From Macrostomum hystrix (Eukaryota > Animalia > Platyhelminthes), in the NCBI GenBank assembly GCA_950097015.1, contig CATNEN010000001.1, positions 20,894,001 through 20,958,000 of the forward strand: a stretch of 64,000 nucleotides of DNA. Reading direction: 5' to 3'. Positions 1 through 64,000 of this stretch are shown piece after piece (position 1 is the first letter of the stretch; every line of letters begins with the position of its first letter). The notes under the pieces were generated by a model that had not been told where the DNA came from, did not search any database, and saw only the letters and a list, made by a program, of their open reading frames with translations. The position numbers and the translations under genes were made by a program.

Positions 1-249
1 AGTGAAATACGGGCCTCGGCAGCTTCGAACTTACTGCGAAAGAGGTCGGGATTTCTGTTTCAGCCCAACGGAAGCAATTTAATTATGTCATTAAGTAAGG
101 CGCTTAAAGTTCTGTCAGCCCACCCAGCTGTAAAATGTGTACCGCATCGGGCTGGGGTCAGTCAGATTAATGGACTGGGATATTATCCTCCACCAAACCT
201 GCTGGAGGGGCACCGCGAACAGCCGCCAATCCGGAGCGGCAGCCCCGAT

Positions 250-489
250 AACTTCTTCCCGGTAGCGAAAAGTCCTTGCAAACCAGACTCAGAAGGATAT
301 CTCAGCCCTCATCATGACCCTCACAGGCCATGGAGCAAAACGTGCCCGAGAGAACGAGGATGCTCAACACTTTGCTCTTTCTATTGGGATAGGCTCACCC
401 AACTGGGACCAAATCCACCCATGGATGACGCTTGTAGACTCGAGAACATCCCACGGCTCGTCCGGTTCTTCAGGGCTACCACAGGATGA
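250..489 (+). pseudogene. Possible decayed 3' end of a non-LTR retrotransposon ORF2
   Basis: Two overlapping frames give ...IMTLTGHG...EDAQHFAL... and ...LENIPRLVRFFRATTG*. These resemble the C-terminal LTGHG / E-x-x-x-H-F-L / L-x-F-x-R-x-T-G* pattern of LINE ORF2 ends. No RT motifs are visible in the window. Confidence 0.3.
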
Positions 490-705
490 GAGTGGCAGAA
501 CGGTCTAACGCGTTTGCCTACACTGCCTATGAGAAATTCGGGGCAGATGTACACACCTGTGTGAGGGTATGCCTGCGTACCGAATATGTGTGCGTTTATG
601 CTCAGGAGTCAGCGAAGTGGGCAGAATTGCTTCCTCGCTGTCTGCGGGTCCTGTGTCACCAAAGGATGTACAATTGCTTGCAGTCCTCATGCAATAATTG
701 TAATT
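487..705 (+). mobile_element. tRNA-derived SINE, internally deleted copy
   Basis: The head GTGGCAGAACGGTCTAACGCGTTTGCC joins directly to the body TACACTGCC...GGCAGATGTACACACC...CTCAGGAGTCAGCGAA...GCGGGTC. It aligns by eye to the copies at 8121, 10820, 12941 and 36345. Confidence 0.75.
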
Positions 706-1420
706 CAACTTTTATCGCTCCGCAATACACAGGAAGAGCAGACATCGCACACAACACACCCAAATCACTTTATTGCTTACTAATAGTAGTAAGTTAATAG
801 CATGAAACGAATCACATGACACACAAAATATTGCTATTATTTATCGTTTCAACAAATTTGCAAAACACAAGTTGTTTTCAGATTAAATTCCGCCATGCTT
901 TGAAGCAGCGAAGCAATCTGTGATTGGCTACACATCTTCTTACTAAATTGGCATTGTATTTGGAAGGCTGTACAACAGATTTCCTCGGTGGAAGTTCTGC
1001 CTATTGACTACTCACTCGCACAGTTTATTAAAGAACTATTCATGGATACATAAAATGGACGCTCCGCTATTTGCTTGAAACTTTTAGCATCATGGATGAT
1101 GAGTAAGAAGATAGTTGCTTTCATCGCCTGCTGCCTACCACACCTGTCCAGTCTATTGTTGCAGGGCCAGTTGCACGACTCACATTAACACCTGTCAAAA
1201 TGAATCTTTCTTTAAAGACGAAGAGAAGCATGGAGGCAGTTATTGCTGCTCTATTCTCGAGTAAGGTTAGGTGACTGGCAGGCAAAGGAGAGCTGCAACA
1301 AGAAGATGGAATTATTCAAGGTATTTAACACGCGCTACTGTATTTACTATCCGCTGAAAAGTTATAGCTAAATCTCTATAATATGAACAGATAATAGCAG
1401 AACATGATCAAATCTATTAA

Positions 1421-3800
1421 AGAGATTGGGAGGGGAGGTATTAGAAATTGGGAAGGGAGCCATTAGAGATTAGGAGGGGAGCTATTAGAGATTGGGAGGG
1501 GAGCTATTAGAGATTTGGAGGGGAGCTATTAGAGATTGGGAGGGGAGCTATTAGAGATTGGGAGGGGAGCTATTAGAGATTGGGAGGGGAGCTATTAGAG
1601 ATTTGGAGGGGAGCTATTAGAGATTGGGAGGGGAGCTATTAGAGATTAGGAGGGGAGCTATTAGAGATTGGGAGGGGAGCTATTAGAGATTGGGATGGGA
1701 GTTATTAGAGATTAGGAGGGGAGCTATTAGAGATTGGGAGGGGAGTTATTAGAGATTAGGAGGGGAGCTATTAGAGATTGGGAGGGGAGTTATTAGAGAT
1801 TGGGAGGGGAGTTATTAGAGATTGGGAGGGGAGTTATTAGAGATTAGGAGGGGAGTTATTAGAGATTGGGAGGGGAGTTATTAGAGATTGGGAGGGGAGT
1901 TATTAGAGATTGGGAGGGGAGTTATTAGAGATTGGGAGGGGAGTTATTAGAGATTGGGAGGGGAGCTATTAGAGATTGGGAGGGGAGTTATTAGAGATTG
2001 GGAGGGGAGTTATTAGAGATTGGGAGGGGAGCTATTAGAGATTGGGATGGGAGTTATTAGAGATTGGGAGGGGAGCTATTAGAGATTGGGAGGGGAGTTA
2101 TTAGAGATTGGGAGGGGAGCTATTAGAGATTGGGAGGGGAGGGGATTGGGAGGGGAGCTATTAGAGATTGGGAGGGGAGCTATTAGAGATTGGGAGGGGA
2201 GTTATTAGAGATTGGGAGGGGAGCTATTAGAGATTGGGAGGGGAGGGGATTGGGAGGGGAGTTATTAGAGATTGGGAGGGGAGCTATTAGAGATTGGGAG
2301 GGGAGGGGATTGGGAGGGGAGCTATTAGAGATTGGGAGGGGAGCTATTAGAGATTGGGAGGGGAGTTATTAGAGATTGGGAGGGGAGCTATTAGAGATTG
2401 GGAGGGGAGGGGATTGGGAGGGGAGCTATTAGAGATTGGGAGGGGAGCTATTAGAGATTGGGAGGGGAGCTATTAGAGATTGGGAGGGGAGCTATTAGAG
2501 ATTGGGAGGGGAGTTGTTAGAGATTGGGAGGGGAGCTATTAGAGATTGGGAGGGGAGCTATTAGAGATTGGGAGGGGAGCTATTAGAGATTGGGAGGGGA
2601 ACTATTAGAGATTGGGAGGGGAGCTATTAGAGATTGGGAGGGGAGTTATTAGAGATTGGGATGGGAGCTATTAGAGATTGGGAGGGGAGCTATTAGAGAT
2701 TGGGAGGGGAGTTGTTAGAGATTGGGAGGGGAGCTATTAGAGATTGGGAGGGGAGCTATTAGAGATTGGGAGGGGAGCTATTAGAGATTGGGAGGGGAGT
2801 TATTAGAGATTGGGATGGGAGCTATTAGAGATTGGGAGGGGAGCTATTAGAGATTGGGAGGGGAGTTATTAGAGATTGGGAGGGGAGCTATTAGAGATTG
2901 GGAGGGGAGCTATTAGAGATTGGGAGGGGAGCTATTAGAGATTGGGAGGGGAGTTATTAGAGATTGGGATGGGAGCTATTAGAGATTGGGAGGGGAGCTA
3001 TTAGAGATTGGGAGGGGAGTTATTAGAGATTGGGAGGGGAGCTATTAGAGATTGGGAGGGGAGGGGATTGGGAGGGGAGCTATTAGAGATTGGGAGGGGA
3101 GCTATTAGAGATTGGGAGGGGAGCTATTAGAGATTGGGAGGGGAGCTATTAGAGATTGGGAGGGGAGCTATTAGAGATTGGGAGGGGAACTATTAGAGAT
3201 TGGGAGGGGAGCTATTAGAGATTGGGAGGGGAGTTATTAGAGATTGGGATGGGAGTTATTAGAGATTGGGAGGGGAGCTATTAGAGATTGGGAGGGGAGC
3301 TATTAGAGATTGGGAGGGGATTTATTAGAGATTGGGAGGGGAGCTATTAGAGATTGGGAGGGGAGTTATTAGAGATTGGGATGGGAGTTATTAGAGATTG
3401 GGAGGGGAGCTATTAGAGATTGGGAGGGGAGGGGATTGGGAGGGGAGCTATTAGAGATTGGGAGGGGAACTATTAGAGATTGGGAGGGGAGCTATTAGAG
3501 ATTGGGAGGGGATTTATTAGAGATTGGGAGGGGAGCTATTAGAGATTGGGAGGGGAGTTATTAGAGATTAGGAGGGGAGTTATTAGAGATTAGGAGGGGA
3601 GTTATTAGAGATTAGGAGGGGAGTTATTAGAGATTAGGATGGGAGTTATTAGAGATTGGGAGGGGAGCTATTAGAGATTGGGAGGGGAGTTATTAGAGAT
3701 TAGGAGGGGAGTTATTAGAGATTAGGAGGGGAGCTATTAGAGATTGGGAGGGGAGTTATTAGAGATTGAGAGGGGAGTTATCGAAAATTGGGAGGGGAGC
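1421..3800. repeat. 22-bp minisatellite (GAGCTATTAGAGATTGGGAGGG)n, ~2.4 kb
   Basis: Directly visible tandem array that ends ~100 bp upstream of the ATG at 3902. Confidence 0.97.
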
Positions 3801-3901
3801 TTTCGGTAAGCTATCATTATGGATGGATGGACATACGCGATGGATGATGGCATTGCTAGAGCTAATACTACCTTTATCGGCAGCCCCCAGGGGTTTCTGT
3901 C

Positions 3902-6900
3902 ATGAAAATCTGGCTGGAGCTGATTTTCAATTTTTACGTGCTGCTGCTATTGCTTCCTGCACCGTCGCGGGCCTGTCCACCTGGTTCGATGTGTGGGATT
4001 TCATCCCCCTGTCAGAATGGGGCCGTATGCACGGATACATGCAACTGGTACAGCTGCACATGTGCAATTGACTACACAGGTGAGTTGCTTACTTAAGCAT
4101 ATGAATTTAGGACGTACAGCGTACTTTGCTTTCAGTCGTAGCACTCGCTAGGAAACACAAGTTTGTGAAGAATCGACCTTTGTGGGACAATTTGTTTGGT
4201 TGCGGAGGATTCATATACAATTTTATAGTTCATAAAACTCTATCTTCGTGAATCTTCGTGATGCTCAGCCCAACCACTTGGATCGAAAGCTAATGCATCA
4301 ATGTACACACTGATTTCCTAATATCTGAAGCTTCACTTTTGCCCACTCAAGAATTGCTGAAAATGCATCATTTTAGGCCAGAATTGCGAATACAAAAAAA
4401 ACGACTGCTTCGCTAACGCCTGTCTGAACGGCGGCCGCTGTCTCGATGGGATTGGGAAGTGAGTATAGACTCCAATTACCATCGTTAACATCTCTACTGA
4501 GCTTTGGCGCTTTACTTTCAAATTTCACAAAAGACTCAATTGCTCTAGCAATTATTGATGCAAAACAGGTACAGCTGTGACTGCACAGGTACCGGATTCA
4601 CGGGGGCCAGGTGCAAGATCAACATTGACGACTGTGCCACCAGTCCCTGCAGAAACGGAGCCACCTGCATTGACGGCGTGAACGATTTTTCCTGCAGGTG
4701 TTACGAAGGATATGAGGGCAAAACGTGCTCTACCGACATTTCTGACTGCAGCCCGAACAAGTGCCACAACAATGGCACCTGTCTTGACCGCAGCAACCAG
4801 CTATTGTACAACAATCCATCTCTGCCAGCTCCGTTCAACGGCTCCTTCAGCTACTCGCAGGCAGCTGGGTTTCTGTGCGCCTGTCCGGCTGGTGAGTGGG
4901 TGACAAGCATTTTTGTTCCGGTACCAGAAACAGGAAAACTTCCTAGAAATCCCTTTATGATTTCTAAACAAAGCAATTGAAAAAGCAAATTAAAAATAAC
5001 TTCTAACAACAGGTGCTTACGGGGAAACCTGCTCAGTGAACCCGGACGACTGCGTGCTGCCCGGCACCAACCAGAGCGTGTGCGCTCACGCCTCGAGCTG
5101 CACGGACGGCCTGGCCTCATTCACCTGCCACTGCCTGCCCGGATATGAGGGCGCCAACTGCTCGGTGGACATCAACGAGTGCGAGCTGTTCCGTCAGCCG
5201 TGTCGCAACGGAGCTGTCTGCAAGGACCTGCTGGCTGACTACGCCTGCACCAACTGCCCGTCAGGGTTCGGCGGCAAGAACTGCAGCGTCAGGCTGACCG
5301 GCTGCGACTCCGCGCCGTGTCGGAATGGCGCCACCTGCGAGCCGGTTCTCTTGAGGGAGCTGCCGACACCTGAGCACGGACACCTGTGCACCTGCGGCCC
5401 AGGATGGACGGGCTCTCAGTGCAACCTCACAACCCTGGTCTCATTCAACGGCTCCGCCAGCTTCAGCGCCCTGCTCAGCATCGCAGCCTCGAGCAGCTCG
5501 GCTGACTGGACCTTCGAGCTCTCATTCCGGAGCAGTCTCACCCAGTTCGATCTGATTCGGCTGTCCTCAGACTCGGGACTCATCCGAGTCGGTGCTCACA
5601 ACTCCAGCCTCGTGCTGCTGCTGCTGAATAGCAGCTCATCGTCTGTGATTGGTCAGACCAAGTGGCCAATCAGTGACAGTCTGGCTGCTGCTGATTGGCT
5701 CACACTGTCAGTCAGCCTGACCAATGGCAGTGTGACACTGACTCGGACGGGGTCGTCAGCAGGAGTGAGGCAGTCTCTCACACAGCTGGTTGACGGACTG
5801 TCGCACACATTCAAGCGAGGCTCAGTGTCAGTTCGGGTCGGAGGCGACGCGGCATCGGCCAAAGGCGGCTTCCGCGGCTGCGTGCGGGATGTGCGACTCG
5901 CGACTTCCAACTTGACATTCGTCGCCATGGAGACCACGGTGGAGTCGAGCAACGCGACCTGGGGAGTGTGCAGTCGATCGGTGCAGTGCGGCAGCCCATC
6001 GCCCTGTGAGCTGAGCACGAGCTCGAGGTGCTTGGATGTGTGGAATGACTTTGTGTGCCAGTGCGCAGCGGACTTTGGTGGCCGCAACTGTTCTGTGCGG
6101 CTTCCGTCGTTCTCATTCGGACTGGGTGGCAACGCGTCCTCAGCGAGCTTCGAGTCAGTGCCCGCCGTCTCAAGCGTGTTCGGCAGCGACTCGTGGACGA
6201 TCGAGCTGAGGCTGGTGACTCTGTCTCCGGGAGCGTTTCTGATGCTGCTGGGCGACCCGAGCGACTCGGCGACCACTCCGCGACTGCTCGTCACGGTGAG
6301 TACAGCTTTTTGGTTTGAAGGAACTCTCAGATTTTTTTCGCTTTCAATTCCTGTTGCTTGCATTTGTGCATCTTTCGATCTATGCGAGAATAAGCGAATA
6401 GGATTTTACCTCCCCTGCAGATTGATGCCTCAGGCCGTCTGTCCGCCCGACTGCTGCTCAGTACAAACGCCGCTTTCGCATCCCTGACGTCTTTGGACTC
6501 TGTTGCAACCGGCAAGTTTATTTTCGTCAAGATTTCTCTCTCGATTTCTTCTCGTGAGATGACGGTGTCAGTAGCATCGACTGCGATGTCAGCAACTCTG
6601 ATCAGCGCGAGCCCCCTATCGCAGCTGTCAGGCCAGCTCCTCATTGGCAGTTTTAGTGGAGCTGTGGCAGCCCCTGCCCCCGCCCTGGCTGTGGACGAAA
6701 GCCGAAGATCGAGGCGATCAGTTTCCGGACGTGCATCCAGCACTTTAGCATCAGCTGCAGGAAATCTGACAGCGTTTCGTGGTGTTCTGAGCTCCGTCCG
6801 AGTCAATGGGAACAGGCCGCTTATTCTGGAGTCCTCTAGGCCAGACGTTGCTGGCGGCCTGCCTGGGGCGATTTTAGCAAACTTTTCATCTGAGGTTATC

Positions 6901-7423
6901 TTTGGCACTCAAACAGAAGACGTCTGTAAAATTTACAGTCCTTGTGAGAGCGGATCTACCTGCACAAACATTTTCTACAATCGATACTCGTTAGTAGCTA
7001 CCCCCCACAAATAGCTTGATGGCATATTTTGTCGAAATATTTCTTAAACTCCACCGCTCGTTGCCCCACATTCAGCTGTAGATGCCGAACTGGCGGGCAA
7101 GGCGCAACTTGCTCGGAGGCCCAAATTTCTGGACCTTCCGCGGCTGTTCTAGCGGGGATCTTAGTTGCTGTCTGTGCCTTTCTTTCACTTGCCACAATAG
7201 GTAATACAAAAACATAAATTTCATAAATGTCTACTCAACAACCATTAACAGCGTGTACTTTCGATGTACTACCGACTCCATTTCAGTCGCAATAGTCACG
7301 GTGAAGTTTAGAAGGCTCGCAGCCAGCAAAGAAGACCTCGATTACGATGGCCCCATCGGTGTGCGAGTTGGACATCTTAGACGAGAGGGGGTGGCTCAGT
7401 GCCCGCAGGATATGTACTTTTAG
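3902..7423 (+). CDS. Crumbs-like type I membrane protein (signal peptide, ~9 EGF, 2 LamG, TM, 39-aa tail ending QDMYF), ~898 aa
   Basis: Exons 3902-4079, 4377-4458, 4569-4891, 5013-6295, 6421-6989, 7076-7200 and 7287-7423. All introns are GT..AG, phases are consistent, and the total of 2697 nt is divisible by 3. It has the Crumbs-type EGF insertion (DRSNQLLY...FSYSQAAGF) and [28 protein letters not shown]. Intron positions match the crumbs gene on the opposite strand. Confidence 0.88.
5029..6298 (+). repeat. Left arm of a 1270-bp inverted repeat (partner 15632-16901)
   Basis: Reverse complement of 15632-16901. I count about 11 substitutions and no indels; the ORF-track translations are nearly identical. 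Confidence 0.95.
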
Positions 7424-8120
7424 TGAACTTCGTTTTGCCGCTGTCAGTTTGTTTCTATTTACAGTAGTGTAGCGTAATATTTGTAGTTGTAATTGTATTT
7501 ACTGTGAATCAATTGGTTTGCCAATAATTGACCAATCAGTAGTACGAGTCATAAATAATCCAGATGTTATTCTTTAATTCATGCGCCTCCAAGAATAGCA
7601 GCGACTTAACGTAGAAAGGTCACGGTGTTTCTTTCAAATAAATACATTTTTATTTCCCTGTAACTCCCAAAACATTCAATAAATCGCTTTAAAATGCAGA
7701 ACAAGGGCTAAAATTTTCCAGAATGACGAGACATCAGCATCGTCAAGATATTCAAAGATTCTCGTCGGTTAAAACAATTTTCGTCATGCAACCATATCAA
7801 CTAAAATTATTGATTAAATTGTACTTGGATAATATTATTGAACCAGTATGGATTCGTCATTCAGAGCTAAGTTTGTTTTTCTTGTCACCGGCGTCTTGGA
7901 CAAGAACCGCTGACTATCTCGATGTCAGCGGTGGGGGGATAGCGGGGTCACCATTATTGTTTTTGACTAGCGCTAAACCTCGCTAATCTCTACGTATTTT
8001 TAAACCTCATATTTGCACCAGCGCAGCTCTTGACAGCTGCAAATAGGCAAATAGTCTGCTCGAATACTACAAGGATATATGAAATATGAAATAAAAGGTT
8101 AGTGAAGCTTGGAGCTATGA

Positions 8121-8420
8121 AGAGGGTGAGTGGCAGTCCTGGCAGAGCGGTTAACACGTACGTTTGCCTCTCGCAACAAGGTCCCTGAGCTCGATTCCGC
8201 GACGAGGCCACATTCATTGGGGCGCAGCCGCAGAGAGAAGGCTTGGGGGCTTGTCGTGCAATCGATGCCCTTTAGGCTAACCTACGAGGCGCAGTAAGAG
8301 TGTACACTGCCTGACGATGATAAGGATGTACACACCTGTGTGAGTGTGTGCTCAGGATTTAGCGAAATTGGGAGAATTTCCCCCCTCCCGCTGCTGCGGG
8401 TCTACTGTCAACAAATGCTG
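8121..8420 (+). mobile_element. tRNA-derived SINE
   Basis: A-box-like TGGCAGAGCGG and B-box-like GCTCGATTCC, then the shared body GGGCGCAGCCGC...GGCTTGGGGGCTTGTCGTGCAAT...GTGTACACTGCCTGACGATGA. Confidence 0.8.
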
Positions 8421-9616
8421 TGCTAGTTAGTGCCTTCTTGCAAATCTTATCAGTATGTGATCGACGTTACAATTTTCAGGGGTTGTAAAATGGCGTATGT
8501 ATTTCTAGTTTTATATTTATAGATAAGTCAGAGCACAGATAATCAATAAGCTTGAGCACTAAACTTGAAATATAATTTGTTAACTTGTTAGCATTGTTAA
8601 AAATTAGCTAAATAGCCTGCAGACGATAGTTGACTGTGAATAATAGCATTGCGAAAATTGCATACAGTAGTGTATGCCTACACAGCATTTCAGCACACAA
8701 TGGTCCCGAAAAATTGAGTCTTTAGCAAGGAATGATCTCAGAATGAATTCAGATCTTCATGTATTGAGCATAGCATCGGAGTTGCGAAGACAGCTGTGGA
8801 CCACCAATAAAGCCTGCTTGGATTCCAACAATACCTGGTGCTAGAGAAAAATATTGCAATCAAGCTTCCGATGCCAAAGTGAGTAAATTGGAAATGATTG
8901 AAGTCGCTCAAAACTCACAAGAATGACATGATGAGCAAAGAGGCAAATTAACATTTTAAAATATAGATAAAGTTGTTTCCCATAGCAACGATGTTTGCGC
9001 TTTCACAACTGCATTCACTGTACTGGTCTGTACTGGCCAGGTAATCCGTTTCTGCTTTTGGTTGACCCTAAGCTAACCGACCTGCCTTAGACTCTCAGTG
9101 AACAAATGAACAAAAGTTTAAAAAGGTGCCAAAATTATTAAAAACACTTTATGCACGTCTTTTTATTATTAAAATTTAATTATAAAACAAGCTGCAGAAA
9201 AAGTTGAGAATAAAACCTACTCTGATTAATTTGGAAATCAAACAGTAAATATGCGCAAAGACAGTGAGCACAAAACTGATTGTTTGAGTCTGAAAACCAC
9301 GGCCAACAATACTAGGCTTTTATGAGTAAATTCTGCATTTGATATTTTAATGTTTTGTAACACAGCATGCACCCAGAGCCTACTATGAGTAGTGAAATAC
9401 TGCAAACTAGAGGAATGTACAACAAAGATAAAGGATTAAAGTGCAATAAAAACTGGTGCAACAAGATACGAAACTGCTTTCTGGTGGCAAAGATGTACTA
9501 AGACAACAAATGCACAAGTTTGTGAAGTTCTCATCATTAAATATTCTCAATGTGAATAAGTGAACCTCATAACTGATTGATTTTAATATCCGATGTGGGC
9601 GTGGGAGAACAAGACT

Positions 9617-10000
9617 GTTAGAAAGTGTCTGCTGTCTGTTAGACAGTGTCTGCTGTGTGTTAGACAGTATCTGCTGTCTGTTTGACAGTGTCTGCTGTGT
9701 GTTAGACAGTGTCTGCTGTCTGTTAGACAGTATCTGCTGTGTGTTAGACAGTGTCTGCTGTGTGTTAGACAGTGTCTGCTGTCTGTTAGACAGTATCTGC
9801 TGTCTGTTAGACAGTGTCTGCTGTGTGTTAGACAGTACCTGCTGTGTGTTAGACAGTGTCTGCTGTCTGTTAGACAGTATCTGCTGTCTGTTAGACAGCG
9901 TCTGCTGTCTGTTAGACAGTGTCTGCTGTCTGTTAGACAGCGTCTGCTGTCTGTTAGACAGTGTCTGCTGTCTGTTAGACAGTGTCTGCCGTCTGTTTGA
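9617..10000. repeat. 21-bp minisatellite (GTTAGACAGTGTCTGCTGTCT)n
   Basis: Visible tandem array. It explains ORFs 9407..10057 and 9657..10043. Confidence 0.95.
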
Positions 10001-10382
10001 TAAGTTAGAAATAAAAAATAAAAACAGCGATCCTATTAAATAGTTAAACTCCTCCATATTAAAATAGGCATTAATTTATACAACACTTAAAAAACACCAG
10101 GTGAAATCGAATATCAATTTTACAATAAGCACGTGCGAAACACGATTAGCAAAATAGAAGAATAGCAATAAAACATCTATATGCAATAGCAATAGCAATA
10201 AATATGGAAGCACAAAAAATTGTTTTAATAGGGAATAGAATGTTCATTTGGGATAATAACAATACGACTAAGCTCAGGAAACTTGTCTACGCTTATCTAA
10301 CAAAATAATCTAAACATCTTTGCATAAAAGCACACTTGAAGCAGTTTCATAATCTATGATTGGCCAGCCGGTGGACAGCCAA

Positions 10383-13300
10383 TCAAATCAGGCGCTCCTC
10401 CGGCGGCGGCCTGACTGGCGGAGGCGCCTGGGCTGCGCGGCTGTTGCTGCTACTCTCGGCCTTCGACGGTCCGTAGGTGCCGGTCTCTTTGCGCCGGTTC
10501 TGGACGAATTTGAACAGCCCGGCTGCAGCTGGCAGGGACGGGTGGCAATGTCGCGTGTTGGAGTAGAAGGCAATACGATCGCAATATTATTATGAATAGA
10601 ATACCCATGCTTTAAGGCTCCTAACGCCCAACGGCTAACGGCGCCCTCTGATTTTCCATTGGCGCCCGCAAAGCTTGGGTATCAATTTGATTGTACCATA
10701 GACGTTTTTGCCCAAGCTATACTTTCAGAGTCAGAGACGGGGGTGTTGGGCAGAGCCCCCACTTCGGGGTGTGGAGACCCCACTTTGTGATGTCTTATTT
10801 AGGCCAGTGGGATGTTTAAGCGGCGGAGAGAGGGCTTGGGGGCTTGTCGTGCAATTTACGCCCTTGAGGGCCAACCTCCGAGGTACAGCGAGAGTGTACA
10901 CTGCCTAACGATGAGAAAGTCAGGGCAGATGTACACACCTGTGTGCGTGTGTACTCAGGAGTCAGCGAAACGGGGCAGAATTGCCTCCTCGCTGGCTGCG
11001 GGTCTATGATTGTGCCATTGCCTGCTACCATTCTGCAATTATTTTTATATTATTAATAATAAAGCCGTTTCCAAAGGCTTTGTACAGCTGTTCAGTCCAT
11101 GTACTGTGAGTGTCGGAACACTCGTACAATTTTCTCCCCCCCAATAAATTCTGGCCAGTATCCATTTTGTAACACAGTTAAACTGGGGATTAAACAGTGT
11201 AAGATATTTTTATGTCAAGTCTTTACTTCTCTACTTTCGCACAGTAGTCTAAATTGGAACTCACATTTTTTAATATCTGAGTTAGCTAAAGCAACGGTAT
11301 TTTTTCTGTGTTTGCAAATGTTTTCTTTTGTCTGAGAGTCGAACTCCTGACCTCCAAGTCCAGCTTTATGGAGGTCAGGAGTCCAGCTTCATGGCTAAAT
11401 GTTGCTTAGAGCCCGATTGTGACCATAATAAGTCTGCTGTTTGCAGTTCTTACCAACCAAATAGCCTGTAATTTTAGTGGCATTAGCTCTGGCCTTCCGA
11501 CCAGAACGTCAGGAGTTCGAGTCTCAGCCAAATGTAAATAATTTGCTTCCTATGACAAATCCGATGACATAAATCTTTCAACGAAGCCTTTGAGTCACTT
11601 CAGATACCTTTAAGTCGTTAGAGAAGCGTTTGAGTAGTCAGACAAGCTTTTTAGTCTTTTGAGTTCCTATAGAAGCGTTTGAGTCGTTAGAGAAGCGTTT
11701 GAGTCGTTAGAGAAGCGTTTGAGTCGTTAGAGAAACGTTTGAGTCGTTAGAGAAGCGTTTGAGTCGTTAGAGAAGCGTTTGAGTCGTTAGAGAAGCGTTT
11801 GAGTCGTTAGAGAAGCGTTCGAGTCGTTAGAGAAGCGTTTGAGTCGTTTGAGTCCCTATAGAAGCGTTTGAGTCATTAGTGAAGCGTTTGAGTTGTTCGA
11901 AAAGTGTTTGAGTTGTTAGAGAAGCGTTTGAGTCGTTAGAGAAGCGTTTGAGTCGTTAGAGAAACGTTTGAGTCGTTAGAGAAGCGTTTGAGTCGTTAGA
12001 GAAGCGTTTGAGTCGTTAGAGAAGCGTTTGAGTCGTTAGAGAAGCGTTCGAGTCGTTAGAGAAGCGTTTGAGTCGTTTGAGTCCCTATAGAAGCGTTTGA
12101 GTCATTAGTGAAGCGTTTGAGTTGTTCGAAAAGTGTTTGAGTTGTTAGAGAAGTGTTTGAGTTTTTAGAAAAGTGTTTGAGTCGTTAGAGAATTGTTTGA
12201 GTTGTTAGAAAAGCGTTTGAGTCATTAGTGAAGCGTTTGAGTTGTTCGAAAAGTGTTTGAGTCGTTAGAGAAGTGTTTGAGTTGTTCGAAAAGTGTTTGA
12301 GTCGTTAGAGAAGTGTTTGAGTTTTTAGAAAAGTGTTTGAGTCGTTAGAGAAGTGTTTGAGTTTTTAGAAAAGTGTTTGAGTCGTTAGAGAATTGTTTGA
12401 GTTGTTAGAAAAGCGTTTGAGTCGTTACAGAGCGGTATATGCCTAAACACCTATCATAGATATGTCCAAGACCATCACACAATCATAACAAAATGGCATA
12501 AAAAAATGTGCGTATAACTAGCGGTACGTATGAGCGGCGGTAAAGTTAAAGCACTCTCAAAACTGTTAACACACATTTTTCTCATAATTGAAATGCAAAT
12601 CTTCACTGACACAATGCCCCTTACAGTGTCAGTAAATGATGAGACCGTTTTGCTTTCATCTCAGTGTCGTGAGAAACACATTTTTGGCCTAACAGAGCTT
12701 TTCATTGTCTGGCTAGAAATTTATGACTGGATTAGACAGTCGATTTTTTTTCAAGCTAAAAGTCTACAGTTAAACAAAATAACCTATTTATTTTTTAGGA
12801 ACAACAACGTAACAGAATAAAAAACGATACATTTAAACTAAGAAAGAAAAATCTGCACAAAAGCATTCCGAAAGAGTTAGTAAGCACTAACTAAAAGATA
12901 AGCAACGGGACAAATTAGCGATAATCAGGGTCCCGCTCACGGGGGTCAGTGGCAGAGCGTTTGCCTCTCGCACCAAGGTCCCTGAGCTCGATTCCACGGC
13001 GAGGCCACATTTATCTGGGGCGCAGCCGCGGAGAGAAGGCTTGGGGGCTTGTCGTGCAATTTACGCCATTGAGGGCCAACCTCCAAGGCACAGTGAGAGT
13101 GTACACTGCCTGACGATGAGAAAGTCAGGGCAGATGTACGCACAGTGTGTGCCTGCGTACAGTATCTGTGTGCGTGTGTGCTCAGGAGTCAACGAAATGG
13201 GCAGAATTGCTCCTCGTTAGCTGCGGGTCTAGTGTCACCAATTGATGTGCCATTGCCCGCAGCCCTCCTGCAATTATTACTATTCTTCTTTTGAGTTTAC

Positions 13301-16300
13301 GTAAAATCACACATCCCAACTTAAAACCTTAGGTGTAGTTCTGAAAATTCAATATGAAGAATTAGATTTAGTTCAATGTTTCATTTTAAATGGAAATTTT
13401 AATACGCGTTTGATTCAAAGTTAGAAAGCCAATTCGATTACAATCTTACCTATTCGAGAATATCTTATCACTTTTTCCATGCTTTTTTAATTGCGCAATC
13501 AATTAGAGACTATAAAGAATGATTCCGCTCTACTTGCGTGATCCTACTTATGTCAGTAGGGCAATTGCGTTTTATAAAAAATATTTACATTTTTACAGAA
13601 ACTGTTTCCTTAGAAATGCTCAGGGTCCCACTCACCAACAGCAATGAAGATGACGAGGCCGACTACGCAGATGATGATGATGGCGGTGGTGGACACGCTG
13701 GCCATGGCGCCCAGCGAGTTGGCGCAGGTTGTGCCATAGAAGCCAGCAGCGCAGTCGCAGCGGAACAGGTTCCACAAGTCCGCGCAGCTGCCGGAGTTCT
13801 GGCAGACGCTGGCGGGCCTACCGTCCACTGTTGTCTGGCACACGCGGTCACCATGGCAACCCAGTAGTGGAGCGGACACTGCCGAGGCCCAATGAAATCC
13901 CGGAGTCCCAGCTGGCAGAGACCGATTGACCATGGGCGCCAGGTAGCCGTTAAGCCGGACATTGTCCAGACAGCCTTTGAATGCTGGGCCGCCAATGATG
14001 ATGCTGGCGGTTTGATCAAGCAGCAAGCTGGACAAGATGTTGGACTTCCCAGCTAAGGCCATGTCACTGCCATTGATTGACACGACAACTGACAGGGGAG
14101 CACCAGCTGAGCAATTGACGCTGAAAGTGAAAGGCAATGCTGTTGCTATGGAAACAGGTAGCAACACTGTCTGGTCATCAAGGGTGACCTGCAGCTGACT
14201 GGAGTTGCATCCCACGGACAGCCGGCGGGTACCAGTTGCCACGGACAACAGCTGACAGTCGGACTGGCGCGTCCGAGCCCACCCGGCAACGGTTGCTAGG
14301 GGCTCATTAAGGCTCCGGATGGCCAAGCTAAGCTGATTGGTTACTGGGGGGCTCTGCAGCGAGCTGCCGAACGTGGCTGCCGTGCGACCTGCAAAATAAA
14401 ATTTCGCAGCTTTTCCTATCAGCGTGAGTCTTAGTCGGCTTGGAACCAGCAGACTCAAATCAGCGTGAGTCTTAGTCGGCTTGGAACCAGCAGACTCAAA
14501 ATTCGAACTCACATTCGATGCCGCTTGGGTTCAAGTTGACGCACTCGGTGCCGTTCGGGCAGAACTCGCCAGTCGAGATGCAGGCATCCCTGACGTTGCA
14601 GTTCACACCGCGCCAGCCAGCTGTGCAGCTGCAGCTGGGCAAAATAATGTTTGAGGGTTTGAAAAGACAGATGATTTGGGATCAAAGTGACTGGCAGGAT
14701 AAAATATTATCTATCATCGATTTTTTAATTTAAAGATTTTAATGGGCATCAGGGTTGTTGGCTATCAGAGATTAGAGCTATTAGGGAGGGGAATGGGGCT
14801 GTTAAGCGCTTAGGAAATCTGGGCAATGAAATCTGGGATATTAGTGAATCAGAGCAATTGGGGGATAATGGCTATTAGGGGATCAGGGTTATTAGAGGAT
14901 CAGGGATATTAGGGGATCAGGGATATTAGAGTTATTATGGAGCAGGGTAAGATTCCGAGAGCTAGCTCAAAGTTGAAATGTTAAAGCACTCACGAGTAGG
15001 AATTGTAGAACACATCAGTGCAGGCGCCAGCATTCCTGCAGGGCGCCGTGGTGGCACAGACCGCCTCAGTTAGACTGCCAGTGGCCACATTGATGGATTC
15101 GCTGGCGACCACAGCTCCTGGTAGGCTGTCAATCAGGCTAGAAGCCACCAGTCCCAGAATCAGCGGCCGATTGCCGTTAACTCTGACGGCGCCCAGAACG
15201 CCTCTGAAGGCAGTCTCGTTCCCTGCGGCAGCCACGACGCTTGATGGCAGCTCCAGCGCGGCTCTGCTAGTACTGGAACCGCTGCTAGTGGGAGGAACCA
15301 CAGTCGGAGCTGGCGCGGCAGGGGCTCCGCTGAAGCCGCCGATGATAAGCTGACCGGAGGGCTGTGGCAGGGGAGCCGCACTGCTCAGCGATGCCGACCT
15401 CACAGTCGACGCCACCGTCAGCGACAACTCGCGACCTGAGATCGACAGGGCGATCTTCACGTAGACAAAGCTGCCAGTGGCCACCGAGTCAGGAGATGTC
15501 AGCGATGCGACCTGGGAGCCGTTGCTGAGCAGCAGCTGGGCGGAGAGACGACCGATGGCATCGATCTAAAACAAAAAAATTGGCTCAAAAATTAATTTCG
15601 ATAATTGTCTGGTTGTTATTATCACTCTACCCACCGTGACGAGCAGTCGTGGAGTAGTCGCCGAGTCGCTCGGGTCGCCGAGCTGCATCAGAAACGCTCC
15701 TGGAGACAGAGTCACCAGCCTCAGCTCGATCGTCCACGAGTCGCCGCTGAACACGCTTGAAACGGCGGGCACTGACTCGAAGCTCGCTGAGGACGCGTTG
15801 CCCCCCAGTCCGAATGAGAACGACGGAAGCCGCACAGAACAGTTGTGGCCACCAAAGTCCGCTGCGCACTGGCACACAAAGTCATTCCACACATCCAAGC
15901 ACCTCGAGCTCGTGCTCAGCTCACAGGGCGATGGGCTGCCGCACTGCACCGATCGACTGCACACTCCCCAGGTCGCGTTGCTCGACTCCACCGTGGTCTC
16001 CATGGCGACGAATGTCAAGTTGGAAGTCGCGAGTCGCACATCCCGCACGCAGCCGCGGAAGCCGCCTTTGGCCGATGCCGCGTCGCCTCCGACCCGAACT
16101 GACACTGAGCCTCGCTTGAATGTGTGCGACAGTCCGTCAACCAGCTGTGTGAGAGACTGCCTCACTCCTGCTGACGACCCCGTCCGAGTCAGTGTCGCAC
16201 TGCCATTGGTCAGGCTGACTGACAGTGTGAGCCAATCAGCAGCAGCCAGACTGTCACTGATTGGCCACTTGGTCTGACCAATCACAGACGATGAGCTGCT

Positions 16301-19300
16301 ATTCAGCAGCAGCAGCACGAGGCTGGAGTTGTGAGCACCGACTCGGATGAGTCCCGAGTCTGAGGACAGCCGAATCAGATCGAACTGGGTGAGACTGCTC
16401 CGGAATGAGAGCTCGAAGGTCCAGTCAGCCGAGCTGCTCGAGGCTGCGATGCTGAGCAGGGCGCTGAAGCTGGCGGAGCCGTTGAATGAGACCAGGGTTG
16501 TGAGGTTGCACTGAGAGCCCGTCCATCCTGGGCCGCAGGTGCACAGGTGTCCGTGCTCAGGTGTCGGCAGCTCCCTCAAGAGAACCGGCTCGCAGGTGGC
16601 GCCATTCCGACACGGCGCGGAGTCGCAGCCGGTCAGCCTGACGCTGCAGTTCTTGCCGCCGAACCCTGACGGGCAGTTGGTGCAGGCGTAGTCAGCCAGC
16701 AGGTCCTTGCAGACAGCTCCGTTGCGACACGGCTGACGGAACAGCTCGCACTCGTTGATGTCCACCGAGCAGTTGGCGCCCTCATATCCGGGCAGGCAGT
16801 GGCAGGTGAATGAGGCCAGGCCGTCCGTGCAGCTCGAGGCGTGAGCGCACACGCTCTGGTTGGTGCCGGGCAGCACGCAGTCGTCCGGGTTCACTGAGCA
16901 GTTTTTGCCTGAGGTTCCTGGAAGAAAGGAAACGTAGAACTTCTGTTTCATGAACCGGTCTTTACTGACACAATTCCCGCGCCTTCCCAAGCCGCGTTTA
17001 CTCGATTAAATCGGTACTCCGGGACTCGAGAGAATTATGCCAATTTTAAACAAAGGCTTTTCAGAGACTCAAAATTTCCCTTCGATAATTTATGTTTTTC
17101 TTTAATAATTCATGCTAAATAGTCGATAATTTATTTTTCCCCTCAATTATTTAAACTTTCCCTAAGATTTTTTAATGCTACTCGCAATTCATACATTTCA
17201 CTCGTTAACACATGTTACCCCCTGATAATTCATTTTACACCCTTGATTAATTATGCTACGCCCGATAATTTAGAACATCTTGTTGAATCCTTCTACTTCC
17301 TCGATAGATCATGCTACCCCTCAATAATAATAATTGGCTACCATTCGATAGATCATGCTACCCCTCAATAATAATAATTGGCTACCATTCGATAGATCAT
17401 GCTACAGCCTCAATAATAATAATTGGCTACCATTCGATAGATCATGCTACCCCTCAATAATAATAATTGGCTACCATTCGATAGATCAAGCTACCCCTCA
17501 ATAATAATAATTGGCTACCATTCGATAGATCATGCTACCCCTCAATAATAATAATTGGCTACCATTCGATAGATCAAGCTACCCCCTCAATAATAATAAT
17601 TGGCTACCATTCGATAGATCATGCTACCCCCCTCAATAATAATAATTGGCTACCATTCGATAGATCATGCTACCCCTCAATAATAATAATTGGCTACCAT
17701 TCGATAGATCATGCTACCCCTCAATAATAATAATTGGCTACCATTCGATAGATCATGCTACCCCTCAATAATAATAATTGGCTACCATTCGATAGATCAT
17801 GCTACCCCTCAATAATAATAATTGGCTAACCGTCGATAGATCATGCTACCCCTCAATAATAATAATTGGCTACCATTCGATAGATCATGCTACCCCTCAA
17901 TAATAATAATTGGCTAACCGTCGATAGATCATGCTACCCCTCAATAATAATAATTGGCTACCATTCGATAGATCAAGCTACCCCCTCAATAATAATAATT
18001 GGCTACCATTCGATAGATCATGCTACCCCTCAATAATAATAATTGGCTAACCGTCGATAGATCATGCTACCCCTCAATAATAATAATTGGCTACCATTCG
18101 ATAGATCATGCTACCCCTCAATAATAATAATTGGCTACCATTCGATAGATCATGCTACCCCTCAATAATAATAATTGGCTACCATTCGATAGATCAAGCT
18201 ACCCCCTCAATAATAATAATTGGCTACCATTCGATAGATCATGCTACCCCTCAATAATAATAATTGGCTACCATTCGATAGATCATGCTACCCCTCAATA
18301 ATAATAATTGGCTACCATTCGATAGATCATGCTACCCCTCAATAATAATAATTGGCTACCATTCGATAGATCATGCTACCCCTCAATAATAATAATTGGC
18401 TACCCCTCGATTGATCATGCTACCCCTCAATAATAATAATTGGCTACCATTCGATAGATCAAGCTACCCCTCAATAATAATAATTGGCTACCATTCGATA
18501 GATCATGCTACCCCTCAATAATAATAATTGGCTACCCCTCGATAGATCATGCTACCCCCTCAATAATAATAATTGGCTACCATTCGATAGATCAAGCTAC
18601 CCCTCAATAATAATAATTGGCTACCCCTCGATAGATCATGCTACCCCTCAATAATAATAATTGGCTACCCCTCGATAGATCATGCTACCCCCTCAATAAT
18701 AATAATTGGCTACCATTCGATAGATCATGCTACCCCTCAATAATAATAATTGGCTACCCCTCGATAGATCATGCTACCCCCTCAATAATAATAATTGGCT
18801 ACCCCTCGATAGATCATGCTACCCCTCAATAATAATAATTGGCTACCCCTCGATAGATCATGCTACCCCTCAATAATAATAATTGGCTACCATTCGATAG
18901 ATCATGCTACCCCTCAATAATAATAATTGGCTACCATTCGATAGATCAAGCTACCCCTCAATAATAATAATTGGCTACCCCTCGATAGATCATGCTACCC
19001 CTCAATAATAATAATTGGCTACCCCTCGATAGATCATGCTACCCCCTCAATAATAATAATTGGCTACCATTCGATAGATCATGCTACCCCTCAATAATAA
19101 TAATTGGCTACCCCTCGATAGATCATGCTACCCCCTCAATAATAATAATTGGCTACCCCTCGATAGATCATGCTACCCCTCAATAATAATAATTGGCTAC
19201 CCCTCGATAGATCATGCTACCCCTCAATAATAATAATTGGCTACCATTCGATAGATCATGCTACCCCTCAATAATAATAATTGGCTACCCCTCGATTGAT

Positions 19301-22300
19301 CATGCTACCCCCTCATGCAATATCTTCAAGAAATCATTATATTCCCTAGATCTAATGCTTTGCTTCACCAATTCCCAGCAATTTACCTGACATCTCATGC
19401 TGCTATCCATTGATATCTAACGCTATATTCTTTAGTTTCATATTTTCCTTCGAATTATTTTGCCTTAAAAATATAGAAAAATAATGATTGCTTCCCTGCT
19501 CGAAAAAACGTTACATTTCAAAAAGAGTAACGCCATGTGCTCCGATTAAAATATTTTCTCCTAGTTCTGAATCGAATAACGATTACTGCAATGTTGGAAA
19601 CGTTTTCTTTCGTTATGAAAATAAAATAACGCTAACAGCTACGCGTACGTATGCCCGAGCGGTATTCATTTAGTTTTGAATCGAATAACGCTTGAAGCCA
19701 TGCTAAAAATGGCTTCAACTAAAAATGAATAACGCTGTTAGCTATTTACATATTTTTTCTAGTTCTGAATTTGATAGCGCTTGCAGCAATGCTCAGAAAC
19801 CTTCCTTAGTTTTAGTATCAAATAACACTTGCTGCTGCACTCGAAAAAACTTACCAGCGTATATTCATTTCTCACAGCGAGAAGGTTCAAAAAGGCAAAC
19901 AAATATTTGCTTTGACAGTAGGTAATCGAATGAGCTTACTATTTATACTGGAACCCAATAAAAAATTACCTTAAATATTGACTAGCAACGATGCCCCCTT
20001 TTCGGGAGCTTAAACCTGAATGCAAAAATCTGTGAAGTTACGAAAGTTTTTCAGTCTGTCAAACAATGCTACCCTTCCCATAAATCACACTACCCCTCTA
20101 CAATTCATGCTACTCCCTTGATTCATTATTACCCCCTCGACAAGTGCATAATTGTTGTGAGACTCACCAGCCGGGCACAAGCATTCAAAGCCAGCTGCAA
20201 GTGAATAATTGAAAGCGCCATTGAAGGGAAATGGCAAGCTGGCATTGCCATAGAGTCGCTGATTGCTTCTCTCCAGGCAGGTGCCATTGTACTGACACGG
20301 GTTGGGCCTGCAGTCGGGCACATCAACAGTACAGTTCCTGCCAGTGTAGGCGGCTAAGCAGTTGCAGGTGTAGTTCTTCACTCCGTCGACACAAACGCCA
20401 GCGTTGGCGCACGGGTTACCAGATGCGGCGCAGTCGTCAATGTTTTCACTGCAGTTGGCTCCACGGAATCCAGTGTCAGAGCAGTTGCAGGTGTAGCTGA
20501 GGGCGGGCGAGGAAAAACTGGTTACAGAACTGGGTGGGGATAACACTCCACAGAACTGGGTGGGGATAACACTCCACAGAACTGGGTGGGGATAACACTC
20601 CACAGAACTGGGTGGGGATAACACTCCACAGAACAGGGATGGGGATAAAACTCCACAGAACTGGGATGGGGATAACACCCCACAGAACTGGGATGGGGAT
20701 AACACCCCACAGAACAGGGATGGGGATAAAACTCCACAGAACAGGGATGAGGATAACACCCCACAGAACTGGGATGGGGATAACACCCCACAGAACAGGG
20801 ATGGGGATAACACTCCACAGAACTGGGATGGGGATAACACCCCACAGAACTGGGTGGGGATAACACCCCACAGAACAGGGATGGGGATAACACTCCACAG
20901 AACTGGGGTTGGGAAAACACTCCACAGAACTGGGGTTGGGAAAACACCCCACAGAACAGGGATGGAGATAACACCCCACAGAACAGGGATGGAGATAACA
21001 CCCCACAGAACTGGGATGGGGATAACACCCCACAGAACTGGGATGGGGATAACACTCCACAGAACTGGGGTTGGGAAAACACTCCACAGAACTGGGGTTG
21101 GGAAAACACCCCACAGAACAGGGATGGAGATAACACCCCACAGAACAGGGATGGAGATAACACTCCACAGAACTGGGGTTGGGAAAACACTCCACAGAAC
21201 AGGGATGAGGATAACACCCCACAGAACAGGGATGGGGATAACACCCCACAGAACTGGGATGGGGATAACACTCCACAGAACTGGTTGGGGATAATGATAG
21301 CATATAATGAAGTGGTTGAGTATATTTCTAAACAAATAATTTTTTAAGGATAAAAGCTTGTACAACACACGACGCTTTCTTGCACAAAAATGTGTTTCTA
21401 AAAATAGCATTCAAATTAGGCACACGCCCAACACAGCGAAGTGCATTGAAATGTGATAATATCGCAGATTAAGTAAATCAGGCCTGACCTGGCATTGCCG
21501 TCAATGCAGCTGCCTCCGTTCAGGCATGCACCAGCGAAGCAGTCGTTCGTGTTCGCAGAGCAGTCTCTGCCACCCCAGCCCATGTAGCAGCTGCAGTTGT
21601 AGTTATTCACCAGATTGCTGCACCTACCGTTTAGGCAGGGGTTTGAGGCGCAGTTGTCAGTAACGTTCTCGCATCTAGTGCCTGCAAGCAAACATTTTAG
21701 GATAATATTTGTAGGAAATATAGGAAAATAAAACCGATGCAACTGTTAGGCAAACTGCGTGCTAGCTAGCAGAAGCTGAAGCTAGCAGGGTGAGATAGAC
21801 AAGAGAGGGCAGTGGACAGAGGGTGAGATGGAAGTCAGGTGAACAGTCAGAGGGTGAGATAGAAGTCAGGTGAACAGTCAGAGGTTGAGATAGAAGTCAG
21901 GTGAACAGTCAGAGGGTGAGATAGGAGTCAGGTGAACAGTCAGAGGTTGAGATAGAAGTCAGGTGAACAGTCAGAGGATGAGATAGAAGTCAGGTGAACA
22001 GTCAGAGGGTGAGATAGAAGTCAGGTGAACAGTCAGAGGGTGAGATAGGAGTCAGGTGAACAGTCAGAGGTTGAGATAGAAGTCAGGTGAACAGTCAGAG
22101 GGTGAGATAGAAGTCAGGTGAACAGTCAGAGGGTGAGATAGAAGTCAAGTTGAACAGTCAGAGGGTGAGATAGAAGTCAAGGTGAACAGTCAGAGGGTGA
22201 GATAGAAGTCAAGGTGAACAGTCAGAGGGTGAGATAGAAGTCAAGTTGAACAGTCAGAGGGTGAGATAGAAGTCAAGGTGAACAATCAGAGGGTGAGATA

Positions 22301-25300
22301 GAAGTCAGGGGAATAGTCAGAGGGTGAGATAGAAGTCAGGGGAATAGTCAGAGGGTGAGATAGAAGTCAGGTGAACAGTCAGAGGGTGAGATAGAAGTCA
22401 AGGTGAACAATCAGAGGGTGAGATAGAAGTCAGGGGAATAGTCAGAGGGTGAGATAGAAGTCAAGGGAATAGTCAGAGGGTGAGATAGAAGTCAGGTGAA
22501 CAGTCAGAGGGTGAGATAGAAGTCAAGGTGAACAGTCAGAGGGTGAGATAGAAGTCAAGTTGAACAGTCAGAGGGTGAGATAGAAGTCAAGGTGAACAAT
22601 CAGAGGGTGAGATAGAAGTCAGGGGAATAGTCAGAGGGTGAGATAGAAGTCAGGGGAATAGTCAGAGGGTGAGATAGAAGTCAGGTGAACAGTCAGAGGG
22701 TGAGATAGAAGTCAAGGTGAACAATCAGAGGGTGAGATAGAAGTCAGGGGAATAGTCAGAGGGTGAGATAGAAGTCAAGGGAATAGTCAGAGGGTGAGAT
22801 AGAAGTCAGGTGAACAGTCAGAGGGTGAGATAGAAGTGAGCATCGAGTGCTCAGAGGGTGAGCACAATGGACTAGATGAACAATCGATAACCGAGACCCT
22901 GAATCGAACCGCAGCAAAGCATTTGCCTGTAGCCATCAGTGCAAAGTCAAGCGATAAAGCAAGCGTGATAATTCAATATCGATAACAGATTTCGATATCG
23001 ATTTTTTAATCAAATTCTGAACCGAATCATGCAGAAGCTCCAAAATCTTACACTCGGCATAAGCAATGAGCGATATTTAATCGATAAATTATAAAAACGG
23101 TTATAAAATATACGATACACATAATCAGTGAAATATGCTTCTCGAGTACACCTAAAAGAAACACAAACACAGAAACGTTTACCTCTCAATGCAAGCCGTC
23201 TGTTAAAATGTAATTTTGCAATACTGCGTTAGTGCACACCTGATAGCTATGCATTTACGAGCTCGTAGCAGAACAAGATAGTTAGGCATTGTACAACACT
23301 AAGCAACCGGAGACAGAACATCTACTGCTTGAGGATCTGGGGAGGTTGAGAACGGGAGCTGAGGATCTGGGGAGACTGGGAGCAGTAGTTGGGGATCTGG
23401 GGAGGTTGAGAACGGGAGCTGAGGATCTGGGGAGACTGGGAGCAGTAGTTGGGGATCTGGGGAGGTTGAGAACGGGAGCTGAGGATCTGGGGAGACTGGG
23501 AACAGGAGCTGTGGATCTGGGGAGACTGGGAACAGGAGTTGAGGATACGGGCAGACTGGGAACAGGAGTTGAGGATACGGGCAGACTGGGAACAGGAGCT
23601 GAGGATCTGGGGAGACTGGAAACAGGAGCTGAGGATCTGGGCAGACTGGGAACAGGAGCTGAGGATCTGGGGAGACTGGGAGCAGGAGTTGAGGATCTGG
23701 GGAGACTGGGAACAGGAGTTGAGGATCTGGGGAGACTGGGAGCAGGAGTTGAGGATCTGGGGAGGTTGGGAACAGGAGTTGAGGATCTGGGGAGACTGGG
23801 AGCAGGAATTGAGGATCTGGGAGGTTGGGAACAGGAGTTGAGGATCTGGGGAGACTGGGAGCAGGAATTGAGGATCTGGGAGGTTGGGAACAGGAGTTGA
23901 GGATCTGGGGAGACTGGGAGCAGGAATTGAGGATCTGGGGAGGTTGGGAACAGGAGTTGAGGATCTGGGGAGACTGGGAGCAGGAATTGAGGATCTGGGA
24001 GGTTGGGAACAGGAGTTGAGGATCTGGGGAGACTGGGAGCAGGAATTGAGGATCTGGGAGGTTGGGAACAGGAGTTGAGGATCTGGGGAGACTGGGAGCA
24101 GGAATTGAGGATCTGGGAGGTTGGGAACAGGAGTTGAGGATCTGGGGAGGTTGGGAACAGGAATCAAGTATCTAGGAATGCTGGAAGCAGGAGTTGAGGA
24201 TGTGGGCAGGCTGGGAGCAGAAGTTGAGGATCTGGGAATGCTGGGAGCAGGAGTTGAGGATCTGGAAATGGATCTGGGAATGCTGGGAGCAGGAGTTGAG
24301 GATCTGGAAATGGATCTGGGAATGCTGGGAGCAGGAGTTGAGGATCTGGAAATGGATCTGGGAATGCTGGAAACAGGGGGTTGGGAGTTAAGAATCATGA
24401 TCTGAGGCAAGGGGATAAAAACCTAAAATTTGCGGGCGATAATAATTAGTGAGAGTACCTAATAGTAAATCTAAAGAAGCCCGGATACCAACAATGTGCT
24501 CATAAAAGAAGCAGGTAAAGAATGGCCCCGGCATGGCAAGCTGTACAAACCATGGAAGCCGGGCAGACAGATGCATTTGAAGTAGGGCGCAGTCATGATG
24601 GTTCCAGAGCAGATGCCATTCAGGCAGACGGGAGCCACCGCGGGATCGATTCCCAGGTGTGGCTGGGCGGTGGAGCAGTAGTTGATGAGCACATTGCAGG
24701 TGTTGCCAGTGTAAGGCAGGTTGCACACACAGGTGGGCCCAGTGCTCAGCGGGTTGCAGAAGCCACCATTTTTGCAAGTGTCGCGTGAGCAGCCAACGTC
24801 TCGCCTCTCTCGATGGGATTGGACAACTCCTGATAATGAGAATTTCATGAGAAATATGACTTATAGCTTGTTATTAAAAGTCGAATTGCAAACAATAGGT
24901 TTGTAGGTTGGAATCTCAGACCAAGCAAAACAATTTATGTCCTTAAGCAAAACACTAAATTCCATGTTGCTTTTAGCAAAAACCAGCTCAAGTAGAAATC
25001 TGGTGTGGCAGCCAGTCGACAGACTGAAAAGCTGAACATAGCCTTTAATCAGTAGAAAGACAAGGCGAATCCATATTGGTTCAAAAATAATAGACAGTAA
25101 AACCAATACAGTATAATCAAGAACAATAGCAGAAATTGTTTCATGACGAATTGTTTCATGATAGTTTAAGTTTTTTGAGCAGAAATATTGTGCCTCCAGA
25201 CACCCAAAGAGAACCATTGAATATCTTGACAAGGTCAATGTTATGTGATTTTCGGAGTTGTTTTATAAGATAGATTTTATTAGAGCCGAAAATTGTAGCC

Positions 25301-25604
25301 TGTGTTCTCCATTTTCATGGCTGAATGTAGTTTAATTTTTTCGGGGGATACAGAAAAAGTAAAATGTGGATTTTTGAAATAACTGGTCTTTCTACTGTTA
25401 AAGTAATGTAACAATAGTTGTGGCTGCAACATAGGCAGTACATCTGATCCGAATGTGCTAGGTATAGTTTCTTTTTCTTTCTATGAAAAGCGATAAAATT
25501 AACAATTAATTACCTTGAAGCACTTTGGCAATGTCAGTTGCTGCAACAGTTGCTATGAGGGCACAGGCAGACAGAAGTAATAGTACAAGAAATGGGTAGG
25601 GCAT
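10383..25604 (-). CDS. crb: Crumbs (signal peptide, ~13 EGF, 3 LamG, TM, canonical FERM- and PDZ-binding tail), ~1255 aa
   Basis: Exons on the minus strand: 25604-25514 (MPYPFLVLLLLSACALIATVAA signal), 24829-24551, 21681-21489, 20496-20168, 16917-15635, 15565-14994, 14634-14513, 14388-13636 and 10528-10383. All introns are GT..AG and in phase (3768 nt). The last exon reads AAAGLFKFVQNRRKETGTYGPSKAESSSNSRAAQAPPPVRPPPEERLI*, containing the diagnostic GTYxPSxxE and PPxERLI motifs. This frame is not in the ORF track. Confidence 0.93.
10820..11060 (+). mobile_element. tRNA-derived SINE, 5'-truncated copy (last crb intron)
   Basis: The body matches the other copies from GCGGAGAGAGGGCTTGGGGGCTTGTCGTGC to the AT-rich tail. 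Confidence 0.8.
11610..12430. repeat. 20-bp minisatellite (GAGTCGTTAGAGAAGCGTTT)n, crb intron
   Basis: Visible tandem array with a duplicated higher-order block. Confidence 0.95.
12941..13285 (+). mobile_element. tRNA-derived SINE, near full length
   Basis: GGGGGTCAGTGGCAGAGCG...GAGCTCGATTCC head, shared body, and TGCAATTATTAC tail. Confidence 0.82.
15632..16901 (-). repeat. Right arm of the 1270-bp inverted repeat (within crb exon 5)
   Basis: Reverse complement of 5029-6298. Confidence 0.95.
17300..19315. repeat. 44-45-bp minisatellite (TCGATAGATCATGCTACCCCTCAATAATAATAATTGGCTACCAT)n, crb intron
   Basis: Visible tandem array. Confidence 0.97.
20525..21295. repeat. 26-27-bp minisatellite (ACAGAACTGGGATGGGGATAACACCCC)n, crb intron
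   Basis: Visible tandem array. It accounts for the multiple open frames at 20085-21410. Confidence 0.95.
21790..22840. repeat. 31-32-bp minisatellite (GAGATAGAAGTCAGGTGAACAGTCAGAGGGT)n, crb intron
   Basis: Visible tandem array. Confidence 0.96.
23330..24390. repeat. 29-30-bp minisatellite (GAGGATCTGGGGAGACTGGGAACAGGAGTT)n, crb intron
   Basis: Visible tandem array. It explains ORFs 23289..24410. Confidence 0.95.
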
Positions 25605-28323
25605 GTTTGTCACTTCTGTGCTGATTGTCTCTAGTTTAAACTGAAAATTAAAAATGTTTGATTGAAAAATTCTGCAATTCCTTAATAATTTTATAAATAT
25701 TTTTTTAATCTAAGTGGCTTCAACCAATGAAAGTACAGTTTTGAAGGCTTATGAGCCAATAGAAATATAGCAAAAATTATACAAAACCAATCTCAGACAT
25801 AATGCCTTACTGTTCCTTTACTTATAAAACATTGAATTAATATTATATTTAGATCAATTTGAAGACTTTAAATGATTGATATTATCTCAGTCAAAAGTGT
25901 TATAGTTGAACAACTATTTTAATTTGGTAATAATACTTGAGCACTAAGTGGGTTGACTGTCTTATTAGAGAAGCAGTTCTGTTTCTCTAACCATCAAGGT
26001 AGTTACAAATTCTATCTGCGATTTTCAAATAAAAAACATTCTTAGACTTAAGTACTCATATATATTATGAGTCGCCAATGCGTGAAGCCATCAAATCACC
26101 AATTAAGAAATCTATTACTACAATTACTAGAACATGATTGAGCAAAATTTATTACATGGACTGGTATTGTAGAAGTAAAATAACAAAAATTGTAATTTAT
26201 ATTTAACTATTTAATATTTAAGTAAGAAATTAATAAGAAGGAATCTCATATATATTACATATCTGTATATTTCAGATAATGGCAACATATGCAAAACTCA
26301 TTCTACCATATTACAGAAGTTGAATAATATTTTTATGGATTCATAAATTCACAGTCTTCTAAAAACTAGACGCTTATTGGTTTTCAAATGATCTCCTATC
26401 TTTATAATCTAAATAGGTATGTTTTTATTGTGGGTAGTCGGGGCATGTATACATCGCATTAGTCGCCAATAGCTATATAGTGTGTAATTTCTGTGGAAAA
26501 ATTTACGTTAAATTAGCGCTAATAGTAAACGCCGTTTGTTTTAATGACACTTTTTGTAAAATATAAAATTTCCTGAGCTTTCTAGTCCTAAAGAAAGCAA
26601 TCCTCATAATAGCTTAATCCATGGAAAAATTCACTAGATTATTTTATCTTGTTCCAAACGTGCAAAAATTGCGTCGTGATATAAACTTTTTTTCTCTAAA
26701 ACGATCGTAAATGGCCTATCTGCTCAGTGCTTAACTTAAGTATTAGCGGTACTGGATAAGATAAAACAATGTGTAATTATCTATTTGCAACCAGTTATTA
26801 CATTTTTTCTGTTTTTTATTAACGACCAGATCTAAGTTTTTCGTTTAATATTACACACGCTAGCTACATAAAGCTTAAACTGGCTTTGGTGTGAACAATT
26901 GTGCTTAAAGCTTACATTTTTCAGGCAATGATATTTGCAGGGACATTTGGATATAATTTGTACAACTAGAAAGCTAAATTCGCAATTATAAAAGCGTTTT
27001 CAAGCAGTTGCGCGCGTTTCATATAAGCAGTAATGTTAGTTGCATTTTAAGACTTGCATTTGGTACCTCATTTTGATAATTACGAGTGTATAACTTTGCA
27101 TCCTTTTAAGCGTCGATGTTGATTGTCAGATAAAAAATGATTAAGATTAGCAATAGTGCTAAAACACATTTTCTATCAATCAAAATAATCCTTTTAAAAA
27201 TCATGTAAGCTAAATTATAATATTTCCCACGTTGCAGTTTTATAATGTGAACAGTCCTAAATGCTGCATCAATATGCAGAAATAAAAGACAACAAGCGAG
27301 TCTGTAGTGTCAGCTTGTTTGCCTTCTGTCTCTCCGTGTTTTTTATTAATCAGAGTTCTTTTTCAGTTTTCACATAGAGAGGTGTGTTTTTTTTAGTTAT
27401 AGTCACTCATGCCGAGCCGGGTCCGACCAGCCGGGTGAGCGGACGCCACCACCCCAGGAGCGCTACCCCTGGGCTACAGTCTCGGCCAATCAGCGAGCGA
27501 CCCGGCCTCACTACCTGTCTACCCTTGGCAAGAAGCCACCCCGAGGGTCAGGACGGCGGCCGCGAGTCTAGTGTGATTTGTCACCTTGGCTCAAGCTACG
27601 ACAGCCTGGCATCCACCTCACCGATCGATCTAATTTAGGGTTAAAATAACCCTACTATCTGACTAGGCGCCTACTAGGCCAGTTTAAGTAAAATCATATT
27701 TCTGATTTCCCCTGGCCTACGCTCGTTGTTTTGCTTCCCGCTGTGAGCGCGCTATCTTTTTTGTGCAAATCTATCCATTTTTGTCTTGTGTAATTTTCTG
27801 TAGCAAGTTGAGTAATGCACCGAATTTTGCATGTATTGTCAAACTATTTATCAAACCTAGCTCATGCGAAGAACCTTCCGACTTTAAATTCGGAACAGCA
27901 TTGGTGTGGTCATCGCTCATACACATTACATGTTCAACACTTTAGCTGCGTGAGCGGAACACCCGAAGACACCAACAAACGATCGTTCTGTAGTTTACAA
28001 CAAACTGATTGGAAAACTGGCGATGCTCATCAGCAAACTTTACTCACTTCGTAACACCGTTGAGAGGCCGACCCACGAAGTTGTCACGTTCTTATTTATG
28101 GGGCCGAAAACTATCACGCTTGAAAGGCAATTTGCGCACTTATTATGTTTAGCATGCAGTATTAGGAAAGCAGCCCCAGTCAAGACCGGTTCTAAGCACA
28201 AACTTAACTCCCCCTACAGATCGGTACGTCCACTAGTACTCAAAGTTGTTGTCAAAGAAAGCATGTAAGTGTCAGATCACAATTCATTATTATTATATCA
28301 ATGACAATGTTTAACTAATTTCG

Positions 28324-29082
28324 TTAGTTCTTGTAAAAGAATTCGCTCGTCAGGTCGTTCGCCAGAGAGGCTGGCACAGCTGGGAACTCAAGAAGGCTGC
28401 ACAGGCCCTGCTGCTGCGAGAACACAGCTCCGCGACAATGCGAGGACTGGTCGCAGGTGTACAGGCACTGTGTCAGGCTGCCAGCGATGGCTGTGGTGAA
28501 AGGCACCGTTGAAGCATTTAGAGCTACCAATGTCCTGTTGCCGATGCCAAACCTGTTTGCATCTGCAATGGTTCAATGGGAGCTCGAAATGATTTAGTTC
28601 ATCATTTACATGTGCCGTACATAAGTTCGCTTCGCTTTAATTCGCTCACTGAGGTAGCTCAGCTGGTGCACGGAATTCCTAAATGCTCCGCCGCATTTTT
28701 GCAAAGAATTCCCAGCGCAGTTTTGGTTGCAGTCGGACTCTGGCGCGCTGCCCTGCCGCCCGTAGGCATTGTCGCAGAAGCACCAGTCGGTGGCCTGGAC
28801 GCCGAAGTAGCGAAAGTCGCTCATGGCACAGACTCCAGCGCAGACCTCCTGAGTCATCTGCGGACTGTTCACGGAGTCCTTAAAGTTGCTGAAGGTCACT
28901 GAGTTGATTCGCGTGATGCCGTAATTTCTCATGCCGCTAAGGTCTCGAGTTGAGTCTACGTTGTCCATGAAGCAGCCCAGGTAGTTGAACTGTACCTGCC
29001 TGTTGCCCAGTGTTGCCAGGGCGCCAGCGCACAGCAGGCTCAAGACTAATCCTAACACATGAGCACAGCTTGAGTCTGACAT
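28324..29082 (-). CDS. Secreted WSC-domain protein with C-terminal PAN/apple-like Cys motif, ~223 aa
   Basis: Exons 29082-28650 and 28562-28324, joined by a phase-1 GT..AG intron. Hydrophobic signal VLGLVLSLLCAGALA. WSC signature YLGCF-x-D...MT-x-E-x-C...C...YFGVQ...CFC...C...CAGN...CGG. Exon 2 contains CLYTC-x5-C-x-GAVF-x6-C-x-LL. Confidence 0.85.
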
Positions 29083-29796
29083 CGCTTTGAGCACAGAAAA
29101 ATCATGAGCGATGCCTCAGCTCCAATAACTAAGCCCCAATATAAAATATCACTGAAACGTTTTGTTTCAGTGTGATGATAAAGCTCTAGCAAATGAGAGC
29201 GATCGCCTGCTTGCTGATTGGCTGATAAGAGCCTAGCTTTGTTGCTTTGATATTGCAAAACACAACCATTGATAGCGCGCACAGATCTTAAAACACGATT
29301 CCAAATCAATTCCAAATCCAAATCCATCCAAACCAATGCAATAGGATCGCATCTTATGCTAATTTAGTGCCCGTGGATGTCCGTCCGTTGAGTATGAATC
29401 CATCATAAACGATTCTGACCGACTGAAATCAGTAGCCGGTCGATCCAGTCGACTAGAAACGCAGAGACATCTGAGCCCAGTCATTCATGGTCCGATTCGA
29501 GCTTGAAGAATTACGGCCTGAGCAACGAACTTTATGTTGAATTTATGACTATGATATGACTCGCATGCCTTCAGCTTCGACTCAAAAAAGGACAGCAATA
29601 GATCCGGGATTTCCGAGTGTTGATGAAAGCAGCCTTCAAGAGCTGAGTGTTGGCCTTCAACACGCTCTCCAATCAGACGAGCTACTGATTTCAGTCGGTT
29701 TGTTTCGAGGATTGACCTCGGGCTTTACTCTAGAGCCCTAAGCTGACACGTTACACTTTTCTCATAATCCCTCATAGTCAGATTCAGACCCTAATG

Positions 29797-30750
29797 CAGG
29801 GGTAGGCAAACTTATTTGCTGGCGGGCCAAAGAGAGAGCCTAAAAGACGACAGCGGGCCGCAATTGACTGTATAAATATGAGATAGGGGAGAGATGAGAC
29901 ACGGGAGAGATGAGACACGGGAGAGATTAGACACGGGAGAAATTAGACACGGGAGAGATGAGACACGGGAGAGATTAGACACGGGAGAGATGAGACAGGG
30001 AAGAGATGATACACGGGAGAGATGAGACACGGGAGAGATTAGACACGGGAGAGATTAGACACGGGAGAGATGAGACAGGGAAGAGATGAGACACGGGAGA
30101 GATTAGACACGGGAGAAATTAGACACGGGAGAGATTAGACACGGGAGAAACTAGACACGGGAGAAACTAGACACGGGAGAGATTAGACACGGGAGAAATT
30201 AGACACGAAAGAGATAAGACAGGGAAGAGATTAGACACGGGAGAGATTAGACACGGAGAGAGATTAGACACGGGAGAGATTAGACACGGGAGAAATTAGA
30301 CACGAAAGAGATAAGACAGGGAAGAGATTAGACACGGGAGAGATTAGACACGGAGAGAGATTAGACACGGGAGAGATTAGACACGGGAGAGATTAGACAC
30401 GGGAGAGATAAGACACGGGAGAGATGAGACACGGGAGAGATTAGACACAGGAGAGATTAGACACGGGAGAGATTAGACACGGGAGAGATGAGACACGGAG
30501 AGAGATTAGACACGGAGAGAGATTAGACACGGGAGAGATTAGACACGGGAGAGATGAGACACGGAGAGAGATTAGACACGGAGAGAGATTAGACACGGGA
30601 GAGATTAGATACGAGAGCGATGAGACACGGGAGATATTAGACACGAGAGAGATGAAACAGGAAACTGTAGATGTCAGAAGGGGCAACGGGCCGGATTTGG
30701 GAGCTTCGAGGGCCGTATCTGGCCCGCGGGCCGGAGTTTGCCGACCCCTG
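29797..30750. mobile_element. Non-autonomous hAT element (MITE) with internal minisatellite
   Basis: TIRs CAGGGGTAGGCAAACT / AGTTTGCCGACCCCTG, subterminal GGCCCGCGGGCC, and a perfect 8-bp TSD CCCTAATG at 29789-29796 and 30751-30758. Confidence 0.92.
29880..30660. repeat. 17-bp minisatellite (GAGATTAGACACGGGAG)n inside the hAT MITE
   Basis: Visible tandem array. Confidence 0.95.
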
Positions 30751-31529
30751 CCCTAATGCATCAAATCAGCACTGGACGTCAGTATAGCTTTGCCAAGCGC
30801 TTAAACTCCACTGCAGCTTATCGACTACATGCGGCTGCATCATCTGGGACTTCGGTGTCTGTATTGAATCAGACTCGCGAAGCCCCGTGAAAGTGGGTTT
30901 GAAAGCAGTGAAAAAATATCCCAATAGAAAAAATTATTATATTTCATTAGAGATATTAGCTAAGCTAAGCTATTTCAGAACTGCAAATTGAAATATTTGT
31001 ATGGCGACTGTGCAATCAGTAGTATGTAAAATTTAGATTTTTGAAATGTTGATTCCAGAAATCCAGAAATCCGACAAGTTTACTGCCAATCTGAGCAGAT
31101 TGAGAAGTTTTTAAATACCAGTTATTTCTATGAAAATACAGCTTATTGTCCCAGGCCTCATAGGTGGGCGTTTCTATGCACTCCATGCGCACTTGCTGAG
31201 TTCTTTATGAGACAATGAGACTCAACTAGACTTTATGAGCTGTGACTATGCAGCAGCTTCACAATCGCTAGTTAGAGTTTTTTAATGAGTAAGCTGGTGC
31301 GTTTTGACCTGACAACAGTGCAAATTGGCAGTTCATTTAGCCCGGCTCCAGTCGCTTATGCAGCAGTCGATTCAATTGAAAAAATTCTTCCGTGTGTTAC
31401 GCCTTGAAGCCGAGGAAAATTGATTTTTATGCCTGCTTATAGTAAAAATTTGAAACCGGCCGTCCAATATGCCTGTCGGGAAAATGCCTCAATGAGGCTA
31501 GTTCTAAGGTATTAGGCAGATAAGTAATT

Positions 31530-32150
31530 ATCTTGTCTAATAGGTTAGATTTGTGTCTAACAGGTGAGACTTGTATCTAACAGTTGAGGCTAGCATCTAA
31601 CAGCTGATACTGTATCTAACAGGTGAGGCTAGTATATAACAGGTGAGACTTGTATCTAACAGGTGAGGCTAGTATCTAATAGGTTTGATTTGTGTCTAAC
31701 AGTTATGGCTAGTATCTAACAGTTATAGCTAGTATCTAACAGTTATGGCTAGTATCTAACAGTTATGGCTAGTATCTAACAGATGTGGCTAGTATCTAAC
31801 AGATGAGGCTAGTATCTAACAGATGAGGCTAGTATCTAACAGATGAGGCTAGTATCTAACAGATGAGGCTAGTATCTAACAGATGAGGCTAGTATCTAAC
31901 AGTTATGGCTAGTATCTAACAGTTATGGCTAGTATCTAACAGTTATGGCTAGTATCTAACAGATGAGGCTAGTATCTAACAGTTATGGCTAGTATCTAAC
32001 AGATGAGGCTAGTATCTAACAGATGAGGCTAGTATCTAACAGATGAGGCTAGTGTCTAACAGATGAGGCTAGTATCTAACAGATGAGGCTAGTGTCTAAC
32101 ATATGAGGCTAGTATCTGACAGATGAGGCTAGTGTCTAACAGTTCAGGTT
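31530..32150. repeat. 20-bp minisatellite (AGTATCTAACAGATGAGGCT)n
   Basis: Visible tandem array. Confidence 0.95.
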
Positions 32151-32699
32151 TATGTTGATCAGATAGGGCTGTGTCTAATTAATTGATGAGGCAAAGGTTT
32201 GGTAGCTGCCAGTGCCGGAGGAGCTATCATGCCAGCTTTTTTATGCATGCACATTTTACAGCTTCTAAGCCAGGAGCTAACCCGCTGAGTTAGTCTCCCC
32301 TCCTCTCTGTCAAAGCAGAGGGTTGCATGGCAATTAGCAACGATTGACCCATTTTGCATTAACTGCATTAATGATTGATTTGAGTAGGACTGGGGCCGTT
32401 TAACAGCTGCTAGACGAGATGCAGGGATCGGCTTTGATGCATATACAGGTGGATTTGTTTGTGAGCATGCAATGTTCACCTCTTTAGTTCCAACGGCAAG
32501 GGCAAAGCGTCAATGGATACTTCCGTGACGCAATCTGGATTTCATATGCGCATTTTTTGTAATATTTCGATTGAATTTGACAATACAGCGAAAGTTTCTG
32601 TTAAAAAATATCACTTCATTGGTAGATTAAATAGTATGTTACGGAGTTCAATAATGGCCAAATTTTTGGAGACGTGATCCATTCAAAGCCCCCAAGAGA

Positions 32700-33640
32700 T
32701 GCCAGTGGCAATGCTGAACGAATACCTGCGCTTTTTCTACTATACACTTAAGAAGACTGATGGTAGTTTGCATGCCCCCTCTAGCTTGGTATGCTGGAGG
32801 GCTGGGATCCAAAAGGTACTTCAGCATGATCCTAAAGCGTCCGCTTAATATCGTGTCTGGAGAAGACTTCGTTAGCTCAAATCGGATGTTGCGTGTTAAG
32901 GTACGCGAATTTCATAATTCAGGTGGAACAACTAAGCAGTTTCTACCGATCGAGGAAGCAGATCTGGAAAAAGTCAAGGCATACTTTGATAGAACCACAG
33001 CCGAACGCTTACAGGACGAAGTGGCATTCACCATTCTCTATATTCTTGGGGAAAGAGGACAAGAACACCTTAAGCATTTGAAACAGCAGGGAGCATTGGT
33101 TGCTGGTATCGACTCCGACGGACATGAGTACTATGAACTACCACCACTTCCAACTAAGAACCAATCGAGTGACGACAAGAACGAAGCAGGCGAGCATCTA
33201 TGGAGAGCATCGTGAACTGATTGCTCTGTATGAGAGGTCTTTACCTACAGGGGTGAACAACGGCAGCTTTTTTCCGAAGCCTCTTTTGAACGATTCAGAA
33301 GGCAGACCCCGTTTTTCTACGAACCAGGTGCGCGGAGTCAACTGGCTGGCGAATTTTACGCAGAGGGTGAGTCGTCTATGCAACTTGAGTAAAGTGTATA
33401 GTAATCACTGCACTCGCGTTACAAGGATCGCTGACCTGCGCGATAATGGTCATTCTTTGAACGATATGATGACTATTACTGGACAAAAGTCTGACAGGAC
33501 TGTACGTCGCTACTTGTCTAGGCAGCGTGAACGCACTGTCCGGAATGTGTCCATGACAGTCAGCAGGGCTCTTAAGCGGAAGGGCGAAGCGGAGACTGCG
33601 ATCTCTACACTAACGAGTGTGTCAGCTGATGCTACACATG
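32700..33640 (+). pseudogene. Crypton-type (DUF3504/ZMYM-KCTD1-like) tyrosine recombinase, frameshifted
   Basis: Across frames: LNEYLRFFY..LKKTDG...SSL...RAGIQ / LQDEVAF..LY..GERGQE / FFPKP / YSNHCTRVT-x-I-x-x-L...ITGQKS...VRRY. These match the Crypton YR pattern G-x-RG-x-E...NHS-x-R...TGHKS...Y. Frameshifts occur near 32812 and 33180. Confidence 0.75.
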
Positions 33641-34299
33641 GACACCGAGCATGTTTGCCGGTTGCTCATTCCAGCACTGCACTATTAACTTTACGAAGTG
33701 ATGCTCTAATTGTCATCCTTAGGATTGCAATATGGCTAGACACTTTGTTTTATTGTTTATTATCATGTTTTCAAGTTGTCTCGCTATAAAGTTATAATAA
33801 ATATAACACAGCATATGAAAAAATGGTCTATGGTCAAAATGTTTTTCAGGGCTAAGGAATGACAAAAAGTGCGTGTCGTTATAATACACTTGCATATATG
33901 TACAATGGAGTCTATGGCAAAGCCTACTAGCAATGCTTCTGATTGTCACACGTTAAATATGCGTTGACCATAGACTATGGTCTGATTGATTTATTTCAGT
34001 GCTCTAACTTCAACCCAAAAAATCCAAGAAAGACACGAAACAAAGCAAACAGTGTGTTAGGAGCTTGAAATGGAAACAAGGAACAGCGTTTAACTATAGA
34101 TTTAGTGTTTGTGGTAACACAGTTTGTCCATTTTATACTTTCTTTCACTTTCACTTATTGAAATTGATGGTGCAGTCCTCAAAGTGGCAGTTGGAAAACA
34201 GTGACGAATTTGTGTTTTCACACACAGTTTCCGTTTTATGGCTGGTGACGCTCTCGTTTGAGGTGGAAACACTCGTACCGATGTTGACGTATGCTGTTT

Positions 34300-35609
34300 G
34301 CAGGTCGAGAGCAGCACCCACCCAGTAGTCGCCATTCTGTAAATGGCGCCGTCACGCTGCCTAGAAAGATATCGCCGCACGGTCGTCTCGGTCTGTTGAT
34401 GTCAGAGACACTGTGGCTTGCGTCGCTCAAATCAGCGATGCGAGTCACGCGGATGCAATGGTTCGTATAACCCTTGCTGAGACTGCACAACTTGCTGAGC
34501 CGCTGCATAAACGTACTTAGCCAGTTGATGCCCCGAACTTGCTTGCTTGAGAATTGATAACGCGAGGCGGTACTAGCCATTGGTCGTGGAAACAGAATCA
34601 TCCTTTGTCTCAGACGGAAGGGCCGATCTATACAGTCGGAGAAGATCGTACTGCTTCCCGTATACTCGAGCTTGCTTGGGATTGAATCGTTTGGCCTTCG
34701 TAGGATCAGCGCTTAGGTTTAAAAACTAAACGTATGAGCCGATTAAATGGTCTGATTAGTTCCTCAAAGAGCAACTATTGATCGGACCTACCTTCGCTGT
34801 CCGTTTTTTCAAGGAGACAATCCCTTCGGCGCAACTGCTTGAGATGCTCCTGGCCTCTTTCGCCAAAAACGTATATCAGCACAAACATGACCTCATCCTG
34901 TAGACGTTCGGCAGTCTGCCGATTGAAGTAGTTGAATATCTTGGAGAGGTCAGTGTTTTCGATAGGCTCGAAGTGCTTTACACTTCCGCCTGAAGCTTGA
35001 AAATCACGGACTTTCATTCGCAGCATACGATTCGCGCTGCCGAATACAGGCGCATCAATGATGTTTATTTCTCGCTTCACGATGTAGTTGAAAAAACGCT
35101 GGATGGCAGCCCTGATGCATACGAGGCTTGATGCTGAATAGTTCGCCATTGGGTTTGGCCAACCGAAAATAGTAAAGACGTAGGTGCTCGTTAAGTTTCT
35201 CCAGCTCCACCGTTCGTAGAACATCCATAGGATAGCCCAGGTTATTCATGTAGATCGCAAACTTCTCTCCATGCTGCAGCATTTGATCTCGCGTAGTTCT
35301 AGGGAGAGAATCCAACTCCATCTTGTCAATGACACTCACGCTGGCACCATCTGACGAGGCGCTGGCACCGTCTGTCGAGGCGCTGGCACCGTCTGTCGAG
35401 GTGCTCGCATTCTCAGACAGCGGAAGATCTGGCAGATCTACTCCCGCGATGTTGTCATCATTGTTGCTGAAGTCGGTGATAAACTTAATAAAGCGTTCCA
35501 GTTCTTTATCCTAGCTGTGGTCTTCATGGCTCAACTCGCTTATCAGCGCCATTTCGCTTGCGGTTACACCATCGAGAGAATCAACAGGCAAAAATTTCCA
35601 GTTTATCAT
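34300..35609 (-). pseudogene. Second Crypton-type tyrosine recombinase, decayed, convergent with the first
   Basis: Motifs LNEHLRLYY...SSLVCIRAAIQR...RLQDEVMF...GERGQEHLK / KQARVYG / LFPRP / YTNHCIRVTRIADL / TVRRYLSRQR. It has an in-frame stop at ~35511, several frameshifts, and a deletion of the TGHK segment. Confidence 0.75.
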
Positions 35610-36344
35610 TTTTGAAAAAAATCCTCTATTTTCTTAACTGATAAATCTTTTTTTAAAGTCTTTAAGTCTAGCTCTAGATCGAGCATTTGCATGTCTATGG
35701 TAAAGAGATCAGATTTTCTATTTCTTTTCTTTAAACTAAAGCACGCCAGTTTTCTAAAAATAGACATGCATTGCCACATATGTGACGATTGTCACAGGCT
35801 ACGTGGGTAGGCTTGGCCAGTAAGACAATAATATTGTGTATATGGTTTCATCATAGACAACTTACCATTGGAGTAAGATAATGTAAATCAATGTTCTCTA
35901 CTTCCACTACGCTACTAACTTCCTGCAGTAACGACGTATGAAATAGTGCCCTCATGTCTGCAAATTCTGCAAATGAGATGCTTAATTTTCACCTTGATTC
36001 GTAATGGCGTATGCTTCTATTACGCCATAGAAAAATACGATTATTTTGGAATTCGGAAACAGAAGCAAATTGTTGCACTATTGAAATAAATATGGGTTCG
36101 ACCTATTTTTCATATATTAGGAAGCCCAATGCAAGCGCGATTGCGCAATGCAAGTTTCCAACCTGGATTTCGGTATCATGTATCCGGGGAAGCGGAAGCA
36201 CGGACGGAGACTGTGGAGGCGTGTAGGGGCTTGAATCACAGTTTTGAAAAGCAAATGCTTCTCAGGCCATCGGTCGTCCCAGCTCGAGGCCCATTGTCTC
36301 GAGCACGGAGCTCGCCGAAAAATGTTAATATTTATATACTATAG

Positions 36345-36730
36345 GGGGGTCGGTGGAAAAACGGTCAACGAGTTTATCTCTCGCACCACGGTCCCTAAGT
36401 TCGATTCCACGGCGAGGGCACATTTATTTTGGGCGCAGCCGCGCAGAGAACGCTTTGGGACTTGTCGTGCAATTTACGCCATTGAGGGCCAAAATCCAAA
36501 GCACAGGGAAATGTAAACTGCCTGACGATGAGAAAGTCAGCGCAGATGTACACACCAACGACCACTAGGAGTAGACTCTCCTCCTACTCCTAGCATAGTC
36601 CTTGGTACACACCTGTGTGAGCGTATGCCTGCGTACGGTATTTGTGTGCGCGTGTACTCTATTGTGTCACCAAATGATGTGCCACTGCCCGAAGCCCTCT
36701 TGCAATTATTATTATTATTATCATTATTAC
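36345..36730 (+). mobile_element. tRNA-derived SINE with an internal ~55-bp insertion
   Basis: B-box GTTCGATTCC, shared body and (ATT)n tail. It carries the extra hairpin CTAGGAGTAG-n9-CTACTCCTAG. Confidence 0.8.
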
Positions 36731-39700
36731 TGTTTGATAGCGTATTCATATTTTTATTAGATAAACAAATTAATATGTATCTGTGCTTATAATTTAAGTA
36801 CTGTGGTTTAAAATTTAGTTTTAACTTCAATTTTTTACTTTTGTTTAAATGAACATCAAAGCTTGTGTTCTTGGAATAGAAACAGACTGTGAACGGATAC
36901 TTGCGTCGCGTGCATGCTTTTAATACTCTGTCTTTCTCTCGGTTATGAGTTATTTAGCTTAGCTACGTCTTGTAAGCAACTTTTGTATGTCCTTTTAGTA
37001 CATACAAAATATGGGTACCACAGGCTTTGCTTTACCTCAGTACTGAACATGATCTGAAATAATTTCTGTTTCGCTACACCAATAGGGGGCCTACTAAGAG
37101 AAAAAAATAGTACACCACACGCTTGTTTGAAATAAGCATCAAAGGCTAGCTTTATAAAGCACACCCAAATGAGCTGTATAACCTTATTACCATTGGTGAA
37201 ATAACTATTTGATTGTTGATTTTCTTTCTAGCTAGTCTGCTATAAATTAAATTAAGATATGTGGCCTAATAACAACGAAAATTCTGTTGGCTTCTACTTA
37301 TCAATATATGGTTAATGACCAAATCCGATGTATGTTTTCAGCAAATTTTAATTACTTAACTATCTATTATTTGTGAGGAACAGAAATTCACAAGCAGAGC
37401 AGTCTAGTTGGCCAACTTGGCATTAACTGAAATGAGATCAATGGCTGCTATCATGTAATGGAAGTTGAGTCTGATTTTTTACTTCTTTGACTAGGCCCCT
37501 AATTTGAACATACTATTGAACTATTATATTTCATACATAGATGGTATAGGCCTGCTTTTCATTCTGCATGCAGTGACACCCTGCTATGCACAAGACAGAC
37601 CACTTGCTAAATCATGAATATGAATGGTTAGTTAACTAGGTTGACGGTCATTTCGTCTGCCGCCTTTTCGTCTGCCAATATACGATATAGTTGTTTTGTC
37701 TGCTAATATATATAATATATAAATCGGAATAACTAATTATGTCATCAAGCTTCGCATGGAAGTGTAATGTAAATGTCTTATTAATTATAATTTATTATAA
37801 TGCTAGGATTTTTCTGAAAGTTCCGGAGCTAATATGTTGCATATAAATACACAAAGCCAATATCTCCAACCGTTTAGTTTCCTTCCAACTTTCTTTTTTT
37901 GTGTATGTAAACTCATATGCAATTTATTCACGAATACAAGTAGCTTAAATCAGCCGTGTTGACGACTCTTAGGCTACATCGAACATGCGCGACGGTCGCC
38001 TAATAGGCAACTCCGAACATGTTCTTTGTTCCAAGAACATGTTCTTTTAAATTAATAAGGCTACTTAATGTATATTAATGAATTAATAACATAAAGAAAA
38101 AACTATGCCTTCCTTGGCATAAGGTCAACAAACAAGACAGAGTTAAACCATGTGTGTGTGTTAAACCATACTAGACATAGACAAAGAGAGTACAATGCAT
38201 AACAGAATTTGTACACTGCATTTGATTTGATAGCCATGAGAAAATAGCCTTTAAAATGAGACATATCTTATTTAGGCTGGAGACTAAATTGATATAGACA
38301 CAGAAGTACTTAATCAATATGAACCTGTGCATAGCATATATATTTTATCAAGATGATTTTTGCAACAAAAGCTACAGCAGACAACTTTGTTTAAATTACC
38401 CTTATAGCAGATAATTTTGTACAAAGTTTCTTTAAAAGACAAGTTAGCTGATAAGATAAGATGGTGACAGACAAAAATACTAGAAATAAATAGTTTAAAG
38501 GTTAGAAAAAAGTCCACATATAATTATATTTATTTATGTACTTAACAGTGTGAATATAAGCAATAAGAAAAAACAACTTGCTTAAAATCTTAATATTGTA
38601 ACAAATAGTAATTTAACAAAAATAATAATTTAATTTACATTTTTACCTGGCAATCTAGGCAAAGCCAAGGGAAAGCAGTTGAACTATTGCCAATCACAAA
38701 ATATTTGCAAAATTTTCAAACCATTCAATTGCAAAAAGTCCCCAATGTGCCTACTTGAACATGATTGAGTAAATTGTAAGAAATGCTATATTTTTATGAG
38801 AAAATTTATATACAACTTACAGTTTTAAGCTCACTAATGTATTAGTATAATGGAGTTTTTGTTGCTTGAGTTTGTGACAATTTCTTGGTTGCTTGCCCAA
38901 TCATTTACATTGAGCATAATGCAACCAATTTGTTTGAAATATGGTGCAAAATATGCAATGCATTCATCAAATCATCCAACCACCAGTGACTAAAAGAAAA
39001 TTACAACTCAAAACAAAGCCAGTTTAATGCAGTTAAACAAAACATTTAAAGTTAAATATGAAACAAAATAGAAACAATGATGTCTCAAAGAGCAAAAAAC
39101 ATTTTCTTGCATACTTGTAGTTTGTCATATATTTGTATTTCTGATACAAAAGCCTTGGTTCTGGTGAAAACCAAATTGTATGAAAATGTACTAGAAAGCA
39201 AGACTGGGATCAAAAAGGCCTGGTGCCAAAAAGCAGAGGCACCAATTGTAAGATATCTGTGGCCTCAGGTCTGTAAGCCAATCCATTTTTCTTTGTAGCT
39301 AGTATAAGAGTCAATTTTAGTTTTTATCTTGTTAGTAACTTTGCATATTTGTTAGACCTTCTGTTAACTTGCTTCTGTGCATTTTGGCCACCTTAAATAT
39401 ACCTGTCAATTGTTTGGCATGCCGCAAGTGCATGCTAACCATGAATACCAAATTGTGCATGTTTGGCCAATCTATGCTCTCAGTTTTAAGATCCAGACAG
39501 TCTTATTATAAGTACTAATAATTCCAGGATGGCTGCTGGCAATGACACATTTTGTGACAATAAGCTGACAGCAACTATAAACTATATATAGAGGGTCCTT
39601 TTAATTTTTAATGGATTTTTAAGCTTTAAAAAGCCATAGCCAAAAGGATAAATCATAAAAATAGGTCCAGCAGTCTTAACACTTTTTGAACCTCCATATT

Positions 39701-39781
39701 GCTTAGCTCTTATCATTGCAATTGAAATCTATAAGTTTGATTATAACAACACCAATAATTTTTTATTTCATTGTTTAAAAG

Positions 39782-42700
39782 GCCTCAGTCGGTGCCAGCC
39801 CATTCACACTTTCGGCTCAAATTGAGCCAATCCAGCCGCATTCTGTGCACACGCTGGTGTTTCGCTCTCTGAAAAGAACCCACGACATGTTCCTGTCTGA
39901 GCGGGACCGTCTGCCAGCACCTGATGAGGTTGCTGACAAGCTCAGGCGCGGTGTCAAGGCTCGAGACCAATTCGGTCCCGTGCTGCACCTGCAGTCAGCT
40001 GCTGGAGGCAAGGCTGCTAGGACTGCAGCCAGCAAACAGGTTAGTCACATGATATGGGATAATGTGATATCCCGTGCTAAGGATATGGGATAATGTGTGT
40101 GATCTACCATGCTTAGAACATGAGATCGTGTGGCTGATATCATATCTTTAGGAAATAGGATAATGTGACAGACATCCCATGCTAAGAATTAGAATACTGT
40201 GGATGTGATTTCCCACGCTTTGGATATGGGATAATGTGTCTAAAAGCCCATGCTCAGGATAGGGGATAATGTGTCTAATATTCCATGCTCAGGATAGGGG
40301 ATAATGTGTCTAATATTCCATGCTCAGGATAGGGGATACTGTGTCTGATATTCCATGCTCAGGATAGGGGATAGTGTGTCTGATATTCTATGCTCAGGAT
40401 AGGGGATAATGTGTCTGATATTCCATGCCCAGGATAGGGGATAATGTGTCTGATATTCCATGCCCAGGATAGGGGATAATGTGTCTGATATTCCATGCCC
40501 AGGATAGGGGATAATGTGTCTGATATTCTATGCTCAGGATAATAGAACGACTTACTTTATCAGGCAGCCATCGCCGCCGGTCCGTCTGACGGATCGGCTG
40601 ACTCTTCCACTGCTCTGGTGTCTGCAGCTGGTACTGCTCAGGGAGCCGCTGCAGCCGCCGCCGCCGCCTCGACGGAATCAGCTGCCACCTCCGTCCAGAT
40701 CGGAGACGAGAGAATGCTGGTGCCTAGGAAGGCCCCGCTCATGCCCCGGCCTGACTGGCACGCGCCATGGAAACTCTACCGGGTCATCTCGGGTCACACG
40801 GGCTGGGTCAGGTGAGTCATTGGCTTACTCATATTGGCGCGGAGTTTTTGATGAGGTGGGTCGTTGACTGCCATTAGGTGACGATTTCCACATACTCTGA
40901 CTCCAGATGCGTAGCCCTGGACCCGCTGAATCGTTTCTTTGTGACCGGCGCCGCTGATCGCCTCATCAAAATCTGGGACCTTGCCAGCGGCACCCTCAAA
41001 CTGTCACTCACTGGACACATCAGCACCGTGCGTGGTGTTCAGGTGAGTGTTGAGCTGGTTCTGCATTCCTGTTAACAATGCGAGTGTTACTGATTGTCAC
41101 TAAGAATATGGGTCCTGAATTCATCGGCAGTCTAAGCAGTTAATTTCAGTAAGCCACGGTAAGTTTAAGTGAGTCATTCTCAGTCTAAGTGGGTCATAGT
41201 CAGTCCAAGTGGGTCATGGTTAGTCTAAGTAGGTCATGGTCAGTCCAAGTGGGTCATGGTCAGTCCAAGTGGGTCATGGTTAGTCTAAGTGAGTCATGGT
41301 CAGTCCAAGTGAGTCATGGTCAGTCCAAGTGGGTCATGGTTAGTCCCAGTGGGTCATGGTTAGTCTAAGTGAGTCATGTTTAGTCCAAGTGGGTCATGGT
41401 CAGTCTAATTGGCTCATTATCAATCTATGTAGGTCATAATCAGTCTAAGTGGGTCTTTTAAAATATTTGTCGGTCATATTCAGTATAAATGTGTCATAAT
41501 CAACATAAGTGAGTCATAATCAGTCTAAGTGGGTCATGGTCAGTCCAAGTGGGTCATGGTTAGTCTAAGAGGGTCATGGTCAGTCCAAGTGGGTCATAGT
41601 TAGTCTAAGGGAGTCATTGTTAGTCTAAGTGGGTCATGGTCAGTCTAAGTGGGTCATGGTCAGTCTAAGTATGTCATGGTCAGTCCAAGTGGGTCATAGT
41701 TAGTCTAAGGGAGTCATTGTTAGTCTAAGTGGGTCATAATCAGTCTAAGTGGGTCATGGTTAGTCTAAGAGGGTCATGGTCAGTCCAAGTGGGTCATAGT
41801 TAGTCTAAGGGAGTCATTGTTAGTCTAAGTGGGTCATGGTCAGTCCAAGTGGGTCATATTTAGTCTAAGGGAGTCATTGTTAGTCTAAGTGGGTCATGGT
41901 CAGTCCAAGTGGGTCATGGTCAGTCTAAGTGGGTCATGGTCAGTCTAAGTATGTCATGGTCAGTCTAAGTGGGTCATGGTCAGTCTAAGTGGGTCATGGT
42001 CAGTCTAAGTGGGTCATGGTCAGTCTAAGTGGGTCATGGTCAGTCTAAGTGGGTCATGTTTATCTAAGTGGGCTAATGGCAGTCTCTGCGCTCAATGGCA
42101 GTCTAGCTGGGTCAGTGCTTTTTAACTGAAATCAGTTGACTGTTGGCTTAAAGACGATGAAAGAAGAGTTCAATGATTTCAACGTTCTCCAAGTTGCTGA
42201 CCAAAGCCTGTCGCCAATCCACCCACAGGTGAGCGACCGCCATCCCTTCCTGTTTAGCTGCAGCGAGGACAAAACCGTGCGCTGCTGGGATTTGGAGGAG
42301 AACAAAGTCGTGCGCCACTACCACGGCCACCTGAGCGCTGTCTATGGCCTGGCCCTGCACCCCACACTGGACCTGCTGGTCACCTGCGGCAGGGACGCCA
42401 CGGCCAGGCTGTGGGACATGAGAACCAAGCTGTGCATTCACACCCTCACTGGCCACAGCAACACGGTTGCCGCTGTGGCCTGCCAGAGCTCCGAGCCGCA
42501 GCTCATCACGGGATCTCACGACTGCACCGTCCGACTGTGGGATATCGTTGCTGGCAGGTGGATCTAAAATCCCATCAAATCATTTACTCATCCTGAAATG
42601 CCATTTCATTCTAAAATCCTTATGACCCATCTCATCCTGAAATGCCATCTCATTCTAAAATCCTTATGACCCATCTCATCCTGAAATGCCATCTCATTCT

Positions 42701-43511
42701 AAAATCCTTATGACCCATCTCATCCTGAAATGCCATCTCATTCTAAAATCCTTATGACCCATCTCATCCTTATGACCCATCTCATCCTTATGACCCATCT
42801 CATCCTTATGACCCATCTCATCCTTATGACCCATCTCATCCTTATGACCCATCTCATCCTTATGACCCATCTCATCCTTATGACCCATCTCATCCTTATG
42901 ACCCATCTCATCCTTATGACCCATCTCATCCTTTTGACCCATCTCATCCTTTTGACCCATCTCATCCTTATGACCCATCTCATCCTTATGACCCATCTCA
43001 TCGTTATGACCTATCTCATATTAATCCCACTAACCTGTGCGCCCCCTTCCGCAGATCCCTGGTGACGCTGACCAATCACAAGAAGTCGGTACGCGCCCTT
43101 GCTATCCACCCCACCCAGTACACCTTTGCCACCGGGGCGCCAGACAACATCAAGCAGTGGAAGTTCCCAGACGGCCAGTTCCTGCAGAACTTCAGCGGTC
43201 ACAACGCCATCGTGAATGCGCTTGCGCTGAACGAAGACGGTGTACTGGTCAGCGGCGCTGACAATGGCTCCGTGCACATGTGGGATTGGCGCACCGGCAG
43301 CTGCTTCCAGAAACTCACCAGCCCCGTCCAGCCAGGCTCCATTGACTCGGAGGCCGGCATCTTTGCCATGGCCTTCGATCGCTCGGGCTCCAGGCTGATC
43401 ACGGCCGAGGCTGACAAGACTGTCAAGATCTACAAGGAGGACGAGACGGCCACCGAGGAGACGCACCCGGTCAACTGGCGACCCGGACTGCTGAAGAAGT
43501 CCCGGTACTGA
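39782..43511 (+). CDS. PLRG1: Pleiotropic regulator 1 / Prp46 (WD40 spliceosomal Prp19-complex protein), ~475 aa without initiator Met
   Basis: Exons 39782-40039, 40564-40811, 40907-41042, 42229-42557 and 43055-43511, all GT..AG and in phase. Hallmark motifs [79 protein letters not shown]. The start codon was not located. Confidence 0.95.
40200..40545. repeat. 35-bp minisatellite in PLRG1 intron
   Basis: (GATAGGGGATAATGTGTCTGATATTCCATGCTCAG)n is visible. Confidence 0.9.
41160..42070. repeat. 20-bp minisatellite (CAGTCTAAGTGGGTCATGGT)n in PLRG1 intron
   Basis: Visible tandem array. Confidence 0.95.
42585..43020. repeat. 45-bp then 18-bp minisatellite (ATGACCCATCTCATCCTT)n in PLRG1 intron
   Basis: Visible tandem array. 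It explains the MGHKDE/MTHLIL ORFs. Confidence 0.95.
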
Positions 43512-43631
43512 GGGGCTCTGGAACTGCTGGCGACTTTGATGGAATGGAATGCCATTAGTTTGTGTACTCATTTGTGTTTTTGTAGCCTGTAGGGTCTACA
43601 TTTCAACCCATTAGGCCATGTTTGAATTTCT

Positions 43632-44320
43632 TGTCATGGTAAATCTACTTGGGTCATGGTTAATCTACTTGGGTCATGGTTAATCTACTTTAGTCATGGT
43701 AAATCTACTTTAGTCATGGTAAATCTACTTGGGTCATGGTTAATCTACTTGGGTCATGGTTAATCTACTTGGGTCATGGTTAATCTACTTGGTCATGGTA
43801 AATCTACTTGGGTCATGGTTAATCTACTTTAGTCATGGTAAATCTACTTGGGTCATGGTTAATCTACTTTAGTCATGGTAAATCTACTTGGGTCATGGTT
43901 AATCTACTTTAGTCATGGTAAATCTACTTGGGTCATGGTTAATCTACTTTAGTCATGGTAAATCTACTTGGGTCATGGTTAATCTACTTTGATCATGGTA
44001 AACCTACTTGGGTCATGGTAAATCTACTTGGGTCATGGTAAATCTACTTTGGTCATGGTAAATATACTTGGGTCATGGTAAATCTACTTTGGTCATGGTA
44101 AATATACTTGGGTCATGGTAAATCTACTTTGGTCATGTTAAATCTACTTGGGTCATGGTTAATCTACTTTGGTCATGGTAAATCTACGTGGGTCATGGTC
44201 TGTGTATGTGGGTCATAGTCAGTGTACGTGGGGCGTGGTCAGTGAATTTGGGTCATGGTCTGTGTATGTGGGTCATAGTCAGTGTGTTTGGGTCATGGTC
44301 TGTGTATTGGGTCATAGTCA
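43632..44320. repeat. 20-bp minisatellite (AATCTACTTGGGTCATGGTW)n just downstream of PLRG1 stop
   Basis: Visible tandem array. Confidence 0.95.
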
Positions 44321-44984
44321 ATATAATTTGGTTGTTGTTAGTCTTTGAATGAAAATGTAATATTTTGACATTTTTTCTACCTGGCTCATGGTAATATAGA
44401 TTTAGTTCGTGATGGGGCTTTTAGATAATAATAATTAGTATACTTATCAAGGTTTTGATCTGTCCACTTGCGTCTTGAGGTCAGTTTAGGTTAGGGTTTA
44501 TAATTTTCATAAATTTTCATTGCCTGAAATTGCATCAAATGCTATAATATGATTTGTTTATTGCTAATAGTAATAAATAAACGAATCACACTTGATGAGT
44601 TTAGTGTACAAAAGCCATATCGCAGCAGAAATTCAACTCGCGTTGAGTCGCATTTCGAGCGTAAAAAATTTTCTTTGGTCTCTGACGAACCTTTTTATTT
44701 CCTACCTTTTTATTTATGATCGCGTAGCAAAAATATCTATCTGCTACTTATAGTACTTAATTTAGTAGGCATGGGAATGCATAAAGTGTGAAGTTCAATT
44801 GTATTATCTTCGAGTTGCTTGTCTAGCAACATTTGCGTCCAAGGTATTGTACAGCTGTTTAGTCCATGGACCTTTTAATTTAAAAAAGTTTCTCCATCAA
44901 ATACTCTTAGTTTGATAGTTTACGCTAAATTCTGTAAATGCAGTATTTTCGGAAAATGAGCGACACCCTTAACCTAGACAGTCA

Positions 44985-46462
44985 GGGTCAGTGGGAGACA
45001 TTGGGAGATTGTGGGAGACTTTGGAAGACAGTGGGAGACATTGGGAGACATTGGGAGACAGTGGGAGACATTGGGAGACATTGGGAGACATTGAAAGACA
45101 GTGGGAGACATTGGGAGGCATTGGGAGACTGGCAGACAGTATAATAAAGTAGGAGACATTGGGAGACAGTCGGAGACATTAGGAGACAGTGGGAGACAGT
45201 AGGAGACAGCAGGAGACAGTAGGATACAGTGGGAGACAGCAGGATACAGTGGGAGACAGTAGGATACAGTGGGAGACAGTATAATACAGTCGGAGACAGT
45301 AGGATACAGTAGGAGACAGTAGGATACAGTGGGAGACAGTAGGATACAGTAGGATACAGTGGGAGACACTAGGATACAGTGGGAGACAGTAGAATACAGT
45401 AGGAGACAGTATAATACAGTGGGAGACCGTAGGATACAGTAGGAGACAGTGGGAGACAGTAGGATACAGTGGGAGACAGTAGGATACAGTAGGATACAGT
45501 GGGAGACAGTGGGATACAGGGGGAGACAGTAGGATACAGTGGGACACAGTAGGATACAGTGGGAGACAGTAGGAGACAGTAGAATACAGTAGGAGACAGA
45601 ATAATACAGTGGGAGACAGCAGGAGACAGTGGGAGACAGTAGGATACAGTGGGAGACAGTATTATACAGTGGGAGACAGTAGGATACAGTAGGATACAGT
45701 GGGAGACAGTGGGATACAGGGGGAGACAGTAGGATACAGTGGGAGACAGTAGGATACAGGGGGAGACAGTAGGATACAGTGGGAGACAGCAGGATACAGT
45801 GGGAGACAGTAGGACACGGTAGGATACAGTAGGATACAGTGGGAGACAGTAGAATACAGTAGGAGACAGTAGGATACAGTAGGAGACAGTATAATACAGT
45901 GGGAGACAGCAGGAGACAGTAGGATACAGTGGGAGACAGTAGGATACAGTAGGATACAGTGGGAGACAGTAGGATACAGTAGGATACAGTGGGAGACAGT
46001 GGGATACAGGGGGAGACAGTAGGATACAGTGGGAGACAGCAGGATACAGTGGGAGACAGTAGGACACGGTAGGATACAGTAGGATACAGTGGGAGACAGT
46101 AGAATACAGTAGGAGACAGTAGGATACAGTAGGAGACAGTGGGAGACAGTAGGATACAGTAGGAGACAGTATAATACAGTGGGAGACAGCAGGAGACAGT
46201 GGGAGACAGTAGGATACAGTGGGAGACAGTAGGATACAGTAGGATACAGTGGGAGACAGTAGGATACAGTAGGATACAGTGGGAGACAGTGGGATACAGG
46301 GGGAGACAGTAGGATACAGTGGGAGACAGTAGGATACAGTGGGAGACAGTAGGAGACAGTGGGAGACAGTAGGAGACAGTAGAATACAGTAGGAGACAGT
46401 ATAATACAGTGGGAGACAGCAGGAGACAGTGGGAGACAGTAGGATACAGTGGGAGACAGTAG
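44985..46462. repeat. 10-bp-unit satellite (RGGAKACAGT)n, left part
   Basis: Visible array that continues after the inserted element at 54086. Confidence 0.96.
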
Positions 46463-47237
46463 CCCGGTGTAAAAAAACGAATCCGGCGGACACTGATTCG
46501 TCAGGCTCCATCTGATATGGTTAGGTATAAAGTGATCTGAGTCCGCCGGATTCAGATTTCATGCCCACAGCGGATCTGAATAGGACTGTCATTTTAATGC
46601 TTATTATTTTACTACTATAAGTAAGCAGTTGAGCTTTTAAGCATTAAATCTTTTGAATCTTCGAATCGTATTTTGATTTGACTGTGTTATATTTTCAAAA
46701 TGATGATAAAACACATGGAAATTGCGGTTGCACGCATCATGAATAATATAGAGCATAAGCTCATTTTTATTGGTACGAGAACGAGTATATAATTGTAATA
46801 TGGAACTTTACGAATTACAATTCGCAATTTGAATTACACTTCACGTGTAGTGGCGGATCCAGGATTTTAAAAGTCCATGTAGGGTGTAGTGGAGGACATG
46901 TGAGTACAGAAGCTAGAAGCAAAGTAATTTGCGTGTATGTACTGCATGTATGCGCAAGACAAGATCTTGAGAATATAATACTCTTACAGTGCTTGCATAT
47001 AATTTAGAACATGGAGCAGCGCAAATGAAACTAATTTTAATGGGTGTGGAATTAAAAAAGTCGCTTAACCTGAATGTGATGCCAGTGAAAACCCGTAACA
47101 ACAGCTAGAGTTCGTGCAATTCTTTTACGCAGTTCATTAATTTAATTCATTGAGCCTCAGAGGAGTCTAAACCCCAAATGGAGTCTAAACCCTAAAGCCT
47201 TCAAACCCCTTTCGATTCCCCAAGAAGCAATTGTTGT

Positions 47238-49301
47238 TTAGTAGGCGTCCATATCTGACTCGTAGATCTCGCTGTCGAACTCATCGTCACTGAGAATGTG
47301 TGGTCTCTTGCCGCTGCGCTCATTTCTCGCCGCTGCACTGTGACTACTCGCTGCCGCAATTGCGCCGACAGTTTTGCGGCGGGCCTTGGGCACTCGAGGA
47401 GTGGCGGAGGCCTCAGAACTGGAGGTGGCTGCAGACGCTGCGGCTAATTCAGTCGCCACCTTTAGCCGCTTCTGCTTGGCTTCATGCCGCTCGCTAGCAT
47501 GCCTGAGGACGGCAATTATTGCCACCTCAACCTGCTTTTCCGAGTACACGACCTTCCTCGTGACAGGATCTGGCGGGAACATGTCGTCCACAGCATCTGA
47601 GAATGAATTAGAAAGAGAGTTAAACTTAAATTTGGTGTGGAATATTCAAATATTCAATTTCATACTGTCTACTATGAGTAAAACGCCAAGTAGAATAGCA
47701 TATGTTTCCCACCGACTTCATTTTCATTCTTTATTTTTGCCTTTTCGTCTGTAATACGCTTGTTTTCCAAAATTCCATTTCATTTTTTTGCATTTGAGTA
47801 AGAAAGGTCAGAACGAGAATGGATCTGGACAATATATGAAAGAGTAGAATGCCCATAGTCTCTTACCTATGAAAACCTGTTTGGCATTCTCAAAGGCAAG
47901 TTGGTGCTCTATCAGCATGCAGTCCAGTAATTCCGTCCGGCATTTTTCGAGCATGCCTCGGCCACTCCAGTTCACAACGACCTGCATTCGTGGAGCCAGG
48001 CACTTGTTCATCATCCGGCGGACTGTTTCCGACAGTGTAGCGCACCGGCAACCCAACAGATGAGGCTCCTGAGATTTTTTTCTCAAAATTAGATGTCTTC
48101 AAATCAAAAATATATATAAAAATGAACATAGCACTGCTTACAAGGCTAGACTGCAACTGCCTTGATGAGATGAACTTGATGTACTCCGCCCAGGAGTCTA
48201 TTGCCTCGAACTGCGGACGGTGTTGCTGAGGGTTGGAGCGACCAGCAAACGAAGCTGCGATGCCTTCTAGGAGTGGCAGCACCCGATCCTCTAGCTGCTT
48301 GATGCGACGAACTGCGTCGCAACTGCGGCGAGCAGCCAGCATGGTTAGATGCGCCACCCCACTTGCCGACTCTGCCTCTATTCCGACACTGGACAGGTAC
48401 TGACGAATGTGAAGCACTGCAGCTGGATGGAGCCTGTCGATGCCGCAGTCTCCATCGAAGCCGTCACCATCGACGCTACCTGATGTGTACGTAAGCTTCG
48501 GAGTCACTGAAGCAGCGTAAGGTGTCTGCGTAGGCGCTGTTGTGGGCGTCAGCTTAGGCGGTACCGACGGCGTCACCACCATAGATCTTGGCGTCCCCAC
48601 CTCATTTGTTGCACCAAGCCTTGCTGGTAGCAGCGCGGTGTTGATCGCTGGAAGAGCCACTAGTTCCGCATTGAGCGAGGCGGTTGAGCGCCTCGGCTTC
48701 TGAGGCCGCCGGTCGGTGTTGTTGCCTCCTTCGTCGCCTGACGTGACGACGGACTGCATGGGTTGGAGTTGTATGCTTTATTATTACAATTAGTACAGTA
48801 ATAAAATTATAAATATTCATACGTTCTACTGCCCTTTAGTAATTTTTATATGCGCCTTTTTTATTTACAAATGTTTAATGATTTTGAGTTTCTTAACTGA
48901 ATAATTGTCAAACAATTTCGTTCACAAAGGTGACATTAACTTACCTTCATACTGGCGAAGCGATTCCTTCCACCCTTGTTCACACGTGGAACCAACCGAA
49001 GAATGCTTTCCACGCTTTTCTTCTTTTGCACGATTAGCTCTCTAATGAATTTAATCGTGGGGTCTGTGTCCGTTTCAGCATCCAGGACAACTTGCAAAAT
49101 GACTGCGGAATACCAGTCGTCCTCATACTCAGCTCGGATTAGTATTTTCTCCTCACTATATCGGTTCTCTTCTACGTTTCCAAACTGCTCCCAGTCGTCT
49201 CTCGTGAATTCTTGAAACTCTCCGAGAGAGACGCTGTTGCCAGATAGCTCCAGTACTTGCTTGTCCTCTACGAAGAACACCAGGAACCGGATGCCTTCCA
49301 T
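47238..49301 (-). CDS. Transposon accessory protein, DUF4806-like C-terminal domain, ~509 aa
   Basis: Exons 49301-48945, 48753-48142, 48068-47867 and 47596-47238, all GT..AG and in phase (1530 nt, no stops). The motif LSETVRRMMNKCL...VNWSGRG...IIAVLRHASER resembles DUF4806 proteins of animal EnSpm elements; the family assignment is from memory of the motif. Confidence 0.7.
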
Positions 49302-49574
49302 TGAGTCTTGAGATTGACACAGTCAGAGTAATTGAATTGGAATGATTTGGAAGTTGGGATTTTGGTGCCTGTCGAGACGTGTTTTTGTATATATGTTCAG
49401 TTACCTTAGCCCAGCGGGTTCCCCGCAGCCAATAGAATTTCTTCCTCCCCCCCGCGGCCTGCCTCCTCCCGGCTCACCGATCCCTTCCCTCCCGCATTCC
49501 GAGAAATGTTTAAAAATTGTTAATTGTTAATCACTAATTTGTGATTTTTCTTCCATTAATGAGCTTCTGAAAAC
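49302..49574. promoter_or_regulatory. Putative bidirectional promoter of the EnSpm element
   Basis: Short interval between two head-to-head ATGs, containing CAGCCAATAG (CCAAT) and C-rich boxes (CCTCCCCCCCGCGG, CCTCCTCCC). Confidence 0.4.
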
Positions 49575-50012
49575 ATGCCTAAACGAAGGAAAACCGAAAC
49601 TGATTCAAATTCAAGCAGACAGTTTAGAAATTTGTTCTCGGAAAGCCTTCTCCAAAAATCAGAACACGAAGTGGAGTGTCGAGTACGATTTTCATCCTCA
49701 ACTGTGCAGTGCGAATTTGACTTGCAATGCTTCGCGCAAAGCTTAGAGAACCTTGAACTACTTGGTCCTGACATTGAAGACGATGCAGTTGCTGACGGCG
49801 AGAGTGAAGAAGACAATGAAGCGAAGCCAAGTATGGAGACGCTTGACGAGGAGTTGCTCGTTCTGTTCTTACGTTACAACTTGTCCCATCGAGCTATGCA
49901 GTTTCTCTTAAATGCGCTATACAGCCGCGGATTGCCTGTCTCTAAGACTCTGTCTTTACCTTTACGTCTATCCCTACCCATCGTCGCTTCTCCGAATGGG
50001 CTTCTATTCTGA
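49575..50012 (+). pseudogene. N-terminal fragment of probable EnSpm-type transposase
   Basis: NLS-like MPKRRK, an acidic tract, then ELLVLFLRYNLSHRAMQFLLNAL...LPVSKTL, similar to the N-terminal helix motif of animal EnSpm transposases. No catalytic core follows. It is divergent from the DUF4806-like gene, 273 bp apart. Confidence 0.5.
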
Positions 50013-52249
50013 GTCACATCGCACAATGTCCGGAACGCCAACGAAGAAATGCATTCTTCTTCCGCACTCGAGTTGTCATCTTGTTGTGCCGCTTACAAGC
50101 TCTGATTAAGTTAACTAACTTGAAACTAGATTTTATGTTCGAATACGCACATTCGGCACCCAAAATCGGCACCCAATTGACACCATTCTACGTTGCACCC
50201 CACACAACAGCTCAGTTAACTTTCCACTAAACTCAGGAAAGTACTCAACTAACTACTACTAAGTCTTTAGTTATTCGTCTTTGTCTCCGGGATCTCCTGT
50301 CTTTGTCTTTGTTTCTGGTTTTTCTGTTGTTGGGCTCCAATGCTTGAACTGGGAGTGATATCAAATGAATTGATACCAATCTATGGTGGCAGTGAGCGGC
50401 GGGGTTGTTGCTGAAGGCAAAGCAGTAGGGGAATAATGAATGAATATGAGGGTCCCAGAGTCTGCTGGCTTCGATATGTATCCAACTTTTGGACATAAAA
50501 AACAATAAATCTTCAAATCTCACAGGGGTCGCGACTCGCAATTCGCAAACGAACCGATTCACTCATTCGTGGTGTCTGGATTTCCAGGCTGGGGTTATAA
50601 TTCTAAAGCATCTGGACTATGAATCTATTGAATCTATATTGAATCTATCGGGGTTCAGTGAGCGGCGGGGTTGTTGTAGGGCCAATGCGGCCAATGCTCT
50701 GGGGGTATGTGAGGGTCCCGGAATGGATTGGCTTCGATATGTATCCAAATTTTAGACACAAGGCTAATAAATCTTCAAACCTTGCCTTTTCTCGCAATGG
50801 GTCGGCCACTTAATTCTTTGCGTTGTCTTTGTGTCTGGACTCCCCCCAGTCAGAAGTTGAAACAACTGGACAGTAAGCTGAATTTTTTATTTTGCATGAC
50901 CCCAGATAGGCCCAAGTGGGCACCCTCAGCTTCTACACAAACTCAATGATCTGAAAGCATTGACATTTGACAGAGAAGCCAGATCTTTTGTTTGCTGCTT
51001 CTACGCTCGTAATAAGAATGTAAGATTGGAAGGAACTATACCATTTCCACTCCAAGTCTGTCACAAGTAACTTCAAATCTGCCAAGAACAAGACAGCTTC
51101 CCTGGCAGTGGTGTGCATTGTGCAATATTTGATAACTGATCCAATCAACCCCATCGTCTTTATCCATGCTCGGGGAAATGTGGTTTTCCAGTTGTTGGCT
51201 CCAAATCCTACAATGCTTGCTATGAAGCTGTGGTGCAAAATATGCTTACATAAATTATAAAATACTCTACGAGTATCTAGAGTACCGTCTCAAGACTAAG
51301 ATAACGAAATTCAATTTGACTTCTTATTGAATTTCAGCGATTAGTGTCGTTTTAATAAGACTTTATCAAATGATCATTTGCATCTAGCTTTTCGGTATTT
51401 GAGCATTTGAGCATGGTTGTATTACTTTTAATTCGTACCCAAATCTTTGTATTCTCAAGATTGTTTCATGGTGAATGAGATATGATGGGTTTGTGGAATT
51501 TTGTCCATGAAAAAAGATTATTTTAAGCTACATATTCCTAAAACTGAAGTTAAGCCTTTAAGTACTTGGTGCAGCACAGGATCGCTCGGTTTTCTATCGC
51601 GCAAACTAATCTTCACACACGTTGCCTGAAATTTAAGAAAGTGTAGTTTTCGCTTTCTCGTCAAATAAATTACGAGATGTGAAGGCACCCAAAGTGGGCA
51701 TTGAACTCTTTGCCTCCATTTGGCTCCCCAATTTCCTCTTACCGGTAAAACCAAACTACGGGTTGATTGTCTAGGGGTTTTTTGCATTGCATAGAGGTTT
51801 TTGTCTTTGTCCATGGACTCCTAGATATACTAGGTATATCTAGGAGACCATGCTTTGTCTCGTCTCGAAGTATTTCTTGGTTTATTGTGTCTTATTTTTC
51901 CGTGGGCAGTGGGACTATTTTTCCACTATTTGCAAAAAAGCAAGTCCAGGCAGGCAGTGCGGGATGCGCAGTCTAGTTATATTTCTTGGTCTGTGCCCCT
52001 TGGGCATGCCCCTCTAAAGTACTGTGAACAAAGAAGGATCTGTGCTTCAAATAAAGATCAAGGCCAGCCAGGCTGTAAATTAAAAATGGCCATGTTTGAA
52101 TTGTTCGAAGAACACCTGGATGAGGCAGGGGGAAGAGAAGCAGGATTGTTTATATCATTTTTTATTGCTTGTTTATTCAGTATTTATGACAGTACATAAC
52201 TTTATTGCCGGTGGTAAAGAACGAGAGTCGCAGTTTAGTCGCAAGTTTG

Positions 52250-53660
52250 GGGAGAGATGAGGGTGAGACTGTGAGATAGATGAGGGTGAGACTGTGAGAT
52301 AGATGAGGGTGAGACTGTGAGATAGATGAGGGTGAGACTGTGAGATAGATGAGGGTGAGACTGTGAGATAGATGATGGTGAGACTGTGAGATAGATGAGG
52401 GTGAGACTGTGAGATAGATGATGGTGAGACTGTGAGATAGATGATAGTGAGACTGTGAGATAGATGATGGTGAGACTGTGAGATAGATGAGGAGATGAGG
52501 GTGAGACTGTGAGATAGATGAGGGTGGGAATGTGAGATAGATGAGGAGATGAGGGTGAGACTGTGAGATAGATGAGGGTGAGACTGTGAGATAGATGCGG
52601 AGATGAGGGTGAGACTGTGAGATAGATGAGGGTGAGACTGTGAGATAGATGATGGTGAGACTGTGAAATAGATGAGGGTGAGACTGAGATAGATAAGGGT
52701 GAGACTGTGAGATAGATGAGGGTGAGACTGTGAGATAGATGATGGTGAGACTGTGAAATAGATGAGGGTGAGACTGTGAGATAGATGATGGTGAGACTAT
52801 GAAATAGATGAGGGTGAGACTGTGAGACAGATGATGGTGAGACTGTGAAATAGATGAGGGTGAGACTGTGAGATAGATGCGGAGATGAGGGTGAGACTGT
52901 GAGATAGATGAGGGTGAGACTGTGAGATAGATGAGGGTGAGACTGTGAAATAGATGAGGGTGAGACTGAGAAAGATAAGAGTGAGACTGTGAGATAGATG
53001 AGGGTGAGACTGTGAGATAGATGATGGTGAGACTGTGAAATAGATGAGGGTGAGACTGTGAGATAGATGATGGTAAGACTGTGAAATAGATGAGGGTGAG
53101 ACTGTGAGATAGATGATGGTGAGACTGTGAAATAGATGAGGGTGAGACTATGAGATAGATGATGGTGAGACTGTGAAATAGATGAGGGTGAGACTGTGAG
53201 ATAGATGATGGTGAGACTGTGAAATAGATGAGGGTGAGACTGTGAGATAGATGAGGGTGAGACTGTGAGATAGATGAGGGTGAGACTGTGAAATAGATGA
53301 GGGTGAGACTGTGAGATAGATGATGGTGAGACTGTGAAATAGATGAGGGTGAGACTGTGAGATAGATGATGGTGAGACTGTGAAATAGATGAGGGTGAGA
53401 CTGTGAGATAGATGAGGGTGAGACTGTGAAATAGATGAAGGTGAGACTGTGAAATAGATGAGGGTGAGACTGTGAAATAGATGATGGTGAGACTGTGAAA
53501 TAGATGAGGGTGAGACTGTGAGATAGATGATGGTGAGACTGTGAAATAGATGAGGGTGAGACTGTGAGATAGATGAGGGTGAGACTGTGAAATAGATGAA
53601 GGTGAGACTGTGAAATAGATGAAGGTGAGACTGTGAAATAGATGAGGGTGAGACTGAGAT
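52250..53660. repeat. 23-bp minisatellite (GATGAGGGTGAGACTGTGAGATA)n inside the EnSpm element
   Basis: Visible tandem array. It explains ORF 52177..53703. Confidence 0.96.
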
Positions 53661-54085
53661 ATCGATGCTGCGTGAAATATCCTCTGCCGGAACTCATACT
53701 CAATCTCTCTACTCTTATACTCTAATATGCTAGTCTGGGCTGGTTAAAATAATTTTTCCTACTGGAACTGGTGTTACCTCAACGGTCTACTGACAGTAGC
53801 ACATCAAGAATGCTTTAATTTTTATTCGCCGTTTTTAGTTTGAATTAAATCAGATCTCAAAGGACTTGTTACGGACTCACAAAATGAGTCAGGACAGAAA
53901 GGACTGAAATCGGACCCCCCTAAATTACGCTGAAAATAGAACAAAATATCCTCGAAAAACACCGAAAAAGACATTAACAGTCGGTTTAAAGTCTTTAGAC
54001 AAAAAAAATTTTTTTTGGAAACCAGCTCATGGGGGACCAATCCGAGTCCGATCAGGGTCCGCCGGACTCAACCTTTTACACTGGG

Positions 54086-55362
54086 AGGATACAGTGGGAG
54101 ACAGTAGGATACAGTAGGATACAGTGGGAGACAGTGGGATACAGGGGGAGACAGTAGGATACAGTGGGAGACAGTAGGAGACAGTAGAATACAGTAGGAG
54201 ACAGTATAATACAGTGGGAGACAGCAGGAGACAGTGGGAGACAGTGGGAGACAGTAGGATACAGTGGGAGACAGTAGGATACAGTAGGATACAGTGGGAG
54301 ACAGTGGGATACAGGGGGAGACAGTAGGATACAGTGGGAGACAGTAGGATACAGTGGGAGACAGTAGGATACAGTGGGAGACAGTAGGACACGGTAGGAT
54401 ACAGAAGGATACAGTGGGAGACAGTAGAATACAGTAGGAGACAGTAGGATACAGTAGGAGACAGTGGGAGACAGTAGGATACAGTAAGAGACAGTATAAT
54501 ACAGTGGGAGACAGCAGGAGACAGTGGGAGACAGTAGGATACAGTGGGAGACAGTAGGATACAGTAGGATACAGTGGGAGACAGTAGGATACAGTAGGAT
54601 ACAGTGGGAGACAGTGGGATACAGGGGGAGACAGTAGGATACAGTGGGAGACAGTAGGATACAGTGGGAGACAGTAGGAGACAGTGGGAGACAGTAGGAT
54701 ACAGTGGGAGATAGTAGGATACAGTGGGAGACAGTAGGATACAGTGGGAGACAGTAGGATACAGTGGGAGACAGCAGGATACAGTAGGATACAGTGGGAT
54801 ACAGTAGGATACAGTAGGAGACAGTAGGATACAGTAGGAGACAGTATAATACAGTGGGAGACAGCAGGAGACAGTGGGAGACAGTAGGATACAGTGGGAG
54901 ACAGTAGGATACAGTAGGATACAGTGGGAGACAGTAGGATACAGTAGGATACAGTGGGAGACAGTGGGATACAGGGGGAGACAGTAGGATACAGTGGGAG
55001 ACAGTAGGATACAGTGGGAGACAGTAGGAGACAGTGGGAGACAGTAGGATACAGTGGGAGACAGTAGGATACAGTGGGAGACAGTAGGATACAGTGGGAG
55101 ACAGTAGGATACAGTGGGAGACAGCAGGATACAGTAGGATACAGTGGGATACAGTGGGATACAGGGGGAGACAGTAGGATACAGTGGGAGACAGTAGAAT
55201 ACAGTAGGAGACAGTGGGAGACAGTAGGATACAGTGAAATACAGTGGGAGACAGTAGGATACAGTGGAATACAGTGGGAGACAGTAGGAGACAGTAGGAG
55301 ACAGTAGGAGACAGTAGGATACAGTGGAATACAGTGGAATACAGTGGGAGACAGTAGGAGAC
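54086..55362. repeat. 10-bp-unit satellite (RGGAKACAGT)n, right part
   Basis: Same unit variants and orientation as 44985-46462. Confidence 0.96.
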
Positions 55363-56785
55363 AATTACTTTGGGAGTCAGTGGGAGTCAATGACTTTGGG
55401 AGTCAGTTGGAGTCAGTAAAGGTTTGTGGGAGATAGTAGGTTTCCATATAGACACCTGGCTTGGTTATTGTATTATTAACTTCTTCACGTTCATGCAACC
55501 TTAATCAAGTCCTAAAAACATGTGCAGCCAGTTATTTGGTTAAACACGTAAATGAAATGTATTTGAGGTTTGTTTTAGGCTATCACTGAAAGGTAGAATA
55601 TGCAAAGAAATATGTGTAAGACAGTTAGCTGTCTCAGCAGCTGTCTTAGGAGCCTCAAGTTAATTTATGAGGCTTATTTATCATGTGCGTGGGCGCAATC
55701 ATCTTCACTATTCTAGCTCATGTTGTTATTGGTTGAGTCGATTGCCATGTCGTACTCAAATTCGACAAATTCAGCTATGGTTGGACTTCTGGTTGTCAAA
55801 GAGTTGTTCTCGGTTCTCTAGAAAACGCCGGAATGCATGTTTGAGTTCGGAATTACGAGTAATTGAGTGGGACAAATAATGAGAGGTGAGTACGGCGTAG
55901 TAACATTTGAGCTTAAATTGAGGTACGAGCCTGAGGTATGTTAAACTGACTCAAGGGCCTGTCAGAAATGATGCAAGCTGCTCGAATCCGTGCATCGGAT
56001 CCTCCATCAGTCCGTTCCTAAAATGATCTCAAGAAATAGAATGGGATTTTCAAAGAGCTATTATTTTCGGCTAAATAAAAATGAATACGAAGAAACCTGT
56101 AGTTGATGTTCTGATGACGATCCAATAATCCTCAGAACGGTTTCTTCTCCAGCGAACCTGTAAAGTTAAATGTTGCTAAAGCTTAAAATTGTAAGAGTGC
56201 AGTGCATGAAAAGAGCAGTGCTTCTTACACAATTATTCAGCAACAAAAGTACAGACACCGAAATGACAGCCGAAAGAGCAGTACAGCAGTACAGGACACG
56301 ACAAGAATCACATAGAATCCCGCTGAGCTGGTTTGAGCTACGAAATGGAATAATTATTTCTGCCGTGTTCATTCGAGCAGGGCAGGAAACGAAAAGTTTG
56401 GGCAAGACCTCTTACTGAGTATAAGAGTATTCAAGTCATGCTGGTACATTCTCTGCGATAGCTGCTTTGGATCTGGCCGCCTTGCAGCTTAATTTTAGCA
56501 GCGCACCACTTTGCTGACCTGCACCGTGCGTGCAAGCCACAGTGTCCCATGCCTTAAAGGATTGGCTGCGCCTGTTCTTAGCGTAGATGCGCAACGGAAA
56601 CATCCCGGCCGTCCAGTTAGCGACTAGAAAGGCTTCTGGTGTGTTGATATCAAACTTCATCTGAACTTCATCTGTACCTGAATATATAGTTGAAGTTCTC
56701 CCTGCCCAACAAACTGTGTAAGGAAACCTGGACATGGTTGAGCTTAAGCCTTGGACGGCGACTTTAAACAGCAAATTTATTGGAG

Positions 56786-58465
56786 ATTAATGTCTGAAGC
56801 GGCGGCAAAAGCAGGAAGAAAGCAGGAAGAAAGCAGTTGGCGAAAGCGCGCCCACAGGCGAGAAGCAGCCGATGAGCGATGTGACTGTTAGCGCGAGTTT
56901 ATTTGAATTAAAGCAGCAGATAAAACTAAAAGAAAAAATTCTTTTGGAGACAGCGACAGCGATCATCGCTTCTCAACACGGGGCGACATATATTGGGGCG
57001 CAGCCCCGGGACTTAAAATGTGCAGTCTCGGAAATGTACGAGCATAGATGAACACGCAAAAGGGGGTGGGCGGTATGCGGCGGAGAGAGGGCAGAGAGGG
57101 AGGAGGGCCGCGCGCTCTGACATTAAAAACGGGTAAAGCCGCGAGCTGCTTTACCCACCCATTAATGTCTGAAGCGGCGGCAAAAGCAGGAAGAAAGCAG
57201 GAAGAAAGCAGTTGGTGAAAGCGCGCCCACAGGCGAGAAGCAGCCCAAAGCCAAGGCAGGGAAGGAACAAAAGAAAACAAAAAAAGAAAAGAACAGAAGA
57301 GTCAGGTTGAGGCCAACGCGGGTGGGGGGGCTGTTAGGGCGGCGCGCTTCGCAGCTCGGCTTGATGTAGCGAAAGACAGAGTCGCTGCGCCAGTCTCCCA
57401 AGGCCATCACCTCTTGCACCGACGCACCAGCACCAGCAAAGAAAGACGCTCCACCTCTGCGCAGAGAGTGCCCCGAAATGGCCGAAGGGTCGAGCCCAGC
57501 CGCAACCGCCGATCTGAAGAGCTGCTTTGTGAACTGCGACCGACAGACGGGGACCAGACGCAGGCCGCTACGAAAAGAGAACAGCAGCGATTCGGGTCCA
57601 TCCGCAGCGCAGCGGCTGCGGTTGAGGTGCAGGAGAACTGCGCTGAAGGGGCAGAGCGGGTGCCTGGAGCCACTCACGTCCGGCAGACGCGGCAGCCAGA
57701 CGGTGTGGAGTCGCTCGGCGAACTGGATGGTCTTGCTGTGGCGGATGCGCAACTCGATGCCTTTGCTGCTCAGCTGCAGGTCCTTCAATCGCACCGCTCT
57801 GGCTGCCAGCCGAGGGCTTCGGGCGGCTGCCGCCGATGGCAGGCACAGGTTGTCTGCTCGTAGCAAGCCCCAGAAACCCACCAGGAGGCAGCACCAGAAA
57901 GCCGCACCGGAGCAGGAGGTCGTATCGATGTGCGATCTAAGCTGAAGCAGCGTGCTCGGTGTCAAACCCGCTTTCTGTCGTGCTTGGGCACCCCGTTGAC
58001 GCTTAACGCCTTGCAGAGCGTCACCCGCAGTCGTACCAGCGGGTGAGCGGTCGGATCGGCCTTCCCGGCTAGCTTGTACAGCCAGGACACAGCATGCAGG
58101 TACGCTTGAAAGCTAGCTGGAAAAAGCTGTCAGATGCTTGAGGTGTAGGTGAGAGACGTACAACGACACCGTTGGACCGTCGGCCTCTAGCGGGTGGATG
58201 CCGATCTCGCTACAGAACTGTTCCCACCGGTTGAGCTGTGACTTCAGGGCTCGCCTTGTGCTCGGGGCCAGCGCCTGGTTGAGCAGCCGGTCTCGCTCCG
58301 TCCTCAGGAGCCCCGCTGCAGCTTCTGGACCTGCAAAAAGAGAGATTGGCAGGAAGCGGCCGACAGCGCGTGCGTAGCAACAGCAGATGCGTTGACGTAA
58401 ATAGAGCCATAGTAACGAAGCAAAAAGTTGATGAGACTGTGCTTATTAGTCAGACGGGAGGCAAG
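56786..58465 (-). mobile_element. 3' part of an Ngaro/DIRS-order tyrosine-recombinase retrotransposon
   Basis: Contains the YR ORF plus split direct repeats of 85 bp at 57161-57245 and 56786-56870 (one mismatch). Upstream sequence reads LASRLT.., like the end of the RNase H ORF, up to the Gypsy LTR at 58466. Confidence 0.8.
57162..58330 (-). pseudogene. Tyrosine recombinase of the Ngaro/DIRS element
   Basis: Motifs FWGLLRADN, IRHSKTIQF, HPLCP, SGHSLRRGGAS and LGDWRSDSVFRYI. The N-terminal LAPSTRR...WEQFC segment (58210-58280) is out of frame with the rest. Confidence 0.85.
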
Positions 58466-58669
58466 TGTGGTAGTGGCTGCTAGCTAGAGCTAGCGTTGTT
58501 GCACCTTACCCAATCTTATCCTTGTGATATCTATGGCAGCAACCAGCTATACGTTCCTAAGCTTTCGTTCTCAGCCTCTCACTTATGTTCTAAGTTCTCT
58601 GCCTGAATAAACGCTATGCTACTCGAACATTAACGCCAAAGTGCTGACAGCTACGTTCAAACTACGACA
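58466..58669 (+). repeat. Putative 5' LTR (204 bp) followed by primer-binding site TGGCGTCGCG
   Basis: Terminal inverted repeat TGTGGTAGT ... ACTACGACA, internal AATAAA at ~58606, and TGG at 58671. No second LTR is present in the window to confirm it. Confidence 0.7.
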
Positions 58670-61600
58670 ATGGCGTCGCGGCTGGGCAATCTGGATCTTG
58701 CTGACACGACTCACGCACTCACCTGGATTAAGGCATTCAAAGCCTTGGCTCGTACCAAGAAGTGGGAAGATGGAGGAACAGATCGACAAATCACGGACAA
58801 CTTTTTAGCGCTCTGTGGACTAGCAGCTCTCGAAAAAATTACTCATCTTGTCGCACCAAAAGAAGTGGAAGCGCACACCTTTGCGGAGCTGGAGACCGCC
58901 ATTACGAACTTTCTGCAACCCCAAAAACACCTTGTCGTTGCTGTGAGAACTAAATTCTTCACGCTACGTCAAGCTGCCGATGAGCCCATTACGGAGTTCC
59001 TTTCTCGCTTGAGGAAGGGGGTCATGCACTGCGAGTTCGATACTCTCAAAACCTGCACCAGCCCAGAAGAGGAAATGGTACGTCTGATGCTCATCTCTGG
59101 CCTTCAGAACCCAGAAGATCAACGACGTGTTCTGGGAGCAATGCAAACGAAAAACTTGGAGATCACCGAAATCGTGGATATAATCAGGACTATCGAACAA
59201 GTGACGAAGTTCGTAGACAGCAGGGATTTTCGAATCGCTAACACAGAGCCTACCCAAGAAGGAAACTCCATCAACTTCACAGGGAAGGGACGCCTCCTCG
59301 CTGCGTCCGTCATGGAGGCCCCCTGCCGCTAAGTCAAAGTAAGTCACAGGGAAGGGAGATCGGCAGCATCGAGGCGGTAACGTGACCATGTCCCATGAAC
59401 GGCACGTAGGCGACTGCAAGTTTTGTGGCAGATCTCATCCAGCTGGCAAATGCCCGGCATACGGCAAGACATGCAAAAAATGCAATAAGCGCAACCAATT
59501 TGGATCCGTGTGCCGCTCCAGTGGTGTTCAACATGTCAACCATATGGACACGAAAATTGTAACCTCGGACTCCGACGCCTCTGATATACTCCATCTGACA
59601 GACGTCGATCTCATCCATGCTGTTTCAGTAGCGACAGAAACTGTGCTGATCAACGGTGTCGCTATTCCGATGCAGATCGACACCGGAGCTTCAGTTTCAG
59701 TGCTTTCTAGCCACCTCTGGGAATCGCTGCAACGCCCCATATTGGACAAGTATCATCGGCGACTCGAGGCATATGACGGCCACATCCTAAAGACATTGGG
59801 AAAGCTGTCTACAACCGTCGAGATGCGCGGTCGAATGTATCCAGCTGAGCTGATGGTGGTTTCATCTTCAAAGACATTCGGCCTGCTAGGACGCGATCTT
59901 CTAGATGGCGACGCCGTATTCCACGCAGCCACCACTGCCACAGCTGCGCCTGCCAGTGAGCCACTGCCGACCATCAAGGGCATAAAAGCGAGCATGGAAC
60001 TGATTGAAGGTGCCAGGCCACAGATCTGCCGCGCTCGTCCTGTTCCACTTGCACTGGAGCCGAGAGTCAATGCCGAGCTAGAGAGACTGCAGCAGCTGGG
60101 CGTCATCGAGCCCATTGAGGGCCCGGTAAGCAACGCATCGCCTGTTGTTTGGGTTAAGAAGAAAGATGGCTCGCTGCGCATGTGTGCCGATTACAAAATG
60201 CACGTCAATGGGAAAATCAAGCCAAAGTCTTATCCAATCCCTTCGATTGAGCACCTATTCGCCAAGCTAAAAAACGCAAAAAAGTTTGCGAAGGTAGACT
60301 TGCGCTCTGCCTATTGGCAAATAGCTCTCGATGAGTCTGCGGAGGAACTATCTGTGATCAATACCTCACGTGGCCTCTACCGTGTCAAACGCCTACAAAT
60401 GGGCATGAAAAACGCCTCCTTCATTTTCCAAAGGACCATGGAGAGTATTCTATCTGACCTCAAAGGCATCCTTGTCTACCAAGATGATGTCCTAGTCTTT
60501 GCAGAGAATTCCGAAGCACTAGGTAAGCGGCTGAATGCGGTCAAAACCAGGCTCTCAGAAAAGAAAGTGACCATCAACGAAAGCAAATCTATTAATATGT
60601 GTGATGAAATTTCCTTTCTTGGATTCAAAATCTCCGCATCTGGAATTCAGCCTGACAACCGTCTAGTTGACAAGATCCGTCATATCGCTGCTCCCAGCTC
60701 CAAGAAGGAAGTTGAGCAGTTCCTCGGCCTAGTGAATTTTTTTTGGCCGTCTGATACCTAATTTCTCCACCAAAGTCGCTCCACTAAATGACCTTCGGAA
60801 GGGAAGCTCGCCCTTCGTCTGGTCCGACGAGTGCGCTCACGCATTTGAGGGGCTCAAGCGAGAAATCTCATCCAGGCCTGTGGTGCAGCCATATAGCCTC
60901 GAAAAAGAGGCCACTCTCACCACTGACGCCTCCAAAGGTGCGCTTGCTGCTGTTTTGACCCAGGACGGGCACCCCGTGATTTACATCTCCAGGACTCTCT
61001 CATCCGCAGAAGCCAACTACTCAAATATCGAACGAGAGGCACTGGCGATTTTCTGGGCAATCCATAGGCTTAAACACTATCTGCAAGGCCGAAAATTCAC
61101 CATTTGGACTGATCACCAACCGTTGCTTCGCCTCTTTGGTGGCAGCATTCCATTGAGCACCTCTTCCAGAATCAGCCGATGGGCGCTGTTTCTAATGCAA
61201 TTCGATTTCACTCTGGAATACGTACAAGGGACAAAAATTCCGCATGCCGACGCGCTCTCCCGACTCCGGTTTGAAAACGCGGATCTTGAGCCTAGCAGCA
61301 CCTTTTGGGCGGTAAACTGCGTTGCCTTTGAATCCCCAACCATTGATCCACACAGAATAGCATCCGAAATTGAGTCAGACGGACTCCTTCAACGAATAGC
61401 TCGCCGCATTCGGTCTGGTGACTGGCGAGGCTGCACACAAGCAGAGGCAGCCTTTAAGAAAGTTGCGGAATGCCTGACTCTCGAGAATGGCCTGATCTAC
61501 ATGCGCCGCCGAGCATTCATTCCACCAAGGCTCAGACGAGAGGCCTTCGACGCAGTGCATGACACTCATTCGGGTTCCAACGCAGCCCACAAGTTGCTTG

Positions 61601-62070
61601 CACAGACCTGTTGGTGGCCCGGTATGCAGAGAGCTGTGGAGCAATTTGTTTATCAATGTCGAACATGTACTCAGTTAAGACCTCGTCTGCAAAAACTCGG
61701 GACACTTGGCCACCTGCCACCGCTCCATTTCAAAGAGTGCACATGGACTGGGCTTTTGTACCAGCCGTTGGCAACATCCTCATCGTGGTTGATGCGTACT
61801 CGGGCTGGATAGAAGCTTTCCCCACAAAGGACAGATCAGCAGACAGCGTAATCAACTTGTTGCGAACAGTTTTTACTCGCTTTGGCGTTCCGGAGCTGGT
61901 TGTTTCGGACAACGCAGCGGAGTTCACCTCGGCTCCACTATTGGCCTGGTTGGAAAGGAACGGTGCTCGTAAGATGGAGAGCCCTCCATACTCCCCTCAA
62001 TCTAATGGTGCAGCCGAGCGAGCCGTCCAGACTATTAAGAAGGCCTTGCAGGCATGGACCCAGCGTCTAA
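58466..62070 (+). mobile_element. Ty3/Gypsy (Mag-like) LTR retrotransposon, frameshifted and 3'-truncated
   Basis: 5' LTR, gag (58670-59332), double Zn knuckle CKFCGRSH..C / CKKCNKRNQFGSVC, protease IDTGAS, RT YQDD, RNase H TDASKG...EREALA, and integrase H-H-C-C plus SDNAAEF / PQSNGAAER. Domain order is PR-RT-RH-IN. Frameshifts occur near 59330, 60740 (T run) and 61692 (A run). Confidence 0.93.
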
Positions 62071-62074
62071 CACA

Positions 62075-62437
62075 TCCCGCCTGGATAGCCGATCCGGTTG
62101 TCGTCCGGCCGTCGTCCGCATTGGTCCGCGTTTGGTGGTCGATTCCGGACAAATGCACCTTTTCGTCCGGTATTCATCCGGTTTAAGCTGCCGGACAAAG
62201 TAGCGGGCCAGTTTCCGGATCAGAGCCGGACAAAGTGGTGATTTTTTTACTCAATTGGTCCAGTTTAGTCCGGAATTATATCCGCTTGTTTACCCGGACA
62301 AAAACCGGATGAAGCGTCGGATGACTTTACGGATGACTAGCCGGATGAATTGTCACTGTCGTCCGGAAAGTCATCCGTATTTTAATCCGGGCTGTCGCCC
62401 GCCTAACAACCGGACGAAGAGCGGACATGTTTCCGGG
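62075..62437. mobile_element. TCCGG/CCGGA-rich fragment, probable subterminal region of another CACTA/EnSpm-like element
   Basis: More than 15 TCCGG/CCGGA motifs in both orientations, ending ...GTTTCCGGG. It interrupts the Gypsy integrase. No matched TIR pair or TSD was found. Confidence 0.4.
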
Positions 62438-62446
62438 TGATAGTGG

Positions 62447-63365
62447 ATATATATATACACAGAAGACTCACGGTCTTCTTCCTTCACACACAGGCAGGCA
62501 TATATACACAGAAGACTCACCGTCTTCTTCCTTCACACACAGGCAGGCATATATACACAGAAGACTCACCATCTTCTTCCTTCACACACAGGCATATATA
62601 TATATACACAGAAGACTCACGGTCTTCTTCCTTCACACACAGGCAGGCATATATACACAGAAGACTCACGGTCTTCTTCCTTCACACGCAGGCAGGCATA
62701 TATATACACAGAAGACTCACGGTCTTCTTCCTTCACACACAGGCAGGCATATATATACACAGAAGACTCACGGTCTTTTTCCCTCACACACAGGCAGGCA
62801 TATATATACACAGAAGACTCACGGTCTTCTTCCTTCACACACAGGCAGGCATATATACACAGAAGACTCACCGTCTTCTTCCTTCACACACAGGCAGGCA
62901 TATATACACAGAAGACTCACGGTCTTTTTCCCTCACACACAGGCAGGCATATATATACACAGAAGACTCACGGTCTTCTTCCTTCACACACAGGCAGGCA
63001 TATATACACAGAAGACTCACCGTCTTCTTCCTTCACACACAGGCAGGCATATATACACAGAAGACTCACGGTCTTCTTCCTTCACACACAGGCAGGCATA
63101 TATATACACAGAAGACTCACGGTCTTTTTCCCTCACACACAGGCAGGTATATATATACACAGAAGACTCACGGTCTTCTTCCTTCACACACAGGCAGGCA
63201 TATATACACAGAAGACTCACCGTCTTCTTCCTTCACACACAGGCAGGCATATATATACACAGAAAACTCACGGTCTTTTTACCTCACACACAGGCAGGCA
63301 TATATAAACAGAAGACTCAAGGTCTTCTTCCTTCACACACAGGCACATATATACACAGAAGACAC
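62447..63365. repeat. 49-53-bp minisatellite (AGAAGACTCACGGTCTTCTTCCTTCACACACAGGCAGGCATATATACAC)n
   Basis: Visible tandem array. Unit length varies with a (TA)n tract. Confidence 0.96.
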
Positions 63366-64000
63366 AAGCAGCCATTGTTGACTTGCAGAATGTGTGAGTT
63401 GCAGAATTAACAAATAAAAAATGATGTCAGCAGAACAAATGCTATGTGTTTTATCGTTTATCAAATGCTAAGTTTTGTTGCACATAAACTATTTAAAAAT
63501 ATGATAATGAGCAGGCTAGTTTGAACACAATGATTACAAAAGTTAGTCCATGCTCCGTGTAATAAAATGAATGTCCTAGCTGGAGCGAGAGGAATTTAAA
63601 GCTAGCGACTATTCACTATTCACCGGGGTCGGTGTCCTACCAATCGTTTCAATAGCAGCAGGGAATCTGAAATTAAATAGCGTTAGAGTACTAGGGTAGC
63701 AAGCGAAGCGGAATAGGAAATGTCGTCCTCCGGCCCGGCGAAACTCCCAATGAAAAAAGGAATAACACAGTGTGAACACAAGACTCGAATAATTTGATTA
63801 GAAGTGATTTGATCAGCTGTGACTAAGATTACAGATACGAATAGGAATTACTTTGAATATCGTTTACTTGACTTAAAAGTTATACTGACAGAATAGATGT
63901 TCGCACAGAAATAAATTATAGCGCGCTCACAGTGAGAAGCAAGTCTGGCCTAACAATTTGGATATAACAATTTTACCTAACTGGCCTAATCCGCGCCCTA

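Follow-up and report, generated by a model that had tools for sequence, protein, structure and literature searches.

The crumbs proteins (Crb/CRB1-3) are polarity proteins whose ectodomain follows an EGF-laminin-G-EGF-laminin-G order with three laminin-G domains, and which cross the membrane once and end in a short tail that carries a FERM-binding motif and a C-terminal ERLI. In the clustered protocadherins, conversion between the variable exons homogenises one part of the ectodomain within species, while the remainder is diverse (Noonan et al. 2004, as summarised in PMC3966226). In the RHD/RHCE pair, regional gene conversion homogenises most of the gene, while a selected exon escapes (Innan 2003, as summarised in PMC3966226).

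The window analyzed here, i.e., the whole 64-kb stretch of Macrostomum hystrix DNA, contains two genes, designated A and B, which belong to a tandem array of crumbs-like genes that share one long, nearly identical exon (hereafter the tract exon). The most probable explanation is recurrent non-allelic (interlocus) gene conversion within this array, to which we assign, from the sequence comparisons, a probability of approximately 0.9. The observation adds a clean case to a known process, namely region-limited concerted evolution. A full-text literature search found no paper on a crumbs expansion in Macrostomum. The exons of gene A and the corresponding parts of gene B are as follows.

3902..4079, forward strand: gene A exon 1, with start codon, signal peptide and first EGF (translation; spliced joint 4077>4375)
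4377..4458, forward strand: gene A exon 2, EGF (spliced contigs, translation)
4569..4891, forward strand: gene A exon 3, which carries EGF repeats and escapes homogenisation with B (73% nucleotide and 59% amino acid identity to B; RNA contigs 4569-4890)
5013..6295, forward strand: gene A exon 4, the tract exon, 1283 nt, with three EGF, laminin-G 1, then a further EGF and the opening strands of laminin-G 2 (joints 4890>5012 and 6294>6420; Pfam EGF; 38% identity to crumbs-like proteins)
6421..6989, forward strand: gene A exon 5, the ‘next’ exon, which completes laminin-G 2, begins an EGF and escapes homogenisation (dS 1.66 and 56% amino acid identity against B; RNA contig with 0 differences)
7076..7198, forward strand: gene A exon 6, with the end of the EGF and the start of the membrane span (spliced contigs, translation)
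7285..7423, forward strand: coding part of gene A exon 7, with the remaining membrane span and a tail of ~39 aa without ERLI (spliced contigs, translation)
24474..24860, reverse strand: open frame with the N-terminal EGF exon of gene B (62.5% identity to the N-terminus of P0155)
20169..20495, reverse strand: gene B exon that precedes the tract, with orthology to Macrostomum lignano P0155 (83% amino acid identity; clade support 100/99)
15635..16917, reverse strand: gene B homologue of the tract exon, 1283 nt (alignment; acceptor TTCCAG, donor GTGGGT)
14993..15565, reverse strand: gene B ‘next’ exon (weak laminin-G match)
13613..14530, reverse strand: open frame with the laminin-G 3, EGF and membrane-span exon of gene B (open frame and homology)

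Spliced contigs demonstrate that gene A is transcribed with the tract exon, both joints of which (4890>5012 and 6294>6420) are GT..AG, and that several family members are transcribed. The gene A product comprises ~898 aa, with a single membrane span and a ~39-aa tail ending in ...QDMYF, and the tract exon represents 48% of its coding sequence. The third block of gene B is homologous to the third block of P0005, and Pfam returned no laminin-G for it; a gene B tail exon was not found. All homology searches were performed exon by exon rather than on joined spliced gene models.

The closest matches of the tract exon beyond Macrostomum are the ‘protein crumbs-like’ sequences of a starfish and a scallop, with 38% identity across the whole exon, which aligns at residues ~1006-1388 of crumbs-like proteins, i.e., at the expected position. 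The domain order is that of crumbs, with EGF repeats and interspersed laminin-G, and gene A has the EGF-laminin-G-EGF-laminin-G order, the single membrane span and the short tail in common with these proteins. Gene A differs from crumbs in its length (~898 aa), in having two rather than three laminin-G domains, since its exon 5 leads directly into the last part of an EGF and the membrane span, and in its tail, which lacks the C-terminal ERLI; a further difference is the expansion of the M. hystrix family to twelve or more tandem genes. For the M. hystrix tract peptide, Pfam identified EGF and did not identify laminin-G, including laminin-G 1; the laminin-G domains were placed through the M. 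lignano orthologues, in which Laminin_G_2 scores above cut-off. The Laminin_G_2 domain spans the exon junction in P0015 (residues 341-449, junction at 366/367), as it does in P0003 and P0005, while a search of solved-structure sequences with P0015, which returned EGF and a single neurexin laminin-G match, did not clarify the domain limits. The intron at the 3' limit splits laminin-G 2, so that what is homogenised does not correspond to a folding unit.

The preliminary description reported a nearly identical 1270-bp pair with approximately 11 differences clustered at the 3' end, starting 16 nt inside the exon and ending at the donor, and this is confirmed. The pairwise alignment of 5029-6298 (forward) with the reverse complement of 15632-16901 is ungapped across 1270 bp in both copies and contains exactly 11 mismatches, at offsets 704, 1055, 1098, 1140, 1153, 1156, 1200, 1217, 1221, 1245 and 1251; the initial 704 nt are identical, and the final 216 nt contain ten of the eleven differences (binomial P = 1.9e-7). 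According to RNA contigs the exon occupies 5013-6295; the 5' edge of the tract hence lies 16 nt inside it (acceptor AG at 5011-5012) and the 3' edge coincides with the splice donor (GTGAGT in A, GTGGGT in B). A repeat search of the 64-kb window identified this pair (5010-6305/15625-16920) as its sole long inverted repeat, and A and B, 9.3 kb apart and inverted, are the physically closest pair. The tract and its layers are represented by the following features.

5029..6298, forward strand: homogenised tract, gene A copy (1270 bp, 11 of them mismatched with copy B; DNA contigs across both edges)
15632..16901, reverse strand: homogenised tract, gene B copy, in the opposite orientation to A and the other array copies (alignment, inverted repeat, array matches)
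5029..6083, forward strand: sub-tract, putatively the newest A-B conversion event (A and B differ at 1 of 1055 positions)
6084..6295, forward strand: probable older homogenisation layer at the 3' end of the exon (A and B differ at 10 of 212 positions, 4.7%)

In the sub-tract, A and B are each 1.6-2.1% different from the next nearest copies (U9 and U10), and the lone A-B difference, at 5733, is private to A; in the older layer, at seven of the ten sites at which A and B differ, the B base is absent from every other copy. The A-B pair thus appears to represent a very recent conversion of the 5' 1055 bp over an older, family-wide layer. Outside the tract this similarity is lost: the flanking introns of A and B are unalignable, as was previously noted, and sliding-window identity drops from 99-100% within the tract to 35-59% past both exon edges. 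The neighbouring exons, judged by eye to differ at ~40-45% of amino acids, exhibit a measured amino acid identity of 55-59%, and exons located 70-125 nt from the tract exon are saturated at synonymous sites.

Homogenisation was initially described as involving two crumbs paralogues; A and B do stand as the closest and most recently converted pair, but the homogenised exon is shared by at least seven independent paralogue lineages, between which the introns are unalignable. A search with the tract exon returned 14 matches, all located at G000:C1 20.758-20.911 Mb, and the array contains at least eight near-full and three partial tract copies (91-99% identity) within ~150 kb, among twelve or more crumbs-like genes in tandem. 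Identity to A declines along the array, from 98.9% at 9 kb and 97.4-97.8% at 12-22 kb to 96.1-96.6% at 58-107 kb and 90.8% at 123 kb. The copies are also mosaic: for example, over 5063-5312 U3 matches U1 at 96-100% yet A at only 66-80%, while U2 and U4 are homogenised only as far as ~5400 and U5-U7 only from ~5264. The 5' limit of the tract is gene-specific, being situated 16 nt into the exon in B, at ~5264 in three genes whose upstream EGF differs, and, in U2 and U4, where a deletion begins or ends. Furthermore, the first 262 nt of the gene B ‘next’ exon are 91-92% identical to U1, U2 and U4, and other exons of the array carry smaller homogenised tracts.

The exon-limited ectopic conversion between old paralogues that the preliminary description had proposed is substantiated by the dS contrast, the sliding-window drop and the incongruence of the trees, which are the comparisons it had named. 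Between A and B, dS is 0.023-0.028 in the tract versus 1.66 (saturated) in the next exon, the flanking value thus being anything but low, and across five lineages the corresponding ranges are 0.02-0.14 and 1.0-2.2. At the protein level, tract identity is 89-99% within the M. hystrix genome, 86-92% within M. lignano and 66-73% between the species, while that of the next exon is 47-74%, 60-63% and 48-63%, respectively. The tract copies group by species with clade supports of 100/100, and the AU test rejects a tract clade of gene B and P0155 (p = 0.00016, 306 log-likelihood units). The upstream-exon tree, calculated from a short B-P0155 alignment of 107 columns, unites gene B with M. lignano P0155 (100/99) and rejects a single clade of all M. 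hystrix genes (AU p = 0.0002). Both flanks of gene B are still orthologous to P0155. The next-exon tree is star-like, and species-specific clades (71/92) are neither shown nor rejected by it, for which reason the age argument rests on the gene B upstream exon and the saturated dS. Judged from these trees and distances, the paralogues are old, with at least the B lineage predating the split from M. lignano, and the tract exon appears to evolve in concert within species, whereas the other exons have drifted far apart. In the M. lignano paralogues, which were compared at the protein level only and from imperfect gene models, high identity begins and ends at identical exon limits.

According to the proposed mechanism, one long, GC-rich exon of 1283 nt would be copied repeatedly between old paralogues, with tracts ending where homology ends, i.e., at the intron on the 3' side and at a gene-specific point on the 5' side. 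A break would be repaired from a paralogous template, heteroduplex being blocked by the non-homologous introns, and the high identity that results may permit further conversion in a self-sustaining feedback. Because gene B is inverted relative to the array, the A-B exchange must be conversion without crossover; unequal crossing-over is ruled out by this orientation of B relative to all other copies, together with the orthology of both B flanks to P0155.

In line with the shared adhesion surface suggested in the preliminary description, it could be argued that conversion supplies the homogeneity and that selection keeps it: the exon would encode a shared surface, such as a cis-interaction or ligand-binding module, and diversification would be left to the N-terminal EGFs, the C-terminal parts and the tails. 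Homogenisation of the same exon independently in two species would fit such a role, as would its large share of the gene A coding sequence (48%), the transcription of several family members and the protocadherin precedent of one homogenised ectodomain in an otherwise diverse protein (PMC3966226). We nevertheless consider a selected module rather unlikely: the intron at its 3' limit divides laminin-G 2, the tract dN/dS (0.29-0.64) does not fall below that of the next exon (0.20-0.38), the exon has changed at ~30% of amino acids between the species, and the tract exon occurs in three genes without the first two EGFs and in three without laminin-G 1. Less likely still, and proposed here by analogy, the array might function as the clustered protocadherins do, with the homogenised EGF/laminin-G block as a common interaction surface and the unconverted N-terminal EGFs, C-terminal halves and tails providing member-specific specificity and signalling; this would, if true, represent an invertebrate crumbs-derived cell-recognition system with a constant part maintained at the DNA level.

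An assembly or polishing artefact, by which the exon of one copy was overwritten by reads of another or haplotypes were collapsed or expanded, is very improbable, even if the perfect A-B identity across 704 bp is what such an error might produce and all read support derives from contigs of public short-read runs, for copy A only, of which the best DNA run is possibly from the same sample as the assembly. The DNA contigs 3781-5058 and 6272-7600 run from unique intron into the tract, crossing the two edges of copy A without a mismatch, and in spliced contigs the A-specific opening 16 nt of the tract exon follow directly on gene A exon 3. Word depth, as a rough check of copy number only, rises from ~81 in the flanks to 530-1100 in the tract (6.5-13.7x), which fits 8-11 copies. 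Furthermore, the pattern recurs at ~10 loci with different edges as well as in the independently produced M. lignano proteins, and polishing is unable to turn 70% identity into 99%. Young duplicates with very fast divergence outside the exon, or an exon frozen by nucleotide-level constraint (e.g., an overlapping element), are hardly credible: the former can draw on the next-exon tree, which leaves species-specific clades (71/92) unrejected, but is at odds with a next-exon dS of 1.0-2.2 and unalignable introns, which indicate old neutral divergence, and with the orthology of the B upstream exon to P0155 and the rejection of an all-M. hystrix clade, while the latter could draw on the long antisense open frames inside the exon, yet such frames are expected at 63% GC, and the exon differs by ~30% of amino acids between species and by a dS of 0.02-0.14 among copies.

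Interlocus gene conversion, as the favoured explanation, places the locus alongside the systems introduced above. As in the protocadherins, a tandem array of cell-surface, adhesion-type genes has part of its ectodomain homogenised in a species-specific pattern. In contrast to the protocadherins, in which alternative first exons are joined by splicing to common constant exons, every unit here is a complete gene of several exons with a signal peptide and tail of its own, and the family is crumbs-like EGF/laminin-G rather than cadherin; moreover, the homogenised unit is bounded by an intron and cuts a domain, and one participant is inverted. As in RHD/RHCE, closely linked paralogues convert and divergence is sharply exon-dependent, but here one exon is homogenised while most of the gene escapes, and many genes are involved.

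The array is an unusually clean case of region-limited concerted evolution, in that at least seven old lineages keep one exon at 91-99.9% identity and two species show the effect; it would illustrate that non-homology of introns sets the limits of conversion tracts and that an inverted copy is able to participate. It also carries a warning, as trees or dS values obtained from the tract exon would badly misdate the macrostomid crumbs-like expansion, and it marks the tract exon as the part of crumbs-like proteins to examine first for shared function. As a possibility related to the protocadherin-like reading, a crossover between the inverted 1.27-kb copies of A and B, should it occur, would flip the 9.3-kb segment between them and swap the C-terminal halves of the two genes in frame. 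Finally, GC3 in gene A is 0.77 in the tract versus 0.40-0.68 in its remaining exons, the full ranges being 0.76-0.77 and 0.40-0.69, a modest excess, uncontrolled for expression or codon use, in the direction that GC-biased conversion expects.

Two crumbs-like paralogues of the window, gene A on the forward strand and gene B on the reverse strand and convergent with it, share a homogenised tract at 5029-6298 (copy A, +) and 15632-16901 (copy B, -). Pairwise alignment of copy A with the reverse complement of copy B, 1270 bp each and ungapped, yielded 11 mismatches; nucleotides 1-704 are identical, while the last 216 nt hold 10 of the 11 mismatches (binomial P = 1.9e-7). A repeat search of the 64-kb window returned this pair as its only long inverted repeat. 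Base-by-base alignment with flanks placed the start of identity 16 nt past the acceptor (gene A exon from 5013) and its 3' limit at the donor (gene A exon end 6295; GTGAGT in A, GTGGGT in B), the introns past both edges being unalignable between A and B. The limits of this tract exon are experimental rather than guessed, since contigs of public runs contain the spliced GT..AG joints 4890>5012 and 6294>6420. The preliminary description, which had reported two 1270-bp copies with about 11 differences and the first ~700 bp identical, running from 16 nt inside the exon to the splice donor between unalignable introns, is right in every checkable detail.

Exons of genes A and B (gene A readable completely, from spliced contigs and sequence; gene B from open frames and exon mapping, its tract exon and the exon directly 3' of it, the 'next' exon, from exon mapping)
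3902-4079, +, gene A, start codon and signal peptide
4377-4458, +, gene A exon
4569-4891, +, gene A exon
5013-6295, +, gene A tract exon
6421-6989, +, gene A 'next' exon
7076-7198, +, gene A exon
7285-7423, +, gene A exon, cytoplasmic tail within
near 24474-24860, -, gene B exon
near 21419-21745, -, gene B exon
near 20169-20495, -, gene B exon directly upstream of the tract exon
15635-16917, -, gene B tract exon
14993-15565, -, gene B 'next' exon
inside 13613-14530, -, gene B laminin-G/EGF/membrane-span exon

In the gene A product of ~898 aa, a signal peptide is followed by EGF repeats, the part encoded by the tract exon (48% of the coding sequence), the remainder of a laminin-G domain, one more EGF, a membrane span and a ~39-aa tail. 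Pfam finds EGF domains in the tract-exon peptide, the best matches of which in an exhaustive protein search are Macrostomum lignano proteins (54-72% identity), followed by 'protein crumbs-like' of starfish and scallop (38% identity, whole exon aligned, at residues ~1000-1400 of 2250-2500). These matches identify the genome as that of a macrostomid flatworm and the genes as crumbs-like in their predicted ectodomain. Gene A has two laminin-G domains only and no ERLI terminus, and the label 'crumbs-like' denotes architecture, with no claim on polarity function. Its cytoplasmic tail (7285-7423) ends in QDMYF and has the motif GVRVGHLR in common with the M. lignano protein P0005.

Searched with the tract, the window's own genome gave 14 matches, all inside 20.758-20.911 Mb of the window's contig, G000:C1, and the array was mapped from 150 kb of DNA upstream of the window. 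It contains at least twelve genes, all of which have a signal-peptide exon of their own and, with B as the sole exception, lie on the + strand. Upstream units are designated U1-U7, U9 and U10 in array order, gene A following directly after U10. Recent whole-unit duplicates with shared introns are U2/U4, U5/U6/U7 and U9/U10, and there are seven independent lineages (U1, U2/U4, U3, U5-7, U9-10, A and B), between which introns are unalignable. The homogenisation of A and B described at the outset stands, but its restriction to two genes does not: besides B, ten further units carry the tract exon.

Identity of the tract exon to that of gene A
B, 98.9%
U9 and U10, 97.4-97.8%
U5-U7, 96.1-96.6% from ~5264 on, with a different EGF upstream of there
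U3, 90.8%
U2/U4, 96-98% over 5003-5405
U1, ~75-78% overall (background level), except the first ~100 nt

Identity to A declines as the distance along the array grows, and laminin-G 1 is deleted in U2/U4 and U1.

Synonymous divergence between A and B (dS, Nei-Gojobori) is 0.023-0.028 in the tract versus 1.66 in the 'next' exon, which in gene A begins just 125 nt downstream; the outcome that the preliminary description had named as refuting its reading, flanking dS as low as in the tract, is thus clearly not seen. Across five lineages, the corresponding values are 0.02-0.14 and 1.0-2.2. At the protein level the tract is no more tightly constrained than the 'next' exon, dN/dS being 0.29-0.64 and 0.20-0.38, respectively. 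GC3 peaks in the tract of both genes (0.76-0.77 versus 0.40-0.69 elsewhere), a pattern compatible with GC-biased conversion though not proof of it.

Five M. lignano paralogues were compared over the tract. Amino acid identity of the tract exon is 89-99% within the M. hystrix genome, 86-92% within M. lignano and 66-73% between species, and its tree consists of two species clades (support 100/100); for the 'next' exon, the values are 47-74%, 60-63% and 48-63%, and the tree is star-like. In the exon directly 5' of the tract exon, gene B groups with the M. lignano protein P0155 (83% identity, support 100/99), and one clade for all M. hystrix genes costs 37 log-likelihood units (AU p = 0.0002), while in the tract forcing B with P0155 costs 306 (AU p = 0.00016). 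As the gene B 'next' exon is, furthermore, the best match to the readable C-terminal part of P0155, the orthology of B to P0155 holds on either side of the tract. Between old M. lignano paralogues (P0155 versus P0005 or P0003), identity rises abruptly to 93-100% where the homologous exon starts and breaks down where it ends. The overall pattern is that classically left by concerted evolution; here it is restricted to a single exon and is found in both species. The first 16 nt of the B exon encode G-T-S-G-K-N-C, near the orthologue's G-S-S-G-N-D-C, and those of the A exon G-A-Y-G-E-T-C, near the G-T-Y-G-D-T-C of P0005; the orthology signal returns just outside the tract.

B alone lies in the opposite orientation to the other copies, which rules out unequal crossing-over as the source of its homogeneity and calls for conversion without crossover. 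The tracts are mosaic: over 5063-5312, U3 is 96-100% identical to U1 and only 66-80% to A, and U2/U4 match A only 5' of their own deletion; identity to A over the 230-nt piece 3' of it is 81%, the level to be expected of so short a block of homology. Between A and B, 5029-6083 holds a single difference in 1055 bp, private to A, and each gene is there 1.6-2.1% from U9/U10; 6084-6295 holds 10 differences in 212 bp, at seven of which the B base is found in no other copy. We read these two layers as very recent exchange between the nearest two copies over older family-wide homogenisation. The exon limit is likely mechanical: lacking intron homology, a heteroduplex could not extend into the introns, and the neighbouring exons, ~70% identical, would fall below recombination tolerance; we infer that identity and conversion feed back on each other. 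The observation is real, and ectopic gene conversion limited to one exon, as originally interpreted, is borne out by per-exon dS, incongruent trees and mosaic tracts, with a wider scope than described.

Conversion is a general feature of the array, given smaller identity islands in other exons, found at 20.764-20.885 Mb of G000:C1 upstream of the window (loci L010-L023) and in B at 15306-15567. When the array was compared with itself, eight genes agreed at 90-93% in the signal-peptide exon and several at 91-95% in a 220-nt EGF exon; B (15306-15567), U1, U2 and U4 agreed at 91-95% in the initial 262 nt of the 'next' exon, where A-B identity is 70%. The tract exon is the longest and most widely shared conversion target in the array. 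Gene conversion is well known to cause region-limited concerted evolution, as in protocadherin clusters and RHD/RHCE (PMC3966226), among many others. A full-text literature search for a crumbs expansion in Macrostomum returned no paper.

Over 1055 bp the inverted copies of A and B agree at 99.9%, and 9.3 kb separates them. If they crossed over, the intervening segment would be inverted and the two genes would exchange C-terminal halves in frame; no such exchange has been fixed, since both B flanks are still orthologous to P0155.

The shared adhesion surface originally proposed, kept by conversion, has a precedent in clustered protocadherins (PMC3966226) but is improbable here even with selection superimposed on conversion. 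In P0015 (hit 341-449, junction 366/367), P0003 and P0005, all M. lignano orthologues, Pfam Laminin_G_2 hits that pass the curated cut-off cross the exon junction, so that the homogenised block ends inside a domain, and several array genes are without parts of it; this predicted anatomy argues against a module-level explanation.

An assembly artefact, a concern raised at the outset, is very unlikely, as the block recurs at ~10 loci with different edges and also in M. lignano. The read evidence consists of contigs for copy A only, and the best DNA run, which may be the assembly's own sample, gave contigs 3781-5058 and 6272-7600 with 0 differences each; these contigs connect copy A to unique sequence at either edge. 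Word depth rises from ~81 in the flanks to 530-1100 in the tract (~6.5-13.7-fold), in agreement with 8-11 assembled copies. Three other runs, RNA-derived given their GT..AG joints, join gene A exons to the tract exon and contain the downstream exons without difference. Over 5264-6252, the main contig of these runs is U6/U7-like and shows 19-25 differences from A besides two 3-nt deletions. Its word depth is 84-173 versus ~4.7 in the exons proper to gene A, so that the RNA-derived contig depth of the tract comes mostly from another family member.

Many long minisatellites (period 16-49 nt, up to 110 copies) occur in the window, several of them within gene B introns and giving rise there to long spurious open frames. 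A dispersed repeat of ~200-300 nt (76-82% identity), probably a transposon remnant, is found between genes A and B and next to them.

Repeats in the window
1421-3801, 17301-19311, 20524-21294, 21787-22837, 23329-24265, 44976-46462, 52255-53667 and others, minisatellites
519-713, 8161-8423, 10819-11000, 12958-13292, dispersed repeat

An open frame at 28609-29115 (-) has a cysteine pattern that, by eye, we take to resemble a putative WSC-type carbohydrate-binding domain.
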